64,000 nucleotides of DNA from Macrostomum lignano (Eukaryota). Shown piece by piece: positions 1 to 64,000 of this stretch. A model generated the notes under the pieces. It made no database searches, was not told where the DNA came from, and saw only the letters and a program-made list of their open reading frames with translations. How positions within the stretch are numbered: the first letter of the stretch is position 1; every line of letters starts with the position of its first letter. A program made the translations under genes and the position numbers. The stretch is from NCBI GenBank assembly GCA_002269645.1, contig NIVC01001992.1, forward strand, positions 62,001 through 126,000, in the 5' to 3' direction.

Positions 1-210
1 CTACGATTGACTTATTTTACTTATGCGGGAGATATAACACTCTACAACAGAATGCTCAATCAGTACAATGTCTATGACTCCGAAATGCATGCGAGTGCAC
101 TGCACTACTTTTTCGATCAAGGCGCCGAAACCGAAAGCAGTGCAGAGGATACTGATAAAGCATCATGTTTAATAGACGTCTCACCATCAATAGATATAGA
201 AAACTGGTAA
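1..210 (+). CDS. 3' end of an unidentified ORF entering from the left edge
   Basis: Frame 1 is open from base 1 (LRLTYFTYAGDITLYNRMLNQ...IDIENW*) to TAA at 208-210. No family recognised. Confidence 0.3.
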   Translation, partial: LRLTYFTYAGDITLYNRMLNQYNVYDSEMHASALHYFFDQGAETESSAEDTDKASCLIDVSPSIDIENW

Positions 211-1319
211 GCAAGCTAAACTGGTAAAAGCCGGCTCATATCAAGTATGCTAAGTGAGACAAAACTTACTATACTGAACTCAAGCGACACAAAATGAACG
301 CACTATTGCACAGTTGACATTATCTGCAATGTGAATAGGCCCAACAGATTAGTATGAGCAATAGAGAAACTGCTAAATGCCAATCTCAATCACTTACATG
401 TACCGGTCAAAATCTGATGGGAAATTGTGAAACCTTGTTTGTGGTGGACATCTGTATGCGCAAGTTACGGCATCCAAAAGTGGCGCGCTGAGTCCCTGAT
501 TTACTGTCAGCCGACAACTTTTTTGATTAACTTAAAGCTCTTCAAGATGAGAAACCGTAGGGGGAGGCAGAGAAGTAAGTCTGTCTGACCCCTGGTTCGA
601 TTCAACATTCCTTTAGGGCTTGTGTGCAGGAACATTGGGGACCCAGGGGTTCGTCGTGCGATTCACAGCCTTGAGGGCCAATTGGGATGATGTTGTTTGA
701 CAACCTCGGCCACTTTAACAAGCTCGAAAGTGCATTCTGGTCAAAATTTCATAATCCACGAAGTCTATCTAACTGTAGTCTCTTTCGCCAATTAAAAGAC
801 TATGGCAATAACCTTGCACACATTTTTGAATTTCTACAGTATATAGAAGCATTGCAGCCACGGACGGTAGCTGACAAGCCGTGTATGTGCATAATATATT
901 GTATTTTTGTTTCAACCGAGACGAACTAGAAATTACGATGGCAAAATTATAGAGATAAAGGATACGGTGCAGCCAGCGGATAGGCATAATAAAAGACCTA
1001 CTGAATTATTAATTGCATTGACGTTTAACATTTTGGCGAATCTTCTTAATTAATAAAAATAGAAACACGAGCAGTTAGACCAAAGTTTATGATTTACCAG
1101 CCAGAAATACTGGCATTGGGGATGCATACACAAAGCAAAGTCATTTCTATGTATAACATAAGTATATTAACCGGCAATAAACAGGCTTGATTGAAGTAAA
1201 ACTACTAAAGCATGTATTTTCTATTCTTATGTTCAAATAACAGTTCAATTAATGCACATTGGCTGTCCAAATTAAAAATGGAATTATTACTTTCAGCTTC
1301 GTTATCGTTTTCTGGCTGA

Positions 1320-1700
1320 GTCATAAAGCCGGATATCCTTGTAGGTTTATTGATTTACTAGGCGGGGTCATAAACCGTATATCCTTGTAGGTTTATTGAT
1401 TTAATAAGGGGGGTCATAAACCCGTATATCCTTGTAGGTTTATCTATTTACTAGGCGGGGTCATAAACCCGGATATCCTTGTAGGTTTATAGATTTAATA
1501 AGGGGCGGGGTCATAAGCCCGTATATCCTTGTAGGTTTATAGATTTAATAAGGGGCGGGGTCATAAGCCCGTATATCCTTGTAGGTTTATCGATTTAATA
1601 AGGGAGGGTCATAAACCCGTACATCCTTGTAGGTTTTATCGATTTTCTTGCTGGGTCATAAACCTACCTGCCCGTGTAGGTTTATTGATTTTCTGGTTGG
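1320..1700. repeat. ~45-50 bp minisatellite, ~8 copies
   Basis: Unit GTCATAAACCCGTATATCCTTGTAGGTTTATTGATTTAATAAGGGGCGGG recurs at about 1320, 1367, 1413, 1459, 1510, 1560, 1609 and 1655. Confidence 0.9.
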
Positions 1701-1899
1701 GACAATTAACACACCTAATTTTTCACCTCAGCTTGTGCAGCACTGCGAGTCTAAGATAAGTGCAATTTCTGGTTTACTAATTAATCACTGACGCTAAATC
1801 CTAACATTGAGTTTGAGTAGATCATGAAATGCCTACACTGTCTTCACAATGACAAACGCTTTCATTCGAAAAGTCAACACATTTCAAAGCAAACGCCTA

Positions 1900-2295
1900 C
1901 TAAAAATTATGAATGCTAAGCCGAAACACGTGATTCACAATGGCGAAATTGCCGCCAAAATTGCGCAATAAAAATGACTCGCAGAAGGCCAACGCCTGTG
2001 GCGAATCGTCCACTTTCAGCTGGCCATTGACAGCGATGAGCACGCCATTCTCCATTGGCTGGTAGTCGGCATTGGTCACCGCAGCGGCGATCCGTTGAAA
2101 CGACAACGACTTGTACTTTTCAAGGATGCCAGCTTTGCCTTGGACCTGGCTACCCTCGTAGGTTAGCATAGCCTGGTCGTGATAGAAGTTCACCAATTGC
2201 TCCTTGTTAGTCTGCAGGGTGCCATAGAATGCCTCGGTGAATTGCTGCCCAATTTGGGCGAAGTTCGGTGGGAATAGACAGGGATTGAGAGCCAT
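1900..2295 (-). CDS. NUTF2: Nuclear transport factor 2 (NTF2), intronless CDS, 131 aa
   Basis: MALNP...IGQQFTEAFY...FYHDQAMLTYEG...QGKAGILEKYKSLSFQ...DYQP...VLIAVNGQLKVD...FRLSIHNF follows the animal NTF2 pattern end to end. ATG at 2295-2293. Confidence 0.93.
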   Translation of the reverse strand: MALNPCLFPPNFAQIGQQFTEAFYGTLQTNKEQLVNFYHDQAMLTYEGSQVQGKAGILEKYKSLSFQRIAAAVTNADYQPMENGVLIAVNGQLKVDDSPQALAFCESFLLRNFGGNFAIVNHVFRLSIHNF

Positions 2296-5040
2296 GCAAT
2301 GATTGGGAAACTTACTCTGCAATTACTGTTGCTAAGCTGACTTTGCAGCTGATGAAAACATGTTGAAAATTAAAAAAAAATTGTATCAGCAAAACAAGAT
2401 TAACACTCATAAAAAATCCATGTAGCTCATAGTCTATGCAGAAATTTAAAAAAGTATTAAGACTTCACCACATTATCAAATCTTGATCTTAGACCTAATT
2501 TCAAGCTTTCAAGGAAAAAGACAAAAAAAACAGTTTAAATCTTTATAAGACATAAAACAAAACAAATTTAGGTTGTCAAAATCAAAGATGATGTTATGAC
2601 ATTCCTATAATATAAAAGGCTAGTGTATAATTTCAGCTTGACTGAGAATTTTTTCTAGACCCATGTTGCATAGCAAGTAGACCTGTATTCCATTTGTTAT
2701 ACCTATGCTTATTAGCTAGGCATGCTTATTCCAAACATTAGAATAGAATATCCATTGCAAGAAGCCTCTTTTTTTGCAAGCATACAGTTTTTCTATAAAT
2801 ATTATTCTTTAATAATATAACTTTATTCAATAAATTTTTATGTTCAATATATAGTTTTAGCATTTTTTCCTTTAACTATTAATAAGAATAAGTTTAATAC
2901 AACCAAAACAGTCAAAACCAATGTAACTATGCTAGAAAAAGTTAGCTTTACTAGGCCTAAAATGCATAAGAAGGCTATAGTATTTTTTTAGTTATACCCA
3001 ATGTCTAATTTCTTTTTCCTTTTATAGTAAACATGATTGAGCATAAAACAAGAAGTTGTTTCTTTACTAAGGGAAATAAGGCTAACTTAAGACAACAAGA
3101 AGTTTGTTAAAACTTTACAAATCTGCATCATACATGTATCAGTGTGGTCTATTAGCCTGTAGAAATTTAGCCACTAATCATATATATTTATTCAATTAAT
3201 ATAAAGATTGGTTAAAAGTTGAAATAGTTTATTGTTAGAGCCTAGCCTATTTTATAATGACATTTTATGTTAGAACTTACTATTTAGGTTTATATTTAAA
3301 AAATAAAAACTTGCACAATATGCATCAGATATTATATACTAGAAATTTCAATGGTAAAGGCCAATTTGACTATAGATCTTGACTCAATGCTTTATTAGGG
3401 CTATTTAGGCCTACACAATATTTGTTTTAGTGAAAAATATGAAATTGTTGAATTGTCAATATGATAGATTATTAATTTATTAGTAGGTTTTCTAGACTAG
3501 ATAATTATCTGCCAAAACATATAAAGCCTAGCTCAATTAGGGATTTTGAGCAATGGCTTAGTTTCCCTTCTCCTATTTTAATACCAAATTTTAAACAAAC
3601 AAACCAAAATAAGTTTACTAAAATGCACCATGAGTCAAAGTTTAAAGATATATATGTCCTAAGTATGCTTTAGTAAACTTGTTTTGGTTCATTTATTTAA
3701 AATTTATTGTCAAAATAATTTAATGCAGGAAACTAAAAAATAAGATATTGCCAGATTTTGCATATTTGATATACAAAAAATCTTGGATTTGGCTGTTGCC
3801 TGTTATATTGCCATATATAGTGATTTCCCAAAAGATATTTAGATAGACGATTCAAATAAAGGAGTAGGCCTATTCTGTTTAACAAAGATATTCAATGCAG
3901 ACTGTATTTTAGCCATTTTTGTACACATCTGGGAACTTTCTTTTGATCCAAAAGTTTTCATTTTTTTATGGTTGAATTGAAGAAAAAAATGCCAAATACT
4001 ACAGTTTAGCAACACAAAAGTTTGCAGTGTTACTACTCTGCTTTAAGTTTAAAAGGAATTTTCTGAACTTTATAAAGATCTTTTTGAACAGAAAATAATT
4101 TCTACACCTTTATATGCCTATCTCATCAACAACAATATATTACACATATAATATTGTGCTGACTCTAGGCCTATAGACATTTTTGTGTTTAAAGCATGCT
4201 TGCATATTTTCTGCTCAACTCTAAGTCAAAAAATAAATTCCTGCTCTGCTAAAAGTATTTGCTTTTAATTGACATTGCGAGTGCTACTCGTCAATGTTTA
4301 TATTTGGCAAAAATTGCACTAGAATTGTGTCTGGACTAAAACAAAAAAGGCTCTAATAATACTTCAGATATTTTTTTCACTAGGCTACACGGCATTGATT
4401 TCTTTTGTCTCTGAGTCCTAAATATCAGTTACATATATTTACGCATGTCTTAACTTTAAAATGAAGCCTTGGACACCTAAAATTACTGAAAAGTTTTTCC
4501 TATATACAAAAGCAAACAATATCTTTGTTAAACAGAATACTTCTTTATTTGAATCATCCGTCTAAATATCTGTCAGGAAATCACTACATTAGGGGCCTAT
4601 TGCTATAGGTATAGTCCTAGATGGGCTGCTGTGTGTTGCAATATCCAAAACTAGTATGAATACTGCTAGGCCTAGAAGAATGCTAGGTAGGATAGCAGTG
4701 TATAATATAATATAATGTAATCCAAACAAAAGCCAAAGTATTTGGCCTTGGCCTTTTGCTTACTTAACAATATAGATTATAGTTAAGTTATAAAGTCTTA
4801 AAAGTTAAATTACTTTAAATTGGGCAATATAAATAATAAATGCAGTAGGGCCTATGCATTCGACCTTGACTTGAGGGTCAAATAAAACAATCATTTGAAG
4901 TTTAATCAACTAAAATTGCTTTGTGGTAGCCAAGTGTTACAAATGTTATTAATAACGACGCCTAGGCCTATGATAATTAATCTGATTGCTGTGCCGTTGA
5001 CGATCAAACGACGCTTGCTGGACTACTACTGACTGTGTAC

Positions 5041-5041
<1 letters not shown>

Positions 5042-5071
<30 letters not shown>
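5042..5071. repeat. (AGT)n microsatellite
   Basis: Direct read: about 10 AGT units. Confidence 0.95.
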
Positions 5072-5072
<1 letters not shown>

Positions 5073-6375
5073 AGTTGGCTCAGGCAAGAAGCCTGTTTGG
5101 CCAATATACGAAACTCAAACGTGCGCAAACTTGAATTAGTACCTAAACGATTTATTTATAATAACGTATCAATATTTTAAAAGCAATTTATGGTGTATAT
5201 ATCCATGTAAAAGCAAACGGCAGACATTTTCTATATTACCTCAATGAAATTACAACAAGAGCAACAAATTTTCTGTGTGAATGTTTGGCTATAAATATTT
5301 AACATGTAATCGATATATAATACTTTTCCAAGCTGCATGTATTTCTTTATGCCTTGTTTTACATGCCTGCTACTACATATAGTAGACATGTTATCGTTTT
5401 TACAGATTTATGTATGATAAACGCTTTTTGCTAATATTTTTCTTTTCTTTTACATTGTTGTAGACTTGTAGACAGAAGCAACTAAAGAATCGATAAAGGT
5501 CTATTATAGACAGTATAGTCTCAATGAAACTTTGCCCATCAGAGATCGGACCAAAAATTTTAAAATATGGTCAGTCAGCCGATAAATGTTTTGCTTATTG
5601 TGTTTTCATTTTTGACTTCAATGCTTCAATCTTTTGGACTATGATTTTAATTGTAGCTAATAACTTATAACTATAAACTTTAATTTATACTTTAAATATG
5701 CAAATAAAGTTTTATAAAATCTATTTAGTAGGCTAGACCCTAAGCACTTATTTCAAGTTTTATCCAACAAGTAAAAACGAGTTTCTAGGACCACAGAAAC
5801 TCCAGATTTGAAATACTCTATTTAATAATTTGAACATTAATATCATACCTTGTGAAATTATTCGTAATAGTACCAAGTATTAAGTCAAAGAACTTACAGT
5901 TTAGCTTAGAATTGTAACTTAGTACAATTAGAATTAGATGGCTTATATATTTGTGATCTTTAGGTATTGTAGGCCTATAGCCTTCAGTGGCTTGCAATTA
6001 ATAATTTTAAGCAAGGTAAAGAAAGAAAGTAAAGTTTATTATTTTATCTTATTCTTATACACAGGCAAATAGTACATAAGGGGCATTGGGAGATGCGCAT
6101 CAGTTAGTGTGAGTGAGCCTAGTAGATCTCCCTGGCTTAGCAAGCTAGCTAGCTAATTGTATAAAGCCACCAACCAACCACCTAACTAGGTAGCTTAGAG
6201 ATTTAAGTATGGCTGCATTAGTACTCACAGGCCATATGCAGTTTAGCTACCATTAGCTTATAATGATCAAATTGCAAAGCTTATTATTTTGCATTTTTTC
6301 TGCACTTGTTAGGCTTCAGACTCTTCAGCAGCAGTAAGTGAATGATATAGCCAGGGAATTCTAGCCCAATGCCCA

Positions 6376-9300
6376 ATGCCTAAGGCAGCAAAGTCAGGCA
6401 TTGGGAGGCAGGAAACTGATTCCCTAGTTGCTAGCCTTCCATCTGCAGCAGGAGCAGATGCAACTGCTGGCAGCTATCAAGCATTTGCACCTGCACCTCG
6501 GCCAGTGGGTTTGGATTCTGAAGATAGCGCCGCAGAAGAAGAGACAGAAGATGCAGCAGCATCAGTTGGACTGCTTAGGGATCAGACAGCCAAGTTTCCT
6601 GGCACTGCACACTCAGGTAAGTCTGTTGGCAATGTTGGCTGTGACTCTATGGAGCTGGATCTACGCTCGTAAATTGGCATAACTTAGCTATATAATATGT
6701 AGCCCCCTCTCTGCCACAAGTTGCCCTGTTACCCTTTCTGATAATTCCAGTAAACCTTAGCTTCAATGCTTGTATAATTCTTCTGACAACAGACATTCTC
6801 AAATTTCTTTCGTTTGGTCTGGTATCACATTTACTCTGTTATTAAAGGCTGTGCAATATCTCTAAACTATATAGTGCCAGCACAAACTCCAACTATTGTA
6901 GATTCTGCCCCTAGCAGACCTATTAACCTATCATTAATGCAAAACTTTTTTCGTGTAAGATTCTCTAGGCACCACTTATATTACAGATGCCCTAATCAGA
7001 CGCTAAATAAAACTCACCTGGAAAATATGTAAATCCTGCTATGCGTATTTGGTTATATGAATCTTGCTGTAAAGTATGCCAGCTGGAGTTGTGAGGATTT
7101 TTGGTGAGGACATGGACAATTAAAGTAGGATGCTACACTCGACTTTCTTAGAAACGAACTGTAGGCAGGTAAGGAACGAGTGCAGAGTCCTACTTCAGTT
7201 GTTTATCGACCGTGAAGATTGAAAATCAACGAATAAAGCTGACAGCTGGCACTATGTGATTATTGCATACCAGACACTGGAGCCACTGGCGACGGCCAAT
7301 ACGACGACTTTGAAACCATCGACTGGCTGAAGGACATCGGCAGGCACAGGCGGCGCCGGAGGGAGCTGCTGAGGCGAGCGAGGGAGACCTGGCGGGGTCG
7401 CCTGACAGTCCTTGTTGACGGCCTCTCCGGATGGCTGTGCGTTGGCCTGATCGCGATTGCTGCCGGTGAGGTGTGATGGCTGCCGGTGAGGGGTGATGGC
7501 TGCTGGTGAGGGGTGATGGCTGCCGGTGAGGGGTGATGGCTGCTGGTGAGGAGTGATGGCTGCCGGTGAGGGGTGATGGCTGCCGGTGAGGGGTGATGGC
7601 TGCCGGTGAGGGGTGATGGCTGCTGGTGAGGAGTGATGGCTGCCGGTGAGGGGTGATGGCTGCCGGTGAGGGGTGATGGCTGCCGGTGAGGGGTGATGGC
7701 TGCCGGTGAGGGGTGATGGCTGCCGGTGAGGGGTGATGGCTGCCGGTGAGGAGTGATGGCTGCCGGTGAGGGGTGATGGCTGCCGGTGAGGGGTGATGGC
7801 TGCCGGTGAGGGGTGATGGCTGCCGGTGAGGGGTGATGGCTGCCGGTGAGGGGTGATGGCTGCTGGTGAGGGGTGATGGCTGCCGGTGACGGGTGATGGC
7901 TGCTGGTGAGGGGTGATGGCTGCTGGTGAGGAGTGATGGCTGCTGGTGAGGAGTGATGGCTGCCGGTGAGGGGTGATGACTGCCGGTGAGGGGTGATGGC
8001 TGCAGCCTGCCGGTGAGTTGTGATGGCTGATGGTGAGGAGTGATGGCTGCCGGTGAGGAGTGATGGCTGCCGGTGAGGAGTGATGGCTGCCGGTGAGGGG
8101 TGATGGCTGCCGGTGAGGGGTGATGGCTGCCGGTGAGGGGTGATGGCTGCCGGTGACGGGTGATGGCTGCTGGTGAGGGGTGATGGCTGCTGGTGAGGAG
8201 TGATGGCTGCTGGTGAGGGGTGATGACTGCCGGTGAGGGGTGATGGCTGCAGCCTGCCGGTGAGTTGTGATGGCTGATGGTGAGGAGTGATGGCTGCCGG
8301 TGAGGAGTGATGGCTGCCGGTGAGGGGTGATGGCTGCTGGTGAGGAGTGATGGCTGCCGGTGAGGGGTGATGGCTGCCGGTGAGGGGTGATGGCTGCCGG
8401 TGAGGGGTGATGGCTGCCGGTGAGGAGTGATGGCTGCCGGTGAGCATTGCAAGCAACTCCAACTCCTGCTCAGGTCTCGTGGCCGGCATAGTGGATGTTG
8501 GCACGGCCTGGATGTCTGACCTGCGCGAAGGAATCTGCCCCGGTGCATTCTGGCTGAACCGGGAGCAGTGCTGCTGGTCGGCGAATGACACTGCAATGGA
8601 CGCAGCCAATGAAGAGGCGGCTTGTCAACAGGTGGGGTATTACTCCAGGCAGTAATATTGCAACTAATTTTGTTTTAATTCAATTAAAACTATGAGATTA
8701 GTTGCGTCCTACGGTACTGAGTACTGAGATCATCAAATCAACACCCGAGCTAGCTCCCATCCAATCAGCACCCGAGCTAGCTCCCATCCAATCAGCATCA
8801 AACTGGCTCCCACCCAATCAGCATTGAACTAGCTCCCATCCAATCACCATCCGAGCTAGCTCCCATCCAATCAGCATCAAACTGGCTCCCACCCAATCAG
8901 CATTGAACTAGCTCCCATCCAATCAGCATCGAACTAGCTCCCATCCAATCAGCATCAAACTGGCTCCCATCCAATCAGCATTGAACTAGCTCCCATGCAA
9001 TCAACATCAAACTGGGTCCCATCCAATCAGCATTGAACTAGCTCCCATCCAATCAGCATCGAACTAGCTCCCATCCAATCAGCATCGAACTAGCTCCCAT
9101 CCAATCAGCATCGAAATAGCTCCCATTCCAATCAGCATCGAACTAGCTCCCATCCAATCAGCATCGAAATAGCTCCCATTCCAATCAGCATCGAACTAGC
9201 TCCCATCCAGTCAGCATTGAACTAGCTCCCATCCAGTCAGAATCCGAGCTAGCTCCCATATAATAGGCATCCGAACTAGCTCTCGTCCAATCAGCATCGA

Positions 9301-12300
9301 GCCATCTTCTATCCAATCAAAGCTGATGTTCCGCATTATTTTCCAGTGGTATCCTTGGCCGGAGCTATTTTTCGATGCGAGCGCCACATATCCGCAGAAC
9401 TATGCACTGCAGTACTCGCTGTACGTCACCTGGTCTCTTCTGTTTGCCCTGCTGACTGCCACTCTGGTCCGCAGCCTGGCCCCGTACGCCTGCGGCTCGG
9501 GCATCCCGGAGATTAAGACCATCCTATCCGGATTTGTCATTCGCGGCTACCTGGGCTGGTGGACTCTGCTAGTGAAATCTCTGGGTATTATGCTGGCCGT
9601 GGCATCGGGCCTCAGCCTGGGCAAGGAGGGCCCCATGGTGCACATGGCGGCCTGCTGTGGCAACATCATAGCCAGGCTGTTTCCCAAGTACAACCGCAAC
9701 GAGGCCAAGAAGCGGGAGGTTCTGTCGGCCGCGGCGGCAGCCGGGGTGAGCATCGCATTCGGTGCCCCGCTTGGCGGCGTGCTGTTCAGCCTTGAAGAGG
9801 CCAGCTACTATTTCCCACTGAAGACTCTGTGGCGCAGCTTCTTCTGCAGCATGGTGGCAGCTTCGGTGCTGAAGCTGGTTAATCCGTTTGGCAACGATCA
9901 TCTCGTGCTGTTCGCTGTCAATTACCGCTCCGCATGGTCGGCCCTGGAGGTTGGCCCGTTTGTACTTTTAGGCATTCTGGGCGGCCTGTTTGGGGCCGGT
10001 TTTGTCAAAGCGAACGTCTGGCTGTGCCGAAGGCGGAAGCTGGGAGCGCTAGGGCGACACCCCATCGCTGAGGTTGGTTTGAAGGATCAGATGCTTTATC
10101 TTTCGTGTGTTCGTAGCGTCATTCAGGTGCTTCATCATCCAGATGCTTCATCATTCAGATGCTTCATCATTCAGATGCTTCATCATTCAGATGCTTCATC
10201 ATTCAGATGCTTTATCATTCAGATGCTTTATCATTCAGATGCTTCATCATTCAGATACTTCATCATTCAGATGCTTCATCATCTAGATGCTTCATCATTC
10301 AGATGCTTCATCATTCAGATGCTTCATCATCCAGATGCTTCATCATTCAGGTGCTTTATCTTTCGTGTGTTCGTAGCGTCATTCAGGTGCTTCATCATCC
10401 AGATGCTTCATCATTCAGGTGCTTCATCATCCAGATGCTTCATCATTCAGATGCTTCATCATTCAGATGCTTCATCATTCAGATGCTTCATCATTCAGAT
10501 GCTTCATCATTCAGATGCTTCATCATTCAGATGCTTTATCATTCAGATGCTTCATCATTCAGATGCTTCATCATTCAGATGCTTCATCATTCAGATGCTT
10601 CATCATTCAGATGCTTCATCATTCAGATGCTTCATCATTCAGATGCTTTGTCTGATTGATGTGATTTTAAATAATGTCCGTTTCTTTCTACTCACTCGCA
10701 GGCAGTAGAGAAAACAGCATTTGAAAATCAGCCAATTCACTTTACCAGGTGGCAGCAGTGGCCAGCCTCACAGCCCTGGCGGCCTTCCCTAATCCCTATA
10801 CCCGGATGGGGACGGCCCGCCTTGTCCGCCTGCTCTTCAGCCGCTGCGGTCCCGAGGATGTCAGCGAACTGTGTGACTTTGGCGCCGTGGCGGTCAACGG
10901 TACGGCGACAACTGGCACAGGCGCCGCCGTCGTGGTGGCCGGCGATGCCCGCCTTGATGCAGCCTTGTGGAAGCTGAGCATTGCCTACCTGTTCAAAATT
11001 GTGGCCACCGTGTTCACCTTTGGCATTAAGGTGATTCAGAAAATTTTGCCTTTATAAAGTATTTAACACAACATATCGTCTGAAAACTTGGCAATTTGGT
11101 ATCGAAATTTATTACATACTGATGTCCTGTTTACACTACTGCCGATTTAGTGCAAGTAGTAGCAGAAGAACTAGAGCTAAAGTTCAAAGAAAAGTTTTTA
11201 TTAAAATTTAAATTAAAAACACACTCATTGTCACAGGAAGATGCAGTATGAACATGATAGAGCGGTCACAAAGAATGTCCATTCGCTTTTCAAGGCAAGC
11301 CCTGTTCATGTATATTAAGTAGCCCCTGACCGTTGCTGCCCACAACTGTCCAATCCGTGTTTATTTAGTAGTCCCTGACCCACCCTTCACCTCCAATCCA
11401 TGTTCATTTAGTTCCTGACCGCCCTGCTCATCTCTTCAATCCAGGTCTATTTAATAGTCCCTGACTGCCCTCTTTACCTCTTCAGTCTATGTTTATTTAG
11501 GAGTCCCTGACCGCCCTCTTTACCTCTCTAATCCATGTTTATTTAGTAGTCCCTGACCGCCCTCTTCACCTCTCCAATCCATGTTTGTTTAGTAGTCCTT
11601 GAGCGTCAGGTTTTAAATCCATGTCTGCATGTATTTAGTAGTCCTTGACGTCCCCTCTGCCCGCAGGTCCCCTCCGGCCTGTTCATTCCCTCCCTGGCTG
11701 TCGGTGCCATCGCCGGTCGCATTGTTGGCAGCCTGCTCGAGCAGCTGGCCGCGCCCAACGCCGCCTATTTCCCATTCAACCGGTTGTGCAGCGCGGCCGC
11801 GGTGGCGCAGGGCCAGCCGTGTGTCAACAGCGGCCTGTACGCCATGGTGGGCGCAGCGGCCGCTCTTGGCGGCGTGACCCGCATGACGCTGTCTCTGGTG
11901 GCCATCATGCTGGAGCTGACCGGCGGCCTTGAGTACAGCCTGCCGCTGATGATCGCCGCCCTCACCAGCAAGTGGGTCGGCGACGGCCTCAGCGGCGGCG
12001 GCGGCATCTACGAGGCGCACATCCGGCTGAACGGCTACCCGTTCCTGGCCAGCTGGGAGCGGCCGGCAGCCGATGCGGCAGCCGCTGACGTGGACGACGC
12101 TTCCGCCCTTGCTGGCGACGTGATGCGCCGGCCGTTGCGGGTGCTGCGCCAGGCTGAAGACACTGTCGACGAGATCAACCGGCTGCTGGCCGAGTGCCAA
12201 GTGAACGGCTTTCCGGTGGTGCTATCAGCCGATTATCACTATCTGATAGGATTTGTTACTAGGCGGGATCTGGTGATGGCCATTGGTGAGGCTTTCAATG

Positions 12301-14176
12301 TTCTCACTTGTGACTCTACTCTAACAAACCTCTGTTAATCTTTATTCTATTTAGAAACCCAACTAATTTCTATGAATTCCTTGCTAATAATTGAGGGAAT
12401 TGCAGCCTAGTGGTTAGAGCGTCGGACACACGACTGAAAGGTCAGGGGTTCGATTCTCGTCCTACTCGATACAATTTGTGTCTTTGAGCAAGACCTGAGG
12501 TGCCAGCATTAGATGGGGTAACTGAGGGTGTGTGTGGCGACCCCCCCCCCCAGTCCTTGGACTGAACAGCCGTACGCAACCTTCAGATGCGATGGCTGCG
12601 GCTGAGCTGTCGGTTGCACATCTGGCCATTAGGGCAGGCGTAATCTGTTATTATTATTAATAAATATTGATGTACCGTTTATCGTATTCTCTATAAGAAA
12701 TCACATTAAACCCAATCCCAACACAATTCTAAGCGCATTCCTAAAAAAGTTTGAGCTCACGCAGGCAGCCAAAAACGCTGAGTCAACTGAGCGAGACGCC
12801 AATATTAGGGGCGACGGCGCAGAGGCTAAAGCCCACCCCACCAGGCCACCACCCCACAGCGCGGACAGAGGGAGAGAGAAAGTACGCAAGGCGACACAAG
12901 GCGGGGGCATAGGAGAGGGGTTTAAAACTGGTTATTGGCTAGTCAAGACCAGTCACAAACCAACACATTATTGTAAATTCCTAGAAAATCTCGGTTATTG
13001 CAAATTCCTAGAAAATATTAGTCATTACGAGCTACATTCTTATCCTGTTTCTCCCATTCCCATAAATTCCCGTTTTTGCTGTTTCTTAGAAACTCTCATT
13101 CATTCCATTCCTAGAATATCAGGCCATTTATCCTTTTTCAAAAATTTTCTATTCATTTCGCGTCTCAAAAAGCCTCTCTCTATTAATTTATCCTAGCCCA
13201 TTCTTAGAATACCACAAGTACCATGCCATGCCATAGTCCATGTGATTCGTATATTTCACGAAATCCAAAATGCTCAATACAGTGCCGTTACCGTTACTCT
13301 ACTGCAGAATACTACAGGAAGAAAGACGACAGCATAGTCGGCCAGTCCGTGGTGTACTTTGCGGACACCCCGGCTGCCTTCGCTGACCAGCCGGCGGCAC
13401 CCAACAGGCGGAACTCGCCGAAACAGCTGAACCTGAGCCGCATTGTGGATCTGGTGAGTGCCCACTGGACTGCGGGACCTCCCCCTCTTCCATGGAGCTC
13501 TAAAGTGTCACATCTGGATTGGAAACCCAGAGGTAACTGTAGTCTGCACATTTAGTATTGGCTAGTCTTTCGCCCAAGGGCCGCTGTGTTTAGTAAGACA
13601 CGGGAAGCATTTTCTAAACGTCTGCAAGTTTTAACAACTTTTTGTGAAAAGGTTTTATGAGTACGAGCGTATTAAAACAAATAAATTTTCCCAATGTGTG
13701 CTAAATTATCGACAGATATTTTAATTTTGGGCCAAGCCAAATGTAGATCAAACGGAGAGTTAGGGTTAAGCCATGGCTTACGAGAGGGAGGCTTCAATGC
13801 CAATGCTCACAAGGGATGCTAATATCTTAGGCTGGACAGCCGGCTTTCAGGTCTGATGCTTTTTTACTTTATAACATCATTTTCCTTAGGATACTAGCAA
13901 TAGCGACCGTACACAGTGGCGCAGATCGCTTGTTTCACCTTCATGCATGTATACTCTGTACCTTGGGGCTCATATATATTCCTAAGGCCAACTGCAGTAT
14001 TTCCTATCCTAAACTGCCAGGCGCCAATCGCTGTTACGGACCAGACGCCAATGTTTGTTGTCTTGGAAATGTTTCGCAAACTGGGCCTCAGACAGACTCT
14101 GGTAACGCGAAATGGTCGCTTATTGGGCGTCATCACAAAGAAGGACGCACTTCGATATCTGGAAAATCTTTCTTAG
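6376..14176 (+). CDS. CLCN3: CLC-3/4/5-type endosomal Cl-/H+ exchanger with CBS domains, 8 coding exons, 839 aa
   Basis: Exons 6376-6616, 7274-7465, 8474-8631, 9347-10072, 10749-11030, 11667-12285, 13308-13453, 14021-14176. All introns are GT-AG and phase-consistent; total 2520 nt. Motifs: [20 protein letters not shown] (gating Glu), LEEASY (proton Glu), [13 protein letters not shown], and CBS-domain [19 protein letters not shown]. The exact paralogue (3/4/5) cannot be resolved, and exon 1 is less certain than the rest. Confidence 0.93.
7459..8445. repeat. 20-bp minisatellite (~49 units) in CLC intron 2; the unit contains the exon end and splice donor
   Basis: Unit GCTGCCGGTGAGGGGTGATG. A variant block TGCAGCCTGCCGGTGAGTTGTGATGGCTGATGG recurs at ~8001 and ~8248, indicating a higher-order duplication. 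Confidence 0.95.
8740..9320. repeat. ~25-26 bp minisatellite in CLC intron 3
   Basis: Unit CTAGCTCCCATCCAATCAGCATCGAA, about 22 copies. Confidence 0.95.
10095..10650. repeat. 16-bp/8-bp minisatellite in CLC intron 4
   Basis: Unit CATCATTCAGATGCTT repeated. It produces the spurious [16 protein letters not shown] ORFs. Confidence 0.95.
11310..11645. repeat. Degenerate ~47-bp tandem repeat in CLC intron 5
   Basis: ATTTAGTAGTCCCTGACCGCCCTCTTCACCTCTCCAATCCATGTTT-like units, about 6-7 copies. Confidence 0.8.
12394..12665 (+). mobile_element. tRNA-derived SINE, internally deleted copy, in CLC intron 6
   Basis: A-box-like GCCTAGTGGTTAGAGC and B-box GGTTCGATTC (~12447). Body shared with the copy at 27155 (ACAATTTGTGTCTT.GAGCAAGAC ... 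GGTGCCAGCATTAG.TGGGGTAA.TGAGGGTGTGTG). (TTA)n tail at ~12648. Confidence 0.8.
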
Positions 14177-14389
14177 CGCGCATTTCGACGGCGCAAAAGT
14201 GGAATAACAGGCGGAATTTTATTGATCGGTATTGATTGTGCCTGACCTTTTATACTGCTAATGCGAATTTGATGACGTAATCGCGCGTGTACTTGTAAGG
14301 GCGGGGGTTGACTAATATTTGAAGAAAGGGTTGGCTGATCTACATTTAGATAGTGTTGGCTAATGTACTCGTAAATTGGGACAGAAATT

Positions 14390-14810
14390 TTAGCTAATGT
14401 ACGCTTGGACGGACGGTTAGCTAATGTACATTGGGGCAGAGCATGGATGAAGGAATACACTATATACACTATAGTATTCCTTCATCCATGGGGCAGAAGT
14501 TCAGCTAATGTCCATTGGGGCAGAGGTTTAGCTACTGTACATTGGGGCAGATGTTTAGCTAATGTCCATTGGGGCAGAGGTTTAGCTACTGTACATTGGG
14601 GCAGAGGTTTAGCTAATATATGTACATTGGGGCAGAGGTTTAGCTAATATATGTACATTGGGGCAGAGGTTTAGCTAATGTCCATTGGGGCAGAGGTTTA
14701 GCTACTGTACATTGGGGCAGAGGTTTAGCTTCTGTACATTGGGGCAGAGGTTTAGCTAATGTACTTTTAAGCAGAGGTTTAGCTAATGTGCGTTTAAGCA
14801 GAGGGTTAAC
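14390..14810. repeat. ~30-bp minisatellite downstream of the CLC stop
   Basis: Unit CTAATGTACATTGGGGCAGAGGTTTAGCTA-like, about 12 copies. Confidence 0.9.
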
Positions 14811-16766
14811 TAATTAAAGTTTGTAACAGAAAGTTAAAAAAAGTTTAATTTCACAAAAAAAGTCTCGGCAGACATCACTTGTTTACTTACTATTAGGGTG
14901 ATGGTTTTTTGTAAACTTTCATTGCTCAGTCTGTGCCAATAGCTCATCGACGATAAAAAGTGAAACATTTATCTAAAGCATTCTTTACATTTATAATCGC
15001 TATATTTATTTATTTGCTAATCTGCTGATCAAACTATGGATAATTCTTGTAACTTCCAAGTGCCTTAAAGCTCTACAGGCTAATGCTTAACTTAGCTTGG
15101 TATATTTTGAACTTTTAAAATTTGCAGGACTTCTTCCTGGTTTCATTCTAAACGCAAGATTTGAGATTCAAATTCCAAGATATTTAAACAATCCATGTTG
15201 TATACGAGCTACTTTCATCACTGAATGCCTGGCTCAATATTTATACATTTATATTATTTATCTTTAAAGAAGAATTTTACTTAATTTTTATAGCAATTCT
15301 TTTCCTGAACAGGTTTTATAGTATTTCTATAAAAATACTTAGATTTTTTTTTTATTTTTCCGGTTTTTTCATCGCTCAGCTTCCTTAAGGTGTGAATACG
15401 GTAGAGAAAGCATTCAAGATAAAGATAAACATTGAAACACATTTACTTAATTTGAGTAATAAAACAAGCGTGTCTACTAACAGATTGGGCAGCTCAAACA
15501 GTAATATTCATTTCTTAATTTGTTATTTTTTTATTTGCAACACCGTCAAATAGACGCGCGCTCTCCGGTTACAAAAACAAATTAAGGGACAAAAAGGTTT
15601 TTTTGTAAGCAGTGATAGCTGTTGGAGTTCATTAATATTAGTTTTTGAATGCAACTATGAATATTAAATAATGAAACAATATTGCCGACTGACAATTTAG
15701 ACCATCCTACATTTGTGTTTATACTTGTAACTCTACAGTATATCTTATACAAGGACTGTTAAATTAGAAGTACATGTACACAAATTATACACTATACGAG
15801 AATATCCATTCTTTGTTTTTATATTGACTGGATTCAGTCACGTGTTAAAATATGTACTTTTTTTCTCTACTGAATTCTGGACAAAAAAACTTTGAAGGCC
15901 GATTTTATCTCTGTGTTTGTTAAGAAAGCGATATCTGTTCAACTGTTTAAAATAACAAAAAATCTCTGCTTGAAAATGAAATCTTAAATAAGCTGACATG
16001 CCAATTCCGTCATTCTCACGCAAGCAAAAAGCAGAAAAAATCGTGTACGAACTGCATCACTTGTTCTGCAGCACAAGAGCAAACAACATAAGTAGCTATG
16101 CTTTCGGCCTCTGCAGTTTACCAGGATGGCCAAGCAAGTCTGAAGAGAAAGGCGAAGCAGAAAGTGAAACAGAGAACAACATTTTGTTTCTTAGAAAGGC
16201 AAAAAACCGCGAGATTCTGGTGGAATTTAAATTCAAATTTAGTGTAAATTAACAAAAAAAGTTTTTATGTAGCCGAGATCGAGATTCAAAAGGGGTAACT
16301 CTAGGTGTACAACTATTTACTGAGCATTTAAATCGAAAAATATATTCCACGAAATTTTCATGCAATTATAACAAATTAATTAGAGCAAACGGTAAGAGGC
16401 CCGAAAAGACAATTGACTACTAACCACAAAACTCTTTTTGACCTGTCCTAGACAAAAAGGTAACGGTTCTTCGTCGAGAATGTGCAGTACATTTACTTTT
16501 GAAGTCCGTGGTTCGAATCTCTGTTGTCTAATTAGCTTTCCGAATTCCATATAGGGCTATTCTCTGTCCACAACACGACAACATGGTGCTTTCGTAACAA
16601 ACACTAAAAAAACAAAAATTTGACAGATGTGCAGAATTGCAGAGCGTGAAAAATTTGAGCGAATTTTGACACTATAGCTACGCGTGAACTACTTGCTGAG
16701 GAAGCAAGACTTAGTAGCAAAAAGGGCGCAATTGAGTTTTGTCTATAAAAATTACAAATAATAAGC

Positions 16767-19700
16767 TCAACTAGCCGCCTCGAACATTGAGTAGGGATTG
16801 TCCTTTTTTAGCGACTTCTTTCCCTCCTCGCCCGGGCCTTTGGGCACCTCGGTAAGGGCAAACAGGCGCAGAGTCTGGAAATCGCTGGGCCCGCCTCGGT
16901 CTACCAGTTTCGGCGTTAAACGCTCGTTTCGAAGCCTTGGCGAATTGAGGGTGGAGGTTAAATTAGGTGCAGTGTGTTTTAAAAAATATCATTTCGAAAC
17001 TATCAAAAATGGTTCAATAAAAATATCTACAAGGGTCATCCAACAATAAGCTTTGATTGAGTAAGGGATAGAATTCAGGGCTATGCACATCTGCTGCAGC
17101 CAATTATCGTCTAGTAAGGGATGGAAATTAGGGATATGCACATTTGTCAGCCAAATGAGCGTCTAGTAAGGGATAGAATTCAGAGCTTTGCACATCTGTC
17201 AGCCAATTAGCGTCTAGAAGGGTATAGAATTCAGATCTATGCACATTTGTCAGCCAATGAGCGTCTAGTAAGAGATAGAATTCAAATCTATGCACATCTG
17301 TCAGCCAATAAGCGAGGACCGAGGAGTAAGAGATAAAGCTCAGAGCTATTTATATCTGCCAGGCAATGAGAATCCAGTAAGGTATAGAATTCGAGGCAAT
17401 GCACATACAATTGAGTGGCAAGTAGTTTGCCGATTTCGAGCAGGAATTCATCTGATTCTATTCATATATACTACAAGTCAACAAAAAATTTCTACCAAAT
17501 TAAGAGATCAGTAGGGTGAAAAGGGTTATCCAGAACTTAGTCCTCACCGTTTTCCTTTGCCATCGACATAGGACTTTTCCCGCACCATGGCGCTGATCTC
17601 CGTGTCGTCCAGCAACTTTTGTTGCTTCTGTAAAAATGTCACCTGCTGTTGTTGTGGCTGCTGCTGTTGCTGCTGCTGCGGCTGTCCGGTGACACTTCCG
17701 CCGCTTGCTCCATTCTCATCCAGTGTTGTTTTTTCCTTATCCAGCTCTTTTATGGCTAGTGGCTCCGGCATGGACTTTGGATCAACGAGCACATCAATCG
17801 GCACCTTTAGCGGCCCGAACGAGTCCTCATTGTATAGGCTCCACTCGGTGGATTGGCCAAAGGTGCCAACGTACTCGCCTCGGCGCGTCCAAATTCGCAC
17901 GGTGAAATCCTCGGACGCTGTGACTACAAAGACTCGCTTCTGCATCAGCGTCACCACGTCTACTTGGCTGACAGTTTCCGTATGGGCGCGCCAGCGGAAC
18001 AGCAGCTCCGGGCAGAGGCTCTCGGGACCGTGCAGCGCGTACTCGTAGATGCTCCAGATGGAGACGTGGCCGAACCGGTCTCCGGTAACCAGGATCGTGT
18101 CATTGACGTCGACGCTCATGGCGGAGACCATGTGGCCGTGGCCGGGGTGGTTCTGAAACTGCGAGTACAGCTTGCCGCCCTGGTAGATGTTCCACAGGTG
18201 AATGCGACCCCGGGGTCCGGAGGCCAGGAGGCTCGCCGCCTCTCTGTTGCCCGCCCTGGTGCGCAGGAACAGCACGCGCGTCACCGACAGGTCGCCATCA
18301 AGGCACTCGTCCTCGTAGTCTGACGGCGGCGGCGGTGGTGGGATTTTGCAGTAGACGTGGCCGCTCACCGTGTTCCAGACTATGATGCTGCCGTCGTAGG
18401 AGCTGGTGGCCAGGTGGTTGGGCGGGCTGGACGCCACACTCAGGATGTCCTCGGTGTGCCCTCGCAGCTTGTCGTCTTTCCAGTAGTTCTCCGGGTACTG
18501 CACAGACTGAACGGCCTCGCCGCAGTCGTCCATGAACAGGCTGATTCTGCGGTCCCAGCCGACAGCGACAATAAAGCGGTTCTTGCTGACTTCCATGTAC
18601 AGAACCGCCGTGACCTCGGAGCGGCTGTGTCGGTCGCTCGATCGCAGGTGCAGCTCGCGCAGGCAGTGGCCGTTATTGTAATTCCAAACCCGGATGCTGC
18701 CAGCCCGGGAGCCAGTAACCAAGCGGCGGCCTGTGAAGTCCAGGCAGAGGCAGGTGGTGGCCGAGCCTACGTGGCTGGTGAATTCAAAAACCTTTTTGCC
18801 ATTCTCCACCTCCCAGACCTTCACTACGGAGTTCTCTGAAGCGCTGATGACGTGCTTAAAAGTCGGATTGTAAATCGCGCAGGTGATGGCCTCCTTGTGC
18901 GTCAGAGGGATGTCCGCCTGCACCTTCTGCTTCACCTTGATGTTGAGGATGGACACAACGTCTGTGGTGGCCAGCATCAGGGATTTGCTCTGCGGTGAAT
19001 AGTGAAAGCTCTGCAAGTCGCCGCGCACTTTGTGACCCTTAGGACGGATAGTGAGCAGACGGTTCTGGTCCAGGATGTCCCACACCTCGATGCACTTGTC
19101 CTGATAGACGCTGAATAGCCGGTTCTCGTCAGCCGCAATAGTCAGGTAGACAATTGGCGCACTGTGGCCTTGAAGGGTGCCGATCGGCTTCGAATTGACG
19201 TACGGATTCCAGATGCGAATAATGCGGTCCATCCCGCCCGTGACCAGGATGTTCTTCTGCTTGGAGATGTCGAACGTGCGAACCCCTTTGTGCACATAAA
19301 AGACTGTCTGGTCGGTGGCTTTGCGCAGCCGAGGCTGCATGATCGGCGAGATGAAGCTGCCTGGCTGAGCCTTCGGCGCCTGGACGGCACCGGCTCCCGC
19401 TCCAGCTGCAGCCATCGCGTCGCTGTCGCGCGCGGCCGCCCCCGAGCCATCGTGGTGATCCACAAGCGTCGACCCAATGCTGCAGCCGATCACCAAAGCC
19501 GTCGACTCGTCGTTCGAACAGCTGACCACCTGACGCAGAAATTCGTCGAATCGGATCTGGGCCACCCAGTCGTTGTGCACCTTCCAGCGGATGTACTCGA
19601 CCAGGCCTCCACTGTCCAGTGCGCGCTCCAGCGTCACCGCCGCGATGCCTTCGCTTTTCGGCTTCTTTTTCCAAGTTCGAAGACTTTCGCCAGTCTTGTG

Positions 19701-20798
19701 CAGCACAAGGATGTTCACGCAGCCGTTTTCGTCGCCCCAGAACAGCATCGACTCGTTGGAGTCGGTCTTCTTGTGACAAGTGTAGTCCAGGTTGAGGGGC
19801 ACCGAGTACAGGCCGGTCAGCTTGCAGTACGGCTCAAAGTTCGACAGCTCAAAGAACTCTAACTCGCGATCGCCGGTAGACACGACAATCTTTGTGAACT
19901 CGTTGATGATCATAAAGTGAGTTATCCACTTCTGCTTGGTTCGCTGCGTCTGTTCCGGCGTAATAATCGATCTTTTTCGCTTTAATTCGAGTTGCGAGTT
20001 CCAGAAAGACACGAGACCGTCTGAGCTGGCGCAGGCGAAACTGCCGTCGCTGAGGCCGACGATACGCACGATGGCGTCTCGGTGGATTGTGGTCTTTACC
20101 CTGGCGGGCAAGATAAACTTGATCTCCTTGTCCTTGAAGTATTGGCTCTCTTTCTCTTGGAATTCCAACTGCATGTAGGTGCAGAACTCGTCCCAGCTGA
20201 TGTAGCCGTTGCTGCTCCAGTCGATCTTCTGGAAGAGAGCGTCCAACTGGTTAAGTTTCGCGGTCGGCAAGTTGAGCAGGCGCCTCATCTCTTCCTTGAA
20301 CATCTTCAAATCGATTGACTCGTTCGAGTATTGAGCGAAGATCTTCTTGACCTTCTTCAGCTTGGCCAGGTCGATGTGCTCTTCGACTTTGCCGCGCAGA
20401 ATTGAGCCAATTTTTTCGTACTCGACCCGGTTGAGAAAGTACTTGTCTATGGCCTGCAGGTTGTCCGTCCGGTCAATGGTCGGCCTGCGCTGCTGCCGAA
20501 AGGTCCTCGCCTCGGCACGAGGCGATCGCGGACGTCGGGCAGAGCAACGCGCCTCGGCCGAGCTGACGACGCTGCCAGCGACCTCAGCTACTGACAGTGC
20601 GCCGCCTGCTGTCATCGGCCTGTCAACCAGCTTCGGTTGCATCGACTGTCGCTCGTCCAGCAGGCCAGTCACGTAGTGCTTTGGATGCGTCTCCAGATAG
20701 CCGGAGGCGGTAGCCGGGCGCTGCAGGACGCCGTTTACCAGCATGCTGCTGGGCTTCAGTACCGGCCCGGGCAGCTGGGTGTGCTCGCGACTCAGCAT
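16767..20798 (-). CDS. EF-hand + WD40-repeat protein (WDR49/WDR95/WDY-like), 1139 aa
   Basis: Exon 20798-17548 (3251 nt) is joined in phase 2 (CG|gtgag ... ccaag|G) to exon 16935-16767 (RLRNERLTPKLVDRGGPSDFQTLRLF...FEAAS*). EF loop DWSSNGYISWDEF. WD repeats include GGMDRIIRIWN, LQGHSAPI, ASENSVVKVWE, GSRAGSIRVWN, RGHTEDIL..SSYDGSIIVWN and ASEDFTVRIWT. An acceptor (ttttaag) just upstream of the ATG implies a further 5' exon. Confidence 0.88.
17050..17400. repeat. ~55-60 bp tandem repeat in the WD40 gene intron
   Basis: GTAAGGGATAGAATTCAG.GCTATGCACATCTGTCAGCCAAT.AGCGTCTA, about 6 copies. Confidence 0.85.
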
Positions 20799-21831
20799 TG
20801 CGGCGGTCCGGTACCTTAAAACGGAGTTTGGTATAATTTATTTATTAATGCGGTTGTTTGGTTAAAGTTTTTTTCAGCTTCACAATAGTGTTACAGAATA
20901 GATCTTATTTCGCTACACCAAAGGAGCTATTAATGAAATAATGCATCTTTCTACTAATTATATAACATAATCAAATAATACATACGTGTAAACATATATA
21001 CTTGTGAATATATATTTTTATATACCCCGCGTTGAAATCTCCGTGAACGATCCCAACAATCCGGTTGTGGTTGCACCGACAGCATCTGACAAACCATATA
21101 AGTGCACAGTAAAGTACAATACAAAAACTAATAATATTTTTAAATATTGCTCTATAACATCTGGTAAAATAAAAAACTAAAAATTGTTCCCCGATTAATT
21201 TTCTATAATACTATCTAATATTGGGGTCTAATCCACAAAAAAATATAACATCTGAGCATTATCGGAATATCCCACTGCAATTAAAACAAAACATAAAGTA
21301 AGTTTAAATTTATATGAGAAAGGATATCAGTAATATGTCTTAAAAGCATAATCTTCAAAAAAGTCTAAATGATTAATAAATGAAAAAGTTACAATTTCTG
21401 TATTTTAGGGTTTAAAAAAATTAAGACTTTTGCATAATAAATATATTACATTTTGAAACTACTTAAATGAATTTATATTTCATCCACATGTCTACATTGA
21501 CATATAAGCTGTGGTTTATAGTGATCATTACAAAAATGCAGTTCATGGCATGCACTGAGTTCTATACGAAAATAAATGACAAAATAAGGCGCTTAAGCTT
21601 ATTTGAAAAATAGAGGAAGCAATAAAATTCAGAATAAGAAGCAAAAGTTTTTAAAACAGTCACTTGTTGGGCAGCGCAGCTAGAGCTAGGTAATAGCTAT
21701 CATGTCTATTAACATTCTTCAAATCGAAGGATAAAGAGGAGGCTGCTGGATCTTTGATGTGTACTTTTTACATTTTTATTGTACATTTTGCGACGAATTA
21801 ACTTCGTTATTTATCGTTTTATAAACATTAG

Positions 21832-22266
21832 TGACGCTGGCTGCCTACAAAATCCAATAAACTTGAATAAAATTGAAAAAACTGAATTTGATCCGACTCT
21901 GGTAATTTCTATAGCAAGATATGTTTATAACAAATTGATAGCAAATAAGCGGTAAGTCTTTATTAAATTATATTTTGATAGCTTCGAAATTAATTTTAAC
22001 ATTTGCTTAAGTATTAGGTAACAGATATAATTTTTAGTGATCCCTGTTAATACCATACTGGTTTAAATTTACGTCGTAATTACTAGTACCTCGGGCCTCA
22101 GCATAGGCCAGACACTGGCAACTTATTGCCGGGCGCGTATGCATATGTGCATAGATGGCACATTGGTCTGAATTCTGATGAAAAATTTGATGATGATATT
22201 TTTTCGGAGTCCTTCAGTCTTTCTGGTTCTCAAAAAAATCCGCCAAAAAAACAACCGCGCTGCTAA
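21832..22266 (+). CDS. Candidate small spliced gene, partial and unidentified
   Basis: tag|21832-21901|gtaatt and tag|22087-22266 splice in frame to DAGCLQNPINLNKIEKTEFDPTL-YLGPQHRPDTGNLLPGAYAYVHRWHIGLNSDEKFDDDIFSESF...KKQPRC*. No start exon was found. Confidence 0.35.
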
Positions 22267-22783
22267 ATATATTTTTGTCATAAATGCCCTGCATGTATAA
22301 ATAAGCTTTAATTTCTACATTTAAAAATTATTACATTTTTTGTTTATGCAATTGGGTACTCGCTGTAAACTTACATCTCAAATACTGTTCCTCTGCATTA
22401 CATTGAATGCATTACATGCAGCTAGCTGTACCCTTATAAGGTGTTTATGATCAGTACAAAATTTTCATACACATTAATTTTTGGCATTATAGGTTTTATA
22501 GGTTTCTCCAAATTACATATAAATGTATACATTGTAAACTGTAGTTCTACGGCAGCATACAGTGCACATTAGATCTACAGTTAAATCTTGCACAGCTGTT
22601 TACGCTTCGTACATGTACACGGATCACGACCAAAGGACGACTTAACGATATTTAATTCGCCCTTGATTGTTGTTTCACGTTACTTTACTCCAACCCACAT
22701 TTGCATTGTAACACATGTACATGTTATATGTATAGCCATTTAGTTGTCGAACAATAGATAAAATTGGTATCCTGCAGATTTCT

Positions 22784-23389
22784 ATGAATCTACATGGTAT
22801 TCGTGGTATCGATTTTACAGCTCAACAAACCATATAACTATATTCATTGTACCATGCTGTACGCTCATAATTTAATTAAAGCTACTAAAAATACATGACA
22901 ATGTATTTGTGCATATGATTTTGTTATAGAAAATGATTAATTTTACTCGTGAAAAATTAATCATTGTCTGCCTCCAAAACAATATATATACACAATCTAT
23001 TATTAACTTACGACCATAAACAAACTGCAAAGCGGTAAAGATTGAATGAAAAAACCGTAGATTCCACATGCGCAAAGGAGAAAAATGCCGACGCCGGCAA
23101 AATGGACAAGCAATGGAAAAGTTTCCAAGAATCGCGGAAATCGGTAAGCAGCACAGAGTGGATCTCGTTCGATGAACTGAGGCTTCACACTGACGAGAAC
23201 AGCTGCTGGATTGCGTTAGAAGGCCTAGTCTTCGACGTTACCAGCTACTTAAAATTCCACCCAGGCGGCAAAGACAAGCTGCTGGAAGTGGCCGGCCGGG
23301 ATGCAACTAACGAATTCCGCTTGATCCACCGGTACGTGAACTTCAAAGCTGTGCTGCGCAAATTCTACCTGGGAAAGTTGAAATACTAA
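22784..23389 (+). CDS. Stand-alone cytochrome b5 heme-binding protein (CYB5R4/Irc21-type b5 domain), ~113 aa
   Basis: Main exon 23061-23389: ELRLHTDENSCWIALEGLVFDVTSYLKFHPGGKDKLLEVAGRDATNEFRLIHRYVN, with both axial His present. Probable micro-exon 22784-22796 (ATG AAT CTA CAT G|gtattc) joins in phase 1; the alternative start is ATG 23102. Confidence 0.85.
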
Positions 23390-24457
23390 CTGTACAAAGC
23401 TTTTGTTTGTATTACAAAACTTTCTTGTTTTAATTTTAAAGCTATAAATAAAAATTAAAAGTAAGCTTTCTAGCAATATTGACTTTAAAATCTTTCAGTA
23501 CTGGACTCTTTCAGTTTCAATTATTTGCAAACCAATTTAATTGTACATTGTAGTAAAAGATGCACCTGGTTTTTTTTTCAAATGTTTCTGCTTCTATTTT
23601 TTAGTTTCTAAAAGTATTGCTCACCCTAATTTTATTAGTCCATTGTACCATTAGTATTTTTTCTATTGAATGTGTGCTTAACTTTTGTTTTGAAGTTGAT
23701 TTATTTTTTGCTTGTGCCATTTCCCTTGTGCATACAAGTTTTATTTCATGAGCATATATGTGTATTTGTTTACATTTTCACAAATAAATATGTCTACTTT
23801 ATTTTAATTGTTCAATGACATTTGCTTTTGTTCTGGCAGCTTACTAGCACAATACTAAAAGTGCAGAATCAAATAAGAAAGTCCTGTCATAACTCGTGTT
23901 CTTTATTGGAATTAAATTAGTGCATTGGGGTTTTATAAATGGATTACTAAACAGATCTTGGAAGATTTGATAAGACGGACAATGCATTCAATTGGTAAAG
24001 CTTAATACATCTTACAAGATCTGCCCAGATCTCCTAAGATCTGCTCGTGCAGACCGTGCAAGATCTTCCTGCAGATCTTGTAAGTTCTGCCTATATATTT
24101 TAATAGTGCAGATCTGTTACGTTCTTGCAAGAACGTAGCGAGAAGCTCCAGACAGATCTGCTAAGAAATGGCATGACGATTTCATCTAGGGTAATGGCGT
24201 GCTCGGAAACAAATTGGTTGAGATTAGATAAGAGTTTGTCTTCGGTTTTCGGCTTTGGCCAAGGTGAGGCAACCAAAGGCCCAGCCGCTGCAATTGCAAT
24301 TGGACCTGATCATGGTGATGCAAGTCTATTCAGCTGCGTAATAACCACAGCAGGGGCGTCGCTACCGAGGGGGGGGGGTGGGCAGGGGGACATATTCCCC
24401 CATTAAAATCTATGGGGGACATCCTAAAGCTTTGTCCCCCCCAACAACACCATGACC

Positions 24458-26886
24458 TAGGGGGCGACCCAGTCCCGGGCCCGGGCCCGAAAAGTCGGGA
24501 ATCTCGACCAAAATCGTGGCCCGACCCTAAAAAAGTCGGGAAATCGGGACAAGTCTTTTTTCCCTAAAGGCACTAACCGCGTGCGAATAATAATAAAATT
24601 ATTTTTCAACACATTCACACTAATTTACCTTTAATTCCAGCCCCAGGAAAATGCAACTGCAACTGCAACTGTCTGTGACCGTGAGCGTCAGCCACAGCCA
24701 GTTTCCACTTTCCAGGAAGATCGGATTTTTTCCAGGAAGATAAAATTAAAACATAGTTTTGCAATACTTTTTTGCAATATTGATTCCACTTTACACGCTG
24801 CAGGCTGCAGCCTAAAAGCAAAAATATGATTCTTTAAAAAGTTGATTTGTCATTTTTAAGCTTTTGTAAATAACATTTCCTATTTACATTCCAAGAAGTA
24901 CCTATTAAGGGCCAAGGCAACCATTTTTCCAAGAAGTTTGCTATCTATCAGAGTTTGTAATCGTGTTCATATTTGTATCGTATTCGTAGGTAGTCGTAGT
25001 CGTAGACTCATAGTATCGTATTCGTAATCATATTCGTTTAGGTAGGTAGGTGAGCAGTGAAGTGAACACTAGTTTAGTGTTAGGTGCCCCCTTTGTCAGC
25101 TGTGCCCTGCGCCCTTCTGAGCTGTTGGCTGCCGCTGGCCGCAGCTCTCCCTCTCTCCCTCTCTCCCTCTCCCTCTCTCTCTCCCTCTCCCGCTCCTCTC
25201 TCCCTCTCCCTCCCTCGTTGTCCCTTGTCTGCCTGCGCTCTCTTTTGTTCCCCCTTTTTCCGGTCCGTTTGCGTTCCCAGCGTCTGAGCTTCTCCGCTCA
25301 GCCTGTCCTTGTTTCATTCTTTGTCTGTCTCCTTCCCCCCTTTTTGTGTGGCTGCGTTCTCTTGGCTCGAGTCCAGCCAGTTCTGGCTGTACTCTCTGTC
25401 TGGCCGTACGGTAGCGGATCACGTGTCCCGGCGCTCTGTCCTTTTCTTGCGCTGCCTTGTGCAATCTCGGGTGTCAGGCTCTAAATTAGGAATGGCGTCC
25501 TTGCCTCTCAAATTGAGGGTTCCGCGCCTGTTTCTAAAAATAGAACTGATTCACGCCAGATTGGGGGCAGTGAGAGCGGCCTTGCGCACTCTGGCGCAAT
25601 GGGGTGTTGCACGGTATGGTGAAATCGATCCGCTACCCTATAAGTACGGGCCTCTCGTGCCTCTGTTTGGCAACCGCCCGACCCTCTGTGAAACCTCTCG
25701 TTTACCTATGAGTTAACTCTTCTAATAACTGCTCTCTTGGAAGTCCAGCGCAGCTTGCGCTAGGCCTTAGCCAACCTATCTGATTTCTGATCCATCTTCG
25801 ACTGTGTGTCTTTGAGTGTGTTAAAGCCCAACCGAACTAACAGAGACTAGCACAGTTCCTCATCCCCGCACTTGAGCCCGGCAGGACCGCTGACGAGGTG
25901 TGCACCGGTACGAACTGTCAAACCTGCACGGCGTGCTGAGTTCTCGTGTCTCGTTTATTTCGCTCAGCCCGGAGTCTCCCTCATCGAAGGACAAGATCCG
26001 AGCGGGCTGGTGGCAGCACTACCAACGCTACTAAGAATTGCTAGAAGGCTTCCTGGGAGAGTCTACCAAGAGCTCAAAGTAGGCAGCTCACGTGACTGAC
26101 AGGGAAGTAGCCGGAACCAAGTACTTCACTGGTGGCAGCGGTGGGATTCAAAGACCTACCCGGCCGCCTCGAGAACCCCGAGAGAGAACCTACAAACACT
26201 TCAGCAGGTAGGCAGGTATCAGCTAATTACTTGTATTTCCATTGTCTGTTTGCCTGTTCTGTTGAGACAGTTGAGTGTTGTGTTGTGTTGTCACTTCACT
26301 TGTGTTCTGCTCTGTTGTCTTGTCTTGTTGTCTTACTGAATACTGACTGTGTACATGGCTCTTTACATTGAAGCTATGTAAAGGAACTAAAAATTCAAAT
26401 AAAAGAATCAATCAATTGATTTGGTTCTTACTTCCTTACTGCTTCCAATGCCAAGTGCCTTACACTTAATGCTTCAGCTTCTTCTTTTTGCTTACTGCCA
26501 CTGCCAGTGCCAGCCGCACTGCCGCAGTGCCTGCTTGCCTACCTCACTGCCTATTAGTGTCACTGTCACTGGCACACACACAGTACTTGTGCCACACAGT
26601 GACATTGAATTTGAACTATTGAGTATATTGATATTTGAGTATTAAGTCTTTTAATGTAACTCTTATCTATTCTGAAGTCTTAACTAATGTATTAATTTAA
26701 TAATATTTATTATATATTTATTATATATTTAATAGTAATCCGCATATGCTAAAAGTATTAAGATTTATTATGATTTTTTTCCAATTATTGAGCTGTCCTA
26801 AAGATCTTGTCCCGAATTCCCGAGGCCCGACCCGGGCCCGACTCCTCATTTCCGGGCCCGACTTTGGCCGTCCCGGTCGCCCCCTA
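24458..26886. mobile_element. Non-autonomous hAT DNA transposon (2.4 kb)
   Basis: Perfect 12-bp TIR TAGGGGGCGACC (24458-24469 and 26875-26886). Perfect 8-bp TSD CCATGACC (24450-24457 and 26887-26894). Subterminal CCCGA/TCGGG motifs at both ends. Confidence 0.92.
24956..26147 (+). mobile_element. LTR-retrotransposon 5' LTR plus tRNA-Leu primer-binding site, inside the hAT
   Basis: TGGTGGCAGCGGTGGGAT(TC) at 26130-26149 is complementary to the 3' end of tRNA-Leu(AAG/TAG) including CCA, and lies 1 nt after ...TTCA (26128). Candidate LTR start TGTAATC at 24956 is inferred. Confidence 0.65.
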
Positions 26887-27154
26887 CCATGACCTGATAT
26901 GGAAATCAGTAGTTTTGCTTCGGGGCGCCAAAATGAATGCCTGCGGCGCTAAAAAGCGCTCCCAGAGTGTACATCGATGGCCCTGAATTTCTAATCGTCA
27001 GGCATGTACACTATCTGAGCTTTTGGAGTTGGCCCTCATGGGTGCAGTGAATCGTATTCGTACATCAATTGCAGCCAATTAGAGATTTTTAGTAAGAGAT
27101 TTTTCCGTGTGACTCTTGCGCCACGACTCCTGGATCGATGCATCCGTGCCCATA

Positions 27155-27355
27155 AGGAAGGGTTGTAGCCTAGTGGTTTAAGCGTCGGGCTCACGAATTA
27201 AATTTCGGAGGTGCGATTCTCCACTCACTCGGAACAATTTGTGTCTTGGAGCAAGACACTGAACTCTGCATTGCTTCAGTTCACCCAGCTGTAAAATGGG
27301 TGCCAGCATTAGCTGGGGTAATTGAGGGTGTGTGGCAACCCCCTTACAGTCCTTA
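27155..27355 (+). mobile_element. tRNA-derived CORE-type SINE
   Basis: tRNA-like head GCCTAGTGGTTTAAGCG...GGTGCGATTC. Then TGTGTCTTGGAGCAAGACACTGAACTCTGCATTGCTTCAGTTCACCCAGCTGTAAAATGGG, which resembles the MIR/CORE domain. Homologous to the copy at 12394. Confidence 0.8.
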
Positions 27356-27692
27356 CATGCTTCATACATGCACATACGAGCAAATTAGCACTCAGGCGTG
27401 TATATGTACGCGTGTACATCACATTCTTATTTACGAGAATGTTTTTATGGCAGGAGGCAGAAAAAGGGCTCCCGATCCAGTGAATTTAGGGGCCAGGGGC
27501 TCTACGAGCGTAGAAGGGCGGACGCCAACATCGGCAAGGAAAAAACTGTCGGGAAAATCTCGGCGGGTTTACCGCTGAGCTAGCTGCTCAGACACAGTGC
27601 CATAGGACGTAGACCTAATCGTACATGGCAAAGCCCGAAGCCAATGTTCGTGTGCAAAACCGCAAATTTAATGTAGCCGTTTGCGGAATCGC

Positions 27693-28465
27693 CAGTGTTG
27701 GGCACAGGTCTGATACTCCGATAGTATCGCCGATACCATTTGAGTATCGGAGTATCGGACCTCGTTACTTTTTTTCTCAGTATCGGACCTTGAATTGGTA
27801 TCGCCGATACATTTTCTTAAGTCCGATAATCCGATACATTTAATCAAACTAATAGTAATAAATTTGACTAAAAAGCCTAGAAAGTATTAAAGAAAGTAAC
27901 AGGAAGTAAAGAAAGGACGTTCTCCGTGCAAAGCGCACTCCACTGGCCGATTCGACCCTCATGAGGCTGCTGGTACTTCTCCGGGGCAACCAGCATATCC
28001 CACTCGAGCCGCTCTGAATTGAATTCTGAAATGATATTAGTGAAAGTCAAGTAACATCTGTTGGAGTTTTTACATATCATGCGCATTATTATTTTTGTAT
28101 CATCTATCATGTAGTCTTTTCATCTTAATGTACTATGTAGGTGCAAATGCTAATATAAATATAATGAAAATTTATAACAATATTTTGCCCATTTAATCTT
28201 CTTCTCTGGTCAGCCACGTCTTACTAGAGTCTTTAGTGTCTAAAAATTAAGTAGCTAAGAGCTTTTTCTTCATTTTTGGCTTGATAGATGCAGAAAAGTG
28301 AGAAAACGCGAAAAATGATGTATCGGACCAAGTATCGGAATGAAGTATCGCGCGATACTTAAATTTTGGTATCGGACCAACAAATATCGCCGATACCTTT
28401 TAGAGTATCGGTATCGGAGTATCGCTTTAAAACGATACTTTTTTAAAGTATCGCGCCCAACACTG
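27693..28465. mobile_element. hAT-type MITE (773 bp)
   Basis: TIR CAGTGTTGGGC / GCCCAACACTG. Many GTATCG/CGATAC subterminal motifs. Degenerate 8-bp TSD GGAATCGC / GGAAAAGC. Confidence 0.82.
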
Positions 28466-29509
28466 GGAAAAGCGACGGTCGGACGCATTTACCGCTCACC
28501 CCACTTGTCATTACGCATCTTTGTGTCAAGTTTAAAGCTGAAATCAGTCAGGATATTAATCAATTGTACGCTTGTATAGTTTTCCTAAATGACTAGAACC
28601 TAAGAACTGACTAAACTGCATTACTGCACCAAAGCAATTTAAAAAAAAACCAACTCAGCTCAGAAATGCTAGCTGTGACAAATGGCAATTTATTAAGCTG
28701 GTTGTGTGTATTAATTAAATCACGAAGATGTTTTCAAATCGAAAATTAAACGCACAGAACGTGAGAAATCAATAAATTCGGCAATTAAAAAGTGAATTAA
28801 GAGCAAAAGTAAAAAAATAGGAGCTTAGTTATGAAATCGAACTCGACAAGACTGGCTGACGAGACTTGTAAGTGTTTTCAACTGAAAAATTATTAATGAA
28901 TAAATGCGGCTGGAGAAACTGCCGAGTATCTTATACATATGTAATTAAACTTTGTTGGCACGCAAAATCTTATACTCGTATACCTACTTAGCAATAGCAG
29001 TAGTATAAATAGAATCGGGCAATAGAGATATAAATGAATGGAGCTAATTATGCAAAAATGGCTTTCGAGAGCTGAATAGTCAATTTAAAATGCACATATT
29101 TGTATTTATTGACCCAGAAATGCTTACAAATAAATTCTGACCGGAATTCGATATTTTTTGCAGAGCAGAGTACCTGTAATAAGCTTGTAGAGACTTAAAA
29201 CAAAATAAAGATTCTAGCTGTAAAAGTGGTTAGCAACAGAATAGCGACACAAGATAATAAAGTCGCAGCAATGTTTAAATGAGGAAAAAATTATAAGGAA
29301 TTTCGTCAAACAAGAATTCCTCACTTAGAAACAGAAAATCTAAAGGGAACAAAATTATGGGGAAAAATCGTAGGAAAAACGCTTGTTTTTCAAACAATGG
29401 ATGCAATAAACGACATCTTACTTCCGAAACTACTTCCGTGGTCGTACTTTAGAAACTATTTAAGCATGTAGTCGTGTATCGATTGGATTAGATGCGCCGA
29501 AGAATAGGG

Positions 29510-30040
29510 AGTGGGGTGGCAGAATCATAGAGCAGGGTGGAAGAGTCATAGAGAGGGTGGAAGAGTCAGAGAGGGTGGCAGAGTCATAGAAAGGGTGGCA
29601 GAATCATAGATCAGGGTGGCAGAGTCATAGAGAGGGTGGCAGAGTCATAGAGAGGGTGGCAGAGTCATAGAGAGGGTGGCAGAGTCATAGAGAGGGTGGC
29701 AGAGTCATAGAGCGGAGTGGCAGAGTCATATAGCGGGTGGTAGAGTAAAGGAAGAGGGAGACAAGACAAGAGTGGCAGAGTCATAGAGAGGGTGGCAGAG
29801 TCATATAGCGGGTGGCAGAGTCATAGAGAGGGTGGCAGAGTCATAGAGAGGGTGGCAGAGTCATAGAGAGGGTGGCAGAGTCATATAGCGGGTGGCAGAG
29901 TCATAGAGAGGGTGGCAGAGTCATAGAGAGGGTGGCAGAGTCAGAGAGGGTGGCAGAGTCATAGAGAGGGTGGCAGAGTCACAGAGCGGGGTGGCAGAGT
30001 AAACGAAGAGGGAGACAAGACAAGAGTGGCAGAGTCAATG
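29510..30040. repeat. 20-bp minisatellite 3' of the coiled-coil gene
   Basis: Unit GAGAGGGTGGCAGAGTCATA, about 24 copies. A variant block GTAAA.GAAGAGGGAGACAAGACAAGAG occurs twice. Confidence 0.95.
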
Positions 30041-30103
30041 GTGCCCACAAAGAACGTCAGTCCCATACCACACGGATTCAGCAATGACCAACTCAGTAGA
30101 TAT

Positions 30104-33100
30104 TCAAGACGTCTTGCAGTTGGGCGGCCGCTCCTCTTCCGGCGCAGCTGACGTCCGACGACGCGACGAGCGCGGCGAGTTGACTCCGCCGACGCTGGAA
30201 GCAGCGTTAGAAGCCGACTGAGTCGGCTGACGCGACCGGAGGGTGGCGGCTGGGACTGCGGCAGCGGCGGCGGCGACCGTGGCGAGTTCAGGCGTGGCAG
30301 TCGAAGCTGCGGCGGTCGGCTGAGCGGCGGCAGCGGCTGCGTTGGCTGGTCGCAGACTGCGATACATCTTACCGAGCTGGCGCAGTCGAACCTGCAATAT
30401 GTATCGTTGTTTAGCGTTGGCGCATAGCTGAATCTTATTTGGGGGAGGAAGGATATAAGGAATTCTTAATCGACGGAGATTATTTAGGGGAATTGAGGAA
30501 GATTCTTTAGGGGAATTAGGCGAGATTCTTAACGAAAATTAGGGGAGTGCATGAAAATCACCGAGTCATGAACAAGTTATATTTATATATATACTAGCTC
30601 GTATTATACTACTTTAGTAAAGCATGTTGGATATAATCGATTCTAACCTCAAGACCAGAAATGGTTGCTTTGGAGTCGCGCAGCTTAGGCAAATTTGGAC
30701 AATCCTGCTGGGCGCATTCAGAATTGGCGTCAAACGCCTTAAAGGCGGCCAACTCGGTCTCCAGAAATCCAACCTTCATCTTGGTGTTATCAAGCCGAGA
30801 CTGCAGCGTAGACACTTCGCTAACTGATTTTTCGATTTCCTGCCGAGCAGCAGCCAGACTGGCGGTTGTCTCGGCGATCGATTGCTCTTTGACCTTGATG
30901 TCATCATTAAGTTGGTGGATCTCCGCTTGAAACAGCTCGCGACTTGAGACTAACTCCTGGCTGCAGTCGGCGAGCTGTTTTTTAACATCGGACAGATCAG
31001 AAAGTACTGCCTCTCTATGCTCCTCGGCTCGGCTTAGCTCAACAACTTTAGTTGCCAGAGCGTTGGACAATTCTACATTTCTACGCTGCATCTCGGAGTG
31101 CTCACTCTCAAGAGCGGAAGCATTAGCGCAAGCGCCGTCTAGCTTAGTGTTTGCTTCCTTGAGCAGTTCCTCCATAGCGGCAAGTTCAGCTACTTTCGAA
31201 TCCAACGAAGACTTAGTCGAGCTATTCCAAGCCTCAAGGTTACGAATTCGACACTCCAATTCAACGTACTGCGATGCCTTAAGCTGAAATTCATTTTCAA
31301 GCTTTAATTTTTCATCGCATAAACTGGCAAAAGAAGATTCCAAAGCAGCTATCTTTGCTTCCGCTGACGAAATAGAATTTTGAAAAGCAATAATCTCATA
31401 TTCTTTCTGAAGAACTTCCGCGTTTAGCGATTCAACTCTGGCTGTGGAAGACGCAGCAGATTTCACTTCATTATCAAGCTTGTCACTTAGATAAGCGTTT
31501 TCCTCAGAAATCTTCGATAAAGCCTCTTCACTTTCAAGTAACTTCATCTGCGACTCACACAATCGGGATCGCAGCTCCTCCACCTCCTTCTCCTTCGACG
31601 ATTTCGACTCGCACACATGGTCGTGCTCTTCTTGTAGCGAACGCAGCTTCTCTTCCAGCATCTCCTTCTCGACTTCAACCTCTTGGATTCTGTCGCTAGA
31701 TTTTGTAAGCGCTTCGTCTTTAGATTCTAACAGCTGATTCACTTCAGCTAGACGAGATGTCAGATCACTGCAGTCGGTCTCGATCGCAGATTTAAGCTCC
31801 TCCGTGGTACGAACTTTCTCGCGAAGATCGTTCAGCTGCTGTTGATACTCCAGCACCTGTGCTTCAAGCTCAGTAGCTTTCTCAGAAGAGCACACTGCTT
31901 CGTTCTGTAACTCTGACAACCGCGATCGCAGCTCCTCCACCTCCTTCTCCTTCGACGATTTCGACTCGCACACATGGTCGTGCTCTTCTTGTAGCGAACG
32001 CAGCTTCTCTTCCAGCATCTCCTTCTCGACTTCAACCTCTTGGATTCTGTCGCTAGATTTTGTAAGCGCTTCGTCTTTAGATTCTAACAGCTGATTCACT
32101 TCAGCTAGACGAGATGTCAGATCACTGCAGTCGGTCTCGATCGCAGATTTAAGCTCCTCCGTGGTACGAACTTTCTCGCGAAGATCGTTCAGCTGCTGTT
32201 GATACTCCAGCACCTGTGCTTCAAGCTCAGTAGCTTTCTCAGAAGAGCACACTGCTTCGTTCTGTAACTCTGACAACCGCGATCGCAGCTCCTCCACCTC
32301 CTTCTCCTTCGACGATTTCGACTCGCACACATGGTCGTGCTCTTCTTGTAGCGAACGCAGCTTCTCTTCCAGCATCTCCTTCTCGACTTCAACCTCTTGG
32401 ATTCTGTCGCTAGATTTTGTAAGCGCTTCGTCTTTAGATTCTAACAGCTGATTCACTTCAGCTAGACGAGATGTCAGATCACTGCAGTCGGTCTCGATCG
32501 CAGATTTAAGCTCCTCCGTGGTACGAACTTTCTCGCGAAGATCGTTCAGCTGCTGTTGATACTCCAGCACCTGTGCTTCAAGCTCAGTAGCTTTCTCAGA
32601 AGAGCACACTGCTTCGTTCTGTAACTCTGACAACCGCGATCGCAGCTCCTCCACCTCCTTCTCCTTCGACGATTTCGACTCGCACACATGGTCGTGCTCT
32701 TCTTGTAGCGAACGCAGCTTCTCTTCCAGCATCTCCTTCTCGACTTCAACCTCTTGGATTCTGTCGCTAGATTTTGTAAGCGCTTCGTCTTTAGATTCTA
32801 ACAGCTGATTCACTTCAGCTAGACGAGATGTCAGATCACTGCAGTCGGTCTCGATCGCAGATTTAAGCTCCTCCGTGGTACGAACTTTCTCGCGAAGATC
32901 GTTCAGCTGCTGTTGATACTCCAGCACCTGTGCTTCAAGCTCAGTAGCTTTCTCAGAAGAGCACACTGCTTCGTTCTGTAACTCTGACAACCGCGATCGC
33001 AGCTCCTCCACCTCCTCCTTCGACGATTTCGACTCGCACACATGGTCGTGCTCTTCTTGTAGCGAACGCAGCTTCTCTTCCAGCATCTCCTTCTCGACTT

Positions 33101-34739
33101 CAACCTCTTGGATTCTGTCGCTAGATTTTGTAAGCGCTTCGTCTTTAGATTCTAACAGCTGATTCACTTCAGCTAGACGAGATGTCAGATCACTGCAGTC
33201 GGTCTCGATCGCAGATTTAAGCTCCTCCGTGGTACGAACTTTCTCGCGAAGATCGTTCAGCTGCTGTTGATACTCCAGCACCTGTGCTTCAAGCTCAGTA
33301 GCTTTCTCAGAAGAGCACACTGCTTCGTTCTGTAACTCTGACAACCGCGATCGCAGCTCCTCCACCTCCTTCTCCTTCGACGATTTCGACTCGCACACAT
33401 GGTCGTGCTCTTCTTGTAGCGAACGCAGCTTCTCTTCCAGCATCTCCTTCTCGACCTCCACCTCTTTAAAGCGATTAGTGAGAAGTGATAGACGAGAATT
33501 TAGGTCAATGGACTCGCATTCTAAATAGCCTTTGCAATCTTCTGTCGATTGCAGTTCGCAGCGCAAATCATCTAGTTGCTGTTGGTAATGTAGAAGTTGC
33601 TCTTTCAGGTTGGAACCCTCTTTGGAAGAACTCGTGGCTTCGTCCTGTAGTTTCGAAAGTCTGCTCTGCAAGTTATCAACTTGTCTATCTTGGAGTGACT
33701 TTTCATGACTGAGATTGTTGTAGTTAGTTTGCAGTAACTGAAGCTGTTCACACCGCTGTTTTTCTGTGTACTCTTTAGAGCCGCAGTCGTTTTCCTTAAT
33801 TGATAGTATTTGTCTTTGCAATTCACTATTTTCTTCCCGGAGTTTCTTAGCTTCCTCAGGCCAAATAGACTCCTCTTTTATTTGAGTTAGTTGAGCGCTT
33901 AACTCTTCGTTATTGCGTTGAAGAATTTGATACTGATCTTTTAGCTCGTTAATTTGCTGCCGAAGATTATTACTAGTTGGCGATTGGATAGTTTCGAAAC
34001 TAGTTTGTGTATCAGCATCACGTTTAATGCACCTGCTAGTGTTGCTTGCACTGCTCGTAAGTTGATTCAGGCGGACTTCTTCTGACTTCTGTTGCCCTAC
34101 TTTGCCCGACTCCGCTGAATTGTTGACATCAGAAAGCTTTTTTTGAAGCTCAGCGATTAGAACGTCTTTCTCAGCTACCAGCTCTTTTTGATTAGTCAGA
34201 TCCCGAACCAAGCGACTGTTGGTGGCTAAAACTTTTTCAAGGTTTGGAATTTCATCTCGATTGCTTGAACCAGACAGTTGAGAAGTAATTTTGACAGAAG
34301 GGGTGCTGCAAATGTTCTCTGCACCTGTGTCCTGCTCGGTGTTTAATGCAGTCTGATTAATAGAAAACTCCAAATTGCTGGCTCCTTCAATATTAGCAGC
34401 TGGACCTGGCTCTCTTATTGTCTTCGGTAGAGGAATGGATGTCTGCTTGATTGGCCTCGACGATTGGGCCTGGCTTGTATCCAATGACGGTACTGGCAAA
34501 TTGCTTTCTGCAAAAGGCAGAAATGGGAAAAAGGTGATGGGAACCTGTGAATAATGTATCCTGTACTCGAACTGACAGTGCTTAAATTACTTACTTTGGA
34601 GCCGAATTTTCTTGATACTCGGCTCATTTGCAGACAATTGCTGACCAAAGATACGTGGACGAGCAATTTTTGAGGTTCTGATAGTATCAGAATCTGCTTT
34701 TGGAGGGTTTACAGTACCCTCATCGGGTGTCTTCGACAT
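30104..34739 (-). CDS. Long coiled-coil protein (1430 aa) with a 119-aa tandem repeat and a C-terminal CaaX box (CKTS)
   Basis: Exons 34739-34595 (MSKTPDEG...KKIRLQ, A|gtaagt), 34507-30648 (GAG|gttag) and 30391-30104 (VRLRQLGK...PPNCKTS*). Phases are consistent; total 4293 nt. E/L/K/S/Q-rich heptad composition. Confidence 0.85.
31560..33460 (-). repeat. Coding 357-bp tandem repeat (~5.3 near-identical copies)
   Basis: Identical alternative-frame ORFs are spaced exactly 357 nt apart (31832, 32189, 32546, 32903). One copy lacks 3 nt (KEKEV becomes KEEV). Confidence 0.95.
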
Positions 34740-37483
34740 TAGAATAAGTTAGATGAGGCACTGAAAAGCCAAAAAACAACTTGCATGTAATTTTTTGGTT
34801 AAAGTAGAAATTAAAGAAAGTTAAAATCAGTATTATAGAATAATTTTGCTTATACAACTATGACTGATGATATAGTAGCTTTTAAAATGAGTATTGCTAA
34901 CATAAGCAATAAAAAGAACAAAAAGATTTGTTTTTATCTTTTGAATACATACAAATGGGACTAATAGACACTATGCCTATGAAAGTATTTAGGCCTTTGA
35001 AGTCTTATTTTTATATTGATAGTAGTGAAAAAATTGCAATTTTTAGCCATTTTTTGCACTTTTAGGTAGGAAGACAACTAAGACTTAAACATTCTCTGTA
35101 AAGAGCTTAGGATGGGTGCAAAATTTGGTGCCATTTGGTTGAGTGGTAGTGGTTTAGGAGTCCATAGCAAACAAATTGTATATAGACCCACATAGACATA
35201 CTTAATATTTTTAGTGGAATATTTTTAATTAAATTAATTTAATAATAAATTAATAAATTAATTTTTAATTTAATTAAATTTTTTTATAAACTAACATTCC
35301 TAATTTAGTAAGTAAAATGTTTTTTAATAATCACTTTTTAATTTCTTACTTTTAGAAATTTTTTTAATTAGAGATGTTTTAACTACAAAGTTTTGCAAAC
35401 AGATATTTACATTTTTCTAGCATACTATGTAATAGATTTGAGAGTGTAGCTATAGGTCATTCCATGAGAGGGTCCCATCATGTTTTTGAACATCAAATTT
35501 TCGAGTTTCAAAAAGTAGTCTGTATTATGGTTCAAAAGTCTCTTGTGAAATGACCTCTAGTAGATAAATAAATATAAATACTTTCAATTTCCAACTTTTT
35601 GAAACTTTTGCTAGACACTCAGGGGATATCCAAAATTAAATATAGATAGATAATGTTAGTTTCTGTGAAAAATCTTTTTACCTTAAAACTTTCTATGCAC
35701 CAGTTGTTAGCTATTAACATCTTGGTTAGAGGGCCTTCCAAGGTCCAATAATTATCTATCTACTCTTAAAAAGACCCAATATATCAATATCTATGAAAAA
35801 TATATAGTTTAATTATCTTTTAGACTCCAAGGTCTAGATTGTATAATAGTGTATGTCAGAACAAGAATCTTATTATAGCTAAATATACATTAGTATATGC
35901 CAAAAATAGAAAATTTACATAAATTGTATGACAAAAATTTCTCCTAAAGTCATTCAGTTTTTACAAGTTGATTGTGTAGAGTTTTCAAAACAATTTTTTA
36001 TAAGAAAACCTCTTTATAATATAACAAATATGTTCATTTAAATAAAAAAAATATACATCTAAGAAAATGATGCATAGGCCTAATTTAAGTTTTTAGCTAG
36101 AAGGAATTTTCTTTTTTTTACATAAACAGATTTATTAACGTTGAATTTTTATACTTGGCATGAATTTGTTAACAAAAATCCATATACTAAAAATGGTATG
36201 TCTGTGTCTATATGATCAATTAGAGAAAAATAGCTAGACTGATTTTCTTTGAACTTACACTGTTCTTGGACTGTTATTTGTTATAATTAAAAACTTTTAA
36301 AATTCAACTTTAAATTTTATCATGAACATATAAGCCTACCATTGCTCAAAGTTTAAATTTTATAATTTAGTATATTTATTTGCTTTTTAACTCTGTTTTA
36401 GGATACAACAACAATAAGGAATAAAATTGCTTTAGCACATGGTACATAGGCCTAAAAGAAAAAAATGGTTAAATTTTTTCAGTGCATATAGGACAGTACA
36501 CCTTCCTAACTATATGGTGTCTACTAACAAATTTACTATTTCTTAGGGAAAATTCTGGCTTCTAGTCAATCTACTACAAGACAATCCAGTGACAGACAAT
36601 TTGGCAATAGTCAAAGTGGTAACAAATGATCTAGCAACAGATTTTGATTTATAGATTTTATATGAAATTTAGATACAAATGAAACTTTATATGATTGTTT
36701 GTCGCTGGATCATTCTATTGCCAGATTGACTGGATATTAAAATTCTCATGTGCAACAAGGTCCTAGAGAGTCCAATACTATATGCATAGTATATATCAAA
36801 GATAAGGCAATTTTTTTACTTAGGATGATGCATTGATCCATATCATTGGTGATGATATGGCAAGGTGGTTGGCTTTAGCTACATATAGGTGGGTTTATAC
36901 ATGTAGACTAACTAAAAATGAAGCTCAAATTTGAAATTAGCACCATTGAAAAACCCTATCATGGACAAAATTATAAGTCTATAACCTTATCAAAACTGAA
37001 ACTATTCTACACCTATCTCCTTAAAGTTAAAGAAGGTCCCATACTGTAGGTCTACTGCCATGCCCATAGCCATAGCGACATAGGGCCTAGCCTAGCCATG
37101 GGATGGCATAGGCCTATCATTTCACAATCTGCTTCTGCTATAATATGAAAATCAATTAAATGAACAATAATAATTATTTATAATCAAAGCCAGTTTAATC
37201 CCCTTTGAACTAGAATACAGTAGATCATATATCCACAGTAGATTATATCATATCCTAACATCAAGTGTAGGCAAGCACAAGGCCCTAGGCTTGGCAAAGG
37301 CCGCAGCAAAGCTCAGCTTTCATAGCTTAATGACAATTTAGCCTACGTTCAAGGCCCTAAGCTGAAGCAATCAAGTTAAATCATTAACCGTAGGCCTAGC
37401 TGAATTCAATTTCGAGGACATGACATCGGGATTCGGAATTGGCCGTTGAACTAGGACTTCGTTGTGACGAGTGCCGCGCGAGG

Positions 37484-40329
37484 GGTCCCTGGACATTTCG
37501 GTGACAAGACGTTTCGGTGACAACCTTTTCGGTGACACTTCAGGACGTTTCGGTGACAAATTTGGACAATTCGGTGACACGTTTTAAAAATGAAAGTTTA
37601 TTAGTGTGAAAGAGAATATACTCATGAACAACAGTTAATACTTAAAACTCGTCATATTTTATTGATTTGCGGTGATTTCATCACTGACTTTGTTATATCC
37701 CTATACTGAAATTAAATTATTTCATTTTTTTATGAAAGTATTAGAGCTGAGTAAGATCGTATTGACCTATTGCATACTTTACCTGTTTCAGATGTCCTTG
37801 ATCACGTAGAAAGCCATGAATCGAGTAAAGTTGCACAAATGGCCGTCGGACAATTGAAAACGTACCGTCCATGAACAACTCGTGGGCACTACTGATCAGT
37901 AGTGTCAATTGATTATTAGTAGCAAATACTAAGTGCCGTCTTCCTCCAACCTGGACATCACTTCTGAGAAATCCATTGGGCAAGGCTTTCCAACTGCAGT
38001 TGGAAGTTTAAATCCCTATAGGCTCCTCTGGCCGTCCTCTTTCGCAAAACCGGTTTGCAGCTCTAATTAGATTTGTTGGATTCGGCAAGTTCGCTGCCGT
38101 GGAGGAAGTGAGTTCGCGCAGTATAGTCTATCATCATCTGTAAGCTGTGCCGCAGATTTAAAAACATCCGTTGAGGCAGCAAATTTTACGTCTCGATAAA
38201 TCTTCCGAGTAGCAGAAGCACCAAAGACGAGACGAGACGACGTGCATGGCTGTGCCCGCTTTTCCCATGCTTAAACTCTTCACCGGCACTGCGAATTAGA
38301 GTGCGCAACAAGGGGTATGATGACTGCGTTGAGTGCAACGATAGTGTTCACGAGCACCACGCTGACGATGAAGCCCATAGGAGTACCCATTCGACGATAT
38401 TACAAGAACGTTCCGTCGGCTGCCTCCGTCTTGCATGACTTCAAAAGTCTCTAACTCTCGACCTCCCTGAACTATTGGCCTGGGTTCTGGGTCACTAACT
38501 GATTCATAGAGATCGTGAATCATCCCGCCATCATCAGCTACAACCTCCTCATCCAGCAGCGCTGTGAATATGCGTCTAGAATTCGAAGAACTAGCGCTCG
38601 AGTTTGCTAGAAGTTATATACTCGTATTAGCGCCTCGGATACCGAGTCCTTAAAGTCTGCATGCGCATTCATATTTCATACGCAATCAGTTGTTCTACTT
38701 TGAATGGCGTGGCAAAAACAAACATTATATCACCGTACGAGCGATGCTTCTTTGCTAGCAATGATTTTGCTTGAGAATGGTAGCAAACGCGCAACCAAAT
38801 CATTGGTGCTTGCCATTAGAATTAGCATTGTTAGTAAATGCAATGTAGATATTGAAATTCCAGTAAGCATAATTGGTTCACTTAACAAGCTTTACTGTTC
38901 TGCAACATGGAACCATCAAAGGTGCTAATATCGATCGAACAATGAAGAAAGATTAAATACTGGACTTGCCAATTTGCATGTACATGTAGCAACAAACGTT
39001 TAAGCAGGGATAAGTTGTCCATGCGTAAGCAAGTTCTGAAAAGCAAATTATACAATTTGCTACTTATCTTTGCTACTTATCTACTTATCTTTAGCTTAAT
39101 GTGGCCTCGCGTCCCTTCCCTCGTCTTTCCTTTGACTTTCCTGGTCACTCTGGTCAGCAATCAGGCAATTATCGGTTAACCGAAGTGCGGAGCGAATGTA
39201 TATGAAATTACTGTTAGTCTCTCATTTCTCTCTAAGCTCTAACGTGTGACCCTTTCCGAACTTTACCTTTCCCATTAGACACGTGTTTCGCAAATTTTAA
39301 CATCGCGCCATATACACTTATTTCCTTCCTATCGCCTTGTACCCATGCGTGCTGCATGTTATTCACACGTGTACAGTATTAAGCAACTTGCATCGATTCT
39401 CGCACAAACCAAAAAAGAGTAAAATTGGAGCAGCTACATCCCGCGGCCGGAGGAAAATAGCTGATCGGGGCCACTGGCGAGACTTGCCGCCATTGGCGGC
39501 AATTAACTCGATCCCTTGCATGGCGAGTGCCATATATACCACCAGCTTGGGGCCGACAGGAGGCGGCCGCCCCGGGGGACACAATCGTACATGGAAAAGC
39601 CGCTGCTTTGCTTTCAAAGCTCATGCCATATACATGTAAACCCGCCGTCGTCATAACGTGATCATAGTCATATAGTCATGATCATAGCATCATATCATCA
39701 TACTCGTAGTCATGTCATGAAGTCATAGTGATCATAGTCATAGATCGTCATACCAAACCCCCCGGCCTGTCCCCGCGAAATAGTCGGGGCCTTAACTTTT
39801 TAAATAGTTTTTTCCACCAAGTGTAACTGATCTTTCCAAAAGTCAAAACTCGAAGTCATTTCTCGCATGGTTCATATGTACATGTACATGTATACATGCA
39901 ATCTGTGAAACTGATGTTGATCGATTCAGAAGGCTGCCATTATACATGTAGCTGCCATAAAATTATTGAAGTTTGCGGTGTGCATCGAAACATTACATTA
40001 AATAACATTTGCAATAATTCAGGAGGTAATTACTGATATACATGTGTAGTCTCGGCCAACCTCTTTTATCTGAACAGGTGCAGAATGACCCTTTATTTAA
40101 GTGTATAGATATAACAGTCACACACAACAACAATAGTCAACGCACAACAATAAAATATGACGAGTTTTAACTATTAAACTCTTGTTCATGAGTATATTGT
40201 CTTACAGACTAATAAACTTTCATTTTTGAAGCGTGTCACCGAATTGTCTAAATTTGTCACCGAAACGTCCTAAAGTGTCACCGAAAAGGTTGTCACCGAA
40301 ACGTCTTGTCACCGAAATGTCCAGGGACC
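37484..40329. mobile_element. Mutator-like element (MULE) with long TIRs, internally deleted
   Basis: ~190-bp TIRs beginning GGTCCCTGGACATTTCGGTGACAAGACG, with tandem TTTCGGTGACA motifs (37484-~37675 and ~40150-40329). TSD (C)GCGCGAGG at 37476-37483 and 40330-40337. Confidence 0.92.
37741..38523 (-). pseudogene. Frameshifted, truncated FLYWCH + MULE transposase
   Basis: SNGYSYGLHRQRGAREHYRCTQR...C (FLYWCH-like), then NPTNLIRAANRF...RPEEP, then LPNGFLRSDV...LFMDGTFSIVRRPFVQLYSIH (MULE DGTF motif). The segments are in different frames and the C-terminal DDE part is missing. Confidence 0.85.
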
Positions 40330-40796
40330 GCGCGAGGAGAGCTACTACTACACTACTACAACAACAGTATTGTCGCGCATGCTGCTTCCAGTAAAAAAAT
40401 TTTGAACTGACAGCTGATTAGTTTTAGGTTTTTAAACACCTATTACTAATGCTAAATTAACGTATAATACGAGCAATTGCTCCATGTAAATTTAAAACTT
40501 CATCATTTACTTTTTTACTGAATTTGTTTTAATAGTTGCTGCAAACTCTAAAGTTTAAAACAAACACACACACAACTTAAGGTCTTCCTAAAACACATTT
40601 TTCTCTTAGGCCTACTATAAATTGAAATATAGATCGCGCGTAGTGAGTGTACGTTTCGTTGTTATGTTAAAATATTAATTCACAAACTTAATTTTCAATT
40701 AGTTACAGAGCCGGACTCTAATAAAAAAGGAAATTTGTTTCTTTATAAGTTTCTTTATAAACCCACTATACTTTCGATGGTATTCGTGTATTCCTA

Positions 40797-41058
40797 GAGG
40801 CTTTTCATATTACCAATTCCAGAATCAGAATCGGTTCGGATCTTCCAAGAAAAACAGCAGTATAACTAATCAATTCTGTTGAATTTTTGACTGCCTTAAC
40901 AACCTCACTTAGCACATTTTTCACTTTCTTCTTGGTGATTGTCATTCAATAATAAAAACTTTATAGCATGTATCTCCCTCTAGTTATGGAGACAAAAAGT
41001 TATACTTCACAAATTGGTTCTGGTTCTGGAACCAGAACAAGCAATATGAAAAGGCCCC
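40797..41058. mobile_element. Short MITE, possibly PIF/Harbinger-like
   Basis: Inverted termini GAGGCTTTTCATATT / AATATGAAAAGGCCCC flanked by (C)TA / TAA. Internal CAGAA(T/C)C subterminal repeats. Confidence 0.5.
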
Positions 41059-42978
41059 TAATCTCTAGATTTCCTATGCCCCATCAATTATTTGACGGCC
41101 AGATCCCATAGCAGGACAAGGCTGTTCTAAATCTCTACAGGACTCAGGAGGTACAATGGTTGTGTGCGCTGCTGATCGGCCTTTTATTGGCTTAAATGTG
41201 CAAAAAAAGCTTTAAAATAATTTAGAGCAAGAGCAGGGGACTGAAAGATTACCATGGACTGTTAGGCGTACCTGTTATTATTAGCTTAGCCTATGGTTAT
41301 CCTCTGTTTTTGTGGATAAATTGTCTGCCTAGATTTGCCTGCAGGAGATTTGCCCATTAAATTTTTTCTGCTAAGCTTTTCCTGCCAAGATTTTCCTGCA
41401 GTGAATTTTCCCATGAGCAAATGCCCATGGTCATGGAAATTTATCTACTGAGAATTATTGCTTGCTAAGATTTGCCTTTAATGCTTTTTTCCTGTGGTGC
41501 ATTTAGCTATATGGCAGATTTTGTCTGCATTGCCTTCCTAATGCTTAGGCCTAGTGAGTTTTAATAAAGTCAAAGAGATTTAACTCATTTAAGGCCTACC
41601 CAATCAAAAAATTTTGATAATAATTGCATATCAAATCAAATGCATATTTTTTCACTATAGGCCTACTTGGAAACATGGCTGCCATGTCTAGGCCTATAAT
41701 CCAAAAGCTTATAAAAATAGTGGCAATGTCTGTAATGGTGATTAGGTCTATATTTATAGATATGGCTAGGCTACTATGTCTATTATAATATTGAATTCTG
41801 GTTGTTTTGCCCCTAAACTATTTTGGCCATGGTCCATGGACATTTTGCCCCTAGGCATATTGCATATACCATTTCACCCATTAGTAAAGTATCAATTCAT
41901 TATAGTTGTCAGATAGACTACAAAAAAAGCTTTTGAATGACTCCAGCATAAAGATAGAAGATTAAGACTGATAGAAGCTATAGCAATTTTTAGACACCAT
42001 AAACATCCAGACTCCAGAGTGGTACTTTAGAAGACCCATTTTTATGAAAATAAAAATAATGGTCAACAATTTGCATACTACTTATAGTAGGAAGTAGAGA
42101 TGGCCCAAAATTGATTTTTGCTGCCACCTGAAACCCATAGTCAGGAAGGTGGCAAGTGCAGGTGGGAATCAATTTATGGAAAAATCCTTGGTATACGCCA
42201 ATGTACGCCAATTTTTTAAAACCCTTAACATGACATTTCTGTTGCACGCCAAAAATCTTGAATACCAAAAATCATATACGTCAAAAATTGTGTATACCGT
42301 ATTAGATACTATTTTTAAATAAATTTTCTACTTACGTTAAACAAAGTTTATATAAAATAAGGAAATTCGCTACAAAGAACATAGTGAGTATCAAAAACTT
42401 TTTCTTCACATTTCAAGAAACAAATAAACTAAAAGTCTACAAGAGTCACAAAATAAGAGCGTTTAAAAGTTATTGGATATTTTAATTTTAATGTAGGCTG
42501 TAGAGTGTAGGCCTGGCTGTAGGCTAGGCTATAGCCTCAACTAGTTGGTTTAATCAATATTCAAATTCAATTATTCATGTTTAACTTTATATATTGTATA
42601 TATATAGTGTATACATTTATATCTGACTTGTTGATATACTGTCAGTTTGTAATTGCATGCCAAGGTTACACGCCAAGTAAAAAACTTGTATGCTAAAAAT
42701 TTAGGCGTGGCTTGAGACCCCTATTTGCACGCCAACTTTGCACGCCAAAATTTTAGCGTGGCTTGTGCACGCGGGAAAATTCCCGCATGCAGGCCACCTT
42801 CCTGAGTATGGCCCGAAACCTGAAATCGAAATTTGATATAAACCCCGAAACCCAAAAGTGACCCAAAATTTTAAAGCCAACAAAGCAATCAAGCATATAA
42901 TAGGTAATTAAGATACAGCTTATATTTCATTCATATTCATTCAAAATATTCAAGAATGTCATGACTACTTAAGCATAA

Positions 42979-45900
42979 TTAGAGATTAAAGTTCAGATTA
43001 GCTTCAATGAACAACAGCTGTTGTGCAGTTTCAGCTGAGAGCCGATTCCTCTTCTTGGTCACAACTAGTCCCTCAGCACTGAAGAGACATTCTGAATCTG
43101 CGCTCGAGGCAGGCACAACCAGAATGTGCCTGGTAAGCATTGCCAGTTGAGCATACTTGTGCCTATTGTCTGCCCACCAACGCATTGTGGCAGCTGTTTG
43201 CTGACTAGTTTTACCAGGTCGCGGAAGCACTGGTTCCTGCAGATAAGCAGGCACCAGAGTCTCCACTGAAATTGGCTTTGCAGTGGTAGTCCACAAGTCC
43301 AGAGCCTCCAAGTCGTTAAGAACAACTGGAGCACAGTCGGTGCCGTTGCCACATGGAGCAGGCAGGTCAGTCTGAGCAACTGTCAGTTTTTTCAGAATGG
43401 CTTGCGCTTGGTTCAGTGCTACTGCATCACTACGAAAGCCCACATCTTGATAATGTGGGTCCAGCAATGTAGCAACTACAAACAACTCATCAGTCAAGTT
43501 CAGGATATTAGAAAAGCGATGCTTGACAGATGCCAGCAGATCTCTAGCCAGTGTCTAAACACCTTCAGCTGCTGGATCGCCATGTGTGGCACATTCCAGG
43601 AAAGCACAAAGTCCTCGGAGCTGTTGAGAAGAGAAGATAAATATAAAAATTAAATTTAAACAAATATATCAATAATAGTACGGTAAAGTTAATTAATTTT
43701 CGTATCATACAAGATGTCAATACTCATTAAAAAAGTATATAAAAGAGTATTCAGCATTTAAATTATTTAGGGGTGGTGCTTGCTATTGTACTTGCTATTG
43801 TATGATATTGATACTTGTTGGCACTTACTTTTGGTAGCACAGTGCTGATCAGTCCTCCACCAGAAAGGCTCTGACCAAAATCCCGAAATGGCTTCAGAAC
43901 ATAGATGAGTGGGTTGAGCAGATTCCATTCATTCACTGACAGGGAGCCTGCTTGGATGTTGTACTTTGCGCAGTACAGACACACAACAGCAGCCTGGAAA
44001 TAGCATAAAATTCGCAAATTATCACTACTTTCTTAATTTTTCTGCTTATTTATAGCTAATTGACTGTTATTCATACATGCAGATATTTTGATTCCACTTT
44101 TATTGTGTCTATTTTTATCTACTCAATAATTTTATTCTTATAAGGGCTTGAATGGAAACAAAGAAACAGTGTTATTATTATTAGTAGTATAAATTTTAAA
44201 ATTAAATGACTTTGTGGTAAATACCTGATCACGAAAGGACCCAGCATGGCCAACTGTGAATCCCATTGTGTCCTTACATCCTGCATAAGGCCCTTGGTGG
44301 ATGTGGCATTTACTTCCTTGTAGCATTGTTCCCACTCACGATGTGCAAGTGTCATGAATTTTGGAAATGCAATCAAATAGAAATAGACTTTAATTCCTAT
44401 CTCAGCCACGCAAATTTTGGATTCTCAATCTCAATCTCAATGCCCATAATCAATCTTCCAAAAACCAACAAATCTTTTGCACAATAGTCTTGTAGTCTTA
44501 CCTCTAACTCTCGGCAGGAAACTTGCATGGCAGAGCCCTCATCAGTCACAACTGACTGGACCTTCTGGCTAATAGTGCTCAAATGTGTCTAGCACTGGAT
44601 GAAGAGCTTTAACAATGTTGCCACCTGTTGGAGCTCCTTCAATTGGAGTACTACACAATGTAGCTCGGCATAGCTTGAAGTCTTCTGTGAGCACTTGAGC
44701 AGTTAAACTCACTACAGACCACTTTCCTTGAATAGAGGTCCACTCATTGCTGGTGCATGCCACTGCAGTGCTCTCATCCAAAAGATTCTGTACCGATTGT
44801 TGCACATCGTTGTACAGTGCTGGTATGACAACCTCAGCAAAATGTTTGCGGCCAGGCAAAACATAGTTTGGTGCCAAGATTCTCATCAATTGTTGAAAGC
44901 CATTGTATTCAACCATGGAAAATGGTTGATGATCCACGGCTAGCATCTGGCCTGAGAAGAGACAAAAGAGCATATAGTTTAAATAATTGATCATATCACA
45001 TTGTCTCTTAACTTAAGCCCTGTTCCTGTTATGTGTATCGATATACTTCACCCATTCAAATCATTATTAATAGCTCTAAGCTCTTCAATTTGTCTGTCTG
45101 TTTACTCCTAAACTTTCTAGTTGCTTCTGGTCCTATACTGACAGTACTGTAGCTTTTCCAGCTTAACTATCTTAGACAATTTTACAGCACAGGGTAAGCA
45201 TGCATAGGCTATTTCCATGAGTGTGACGGTCGAAGGTTGGTACATTAATTTCACAAAAAATATATGAAAAAAAGGGTTTTGCAGCCTTTTTTTCATCAAA
45301 AAATAATAACCAACTAGATCTTTTGAACTTGTTTAACTTGTGACACAGAAGTTTTGGATTCTCAATTAATTCAGCTTATTGTGCATGTGACGGTCAAAGT
45401 TGAAAAACTCAAAGGTAAAGGGGAGTGAATTGTTTTTTTGTGTTTTCTTTGGTCTTTGTGATCTTAGAGCTATAAAAATCAATACACAAACTGAAAATTA
45501 GCCATACTTAGTAATATAAAATATTAAACGCATAAAAACAAGCAGAAAAAAGTTTTGACACTTTTCTCTTGTGATGGTCAAAGTGTGACGGTCAAAGGTA
45601 CCAACTGTGAAAATTTTATTTTCAACTCTGGTAAGGAAATATAAGTGTAGGACTAATAAATACTTTTACAGTAACCTTTTTCATGATAAATAACTAATTG
45701 AATAAATCATATCAGAGATGGGGGTTATGGTTGGAGCTTTAGATGGAAGGCAGCTGGAAAATGACCCCAGCATCTTACTTAATCATCTTACTTACTTACT
45801 TAGACAACTTACTCAATTTTTGTGTGATGGTCGAAGGCAACTTTGCTGTGTTTTATCTATTGATTAACAATATATATACCAATGAAATTTTATAACATTA

Positions 45901-46790
45901 AAGTGCACTTTAAGAACTACATTTTCAAAGCAACTCTAGGCTGCATATAAGCTTTATCAACAATTAAAATAACTTTTTTGTTTTATTTTGTGACGGTCGA
46001 AGTTGCCAAGGTAGTATAAAACTTATTGCCTATTTTTACTATCTTCCTAATATATTCTTAAGTCTATTTTCTTAAAGAACATAGGTAGATACTTTATCAA
46101 ATAAAAACATAATTTATGTTATACAAATGTTTTGAATGAAATATTTTATTAAGTAGGAAAAAGACAAAGTCAATTGTGTTTGTCACGGGCCACATGAGGT
46201 ACAAAGAGACTAAAGCTTTATTTAAATAATGTGTGCAATAAAATTGATATTAGCCAATAAAAACTAAAAATATATATACTTGTGCATTCAAAAACAAAAA
46301 ATGAAGAAAATGTTACAATAAAAAAATGAACCCATGTGTGACACACTCGTGGAATGAGCCCATATAAGTTAAAGTTAAACTTAAAACAAAGCACAGAAAG
46401 GCAAACTTACCTATAGCCTTAGTGATCTCTTGAGCCTTTGGGTGCGAGGCATCCCACAAAAGGTTTTGTTTACGAAATTCTTCTAAAGTTGGCTATACCA
46501 TGGCAAGGCGCACCTTCTTTGATGCAGGAAGATATTCCTCATCTTCTTTCCTAGCATCAGCAGCCCTTTTCTTTTGCTGCTGCACCTTGTTATCTAGCTT
46601 TTCACGCTCAATATGCTGCTCTTTGTGATAATTTTTTAGATGCAGTAGCATACCACTGTTCGATGGCTTGTTTTTATCTTTGCCACGAGACAGTCTTGCT
46701 ACATGATTTGCAAGTGGCAGTCAGAAAGTCTTGGGAAATTGTAAAATAGTCCCTAATTGCTGCACCTGTCCAAGATGCCATTTCACACCA
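42979..46790 (-). pseudogene. Intron-containing hAT (zf-BED/Ac-type) transposase pseudogene
   Basis: BED-like WSHF...ATCKSC exon (~46790-46411, G|gtaag) splices to 44951 (GQMLAVDHQPFSMVE...TSNEWTS). Further motifs: VVTDEGSAM, DVRTQWDS, LLDPHY, and the hATC dimerisation domain WWADNRHKYAQLA...PASSADSECLFS...RNRLSAET. In-frame stops, frameshifts and a D-to-N change at the first catalytic Asp. Confidence 0.9.
45206..46361. mobile_element. Non-autonomous TIR element nested in transposase intron 1
   Basis: Degenerate TIRs AGGCTATTTCCATGAGTGTG and CACACTCGTGGAATGAGCCC, flanked by AT. Dispersed GTGACGGTC(G/A)AAG motifs inside. Superfamily uncertain. Confidence 0.6.
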
Positions 46791-47073
46791 CAAATTAGGT
46801 TACTATTTCAAAATTTCAATTAGGATTTTGCAACTCGTATTAGTAGGTGTTAGGAAAACCAGATGGTGTTTCAAGTTAACTATGAGCCTGTTATGTTGCC
46901 CTCTGGCTCTGAGTTTTTAATCAATATAAAGCTGTGCATAAGACTAGGCTTTCGGTGTTTGTGGGTTGCCAACTTGCGGTGGGGGTTTGGAGTCAAATAA
47001 TGAAAGGGGTGGGTGATCAGTGGACCCAACAAGTTTAGGTGGCAAGCCGTAAGGCAAACCTATAAAACTCCAT

Positions 47074-47076
<3 letters not shown>

Positions 47077-47152
<76 letters not shown>
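47077..47152. repeat. (GA)n microsatellite inside the hAT
   Basis: Direct read. Confidence 0.97.
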
Positions 47153-47156
<4 letters not shown>

Positions 47157-50100
47157 AAAGTGGCGAACATTGAGGGACTGGGGGAGAGAGGAGGGGTTGG
47201 CTGATGTAACAAACATAAAGGGAAGGGGGAGGAGTTAAATGGGGCAGATTTATATTTGCCTCTTGTTTTCTATATTAAGTTTATGGGCTTATTATCAATT
47301 TATATGATTCATTTAATTGACTATGGCTGTCCATGCCCTAGCAGTGTCTAGTCTAGACTCTAGTGTTAAGGGGATGAATCTCTGATATACCTTCCAAGTT
47401 GTTTCTTTCCTACCCCATTTTGACTGAGTCACTGCTATAGTTTGCAATGCTTTTATTGCATTTAATGCATTCAATGCATTTAATTCAAGCATTCATCTGA
47501 CCCAATAATCAAATTAGGATGTACCCGAACCTTTTATAGAAAGTGCAGCATGAATAGCAAACATTTCTAACAAATCTTATATACAATACAATACAATGAA
47601 CCTAAAATTTCGGGTATCAATGTACCCGAAAGTGCAATACCCAAAATTGAAATTATGCCTGAAAATTTGGTATGAAAATGCCCAAAATTTTGGGTACCCA
47701 AAATTCTAGCCGAAATTTTAGGCCATCTCTAGTAGGAAGTCAAAAATGTTACTAACTATAATATACAAGTATTACTTTGACATGAAAGTAATAAAAAATA
47801 AGGTAAATGGTAAAGTATACAATGACAAAGTCATTTCTTTCAAAAGTATGACAATTAAAGCCAATTTGAACAGCTGAGGATAAGAAAGGGTTTTGGTTAT
47901 AGTAAAGTAAAGCTAGAAATACTACAAGAATAAGATTTGTTACCAAAATCAAAAATCAAAGCATAGAGTTTAAAACCATAAAGTTTTTAGAAATGGTCTA
48001 TGGACAAAATGGTCTGTGCGCAAAATGGTGTAGGGGCAAAATGTCCATGGCCAATGGTTTGGCATTCTTTTGTTTTATAATCCCTGAGCAAGTCAAGTTT
48101 CATCTTACAATCCCTATTAAAAGAGTCAAAAAGACACTCTAGTTTATCAAAATAGTATGTTTCACATTTATTTTCCAAGAAAAAATCACTGCAACTAACT
48201 TTCCAGTCAACTTAAATCATCACTACAACTCACTTTTAAGTTTTCAGTCAACTTGAGGATTGTGGGCATAGCATGGTTATGAAAGAACATAGCTTATATG
48301 CACTTTCATTATACAATCATTTAAATGGTGAAATATATATAGATGATCACATGACAAAACCAAAAAAAGCTTGTAGGTTTCGAATTACAATTACCACATT
48401 AGTAGAATTGTATTGGAGGGATTGTATGATAGAAGTGAACCATCTTGATCCTATCACATTCAAAGTGAACTAATACAAGAAACTCTAGAAACTGTATAAG
48501 TATTTGTTATAAAATTTGCATGTGCTGGTGCCCCCCCCTTCACTTTTGTCATACAATCACCCCTTGGTATAACACATAGGTCCAATAGGGGATTGTAAGA
48601 CGAAAGTAAGGGGGTGTGCCCAAAAAGGGTACAATTATAGTTTATTTAGCAAAAAACTCTAAAAAACTAAAAAATACCCTTGTACTTTTTTATGCAATTG
48701 ATTGTTTACTTGAAATGTCTATTATAGCAACCATTTCCTACCATTTCGTCATACAATCCCTCCAATACAATTTTAACATTGGTGTGATCGTAATTCCAAA
48801 CCTACAAGCTCTTTCGGTTTGTCTTCCAATCATCTGCATATAAATTCCATTTAAATGAACATATAACAAAAGTAAATATAAGGACAGGCTTCTAACTTCT
48901 ATAAGACACAAGATTTTATGTTAAAATGATATGCTTAGAAAGTGGTCCCATTTTGAAGTTTAATTTTGAGAGCAATTTTCCATCCTCTGTGGGGGGATTG
49001 TATAACAAAAGTCCCAACTCCCATAGGGACAGTGCTAGGTGATCGTAAAATGAAAGAATGCCAATGGTTTATGGACAAAACAACTAAGCACATTGTGTTA
49101 AGATTTGAGGCTTTAGGAGGAATAGGCCTAGAGGATTGAAAAGTTTGAGTTTAAAGATACTAAAATATTTGTATTCAATATAACTTGGTATTTTGTCTTC
49201 AAATCAGTTTTGTCAGATATTTGAATCAAATCAAATTGGTTCAAAAATTTCATTTTGTCTAATTTCTATTTGCAATTTTATTCATTTGTATTATTTAAAT
49301 TTGCCTTTTGCTTATATATAATACTTGTATATTGGCAAATCATAGGACTTTATTGAAGTCCCTATCTATACCTATGAAATAAGAACTGTCTATGAATATG
49401 TATATATATAAATTACATTGCTATAATGGGCTTTTAAACTACCTAATTACCAAATTATATCAAATTTGGCACCTACCCTAAACTTACTATAGAAAAGGCT
49501 ACTTTAAAATGTCCTAAATTCAATTTTTGTAAGCCTATCCTAAAGTGCAAAAACTGCAAAAAATATGATTTTTTACCTACTTCTTTATAACATTGTTCCA
49601 CTTTTACCAATCCTCTTTAAATTTGACACAAACAATCTTTAACTACTTGTATTTTGATACAATTCTATAGTTCAACTGTAAGTCTCAAAGTTATTTTTGA
49701 AATCCTAAATGGCTGCTTTGCACTTTTTAAATTAGTTTGCTTTTTATCATCAAGACAAATCCTAACCTCTACTTCCCTCTTTCCCTTTGTTATCTAGCCA
49801 GATGTGTAAAAAGGTTTTTAAAATTGACTGACTTTTGACTATTATAAGTTTGCTCCAATCAAAGCAATTGATCTTCAAATATGACACAATTCTTTATTGA
49901 CTTCTTTGTCTTATAAAGTCTCAAGTTCTCAATTCTGTGATCAACCTGGATAAAAACTACAGTGTTTTGACATTTTAATGGCCTCTGTGACCCCATGAAA
50001 AGACTATAAGCAACTAGGATAATTTAATAAGAAATTCTAGCCATTGTCCTACAAAATAGGAGAAAAAAGAGAACAAATAAAAGGGAAGAGAATAAAGAGG

Positions 50101-50268
50101 AAAAGGAAGAGAGGACAGGTGACCAATGAGAAAGGTAAAGAGAAAAGTTTCCAATGCCTCAAATTTTAATTTAGCACAAATTTACCACAATTTTGTTTAT
50201 CTCTTTGTCTAACAATTGTCAAATTTTTGTTTGAGTATGGCCATTCATATTAAGAAATGTAAGAAAAA

Positions 50269-52123
50269 GGGTCTATGAAATTTGCTAGCAGGAAATCTGC
50301 TAGCCAAAGTTTGCTAGCAAGAAATTTGCTTGCCAAAATCTGCTAGCCAAAGTTTGCTAGCCGAAATGTGCTAGCCGAAATCTGCTAGCCGAAGTTTGCT
50401 AGCCAAAATGTGCTAGCCAAAATCTGCTAGCCAAAGTTTGCTAGCCAAAATGTGCTAGCCAAAATCTGCTAGCCGAAATGTGCTAGCCAAAATCTGCTAG
50501 CCAAAGTTTGCTAGCCAAAATGTGCTAGCCAAAATCTGCTAGCCGAAATGTGCTAGCCAAAATCTGCTAGCCAAAGTTTGCTAGCCAAAGTTTGCTAGCC
50601 AAAATGTGCTAGCCGAAATCTGCTAGCCGAAATCTGCTAGCTGAAGTTTGCTAGCAGGAATTTTGCTAGCAAGGATTTTGCTAGCGAAAATCTGCTAATG
50701 ATAATCTAACCAAAACCGGCAAACAGCAATTTACGAATTTGTAATTTGCTAGAGACATTTTTTCTTGTCCAATTTGGCAAGAAACTTTGCAGGACTTATC
50801 AAGCAGGACAAATAAATTTGCATTTTTCACTCTAATGACTCTCTTTGTCGTGCTAATTAGCAGTGATCTGCTAATTGCAATATATAATAATAATTGCAGC
50901 CTGCATTGTTGTATCGTAATATAATGCAATTAAAAATTACTAAATCAGAAATTTCTTTGTAGCTAGCATTCATATGACAAGAATCTGAATGTAATTTATA
51001 TACAAAATGTGCTTGTTAATTCTATTCTTCTTAACACCTTTCAAAATGTGGCTACTTTGGTCAAGATAAATTACCAATTTTCTTTTTTTAAGTGTTTAGA
51101 AAGAGGCCGATCGCGGGCTAAAATAAAATTAAGTGTGCCCAACAATGCAATCATAAAATGTAGACATTTTGGCTTTTTACAGCAATTATTTATCAGATAT
51201 GGCTTTTAGTTATAGAAAGATTTGGGATTTTTAACCACTTCTCTTGACTATTTTTAGCCAAAACCATGCAATACCATTGCCTGGAAACAAGTCAATCTTT
51301 TGACATGGGTTGCAAAAAATCGTTTGCACTTTGATATTTGACATTTGATAATGTTTTAGCATTATCAGCTGTAAGGCCATAGTTCAGGTAGCTCAGGCAG
51401 CTGTAGTTCAGGTAGTTAAATTTAAACTTATCTATATACACACAACTTTCAGTCTTAATGGCTGGTAGTGGCAGTATATAAGTATATGGCAGTATATGGT
51501 ATATAAGTTATATATTTACTTGTACGAATCAAAGCAGCTCAAATCGGAATCAAAACACAGCAAATAACATGCAACAGCTATGAGAGCAAGGCAGCTAGCA
51601 AAATTCCTGCTAGCAGATTTCGGCTAGCAAAATCCTCGCTAGCAAAATTCCTGCTAGCAAACTTCGGCTAGCAGATTTCGGCTAGCGGATTTCGGCTAGC
51701 AAACTTCGGCTAGCAGATTTCGTCTAGCAAATTTCGGCTAGCAGATTTCGTCTAGCACATTTCGGCTAGCAGATTTCGTCTAGCAAACTTCGGCTAGCAG
51801 ATTTTGGCTAGCACATTTCGGCTAGCACATTTCGGCTAGCACATTTCGGCTAGCACATTTCGGCTAGCACATTTCGGCTCGCAAACTTCGACTAGCAGAT
51901 TTTGGCTAGCACATTTCGGCTAGCACATTTCGGCTAGCACATTTCGGCTAGCACATTTCGGCTCGCAAACTTCGACTAGCAAACTTCGGCTAGCACATTT
52001 CGGCTAGCACATTTCGGCTAGCACATTTCGGCTCGCAAACTTCGGCTAGCAGATTTCGGCAAGCAAATTTCTCGCTAGCAAACTTCGGCTAGCAGATTTC
52101 CTGCTAGCAGATCTCGTACTCCC
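50269..52123. mobile_element. Foldback/MULE-like non-autonomous element with inverted tandem-array arms
   Basis: Left array (TGCTAGCCRAAAT.T)n at 50280-50690 and its reverse complement (A.ATTTCGGCTAGCA)n at 51590-52110. GGG...CCC termini. AAGAAAAA flanks on both sides (50261-50268 and 52124-52131). Confidence 0.8.
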
Positions 52124-52497
52124 AAGAAAAAAGTAGTTCAAATACTATATAACACAATACTATATGGCACATTATGAGCAGTTTTGAAATGCTCAAATTT
52201 TAATAGGGACATGTTTGGTATTGCTCTGAAATTTTATGCTTCAATAAAACAATCGTGAAGAAGACTGTACCCTGTAGGTAAAATTTTAAATTATTTAAAC
52301 AATCTTGCTGTCTATAATAGTGAATATAATCTGACAATTTATAAGTTAACAGTTTTATAGATGTATTGTATAGTTGATGAAAGTTACATAAGTCGTATTT
52401 CCATTTCTAAATAGAATTAAAAAGAACTTTTATAACTAAATTTAGTAAATTTATTAGTGGATAGCAGTATAAAATTATATGGATATCTTCAGCCGTC

Positions 52498-53606
52498 ATG
52501 GGCGCCTACAAGTTCATCTCGGAGCTGTACCGCAAGAAGCAATCCGATGTGATGCGCTTCATCCTTCGCCTGCGCTGCTGGCACCTGCGCCAGAGGCACG
52601 TGATCCACCGGGCCACCAAGCCCACCCGGCCGGATAGGGCCCGCCGCCTCGGCTACAAAGCCAAGCAGGGCTTCGTCATCTACCGGATCCGCATCCGCCG
52701 CGGCGGTCGCAAGCGCCCGGTGCCCAAGGGTGCCACCTACGGCAAGCCGGTGCACGAGGGCGTCAACCAGTTGAAGAACCAGCGCAGTCATCAGGCTATC
52801 GCCGAGGTTTGAGCCTGTCTATTTTATTATTTAATGCACCATTCCTGTAACAAACTTACTGCTTTTCATGCTTTTTGCTTTGGAATTTTAGCTAGAATTC
52901 TGACGTGCACGGCGGGCCGTCGCCCTCTCAGATTCTCAGTTGCTGGGCCAACCTCCCAGATCCTCAGTTTCTGTACCAGCCTCCCAGATCCTCAGTTGCT
53001 GGGCCAACCTCCCAGATCCTCAGTTGCTGGGCTAACCTCCCAGATCCTCAGTTGCTGGGCCAGCCTCTCAGATCCTCAGTTGCTGGGCCAGCCTCTCAGA
53101 TCCTCAGTTGCTGGGCCAGCCTCCTAAATTCGATCAATTTCCGTTATTCCAATGTGTCCTCAACCCAGATCCACCAAAACCATTTTAGTTTTTTTCCAGA
53201 TCATCAGATTGAACTAAGAGTATTACGAGCTAAATGCTGACATAGAAACAACTGACAGTAAATATCCCTGCCACTGCATTCGAATTCCCCTTATAACCAG
53301 GAGCGAATCGGCCGCAAAATCGGCGCCCTCCGCGTGCTGGGCTCCTACTGGATTGCGCAGGACTCCACGTACAAGTTCTACGAGGTGATCCTGGTCGACC
53401 CCAACCACAAGGCCATCAGGCGCGACCCCCGCATCAACTGGATCTGCACCGCCAAGCACAAGCACAGGGAGATGCGCGGCCTGACCAGCTCGTCTAAAAA
53501 GAGCCGCGGCCTGGGCAAGGGCCACCGGTTCCACCAGACCATCGGCGGTAGTCGGCACGCCTTCTGGCGCAAGAACAACTTCCTGAGGATGCGCAGGAAG
53601 CGCTAA
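52498..53606 (+). CDS. RPL15: 60S ribosomal protein L15 (eL15), 2 coding exons, 204 aa
   Basis: Exons 52498-52806 ([21 protein letters not shown]...HQAIAE|gt) and 53301-53606 ([31 protein letters not shown]...HREMRGLT...MRRKR*). Total 615 nt. Confidence 0.98.
52915..53125. repeat. 28-bp minisatellite in the RPL15 intron
   Basis: CCTCCCAGATCCTCAGTTGCTGGGCCAA, about 7 copies. Confidence 0.9.
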
Positions 53607-54284
53607 AGAGATTTGCCGTCTCCCGAGGTTCGATGGCTTTAGCTGGATATTGACTGACGATTGCAGATTGCGTGTCCAGTTTGACTTAGCCTCGCAATAG
53701 AAGGCTTTCGTTTAGATATCTGTCTGTTGCTGTCGACAGTGTAGCTTGCAAATAAATGCTGATTGATTTGTTCGGTCAAAGACTGACGGCTGTAGGCTTT
53801 GAATGGAATAAAAAATTATATTGCACTGATATTTTGCACTTCTTACTTTTATTTTTCTTTGCATTGATCTGGGACTGATTTGAGAATGACTGACTGAGTA
53901 ACTCAATGACCTGACTGTATGAGTGAATAAATAAAGGACTGATTGAGTCGGACAACAAGTTTTTAATGACACAATGGTCCAAATCTTTGTCACATTGTTC
54001 TGCGGTATTATTTGACAATAGTATGTTATTGTAGTTATTGAAAAATAAGCAAAATCCTAATTATCGTTTGAGTGCCTTAGTTTCAATGTACGGTATTTCA
54101 GTATTTACTGGCACAAATCTTGATATCAAATGAACATTATAATGCGCAATCATCAGTCAAAACAGCAAAAATGGTAAATTCACTGAATTCTTAAAGTGTA
54201 AACCATGATACGAGCGTATGTTTTCATCAGGGATAATACGTGAAAAATTATCCACTAAAACGACTCCTCGAGTTTGCCTTTCAA

Positions 54285-54810
54285 ACCCTCTAAAAAGTCA
54301 CTTCTAAACCCTCCATAAAGTCGCCTCTATCCCTCAAGAAAGTGGCATCTAAACCCTCAAGAAAGGGACCTCTAAACCCTCCAGAAAGTGGCCTCTAAAC
54401 CCTCAAGAAAGGGACCTCTAAACCCTCTAGAAAGTGGCCTCTAAACCCTCAAGAAAGGGACCTCTAAACCCTCAAGAAAGGGACCTCTAAACCCTCCAGA
54501 AAGTGGCCTCTAAACCCTCAAGAAAGGGACCTCTAAACCCTCCAGAAAATGGCCTCTAAACCCTCAAGAAAGGGACTTCTAAACTCTCCAGAAAGTGGCC
54601 TCTAAACCCTCAAGAAAGGGACCTCTAAACCCTCCAGAAAGTGGCCTCTAAACCCTCAAGAAAGGGACCTCTAAACCCTCCAGAAAGTGGCCTCTAAACC
54701 CTCAAGAAAGGGACCTCTAAACTCTCCAGAAAGTGGCCTCTAAACCCTCAAGAAAGGGACCTCTAAACCCTCCAGAAAGTGGCCTCTTAAACCCCCGAGA
54801 AAGTGGCATC
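54285..54810. repeat. 41-bp dimeric minisatellite (20+21-bp subunits)
   Basis: Alternating CTCTAAACCCTCAAGAAAGGGAC and CTCTAAACCCTCCAGAAAGTGGC subunits. Confidence 0.92.
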
Positions 54811-54958
54811 CTGCTCCTTGAAAGATTCGTCAGTGAAAGTATTCACAGAAGTGTCCCTGAATCAGTGAATTAAACTTCGACAAAGCTTTAATACGAGGGA
54901 GGGATATACTCGTACTTCAGTATGAGCGTAGTGAATCTCTAATCAGCTAGCTTTTCTG

Positions 54959-57900
54959 CTACTCGTTCTCGTTGACCTCTTCGATGTTACCGTCCGGCGG
55001 TGTTGGCATTGGCACCGGCGTCGGAGTGTCGGGCCTGTAGAGCCGTTCTGCGAGGCCCTCGGAGCTGTCGCTGCGCAGGAAGACGCTGCGGCAGTGCGGC
55101 GAGCAGGCGGTAAACAACAGCGGCAGGTAGCGCACGCCGAACAGCTTCTTGGCCGGCCGGATCAGCCGCAGTCCGGGCCCGAACTTCGGCCCGCCGCAGC
55201 ACTCGCACGTGGCCAATCTGCACGGTGAGGGGAAGCGTGCGCCGGTTTCCCAAATACGGACGCGGGGCTCTTTTTGTGCAAAGGAAAGTACGCTTCCTAT
55301 GTATTTGATGACACCCTTGGGCATGTTGGAAACTGTCCAAAGTGAACATCAGACAGATCTTCATGAACCCAACTAATTATTCTCCTAAGTAAAGTGCTTG
55401 TAAAATTCCTTCGTTCACGGTCCTGTCCTTAAGCGACCTTCGATCTCTCTGTCATGTCCTCAAATGACCTTCGATCTCTGTGCTGTCCTTAAATGACCTT
55501 TGATCTCTGTTCTGTCCTTAAGGGACCCTCGATCTCTGTCCTTAAATGAACTCCCACTGCTTTACGTTGGCAAAAAACTTAAAATGAGACCATTTCTCGC
55601 ATTCTCCACCCAGACTTGAACTCACTGGTCCACAAGAATTTGTCGAATCTCTTCAGCCACTTGAGGTGCTCTCTGACCAGCATCCGATTCTCCGACTGTC
55701 TGCAGATCGAATCTTCTGTTCAGTCCGGAGTGGTAGAATGTCAGTGCGGCCAAGTCTTGCAGTTGCTGCGGAAATTATAATTAGACTGGCGACTCATCTA
55801 GAGTCTGTGGTGACTCATCTAGAGACTGTCGACCCATCTAGAGACTGTCGACCCATCTAGAGAAGAGACTGTGGCGACTCATCTACAGACTGTGGCGACT
55901 CATCTGACAGACTGTGGCGACTCATCTAGAGACTGTGGCGACTCATCTAGAGACTGTGGCGACTCATCTACAGACTATGGCGACTCATCTGACAGACTGT
56001 GGCGACTCATCTAGAGACTGTGGCGACTCATCTACAGACTGTGGCGACTCATCTACAGACTATGGCGACTCATTTAGAGACTGTGGCGACTCATCTACAG
56101 ACTGTGGCGACTCATCTAGAGACTGTGGTGACTCATCTACAGACTATGGCGACTCATCTACAGACTGTGGCGACTCATCTGACAGACTGTAGCGACTCAT
56201 CTAGAGACTGTGGCGACTCATCTACAGACTGTGGCGACTCATCTGACAGACTGTGGCGACTCATCTAGAGACTGTGGCGACTCATCTGACAGACTGTGGC
56301 GACTCATCTAGAGACTGTGGCGACTCATCTACAGACTATGGCGACTCATTTAGAGACTGGCGACTCATCTACAGACTGTGGCGACTCATCTAGAGACTGT
56401 GGTGACTCATCTACAGACTATGGCGACTCATCTACAGACTGTGGCGACTCATCTGACAGACTGTAGCGACTCATCTAGAGACTGTGGCGACTCATCTACA
56501 GACTGTGGCGACTCATCTAGAGACTGTGGCGACTCATCTGACAGACTGTGGCGACTCATCTAGAGACTGTGGCGACTCATCTACAGACTATGGCGACTCA
56601 TTTAGAGACTGTGGCGACTCATCTACAGACTGTGGCGACTCATCTAGAGACTGTGGTGACTCATCTACAGACTATGGCGACTCATCTACAGACTGTGGCG
56701 ACTCATCTGACAGACTGTAGCGACTCATCTAGAGACTGTGGCGACTCATCTACAGACTGTGGCGACTCATCTGACAGACTGTGGCGACTCATCTAGAGAC
56801 TGTGGCGACTCATCTAGAGATGGTGGCGACTCATCTAGAGACTGTAGTGACTCATCTAGAGACTGTGGCGACTCATATAGAGATTGTGGCGACTCATCTA
56901 GAGACTGTCGACCCATCTAGAGATGGTGGCGACTCTAGAGGCTGTGGTGACTTATCTAAGAGACTGTAGTGACTCATCTAGAGACTGGCGACTCTTCTAG
57001 AGACAGCAACTATTTATGATATAGCTCCAAATTTTTCAGAGATTCAAATCTAAAAAAGGACCACAAGACTGTGGTACAGTACCCCTATAAGAGCGCAGCA
57101 TGCAGGAAGCACGCAAAGTTCCAGATTCGAACGTCCGTCCTACACGCATATTCTCACCTGCGGCTGGCTCAAACTGTTCTCAGCCCAGAGGAACGGATGC
57201 AGGAAATTGTTACGAACTTTGATTCGCTTTAACCGCATGGCCAGCATTGTGTTGGGCAGGCTGGTCAGCTCGTTGCCCTCCACGTTCAGGTAGGTCAGGT
57301 TGCTGAGAATGGGCCGCGTTAGAATTATTCATTGCTTTAGCGATAGATTATACTACTCTCAACTCAGTAGCATTGTCACTCACCCTTAACAGCCTATTGG
57401 CTCAAGCATTTATCTGCCATTCCACGCAAACTCCGCGCCCCTGGTCGCATCTCTTACCCCCCCCCCTCATGGCTGCTTTTTTCTTTATTTGCTACTGATT
57501 TAATAGTCAGGTGAAGAGAAAAGTAATGTAATTATTTACCGCAGTCCTTTGATCTCCCGGTGTAAGAAAGAGATTTTGTTGTAGGATACGTCCAGAATTC
57601 TCAGCTTCTTCAACTTGTAGAGGCTGAAATAGTACCAAGAAGTGTCAGAGGTGAAATCTTATAGCTCTTATTTTAGTCATCAGTTATACACACTTAAGCA
57701 AAATGCTTTGTGCAGGCGCAGGGGTCGGCCAACTCTGGAATTGAAATTTCCGGCCTTCGGGTCCTTTGAATCTTCACAATAGCAATCTGGCCCGCTCAAG
57801 GTTTGTGTCTCTTCTCTCCCCTCTCCTCTCTCCTCTCTCTCCTCTTCTCCCTCTCTTCTCTCTCCCCTCTCTCCTCTCTCTCCTCTCTCCCTCTTCCCTT

Positions 57901-60832
57901 CTTCTCTTCCCTCTCTTCTCTCTACCCTCTTCCCTGCTTCTCTTCCTACTCTCCTCTCCTCCCTCTTTCCTTTCTCTCGTCGCTTCCCTCTTTTCTCCTC
58001 TTGTCTTCTTTCGTATCTCTTCTCTCTCTCTCATGTCGCATCTTCTATTCCCTCTCCTTTCTTTCCTCTCTCAACTAGCCCGCAGCCATGAGCTGGGTTC
58101 TTCATCTGGCTCTTGAGGAAAAAAGTTTGCCAACCCCTGGTGTAGGGGCTGGAGGAGCACTCCAGTATCTCGGTAGTACTTTAGTGGAGCCTCCGGCCGC
58201 CTATAGTAGTACCTTAATGATACATCCAGAACCTATCCTATAGTAACCTTATTGGCACTTCCAACACCCATAGTACTTCTGTTGGGGCTTCCAGACACTC
58301 ACCTGACAGGAATGGTAGTGATGAGGCAAAAGGACACAACCAGACTCTCCAGCTGGGTGAGCAGCTCGATGTCGCTAGAAAGAATCGACAGGGGGTTGCT
58401 GCGCAGCTTCAAAATTTGCAACGACGGTAGCTGAAAAATCGCCGGCGGAATCTCCTGCAAAATCAGTTTTTTCAGGTGATCGATTAATTAAATGGTTCAT
58501 ATTTAAGATGACACTCGAGAAACAGGAGGCAATCAGACAAGCCTATCTCACTGATTCTTAAGCACGCAAACGCACACGGATGCTATACATGTACCAACAC
58601 ATGATCACGGATGCTATACATGTACCAAAACATGATCAGGGATGCTATACATGTGCCAACACATGATCACGGATGCTATACATATACCAACACATGATCA
58701 CGGATGTTCTACATGTGCCAACACATGATCACGGATGCTATACATGTACCAAAAAATGATCACAGATGCTATACATGTGCCAACACATGATCACGGATGC
58801 TATACATATACCAACACATGATCACGGATGCTATACATGTACCAAAACATGATCAGGGATGCTATACATGTACCAACACATGATCAGGGATGCTATACAT
58901 GTAATAACACATGATCAGGGATGCTATACATGTACCAAAAAATGATCACAGATGCTATACATGTGCCAACACATGATCACGGATGCTATACATGTGCCAA
59001 CACATGATTTCTGGATGTGCCAACACATGATCACGGATGTTCTACATGTACCAACACATGATCACGGATGTTCTGGATGTGCCAACACATGATCACGGAT
59101 GTTCTGGATGTGCCAACACATGATCACAGATGCTATACATGTGCCAACACATGATCACGGATGCTATACATGTGCCAACACATGATTTCTGGATGTGCCA
59201 ACACATGATCAGGGATGCTATACATGTACCAAAAAATGATCACAGATGCTATACATGTGCCAACACATGATCACGGATGCTATACATGTGCCAACACATG
59301 ATTTCTGGATGTGCCAACACATGATCACGGATGTTCTACATGTACCAACACATGATCACGGATGTTCTGGATGTGCCAACACATGATCACGGATGCTATA
59401 CATGTGCTAACACATGATCACAAATGCTATACATGTACCAGCACATGCTCACACACACCAACAGATGCAAACGTATTAACGCTTAATAATTAATGAACTT
59501 TCAACTTTTAAAGCTTACGCCTACTAACAGTAGTCTAAATTGACCCGATAACATCTTGTGTTATGGCACAAACCTTGAAGTCATTGTAGGACAAGTTGAC
59601 GTAAGTGAGAGTGTGCCGCAGCACTGACACGTCCGGCAGGGCTGAGATGAAGTTGGCCTTGAGGCTGAGAGCGATTCCACCGGTCAGCATGCAGTCCAGG
59701 ACGCAGATCTCGGCTGGGGATATCTGATTTTCGTCGTATGCTGGAGTGTGGCAGAGTTTGGAGACTTGCAGTTACTGACAGATTTATATTGGGTAGATAA
59801 CATATAGATAGATCATAGATAGATCACAGATAGATCAAAGGTAGATCAAAGGTAGATCTATAGATATAAAGATGTATAGCTTCTATTAAAATAGATAGAT
59901 AGCTTTATATACTCGTACTTCAGAAATGTTCACACAGCTGCATAAAATATTACACAAAACGAAAGAAAGAGCTTTTAATAGTAAATTTACGAGTACCAGC
60001 TTAGTTGTCTGGCATAGAAATTTAATGCATGTCAACAAAAATAAGAAGCCGCTTGTAAAACAAATAAACTTCAATAAAGTACATTGCGATAAAAATAAAG
60101 AAACAGTCGACTGTGGCGTTTCTGGCCTTCATGGGGTTAAATCGTTGTAAGGTCATCAAAGGCAATCAGGTCATCGGGTCATAAGGGTCATCAGTTTATC
60201 GGGTCAAAGGGTCATCAGGCCATAGGGTCCTCAGGTCATCAGGTAGTAGGGTCATCGGGTCATAGAGTCTTCAGGTCATAGGGTCTTTAGGCCATACCGT
60301 CATCAAGTCATAAGGCCATCAGGTCATCGGGCCATATGGTCATACAATGGGTCATGAGTAGGCTGGTCTTTAGCTTCCGGAAAGAGCTGGGACATTCGCG
60401 ATCTTACTGGGCCTCTGCTCGGCCTCATCCTCAGCTTCCGCGCTGTCGCTGGCGTGCTCCAGCTGGCCATTCAGCGGCCAGTAGGAGGCGCTGCCTGCGC
60501 CAGCGCGAGCCGTCTGCGTCGGCGTTGAAGCGGGCGCCGCCGAGTCGACTTTTGGCATCTGACGGCGCCGCTGCCGCTGCCGGTTGGCCAGCTGTTGTGA
60601 GGGCGGGTTCGGGGGCGGGGCGGGGATGGGGGCGGAGCGAAGGGCGGATCGAGGGGTGGTTCGAGGGTCGGATCGAGGGGTGGTTCGAGGGTCGGATCGA
60701 GGGGTGGTTCGAGGGTCGGATCGCGGGGCGGAGTCCGGGCCGAAGGCGGAGACGTCCGGGCATCGGACGACGGCAGCGGCAGCGAATCTGCAGTCCAGGT
60801 CTGCACCAAAGTTGGATGCGGACGCATGGCGT
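54959..60832 (-). CDS. LRRC63: Leucine-rich repeat protein, LRRC63-like; 5' end unresolved
   Basis: Phase-consistent exons 60832-60408, 59740-59574, 58454-58303, 57623-57540, 57302-57158, 55765-55626, 55217-54959. Sequence includes CMLTGGIALSLKANFI..LTYVNLSYNDF, LKLRSNPL, LDVSYNKI, LNVEGNEL, NNFLHPFLW..NS and CECCGGPKFGPGLRLIRP..FGVRYLPLLF.ACSPHC. A possible further 5' exon lies at ~61670-61760. Confidence 0.8.
55430..55545. repeat. Short ~29-bp tandem repeat in the last LRR-gene intron
   Basis: GTCCTTAA.TGACCTTCGATCTCTGT-like units, about 4-5 copies. Confidence 0.7.
55785..57005. repeat. 21/22-bp minisatellite (~57 units) in an LRR-gene intron
   Basis: GACTGTGGCGACTCATCTA(G/C)A with recurring higher-order variant blocks. 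Source of the MATHLETVATHL ORFs. Confidence 0.96.
57719..58139. mobile_element. hAT/Charlie-type MITE containing a CT-rich tract
   Basis: TIR CAGGGGTCGGCCAACT / AGTTTGCCAACCCCTG. Approximate TSD GTGCAGGC(G) / GTGTAGGG. CT microsatellite at 57810-58070. Confidence 0.72.
58570..59450. repeat. ~29-bp minisatellite in an LRR-gene intron
   Basis: ACACATGATCACGGATGCTATACATGT(A/G)CCA, about 30 copies. Confidence 0.95.
60150..60355. repeat. Degenerate GGTCATCAG-type simple repeat
   Basis: Recurrent GGTCAT core every 8-10 bp. Confidence 0.75.
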
Positions 60833-61964
60833 CTTCAGGGTACAAATGAAGGTCGTGGTTAATCGATCATTATAGCTAGAGAGGCAACCAAATGCGCATG
60901 TTTTAATTAAATTCAGAAGTAACTTACATGGAAGCGGCGATGATTAAAAAACTTGTTGGGTAAAATTAGGAAATTGCAGCAATTCACGAAGTTCGGGGAA
61001 ATACTAACCTTAAAGTACACTCAGAACATTGAAAACCACCACCCCAGACCCTGTGCGCCTAAGCGAGAGTTGGAAAACCTTGCGTCATTTGCAGTGCAGT
61101 GAGCTGAAGTCAATCGCTCTGCCAATGCTTTGGGATGGCGGTTTTCAATGTTGCTGAGAAAGTCCAGAAGTCAGCTTGGTAACTGCCTATTGGCTCATTT
61201 AGCTCGTATCGTTTGCCTATCGTTTGCCTATCGTTTGCGCCATTCCACGCACACTGCGGCCTGTCGCTTCTCTACCCCCATTTTATTGCCCCCAATCGCT
61301 AGCCTCCTGGCTGTGGCTGGGAGAGGGTTAAGCTGCCATTTACATTCTATGCGACGCTGACCAATGTACATTGCTTTTGCACTGAATACGAAATGTGTCA
61401 CGTGACTCTTTCTTTATAATATTTATCTGGCCAGCTGTCCACTTCCGTTGTAGAAAATAGCTACAATTTGCTTTACTCGCTACTGAATAAAAGTAGGGGA
61501 AACGTTGCGAGGACCATGTAAAAATGAAAACATGGCCTTGTATTTCTACTGTTGAGTTCGAATGGTTATAGTTATTAAAGCACAAAACGCCAGCATTGTA
61601 CAATATGTTAATTAAAGTAAACAATACTGCTTTTTGGCACTTAGAAGTTGAATTGCATTGAACACTCACTGAATGGAGATGTGGACCGGGTGGCCTCGTG
61701 AAAGTGCTTCGGCATGGAGCCCGTTGTGAAGATCGTCTCCTTTGTTGGATGACCCGTGAGTCTGCGTGATGTTGGTTTAGGATGGGCGAATATAAAATTC
61801 ATATTTTTTAATGTGACGAATTTGTGGTAGCCGTTAGAAGGGTGGAAGGAGAGTCCCTGTCAGCTAGAAGAGCTTTTCTAATTGACAGACTAGAACAGAG
61901 AATATTTTATTTTTTATATTATCACGTTTAGTTTAAATCTTATACAAGAACTCTGTGTTGGACT

Positions 61965-62805
61965 GGAATGGTCCCTGCTAGACTGGAACTCCTGTTAGAC
62001 TGGAATCCCCCTGTTAGACTGGAATCCCCCTGTTAGACTGCAACTCGCCCTGTTAGATTGGAATTTCCTAGACTGGAATTTCCAAGTTAAACTGTCAGTC
62101 TAGACTGGAATCCCCCTGTGGAGACAGGAATTTCCCCTGTTAGACGGGAATTCCCCTGTTAGACAGGAATTCCCCTGTTAGACAGGAATTCCCTGTTAAA
62201 CTGGAATTCCCCTGTTAGACTGGAGTTCTCCCCTGTTGGACTGTAATGGCCCCTTTTAGACTGGAATTTCCCCTGCTAGACTGGAATTTCCCCTGTCAGA
62301 CGGGAATTCCCCTGTCAGACTGGAATTTCCCGTTAGACTGGAATTTCCCCTGCTAGACTGGAATTCCCCTGTCAGACTGGAATTTCCCCTGTCAGACTGG
62401 AATTCCCCTGTTAGACTGGAATTTCCCCTGTTAGACTGGAATTTCCCCTGTTAGACTGGAATTTCCGCTGTCAGACTGGAATTCCCCTGTCAGACTGGAA
62501 TTTCCCCTGTCAGACTGGAATTTCCCCTGCTAGACTGGAATTTCCCCTGTCAGACTGGAATTTCCCCTGCTAGACTGGAATTTCCCCTGTCAGACTGGAA
62601 TTCCCCTGTCAGACTGGAATTTCCCCTGTCAGACTGGAATTTCCCCTGCTAGACTGGAATTTCCCCTGTCAGACTGGAATTTCCCCTGTCAGACTGGAAT
62701 TTCCCCTGTCAGATTGAAATTTCCCCTGTTAGACTGGAATTTCCCCTGTCAGACTGGAATTCCCCTGTCAGACTGGAATTTCCCCTGTTAGACTAGAATT
62801 CCCCA
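61965..62805. repeat. 19/20-bp minisatellite (~42 units)
   Basis: AGACTGGAATT(T)CCCCTGT(T/C); the array runs into the last codons of the ORF that ends at 62788. Confidence 0.96.
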
Positions 62806-64000
62806 GTTATCATCAAATGCGCCGGTCAGCCGCACGCACCGGCCAGCAGCGACAATCCTGTCAATCTCCTGGGCCTTCTTCCCCTCGAACAGCACGATCT
62901 CTGAGTGAGGCGCCTCGCCCACTTTATAGCCAGGCGCAAATTTTGGCAGTCGACGAACTCGACATTCGACTTCAAAATGCAGCGCCTCTCTGACGCGGTC
63001 TTTGATCAAAGCGGCCATCTCGTAGAGAGCCTGCGCATGCGGCACCCGCTGGGGAGCCTCCTCAGACATGGACTCTGCGGGAGGCGACAAACCGAGCGAG
63101 TGACTGGTTTTTTTAGTTTTTTTTTAGATTCTATGCTTCACTTGAAAATATGTGACTGGATTGAGTAAACTTGGTGAAATTATTATTTACATATTTATCT
63201 TGTATTCCCCTAATATTTATTGTTACACAATATTTGGTTCATATTACAGTGATTTGTAAATATTTTCAGCATACCAATAGTGAAAAATATAATATACTAA
63301 AATTATGTTCAATGTAAATGCAGATTAAAAAACTCGCGCGCATACAAGCAAAAGAGTAGGAGATGAATGTTGATGCAAAAAATTAAGATGGCACCTTTTG
63401 TGAATTCTGAAGAATCTTTTCTTGCTTGGAAGCTAAAATAAAGTGTCAGAAATTTACTTTTAATAATATAAAATTACTGAATATGTTTTTTTATTATTTC
63501 TGAGCTTTTAAATTTCAAAATAAATTGCTTACTCAATGAAATTAAATACAGGAGAGTTTTTATTTATTAATCGAGGTCAAATTTTCCTATAATTTAATGC
63601 TTGTAGTCGGTTTAATGGTAATTTGAATAATTATAATATGGCTACATATAAATCTAAAATCAATTCTGTTGTTTTACAATGACATTTTGATGGAAACTCA
63701 GCATACCAAACCAGCAAAATGTATGTCTACTAAAATTGATCAACTTTTTTACAACTACAACTTACAACTTATTACAACTTATTGAACAACTTATTCAACT
63801 TATTCACCAATATCAGCAAACTCATGACATACTTTCAAAAAGGAACTGAAAATTTTGAAAGGGTTACTCACCCATGGCATCCAAATCGACATCAACAAAC
63901 GAAATCGTTGTGTTTTGTCCATTAAGCTTAGTTGCAACAAACTCAGTGATCTTTTTATAATTTGCACTTGAAAATATGATCTGCTGGGCTTCCGAGACAG
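62788..64000 (-). CDS. Unidentified spliced gene entering from the right edge
   Basis: Exon >64000-63872 (VSEAQQIIFSSANYKKITEF...ISFVDVDLDAM, G|gtgagt) joins in phase 1 to exon 63074-62788 (ccgcag|AG: ESMSEEAPQRVPHAQALYEMAALIKDRVREALHFEVEC...TGAFDDNWGILV*). No family recognised. Confidence 0.65.

Follow-up and report, generated by a model that had tools for sequence, protein, structure and literature searches.

A three-exon gene on the minus strand of Macrostomum lignano contig NIVC01001992.1 was found to encode a 1430-residue protein with a basic disordered head, an acidic heptad rod and a basic tail ending CKTS (positions 34739-30104 of the window, which is the whole 64-kb stretch of the contig that was analysed). 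The rod contains a tandem array of 17-heptad units, and the number of units differs several-fold between three copies of the gene in one assembly. This repeat number is the strongest new result. With a probability of roughly one half, the protein is read here as a coiled-coil spacer or tether that is restricted to this lineage, may be anchored by a farnesyl group and changes length by unequal recombination, and that is not a demonstrable relative of CENP-F or CENP-E.

Gene model and protein architecture

The spliced coding sequence is 4293 nt and yields 1430 residues with the C-terminus PPNCKTS*. Both introns are GT..AG. The model was compared with GenBank paralogue models derived from RNA-seq (P0057 and P0071), with a UniProt entry (P0058, A0A1I8HCS0) and with the paralogous locus L003. 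The features of the locus are as follows.

34761..34770, minus strand: ggcttttcag, resembling a splice acceptor and lying 21 nt before the ATG; candidate site of SL trans-splicing
34595..34739, minus strand: exon 1, aa 1-48 plus 1 nt, ATG at 34739; same start and junction in P0057 and P0071
34508..34594, minus strand: intron 1, 87 nt, gtaagt...ttttgcag, read from the sequence
30648..34507, minus strand: exon 2, 3860 nt, aa 49-1335
30392..30647, minus strand: intron 2, 256 nt, gttaga...attgcag; spliced form in P0058, donor and acceptor conserved in L003
30104..30391, minus strand: exon 3, GC 0.69; basic Ala-rich tail with SPRSSRRRTS, CKTS at 30118-30107 and the stop TGA at 30106-30104
29514..30000, no strand assigned: minisatellite of about 25 copies of a 20-nt unit, directly 3' of the stop

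The gene is genuine and is transcribed in M. lignano, and its splice junctions, start and stop are matched by independent paralogue models. The exon 1/exon 2 junction (...KKIRLQKSNLPVPS...) is present in both P0057 and P0071. P0058 carries the exon 2/exon 3 junction (...GLEVRLRQL...) and ends PPNCKTS. The GenBank coding sequence at this very locus terminates at window position 30104, and GenBank models of M. lignano are derived from RNA-seq (PMC5730564). The tail of exon 3 is the same in P0058 and L003, apart from an in-frame 6-nt insertion. If intron 2 were retained, the frame would run for another 39 nt (...GLEVRIDYIQHALLK*) to a stop at 30609. The three-exon model ending at 30104 and the 1430-aa product with its terminal CKTS had been proposed in the first-pass annotation, and both were borne out by these comparisons.

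Upstream of the ATG, an in-frame TAA was found at 34751-34749. The acceptor-like sequence nearby may be used for trans-splicing, which M. lignano applies to about 39% of its genes (PMC5730564). The 20-nt minisatellite also occurs downstream of the L003 copy and probably lies within the 3' UTR. The window is densely filled with minisatellites, and scans of its 64 kb with Rfam and for tRNAs gave no matches.

The protein consists of head, rod and tail. Two of its parts map as follows.

34257..34739, minus strand: disordered basic head, aa 1-132, pI 9.5; NLS-like KKIR, SNLP (34505-34494), TSIP (34442-34431)
30723..31558, minus strand: C-terminal rod segment outside the repeats, aa 1032-1310, with heptad periodicity

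The rod of ~1180 aa has a pI of 4.6 and the tail, about 120 aa of low-complexity Ala/Ser/Arg sequence, a pI of 10.5. In the AF2 model most pLDDT values as far as aa 131 are under 50, with a climb just ahead of the first helix; aa 51-132 have no secondary structure, and helices begin at about aa 133. A strong hydrophobic periodicity of 3.5 residues (z 3-8) runs between about aa 200 and 1300, and no proline occurs from aa 280 to 1315.

Repeat number and rod length at three loci

The repeated part of the rod was delimited as an array and an older unit.

31559..33466, minus strand: 357-bp in-frame tandem array, 5.4 copies, 99% identity; units from aa 397, 516, 634, 753, 872 and 991
33491..33754, minus strand: older diverged copy of the unit, aa 302-389; 88 residues align to the unit without gaps at 43% identity (E=8e-20)

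Each unit is 119 aa (17 x 7) and keeps one unbroken heptad register. Copies in the array differ by 0-3 nt, and one is short of one codon. The older copy, at 43% identity, indicates that duplication has recurred. Because the unit is exactly 17 heptads, both reading frame and heptad register would survive a change in unit number by unequal recombination. A long heptad rod built on a 17-heptad unit, with rod length set by repeat number, had been suggested from the window alone; the periodicity and single register agree with this, and the paralogues now supply the length differences.

Counts of identical 357-bp units may be inaccurate in this PacBio assembly, in which the three copies carry 5.4 (window), 21.4 and at least 30.8 units. 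Rod lengths were estimated at about 175, 460 and over 620 nm, respectively. The largest count, a lower bound, comes from L002 (contig NIVC01001609.1), where the frame is open for 4039 aa and 30/30 complete unit intervals are exactly 357 nt. Polishing may account in part for the identity of 29 L002 units. In L003, 18 one-base deletions break the frame. These recur at the same few unit offsets, several of them coinciding with variable sites, and recurrence at the same offsets is expected of consensus-polishing errors rather than of independent mutations. The M. lignano assembly contains extensive duplicated blocks (PMC5730564), and the three loci are taken to be homeologous or allelic within one genome.

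Annotated products at these loci differ in length. The GenBank product at the window locus is 1193 aa, 237 aa shorter than the 1430-aa model, and this deficit, equal to one 119-aa plus one 118-aa unit, is probably a short-read collapse of the repeats. Neither the 1430-aa model nor the 1193-aa reconstruction (the model minus 237 aa of repeat) was found by exact look-up in the protein collection. A paralogue is split by the annotation into pieces of 728, 655 and 264 aa. Repeat genes of this kind are thus fragmented or collapsed in annotations derived from short reads.

Constraint on the protein is weak, since the comparison with L003 gave an overall pN/pS of 0.45 and that of the N-terminal part with L002 gave 1.4. 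The non-repeated C-terminal rod gave 0.23 against L003. Exon 3 has 1 synonymous and 3 non-synonymous substitutions, too few to reveal constraint.

Homology searches and short motifs

An exhaustive HMMER search of 1.84 billion representative proteins took as its query a contiguous stretch of 1200 aa translated from exon 2. Only M. lignano copies were recovered as homologues. Other matches were unrelated coiled coils, among them kinetoplastid FAZ1, a kinesin-14-like protein and others of unknown origin. The second-best non-self match after P0059 was a kinetoplastid FAZ1-type protein (P0060; E=3.8e-10, 27% identity). A PDB sequence search gave noise only (E>=0.01), and Pfam gave sub-threshold coiled-coil noise only.

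The protein matches [ST]x[IL]P only twice, with SNLP (aa 50) and TSIP (aa 71). They had been put forward as SxIP-like motifs and are indeed present, in a basic, Ser/Pro-rich, acid-poor disordered context (4 K/R against 1 D/E around TSIP), but two or more such motifs in a head of this composition are near chance (P=0.07), and their conservation was seen in 95%-identical copies only. A KEN box at aa 286 was considered as a degron and rejected; it reads QEN in the 95%-identical paralogue P0071.

The terminal CKTS lies directly before the stop, in agreement with the annotated CDS end and the paralogues. Its Cys at -4 is the only Cys in the 120-aa tail, with X=S, and a Cys at -4 with X in S/M/Q/A/C was obtained with P about 0.004 when the tail was shuffled and scored by position; conservation is checkable only among 95-99% identical copies. 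CaaX boxes in the set formed by CENP-E, CENP-F, Spindly and DNAJA1 include CKTQ, CKVQ and CQTS, and these natural boxes provide a precedent for each position of CKTS. In a reporter assay, human FTase completely modified the non-canonical boxes of all four proteins (PMC11152559). Judged by its sequence, CKTS is a probable farnesyltransferase substrate.

Proposed function and alternative readings

If the protein is a lineage-restricted spacer or tether, the acidic rod would probably form a parallel dimer. The CKTS end, if farnesylated, would be lipid-anchored to a membrane or to a prenyl-binding partner. This would leave the opposite end, also basic, available for contact with an acidic surface, for instance microtubules, nucleic acid or a neighbour's rod. 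Unequal recombination at the coding 357-bp minisatellite would add or remove units and so produce rods of about 175 to over 620 nm. Several-fold variation in length argues against any role that needs defined spacing. Two such roles were considered and set aside on this reasoning, a synaptonemal-complex transverse filament (fixed complex width) and an axonemal ruler (fixed spacing).

The proposed tether resembles several kinds of known long coiled coil. Golgins and other long coiled-coil membrane tethers likewise have a C-terminally membrane-anchored rod and a disordered N-terminal capture region, if the flatworm protein is anchored as suggested. Pfam found no TM, GRIP or GRAB anchor in it, however, and anchoring would be by lipid, which is not known to be described among golgins. 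Giant coiled coils of the kinetoplastid FAZ1 type (P0060) share arrays of near-identical coiled-coil units in variable number, but the similarity is limited to generic heptad sequence and the flatworm protein lacks the conserved domain of FAZ1.

The best-placed alternative, although somewhat unlikely, is a non-prenylated structural filament of the cytoskeleton, for example in ciliated epidermal cells or a reproductive structure, with its basic ends bound to the acidic rods of neighbours and CKTS incidental. Filament proteins that self-assemble show this arrangement of basic ends around an acidic rod, and tolerated differences in rod length together with fast evolution suit a bulk structural or matrix role. 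The locus tags Mlig030421g6 and g10 suggest that the gene may share a transcriptional unit with a downstream CFAP337/WDY-like cilia gene. Against a structural filament, the sole tail Cys lies exactly at -4 with a favourable X, the rod-end motifs of the intermediate-filament consensus (LNDR and YRKLLEGE) were absent by motif search, and the Pfam Filament domain scored 18.9 bits against a cutoff of 40. No expression data for Mlig030421 or Mlig029970 were found in the literature and supplements searched.

A more specific form of the tether reading is improbable. It holds that a farnesyl-anchored giant coiled coil evolved independently as a linker of the CENP-F or lamin type, joining microtubules to a membrane or to the surface of a kinetochore. 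Steps of 17 heptads (about 18 nm) in the coding minisatellite would set its reach, from about 175 to over 600 nm in homeologous copies of one animal.

There is a small chance that the protein is instead a lamin-like scaffold of the nuclear envelope, comparable to lamins or to trypanosome NUP-1. Its head would then supply an NLS, and next to the rod the tail would be anchored at the inner nuclear membrane through its CaaX box. Lamins, Dictyostelium NE81 and Drosophila Kugelkern also combine a basic head and tail round an acidic rod with an NLS-like cluster and a CaaX-like end, and the trypanosome lamina protein NUP-1 has large near-perfect coiled-coil repeats, as does the flatworm protein. The K-K-x-R and R-P-R clusters of the head resemble an NLS, but by pattern match only. 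In contrast to lamins, the flatworm protein has a sub-threshold Filament score and neither rod-end consensus motif, and Pfam gave no match to the lamin-tail Ig domain in its C-terminal 440 aa. Flatworms also possess ordinary lamins, which counts against a lamin-like role.

The first-pass annotation had proposed a diverged CENP-F- or CENP-E-like protein of the fibrous corona, or a microtubule tether. In that reading the SxIP head would bind EB1 at plus ends, and the farnesylated tail would target kinetochores or the nuclear envelope in mitosis. The interpretation is partly supported overall; a relationship to CENP-F or CENP-E was not supported, and the reading is now very unlikely. The gross logic is alike. 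CENP-F (mitosin) and C. elegans HCP-1/2 are very long coiled coils with internal tandem repeats and basic terminal regions, and vertebrate CENP-F ends in a farnesylated CKxX box whose form CKTS matches. CENP-E has a long stalk and a terminal CKTQ that differs from CKTS only in X. The near acid-free basic context of TSIP would suit such a protein, and farnesylated corona proteins are known (PMC11152559; see also PMC10630089).

Homology to CENP-F was detectable neither in sequence nor in domains. At E<=1, Pfam gave no match to CENP-F_N in aa 1-515 and none to the CENP-F C-terminal Rb-binding domain in aa 991-1430. CENP-F_leu_zip (PF10473, CENP-F/LEK1 leucine-rich repeats) reached 12.9 bits (E=0.12), with the cutoff at 34.5, and ranked under 14 of the 22 coiled-coil families listed for its segment. 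The head of the flatworm protein is disordered, whereas that of CENP-F is a coiled-coil microtubule-binding domain. CENP-F has two diverged repeats against at least five near-identical 119-aa units of hypervariable total length. Unlike CENP-E, the flatworm protein lacks an N-terminal kinesin motor (no Pfam match; first 132 aa disordered). A regex search for the CC1 box (AAxxG) and the Spindly motif, in their usual definitions, found neither. The near-chance SxIP-like pair, the KEN box replaced by QEN in a paralogue and the restriction of HMMER homologues to one species also tell against kinship with CENP-F. Weak constraint and variation from 5 to 31 units are unexpected of an essential mitotic protein. 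A functional analogy to CENP-F and CENP-E, as a farnesylated long coiled coil with basic ends, is possible. The CENP-F idea matters only if localisation and farnesylation support it, and the sequence analysis gave it no positive support.

Equally little weight falls on a gene drifting towards loss after a recent genome duplication, with its repeat expansions reflecting neutral minisatellite instability and no constrained function: pN/pS of 0.45 to 1.4, the L003 deletions, the minisatellite-packed window and the duplicated blocks of the assembly (PMC5730564) point that way, but very long open frames are kept (1430 aa in the window, over 4039 aa in L002), the non-repeated C-terminal rod is at pN/pS 0.23, the deletions look like consensus-polishing errors and the gene is transcribed.

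The three copies form a natural length series in a transgenesis-capable model, with which the importance of coiled-coil length can be tested in vivo. The array can likewise serve as a marker of repeat instability following the recent M. lignano genome duplication.

Gene model and transcription

The coiled-coil gene was read on the minus strand as three exons. Joining these recovered exactly the model of the first-pass annotation, with a spliced coding sequence of 4293 nt, a product of 1430 aa and the C-terminus PPNCKTS*. Its parts, and the repeats within exon 2, are as follows.

34739, minus strand: ATG and start of exon 1 (145 nt, from sequence reading)
Between exons 1 and 2, minus strand: intron 1, 87 nt, GT..AG
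34507-30648, minus strand: exon 2, 3860 nt
Between exons 2 and 3, minus strand: intron 2, 256 nt, gttaga...attgcag
30391-30104, minus strand: exon 3 (terminal), 288 nt
31559-33466, minus strand: tandem array in exon 2, 5.4 units of 357 bp
aa 302-389, just upstream of the array: older repeat copy, 43% identical to the unit

Upstream of the ATG there is an in-frame TAA at 12 nt and an acceptor-like ggcttttcag at 21 nt. The GC content of exon 3 (0.69 versus 0.47 in exon 2) is consistent with its low-complexity coding, rich in GCN, CGN and CCN.

The contig record NIVC01001992.1 (GCA_002269645.1) matched window positions 30813-6767 at 100%, which shows the window to be flatworm DNA, and the CDS of its GenBank gene ends exactly at 30104. 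Annotation of this assembly was made from RNA-seq using StringTie/TACO, the TBONE boundary pipeline and TransDecoder (PMC5730564); the gene is therefore transcribed. The GenBank product (1193 aa) is 237 aa shorter than the model, equal to two repeat units, of 119 and 118 aa. Collapse of identical repeats by short reads could account for this, but the reconstructed 1193-aa product (model minus two units) had no entry in the protein collection searched, so the explanation stays a guess. A literature search for the gene's locus tags found no expression data.

The 357-bp repeat and rod length

Units of the window array were 0-3 nt apart, and one lacked a codon. Each unit encodes 119 aa (17 heptads), and a single unbroken heptad register runs from end to end of the unit; gain or loss of units therefore disturbs neither the reading frame nor the phase of the coiled coil. 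Two further loci in the same assembly carry paralogous or allelic copies of the gene, with syntenic flanks 96-98% identical. The copy L003 (NIVC01002479.1, 11271-18872) has 21.4 units and the copy L002 (NIVC01001609.1, 4214-15214) at least 30.8, its array extending past the end of the retrieved stretch. At 0.1485 nm per residue, the calculated rods are about 175 nm (window), about 460 nm (L003) and more than 620 nm (L002). These paralogues strongly support the suggestion, made from the window alone, that the number of repeats sets the length of the rod, and a hypervariable 17-heptad coding minisatellite is well supported.

In L002, all 30 complete unit intervals were exactly 357 nt and the frame was open for 4039 aa. 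GenBank divides the L002 copy among three 'genes', with products of 728, 655 and 264 aa; the 29 identical units may in part be a polishing artefact. L003 contained 18 frame-breaking one-base deletions and could be a pseudogene. Because the deletions recur at few unit offsets (4, 49, 313 and others), several of which fall on variable sites, they look like consensus error, and were probably produced by polishing and not by independent mutation.

Compared with L003, the window gave an overall pN/pS of 0.45 (15 synonymous and 23 non-synonymous changes). The value was 0.23 for the C-terminal rod outside the repeats and about 0.5 for the N-terminal part. Exon 3 differed by four substitutions only and a 6-nt in-frame insertion. 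For the N-terminal part, window against L002, pN/pS was 1.4 (3 synonymous, 15 non-synonymous), with counts throughout too small to judge protection of head or tail motifs. On these sequence comparisons the gene is fast-evolving.

Protein architecture, homologues and the C-terminal box

In a single-sequence AlphaFold model aa 51-132 of the head had no secondary structure and pLDDT mostly below 50, with helices from about aa 133. The head is basic (pI 9.5) and rich in Ser, Pro and Thr. Both SxIP-like motifs reported at first pass are present, SNLP (aa 50) and TSIP (aa 71), and nothing else in the protein fits [ST]x[IL]P; two such motifs in a head of such composition have a chance P of 0.07, and the context of TSIP is suitably basic. 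The rod shows strong hydrophobic 3.5-residue periodicity from about aa 200 to 1300, is acidic (pI 4.6) and has no proline between aa 280 and 1315. The tail (last 120 aa) is basic (pI 10.5), rich in Ala, Ser, Arg and Pro, and has one Cys only, at position -4.

The contiguous 1200-aa exon 2 translation was searched exhaustively against 1.84 billion representative proteins using HMMER, yielding two real matches only. PAA57501.1 (P0057; 255 aa, 95% identity) has the start and exon 1/exon 2 junction of the window gene; UniProt A0A1I8HCS0 (P0058; 374 aa) has its exon 2/exon 3 junction and likewise ends in PPNCKTS, in agreement with the terminal CKTS noted earlier. PAA65872.1 (P0071; 728 aa), which also belongs to the P0057 cluster, is consistent with both, and all three are from M. 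lignano. The other 12 matches (E 5e-15 to 6e-4, 20-35% identity), a kinetoplastid FAZ1 protein and a kinesin-14-like protein among them, have unrelated Pfam content and are therefore coiled-coil noise. When each half of the protein was scanned with Pfam, sub-threshold coiled-coil families alone came up, and a PDB sequence search found nothing. This is an orphan coiled-coil gene, confined to this lineage at the sequence level.

The proposed relation to CENP-F or CENP-E was not supported: of the CENP-F features tested, only a box-like C-terminal tetrapeptide is present. Pfam gave neither the N-terminal nor the C-terminal (Rb-binding) domain of CENP-F, the CENP-F leucine-rich repeat family scored 12.9 bits (cutoff 34.5), and there was no kinesin motor, so the protein is not CENP-E. 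No CC1 box, Spindly motif or intermediate-filament rod-end motif was found, and in P0071 the KEN box of aa 286 is replaced by QEN. The CaaX-like end is the single feature to stand out (P about 0.004). CKTQ, CKVQ and CQTS occur among the C-terminal boxes of CENP-E, CENP-F, Spindly and DNAJA1, so each position of CKTS has precedent. In a reporter system, human farnesyltransferase modified the non-canonical boxes of these four proteins completely (PMC11152559). CKTS is a plausible farnesylation box, with roughly even odds of being farnesylated.

Proposed role and neighbourhood

The most likely mechanism is that of a dimeric coiled-coil spacer with disordered basic ends, possibly lipid-anchored at its C-terminus, whose length would shift by unequal recombination in a genome generally rich in minisatellites. 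An essential kinetochore function sits uneasily with several-fold length tolerance and weak constraint; roles in the synaptonemal complex or as an axonemal ruler, which need precise spacing, are countered by the same two observations.

The surrounding features are listed below.

6767-14176, plus strand: ClC-type chloride channel gene (Voltage_CLC and CBS domains)
16767-20813, minus strand: CFAP337/WDY-like EF-hand and WD40 gene BOX15_Mlig030421g10; 1084-aa ORF at 17544-20798, 100% identical to an M. lignano GenBank protein
23102-23389, plus strand: single-exon cytochrome b5-like gene, 95 aa, between the coiled-coil and WD40 genes
29514-30000: 20-nt minisatellite, about 25 copies, directly 3' of the coiled-coil gene's stop codon; position conserved at L003
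42979-44994, minus strand: hAT transposase remnant upstream of the coiled-coil gene (C-terminal dimerisation domain, E=1e-16)
50278-62809: many other minisatellite arrays, with periods between 14 and 85 nt; the array at 55787-57004 (21 nt x 58) is the largest

The locus-tag prefix Mlig030421 is common to the CFAP337-like gene (g10) and a paralogue of the coiled-coil gene (g6). These tags hint at one RNA-seq transcriptional unit across the coiled-coil gene and the downstream CFAP337-like cilia gene, by polycistron or read-through. ORF fragments at 37741-38523 had no Pfam match. Minisatellites within the span of the ClC gene (7455-8444, 20 nt x 49; 8731-9319; 10119-10648, 16 nt x 33) produce long spurious ORFs beside real exons. 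The tandem-repeat richness of the window matches that reported for the M. lignano genome.
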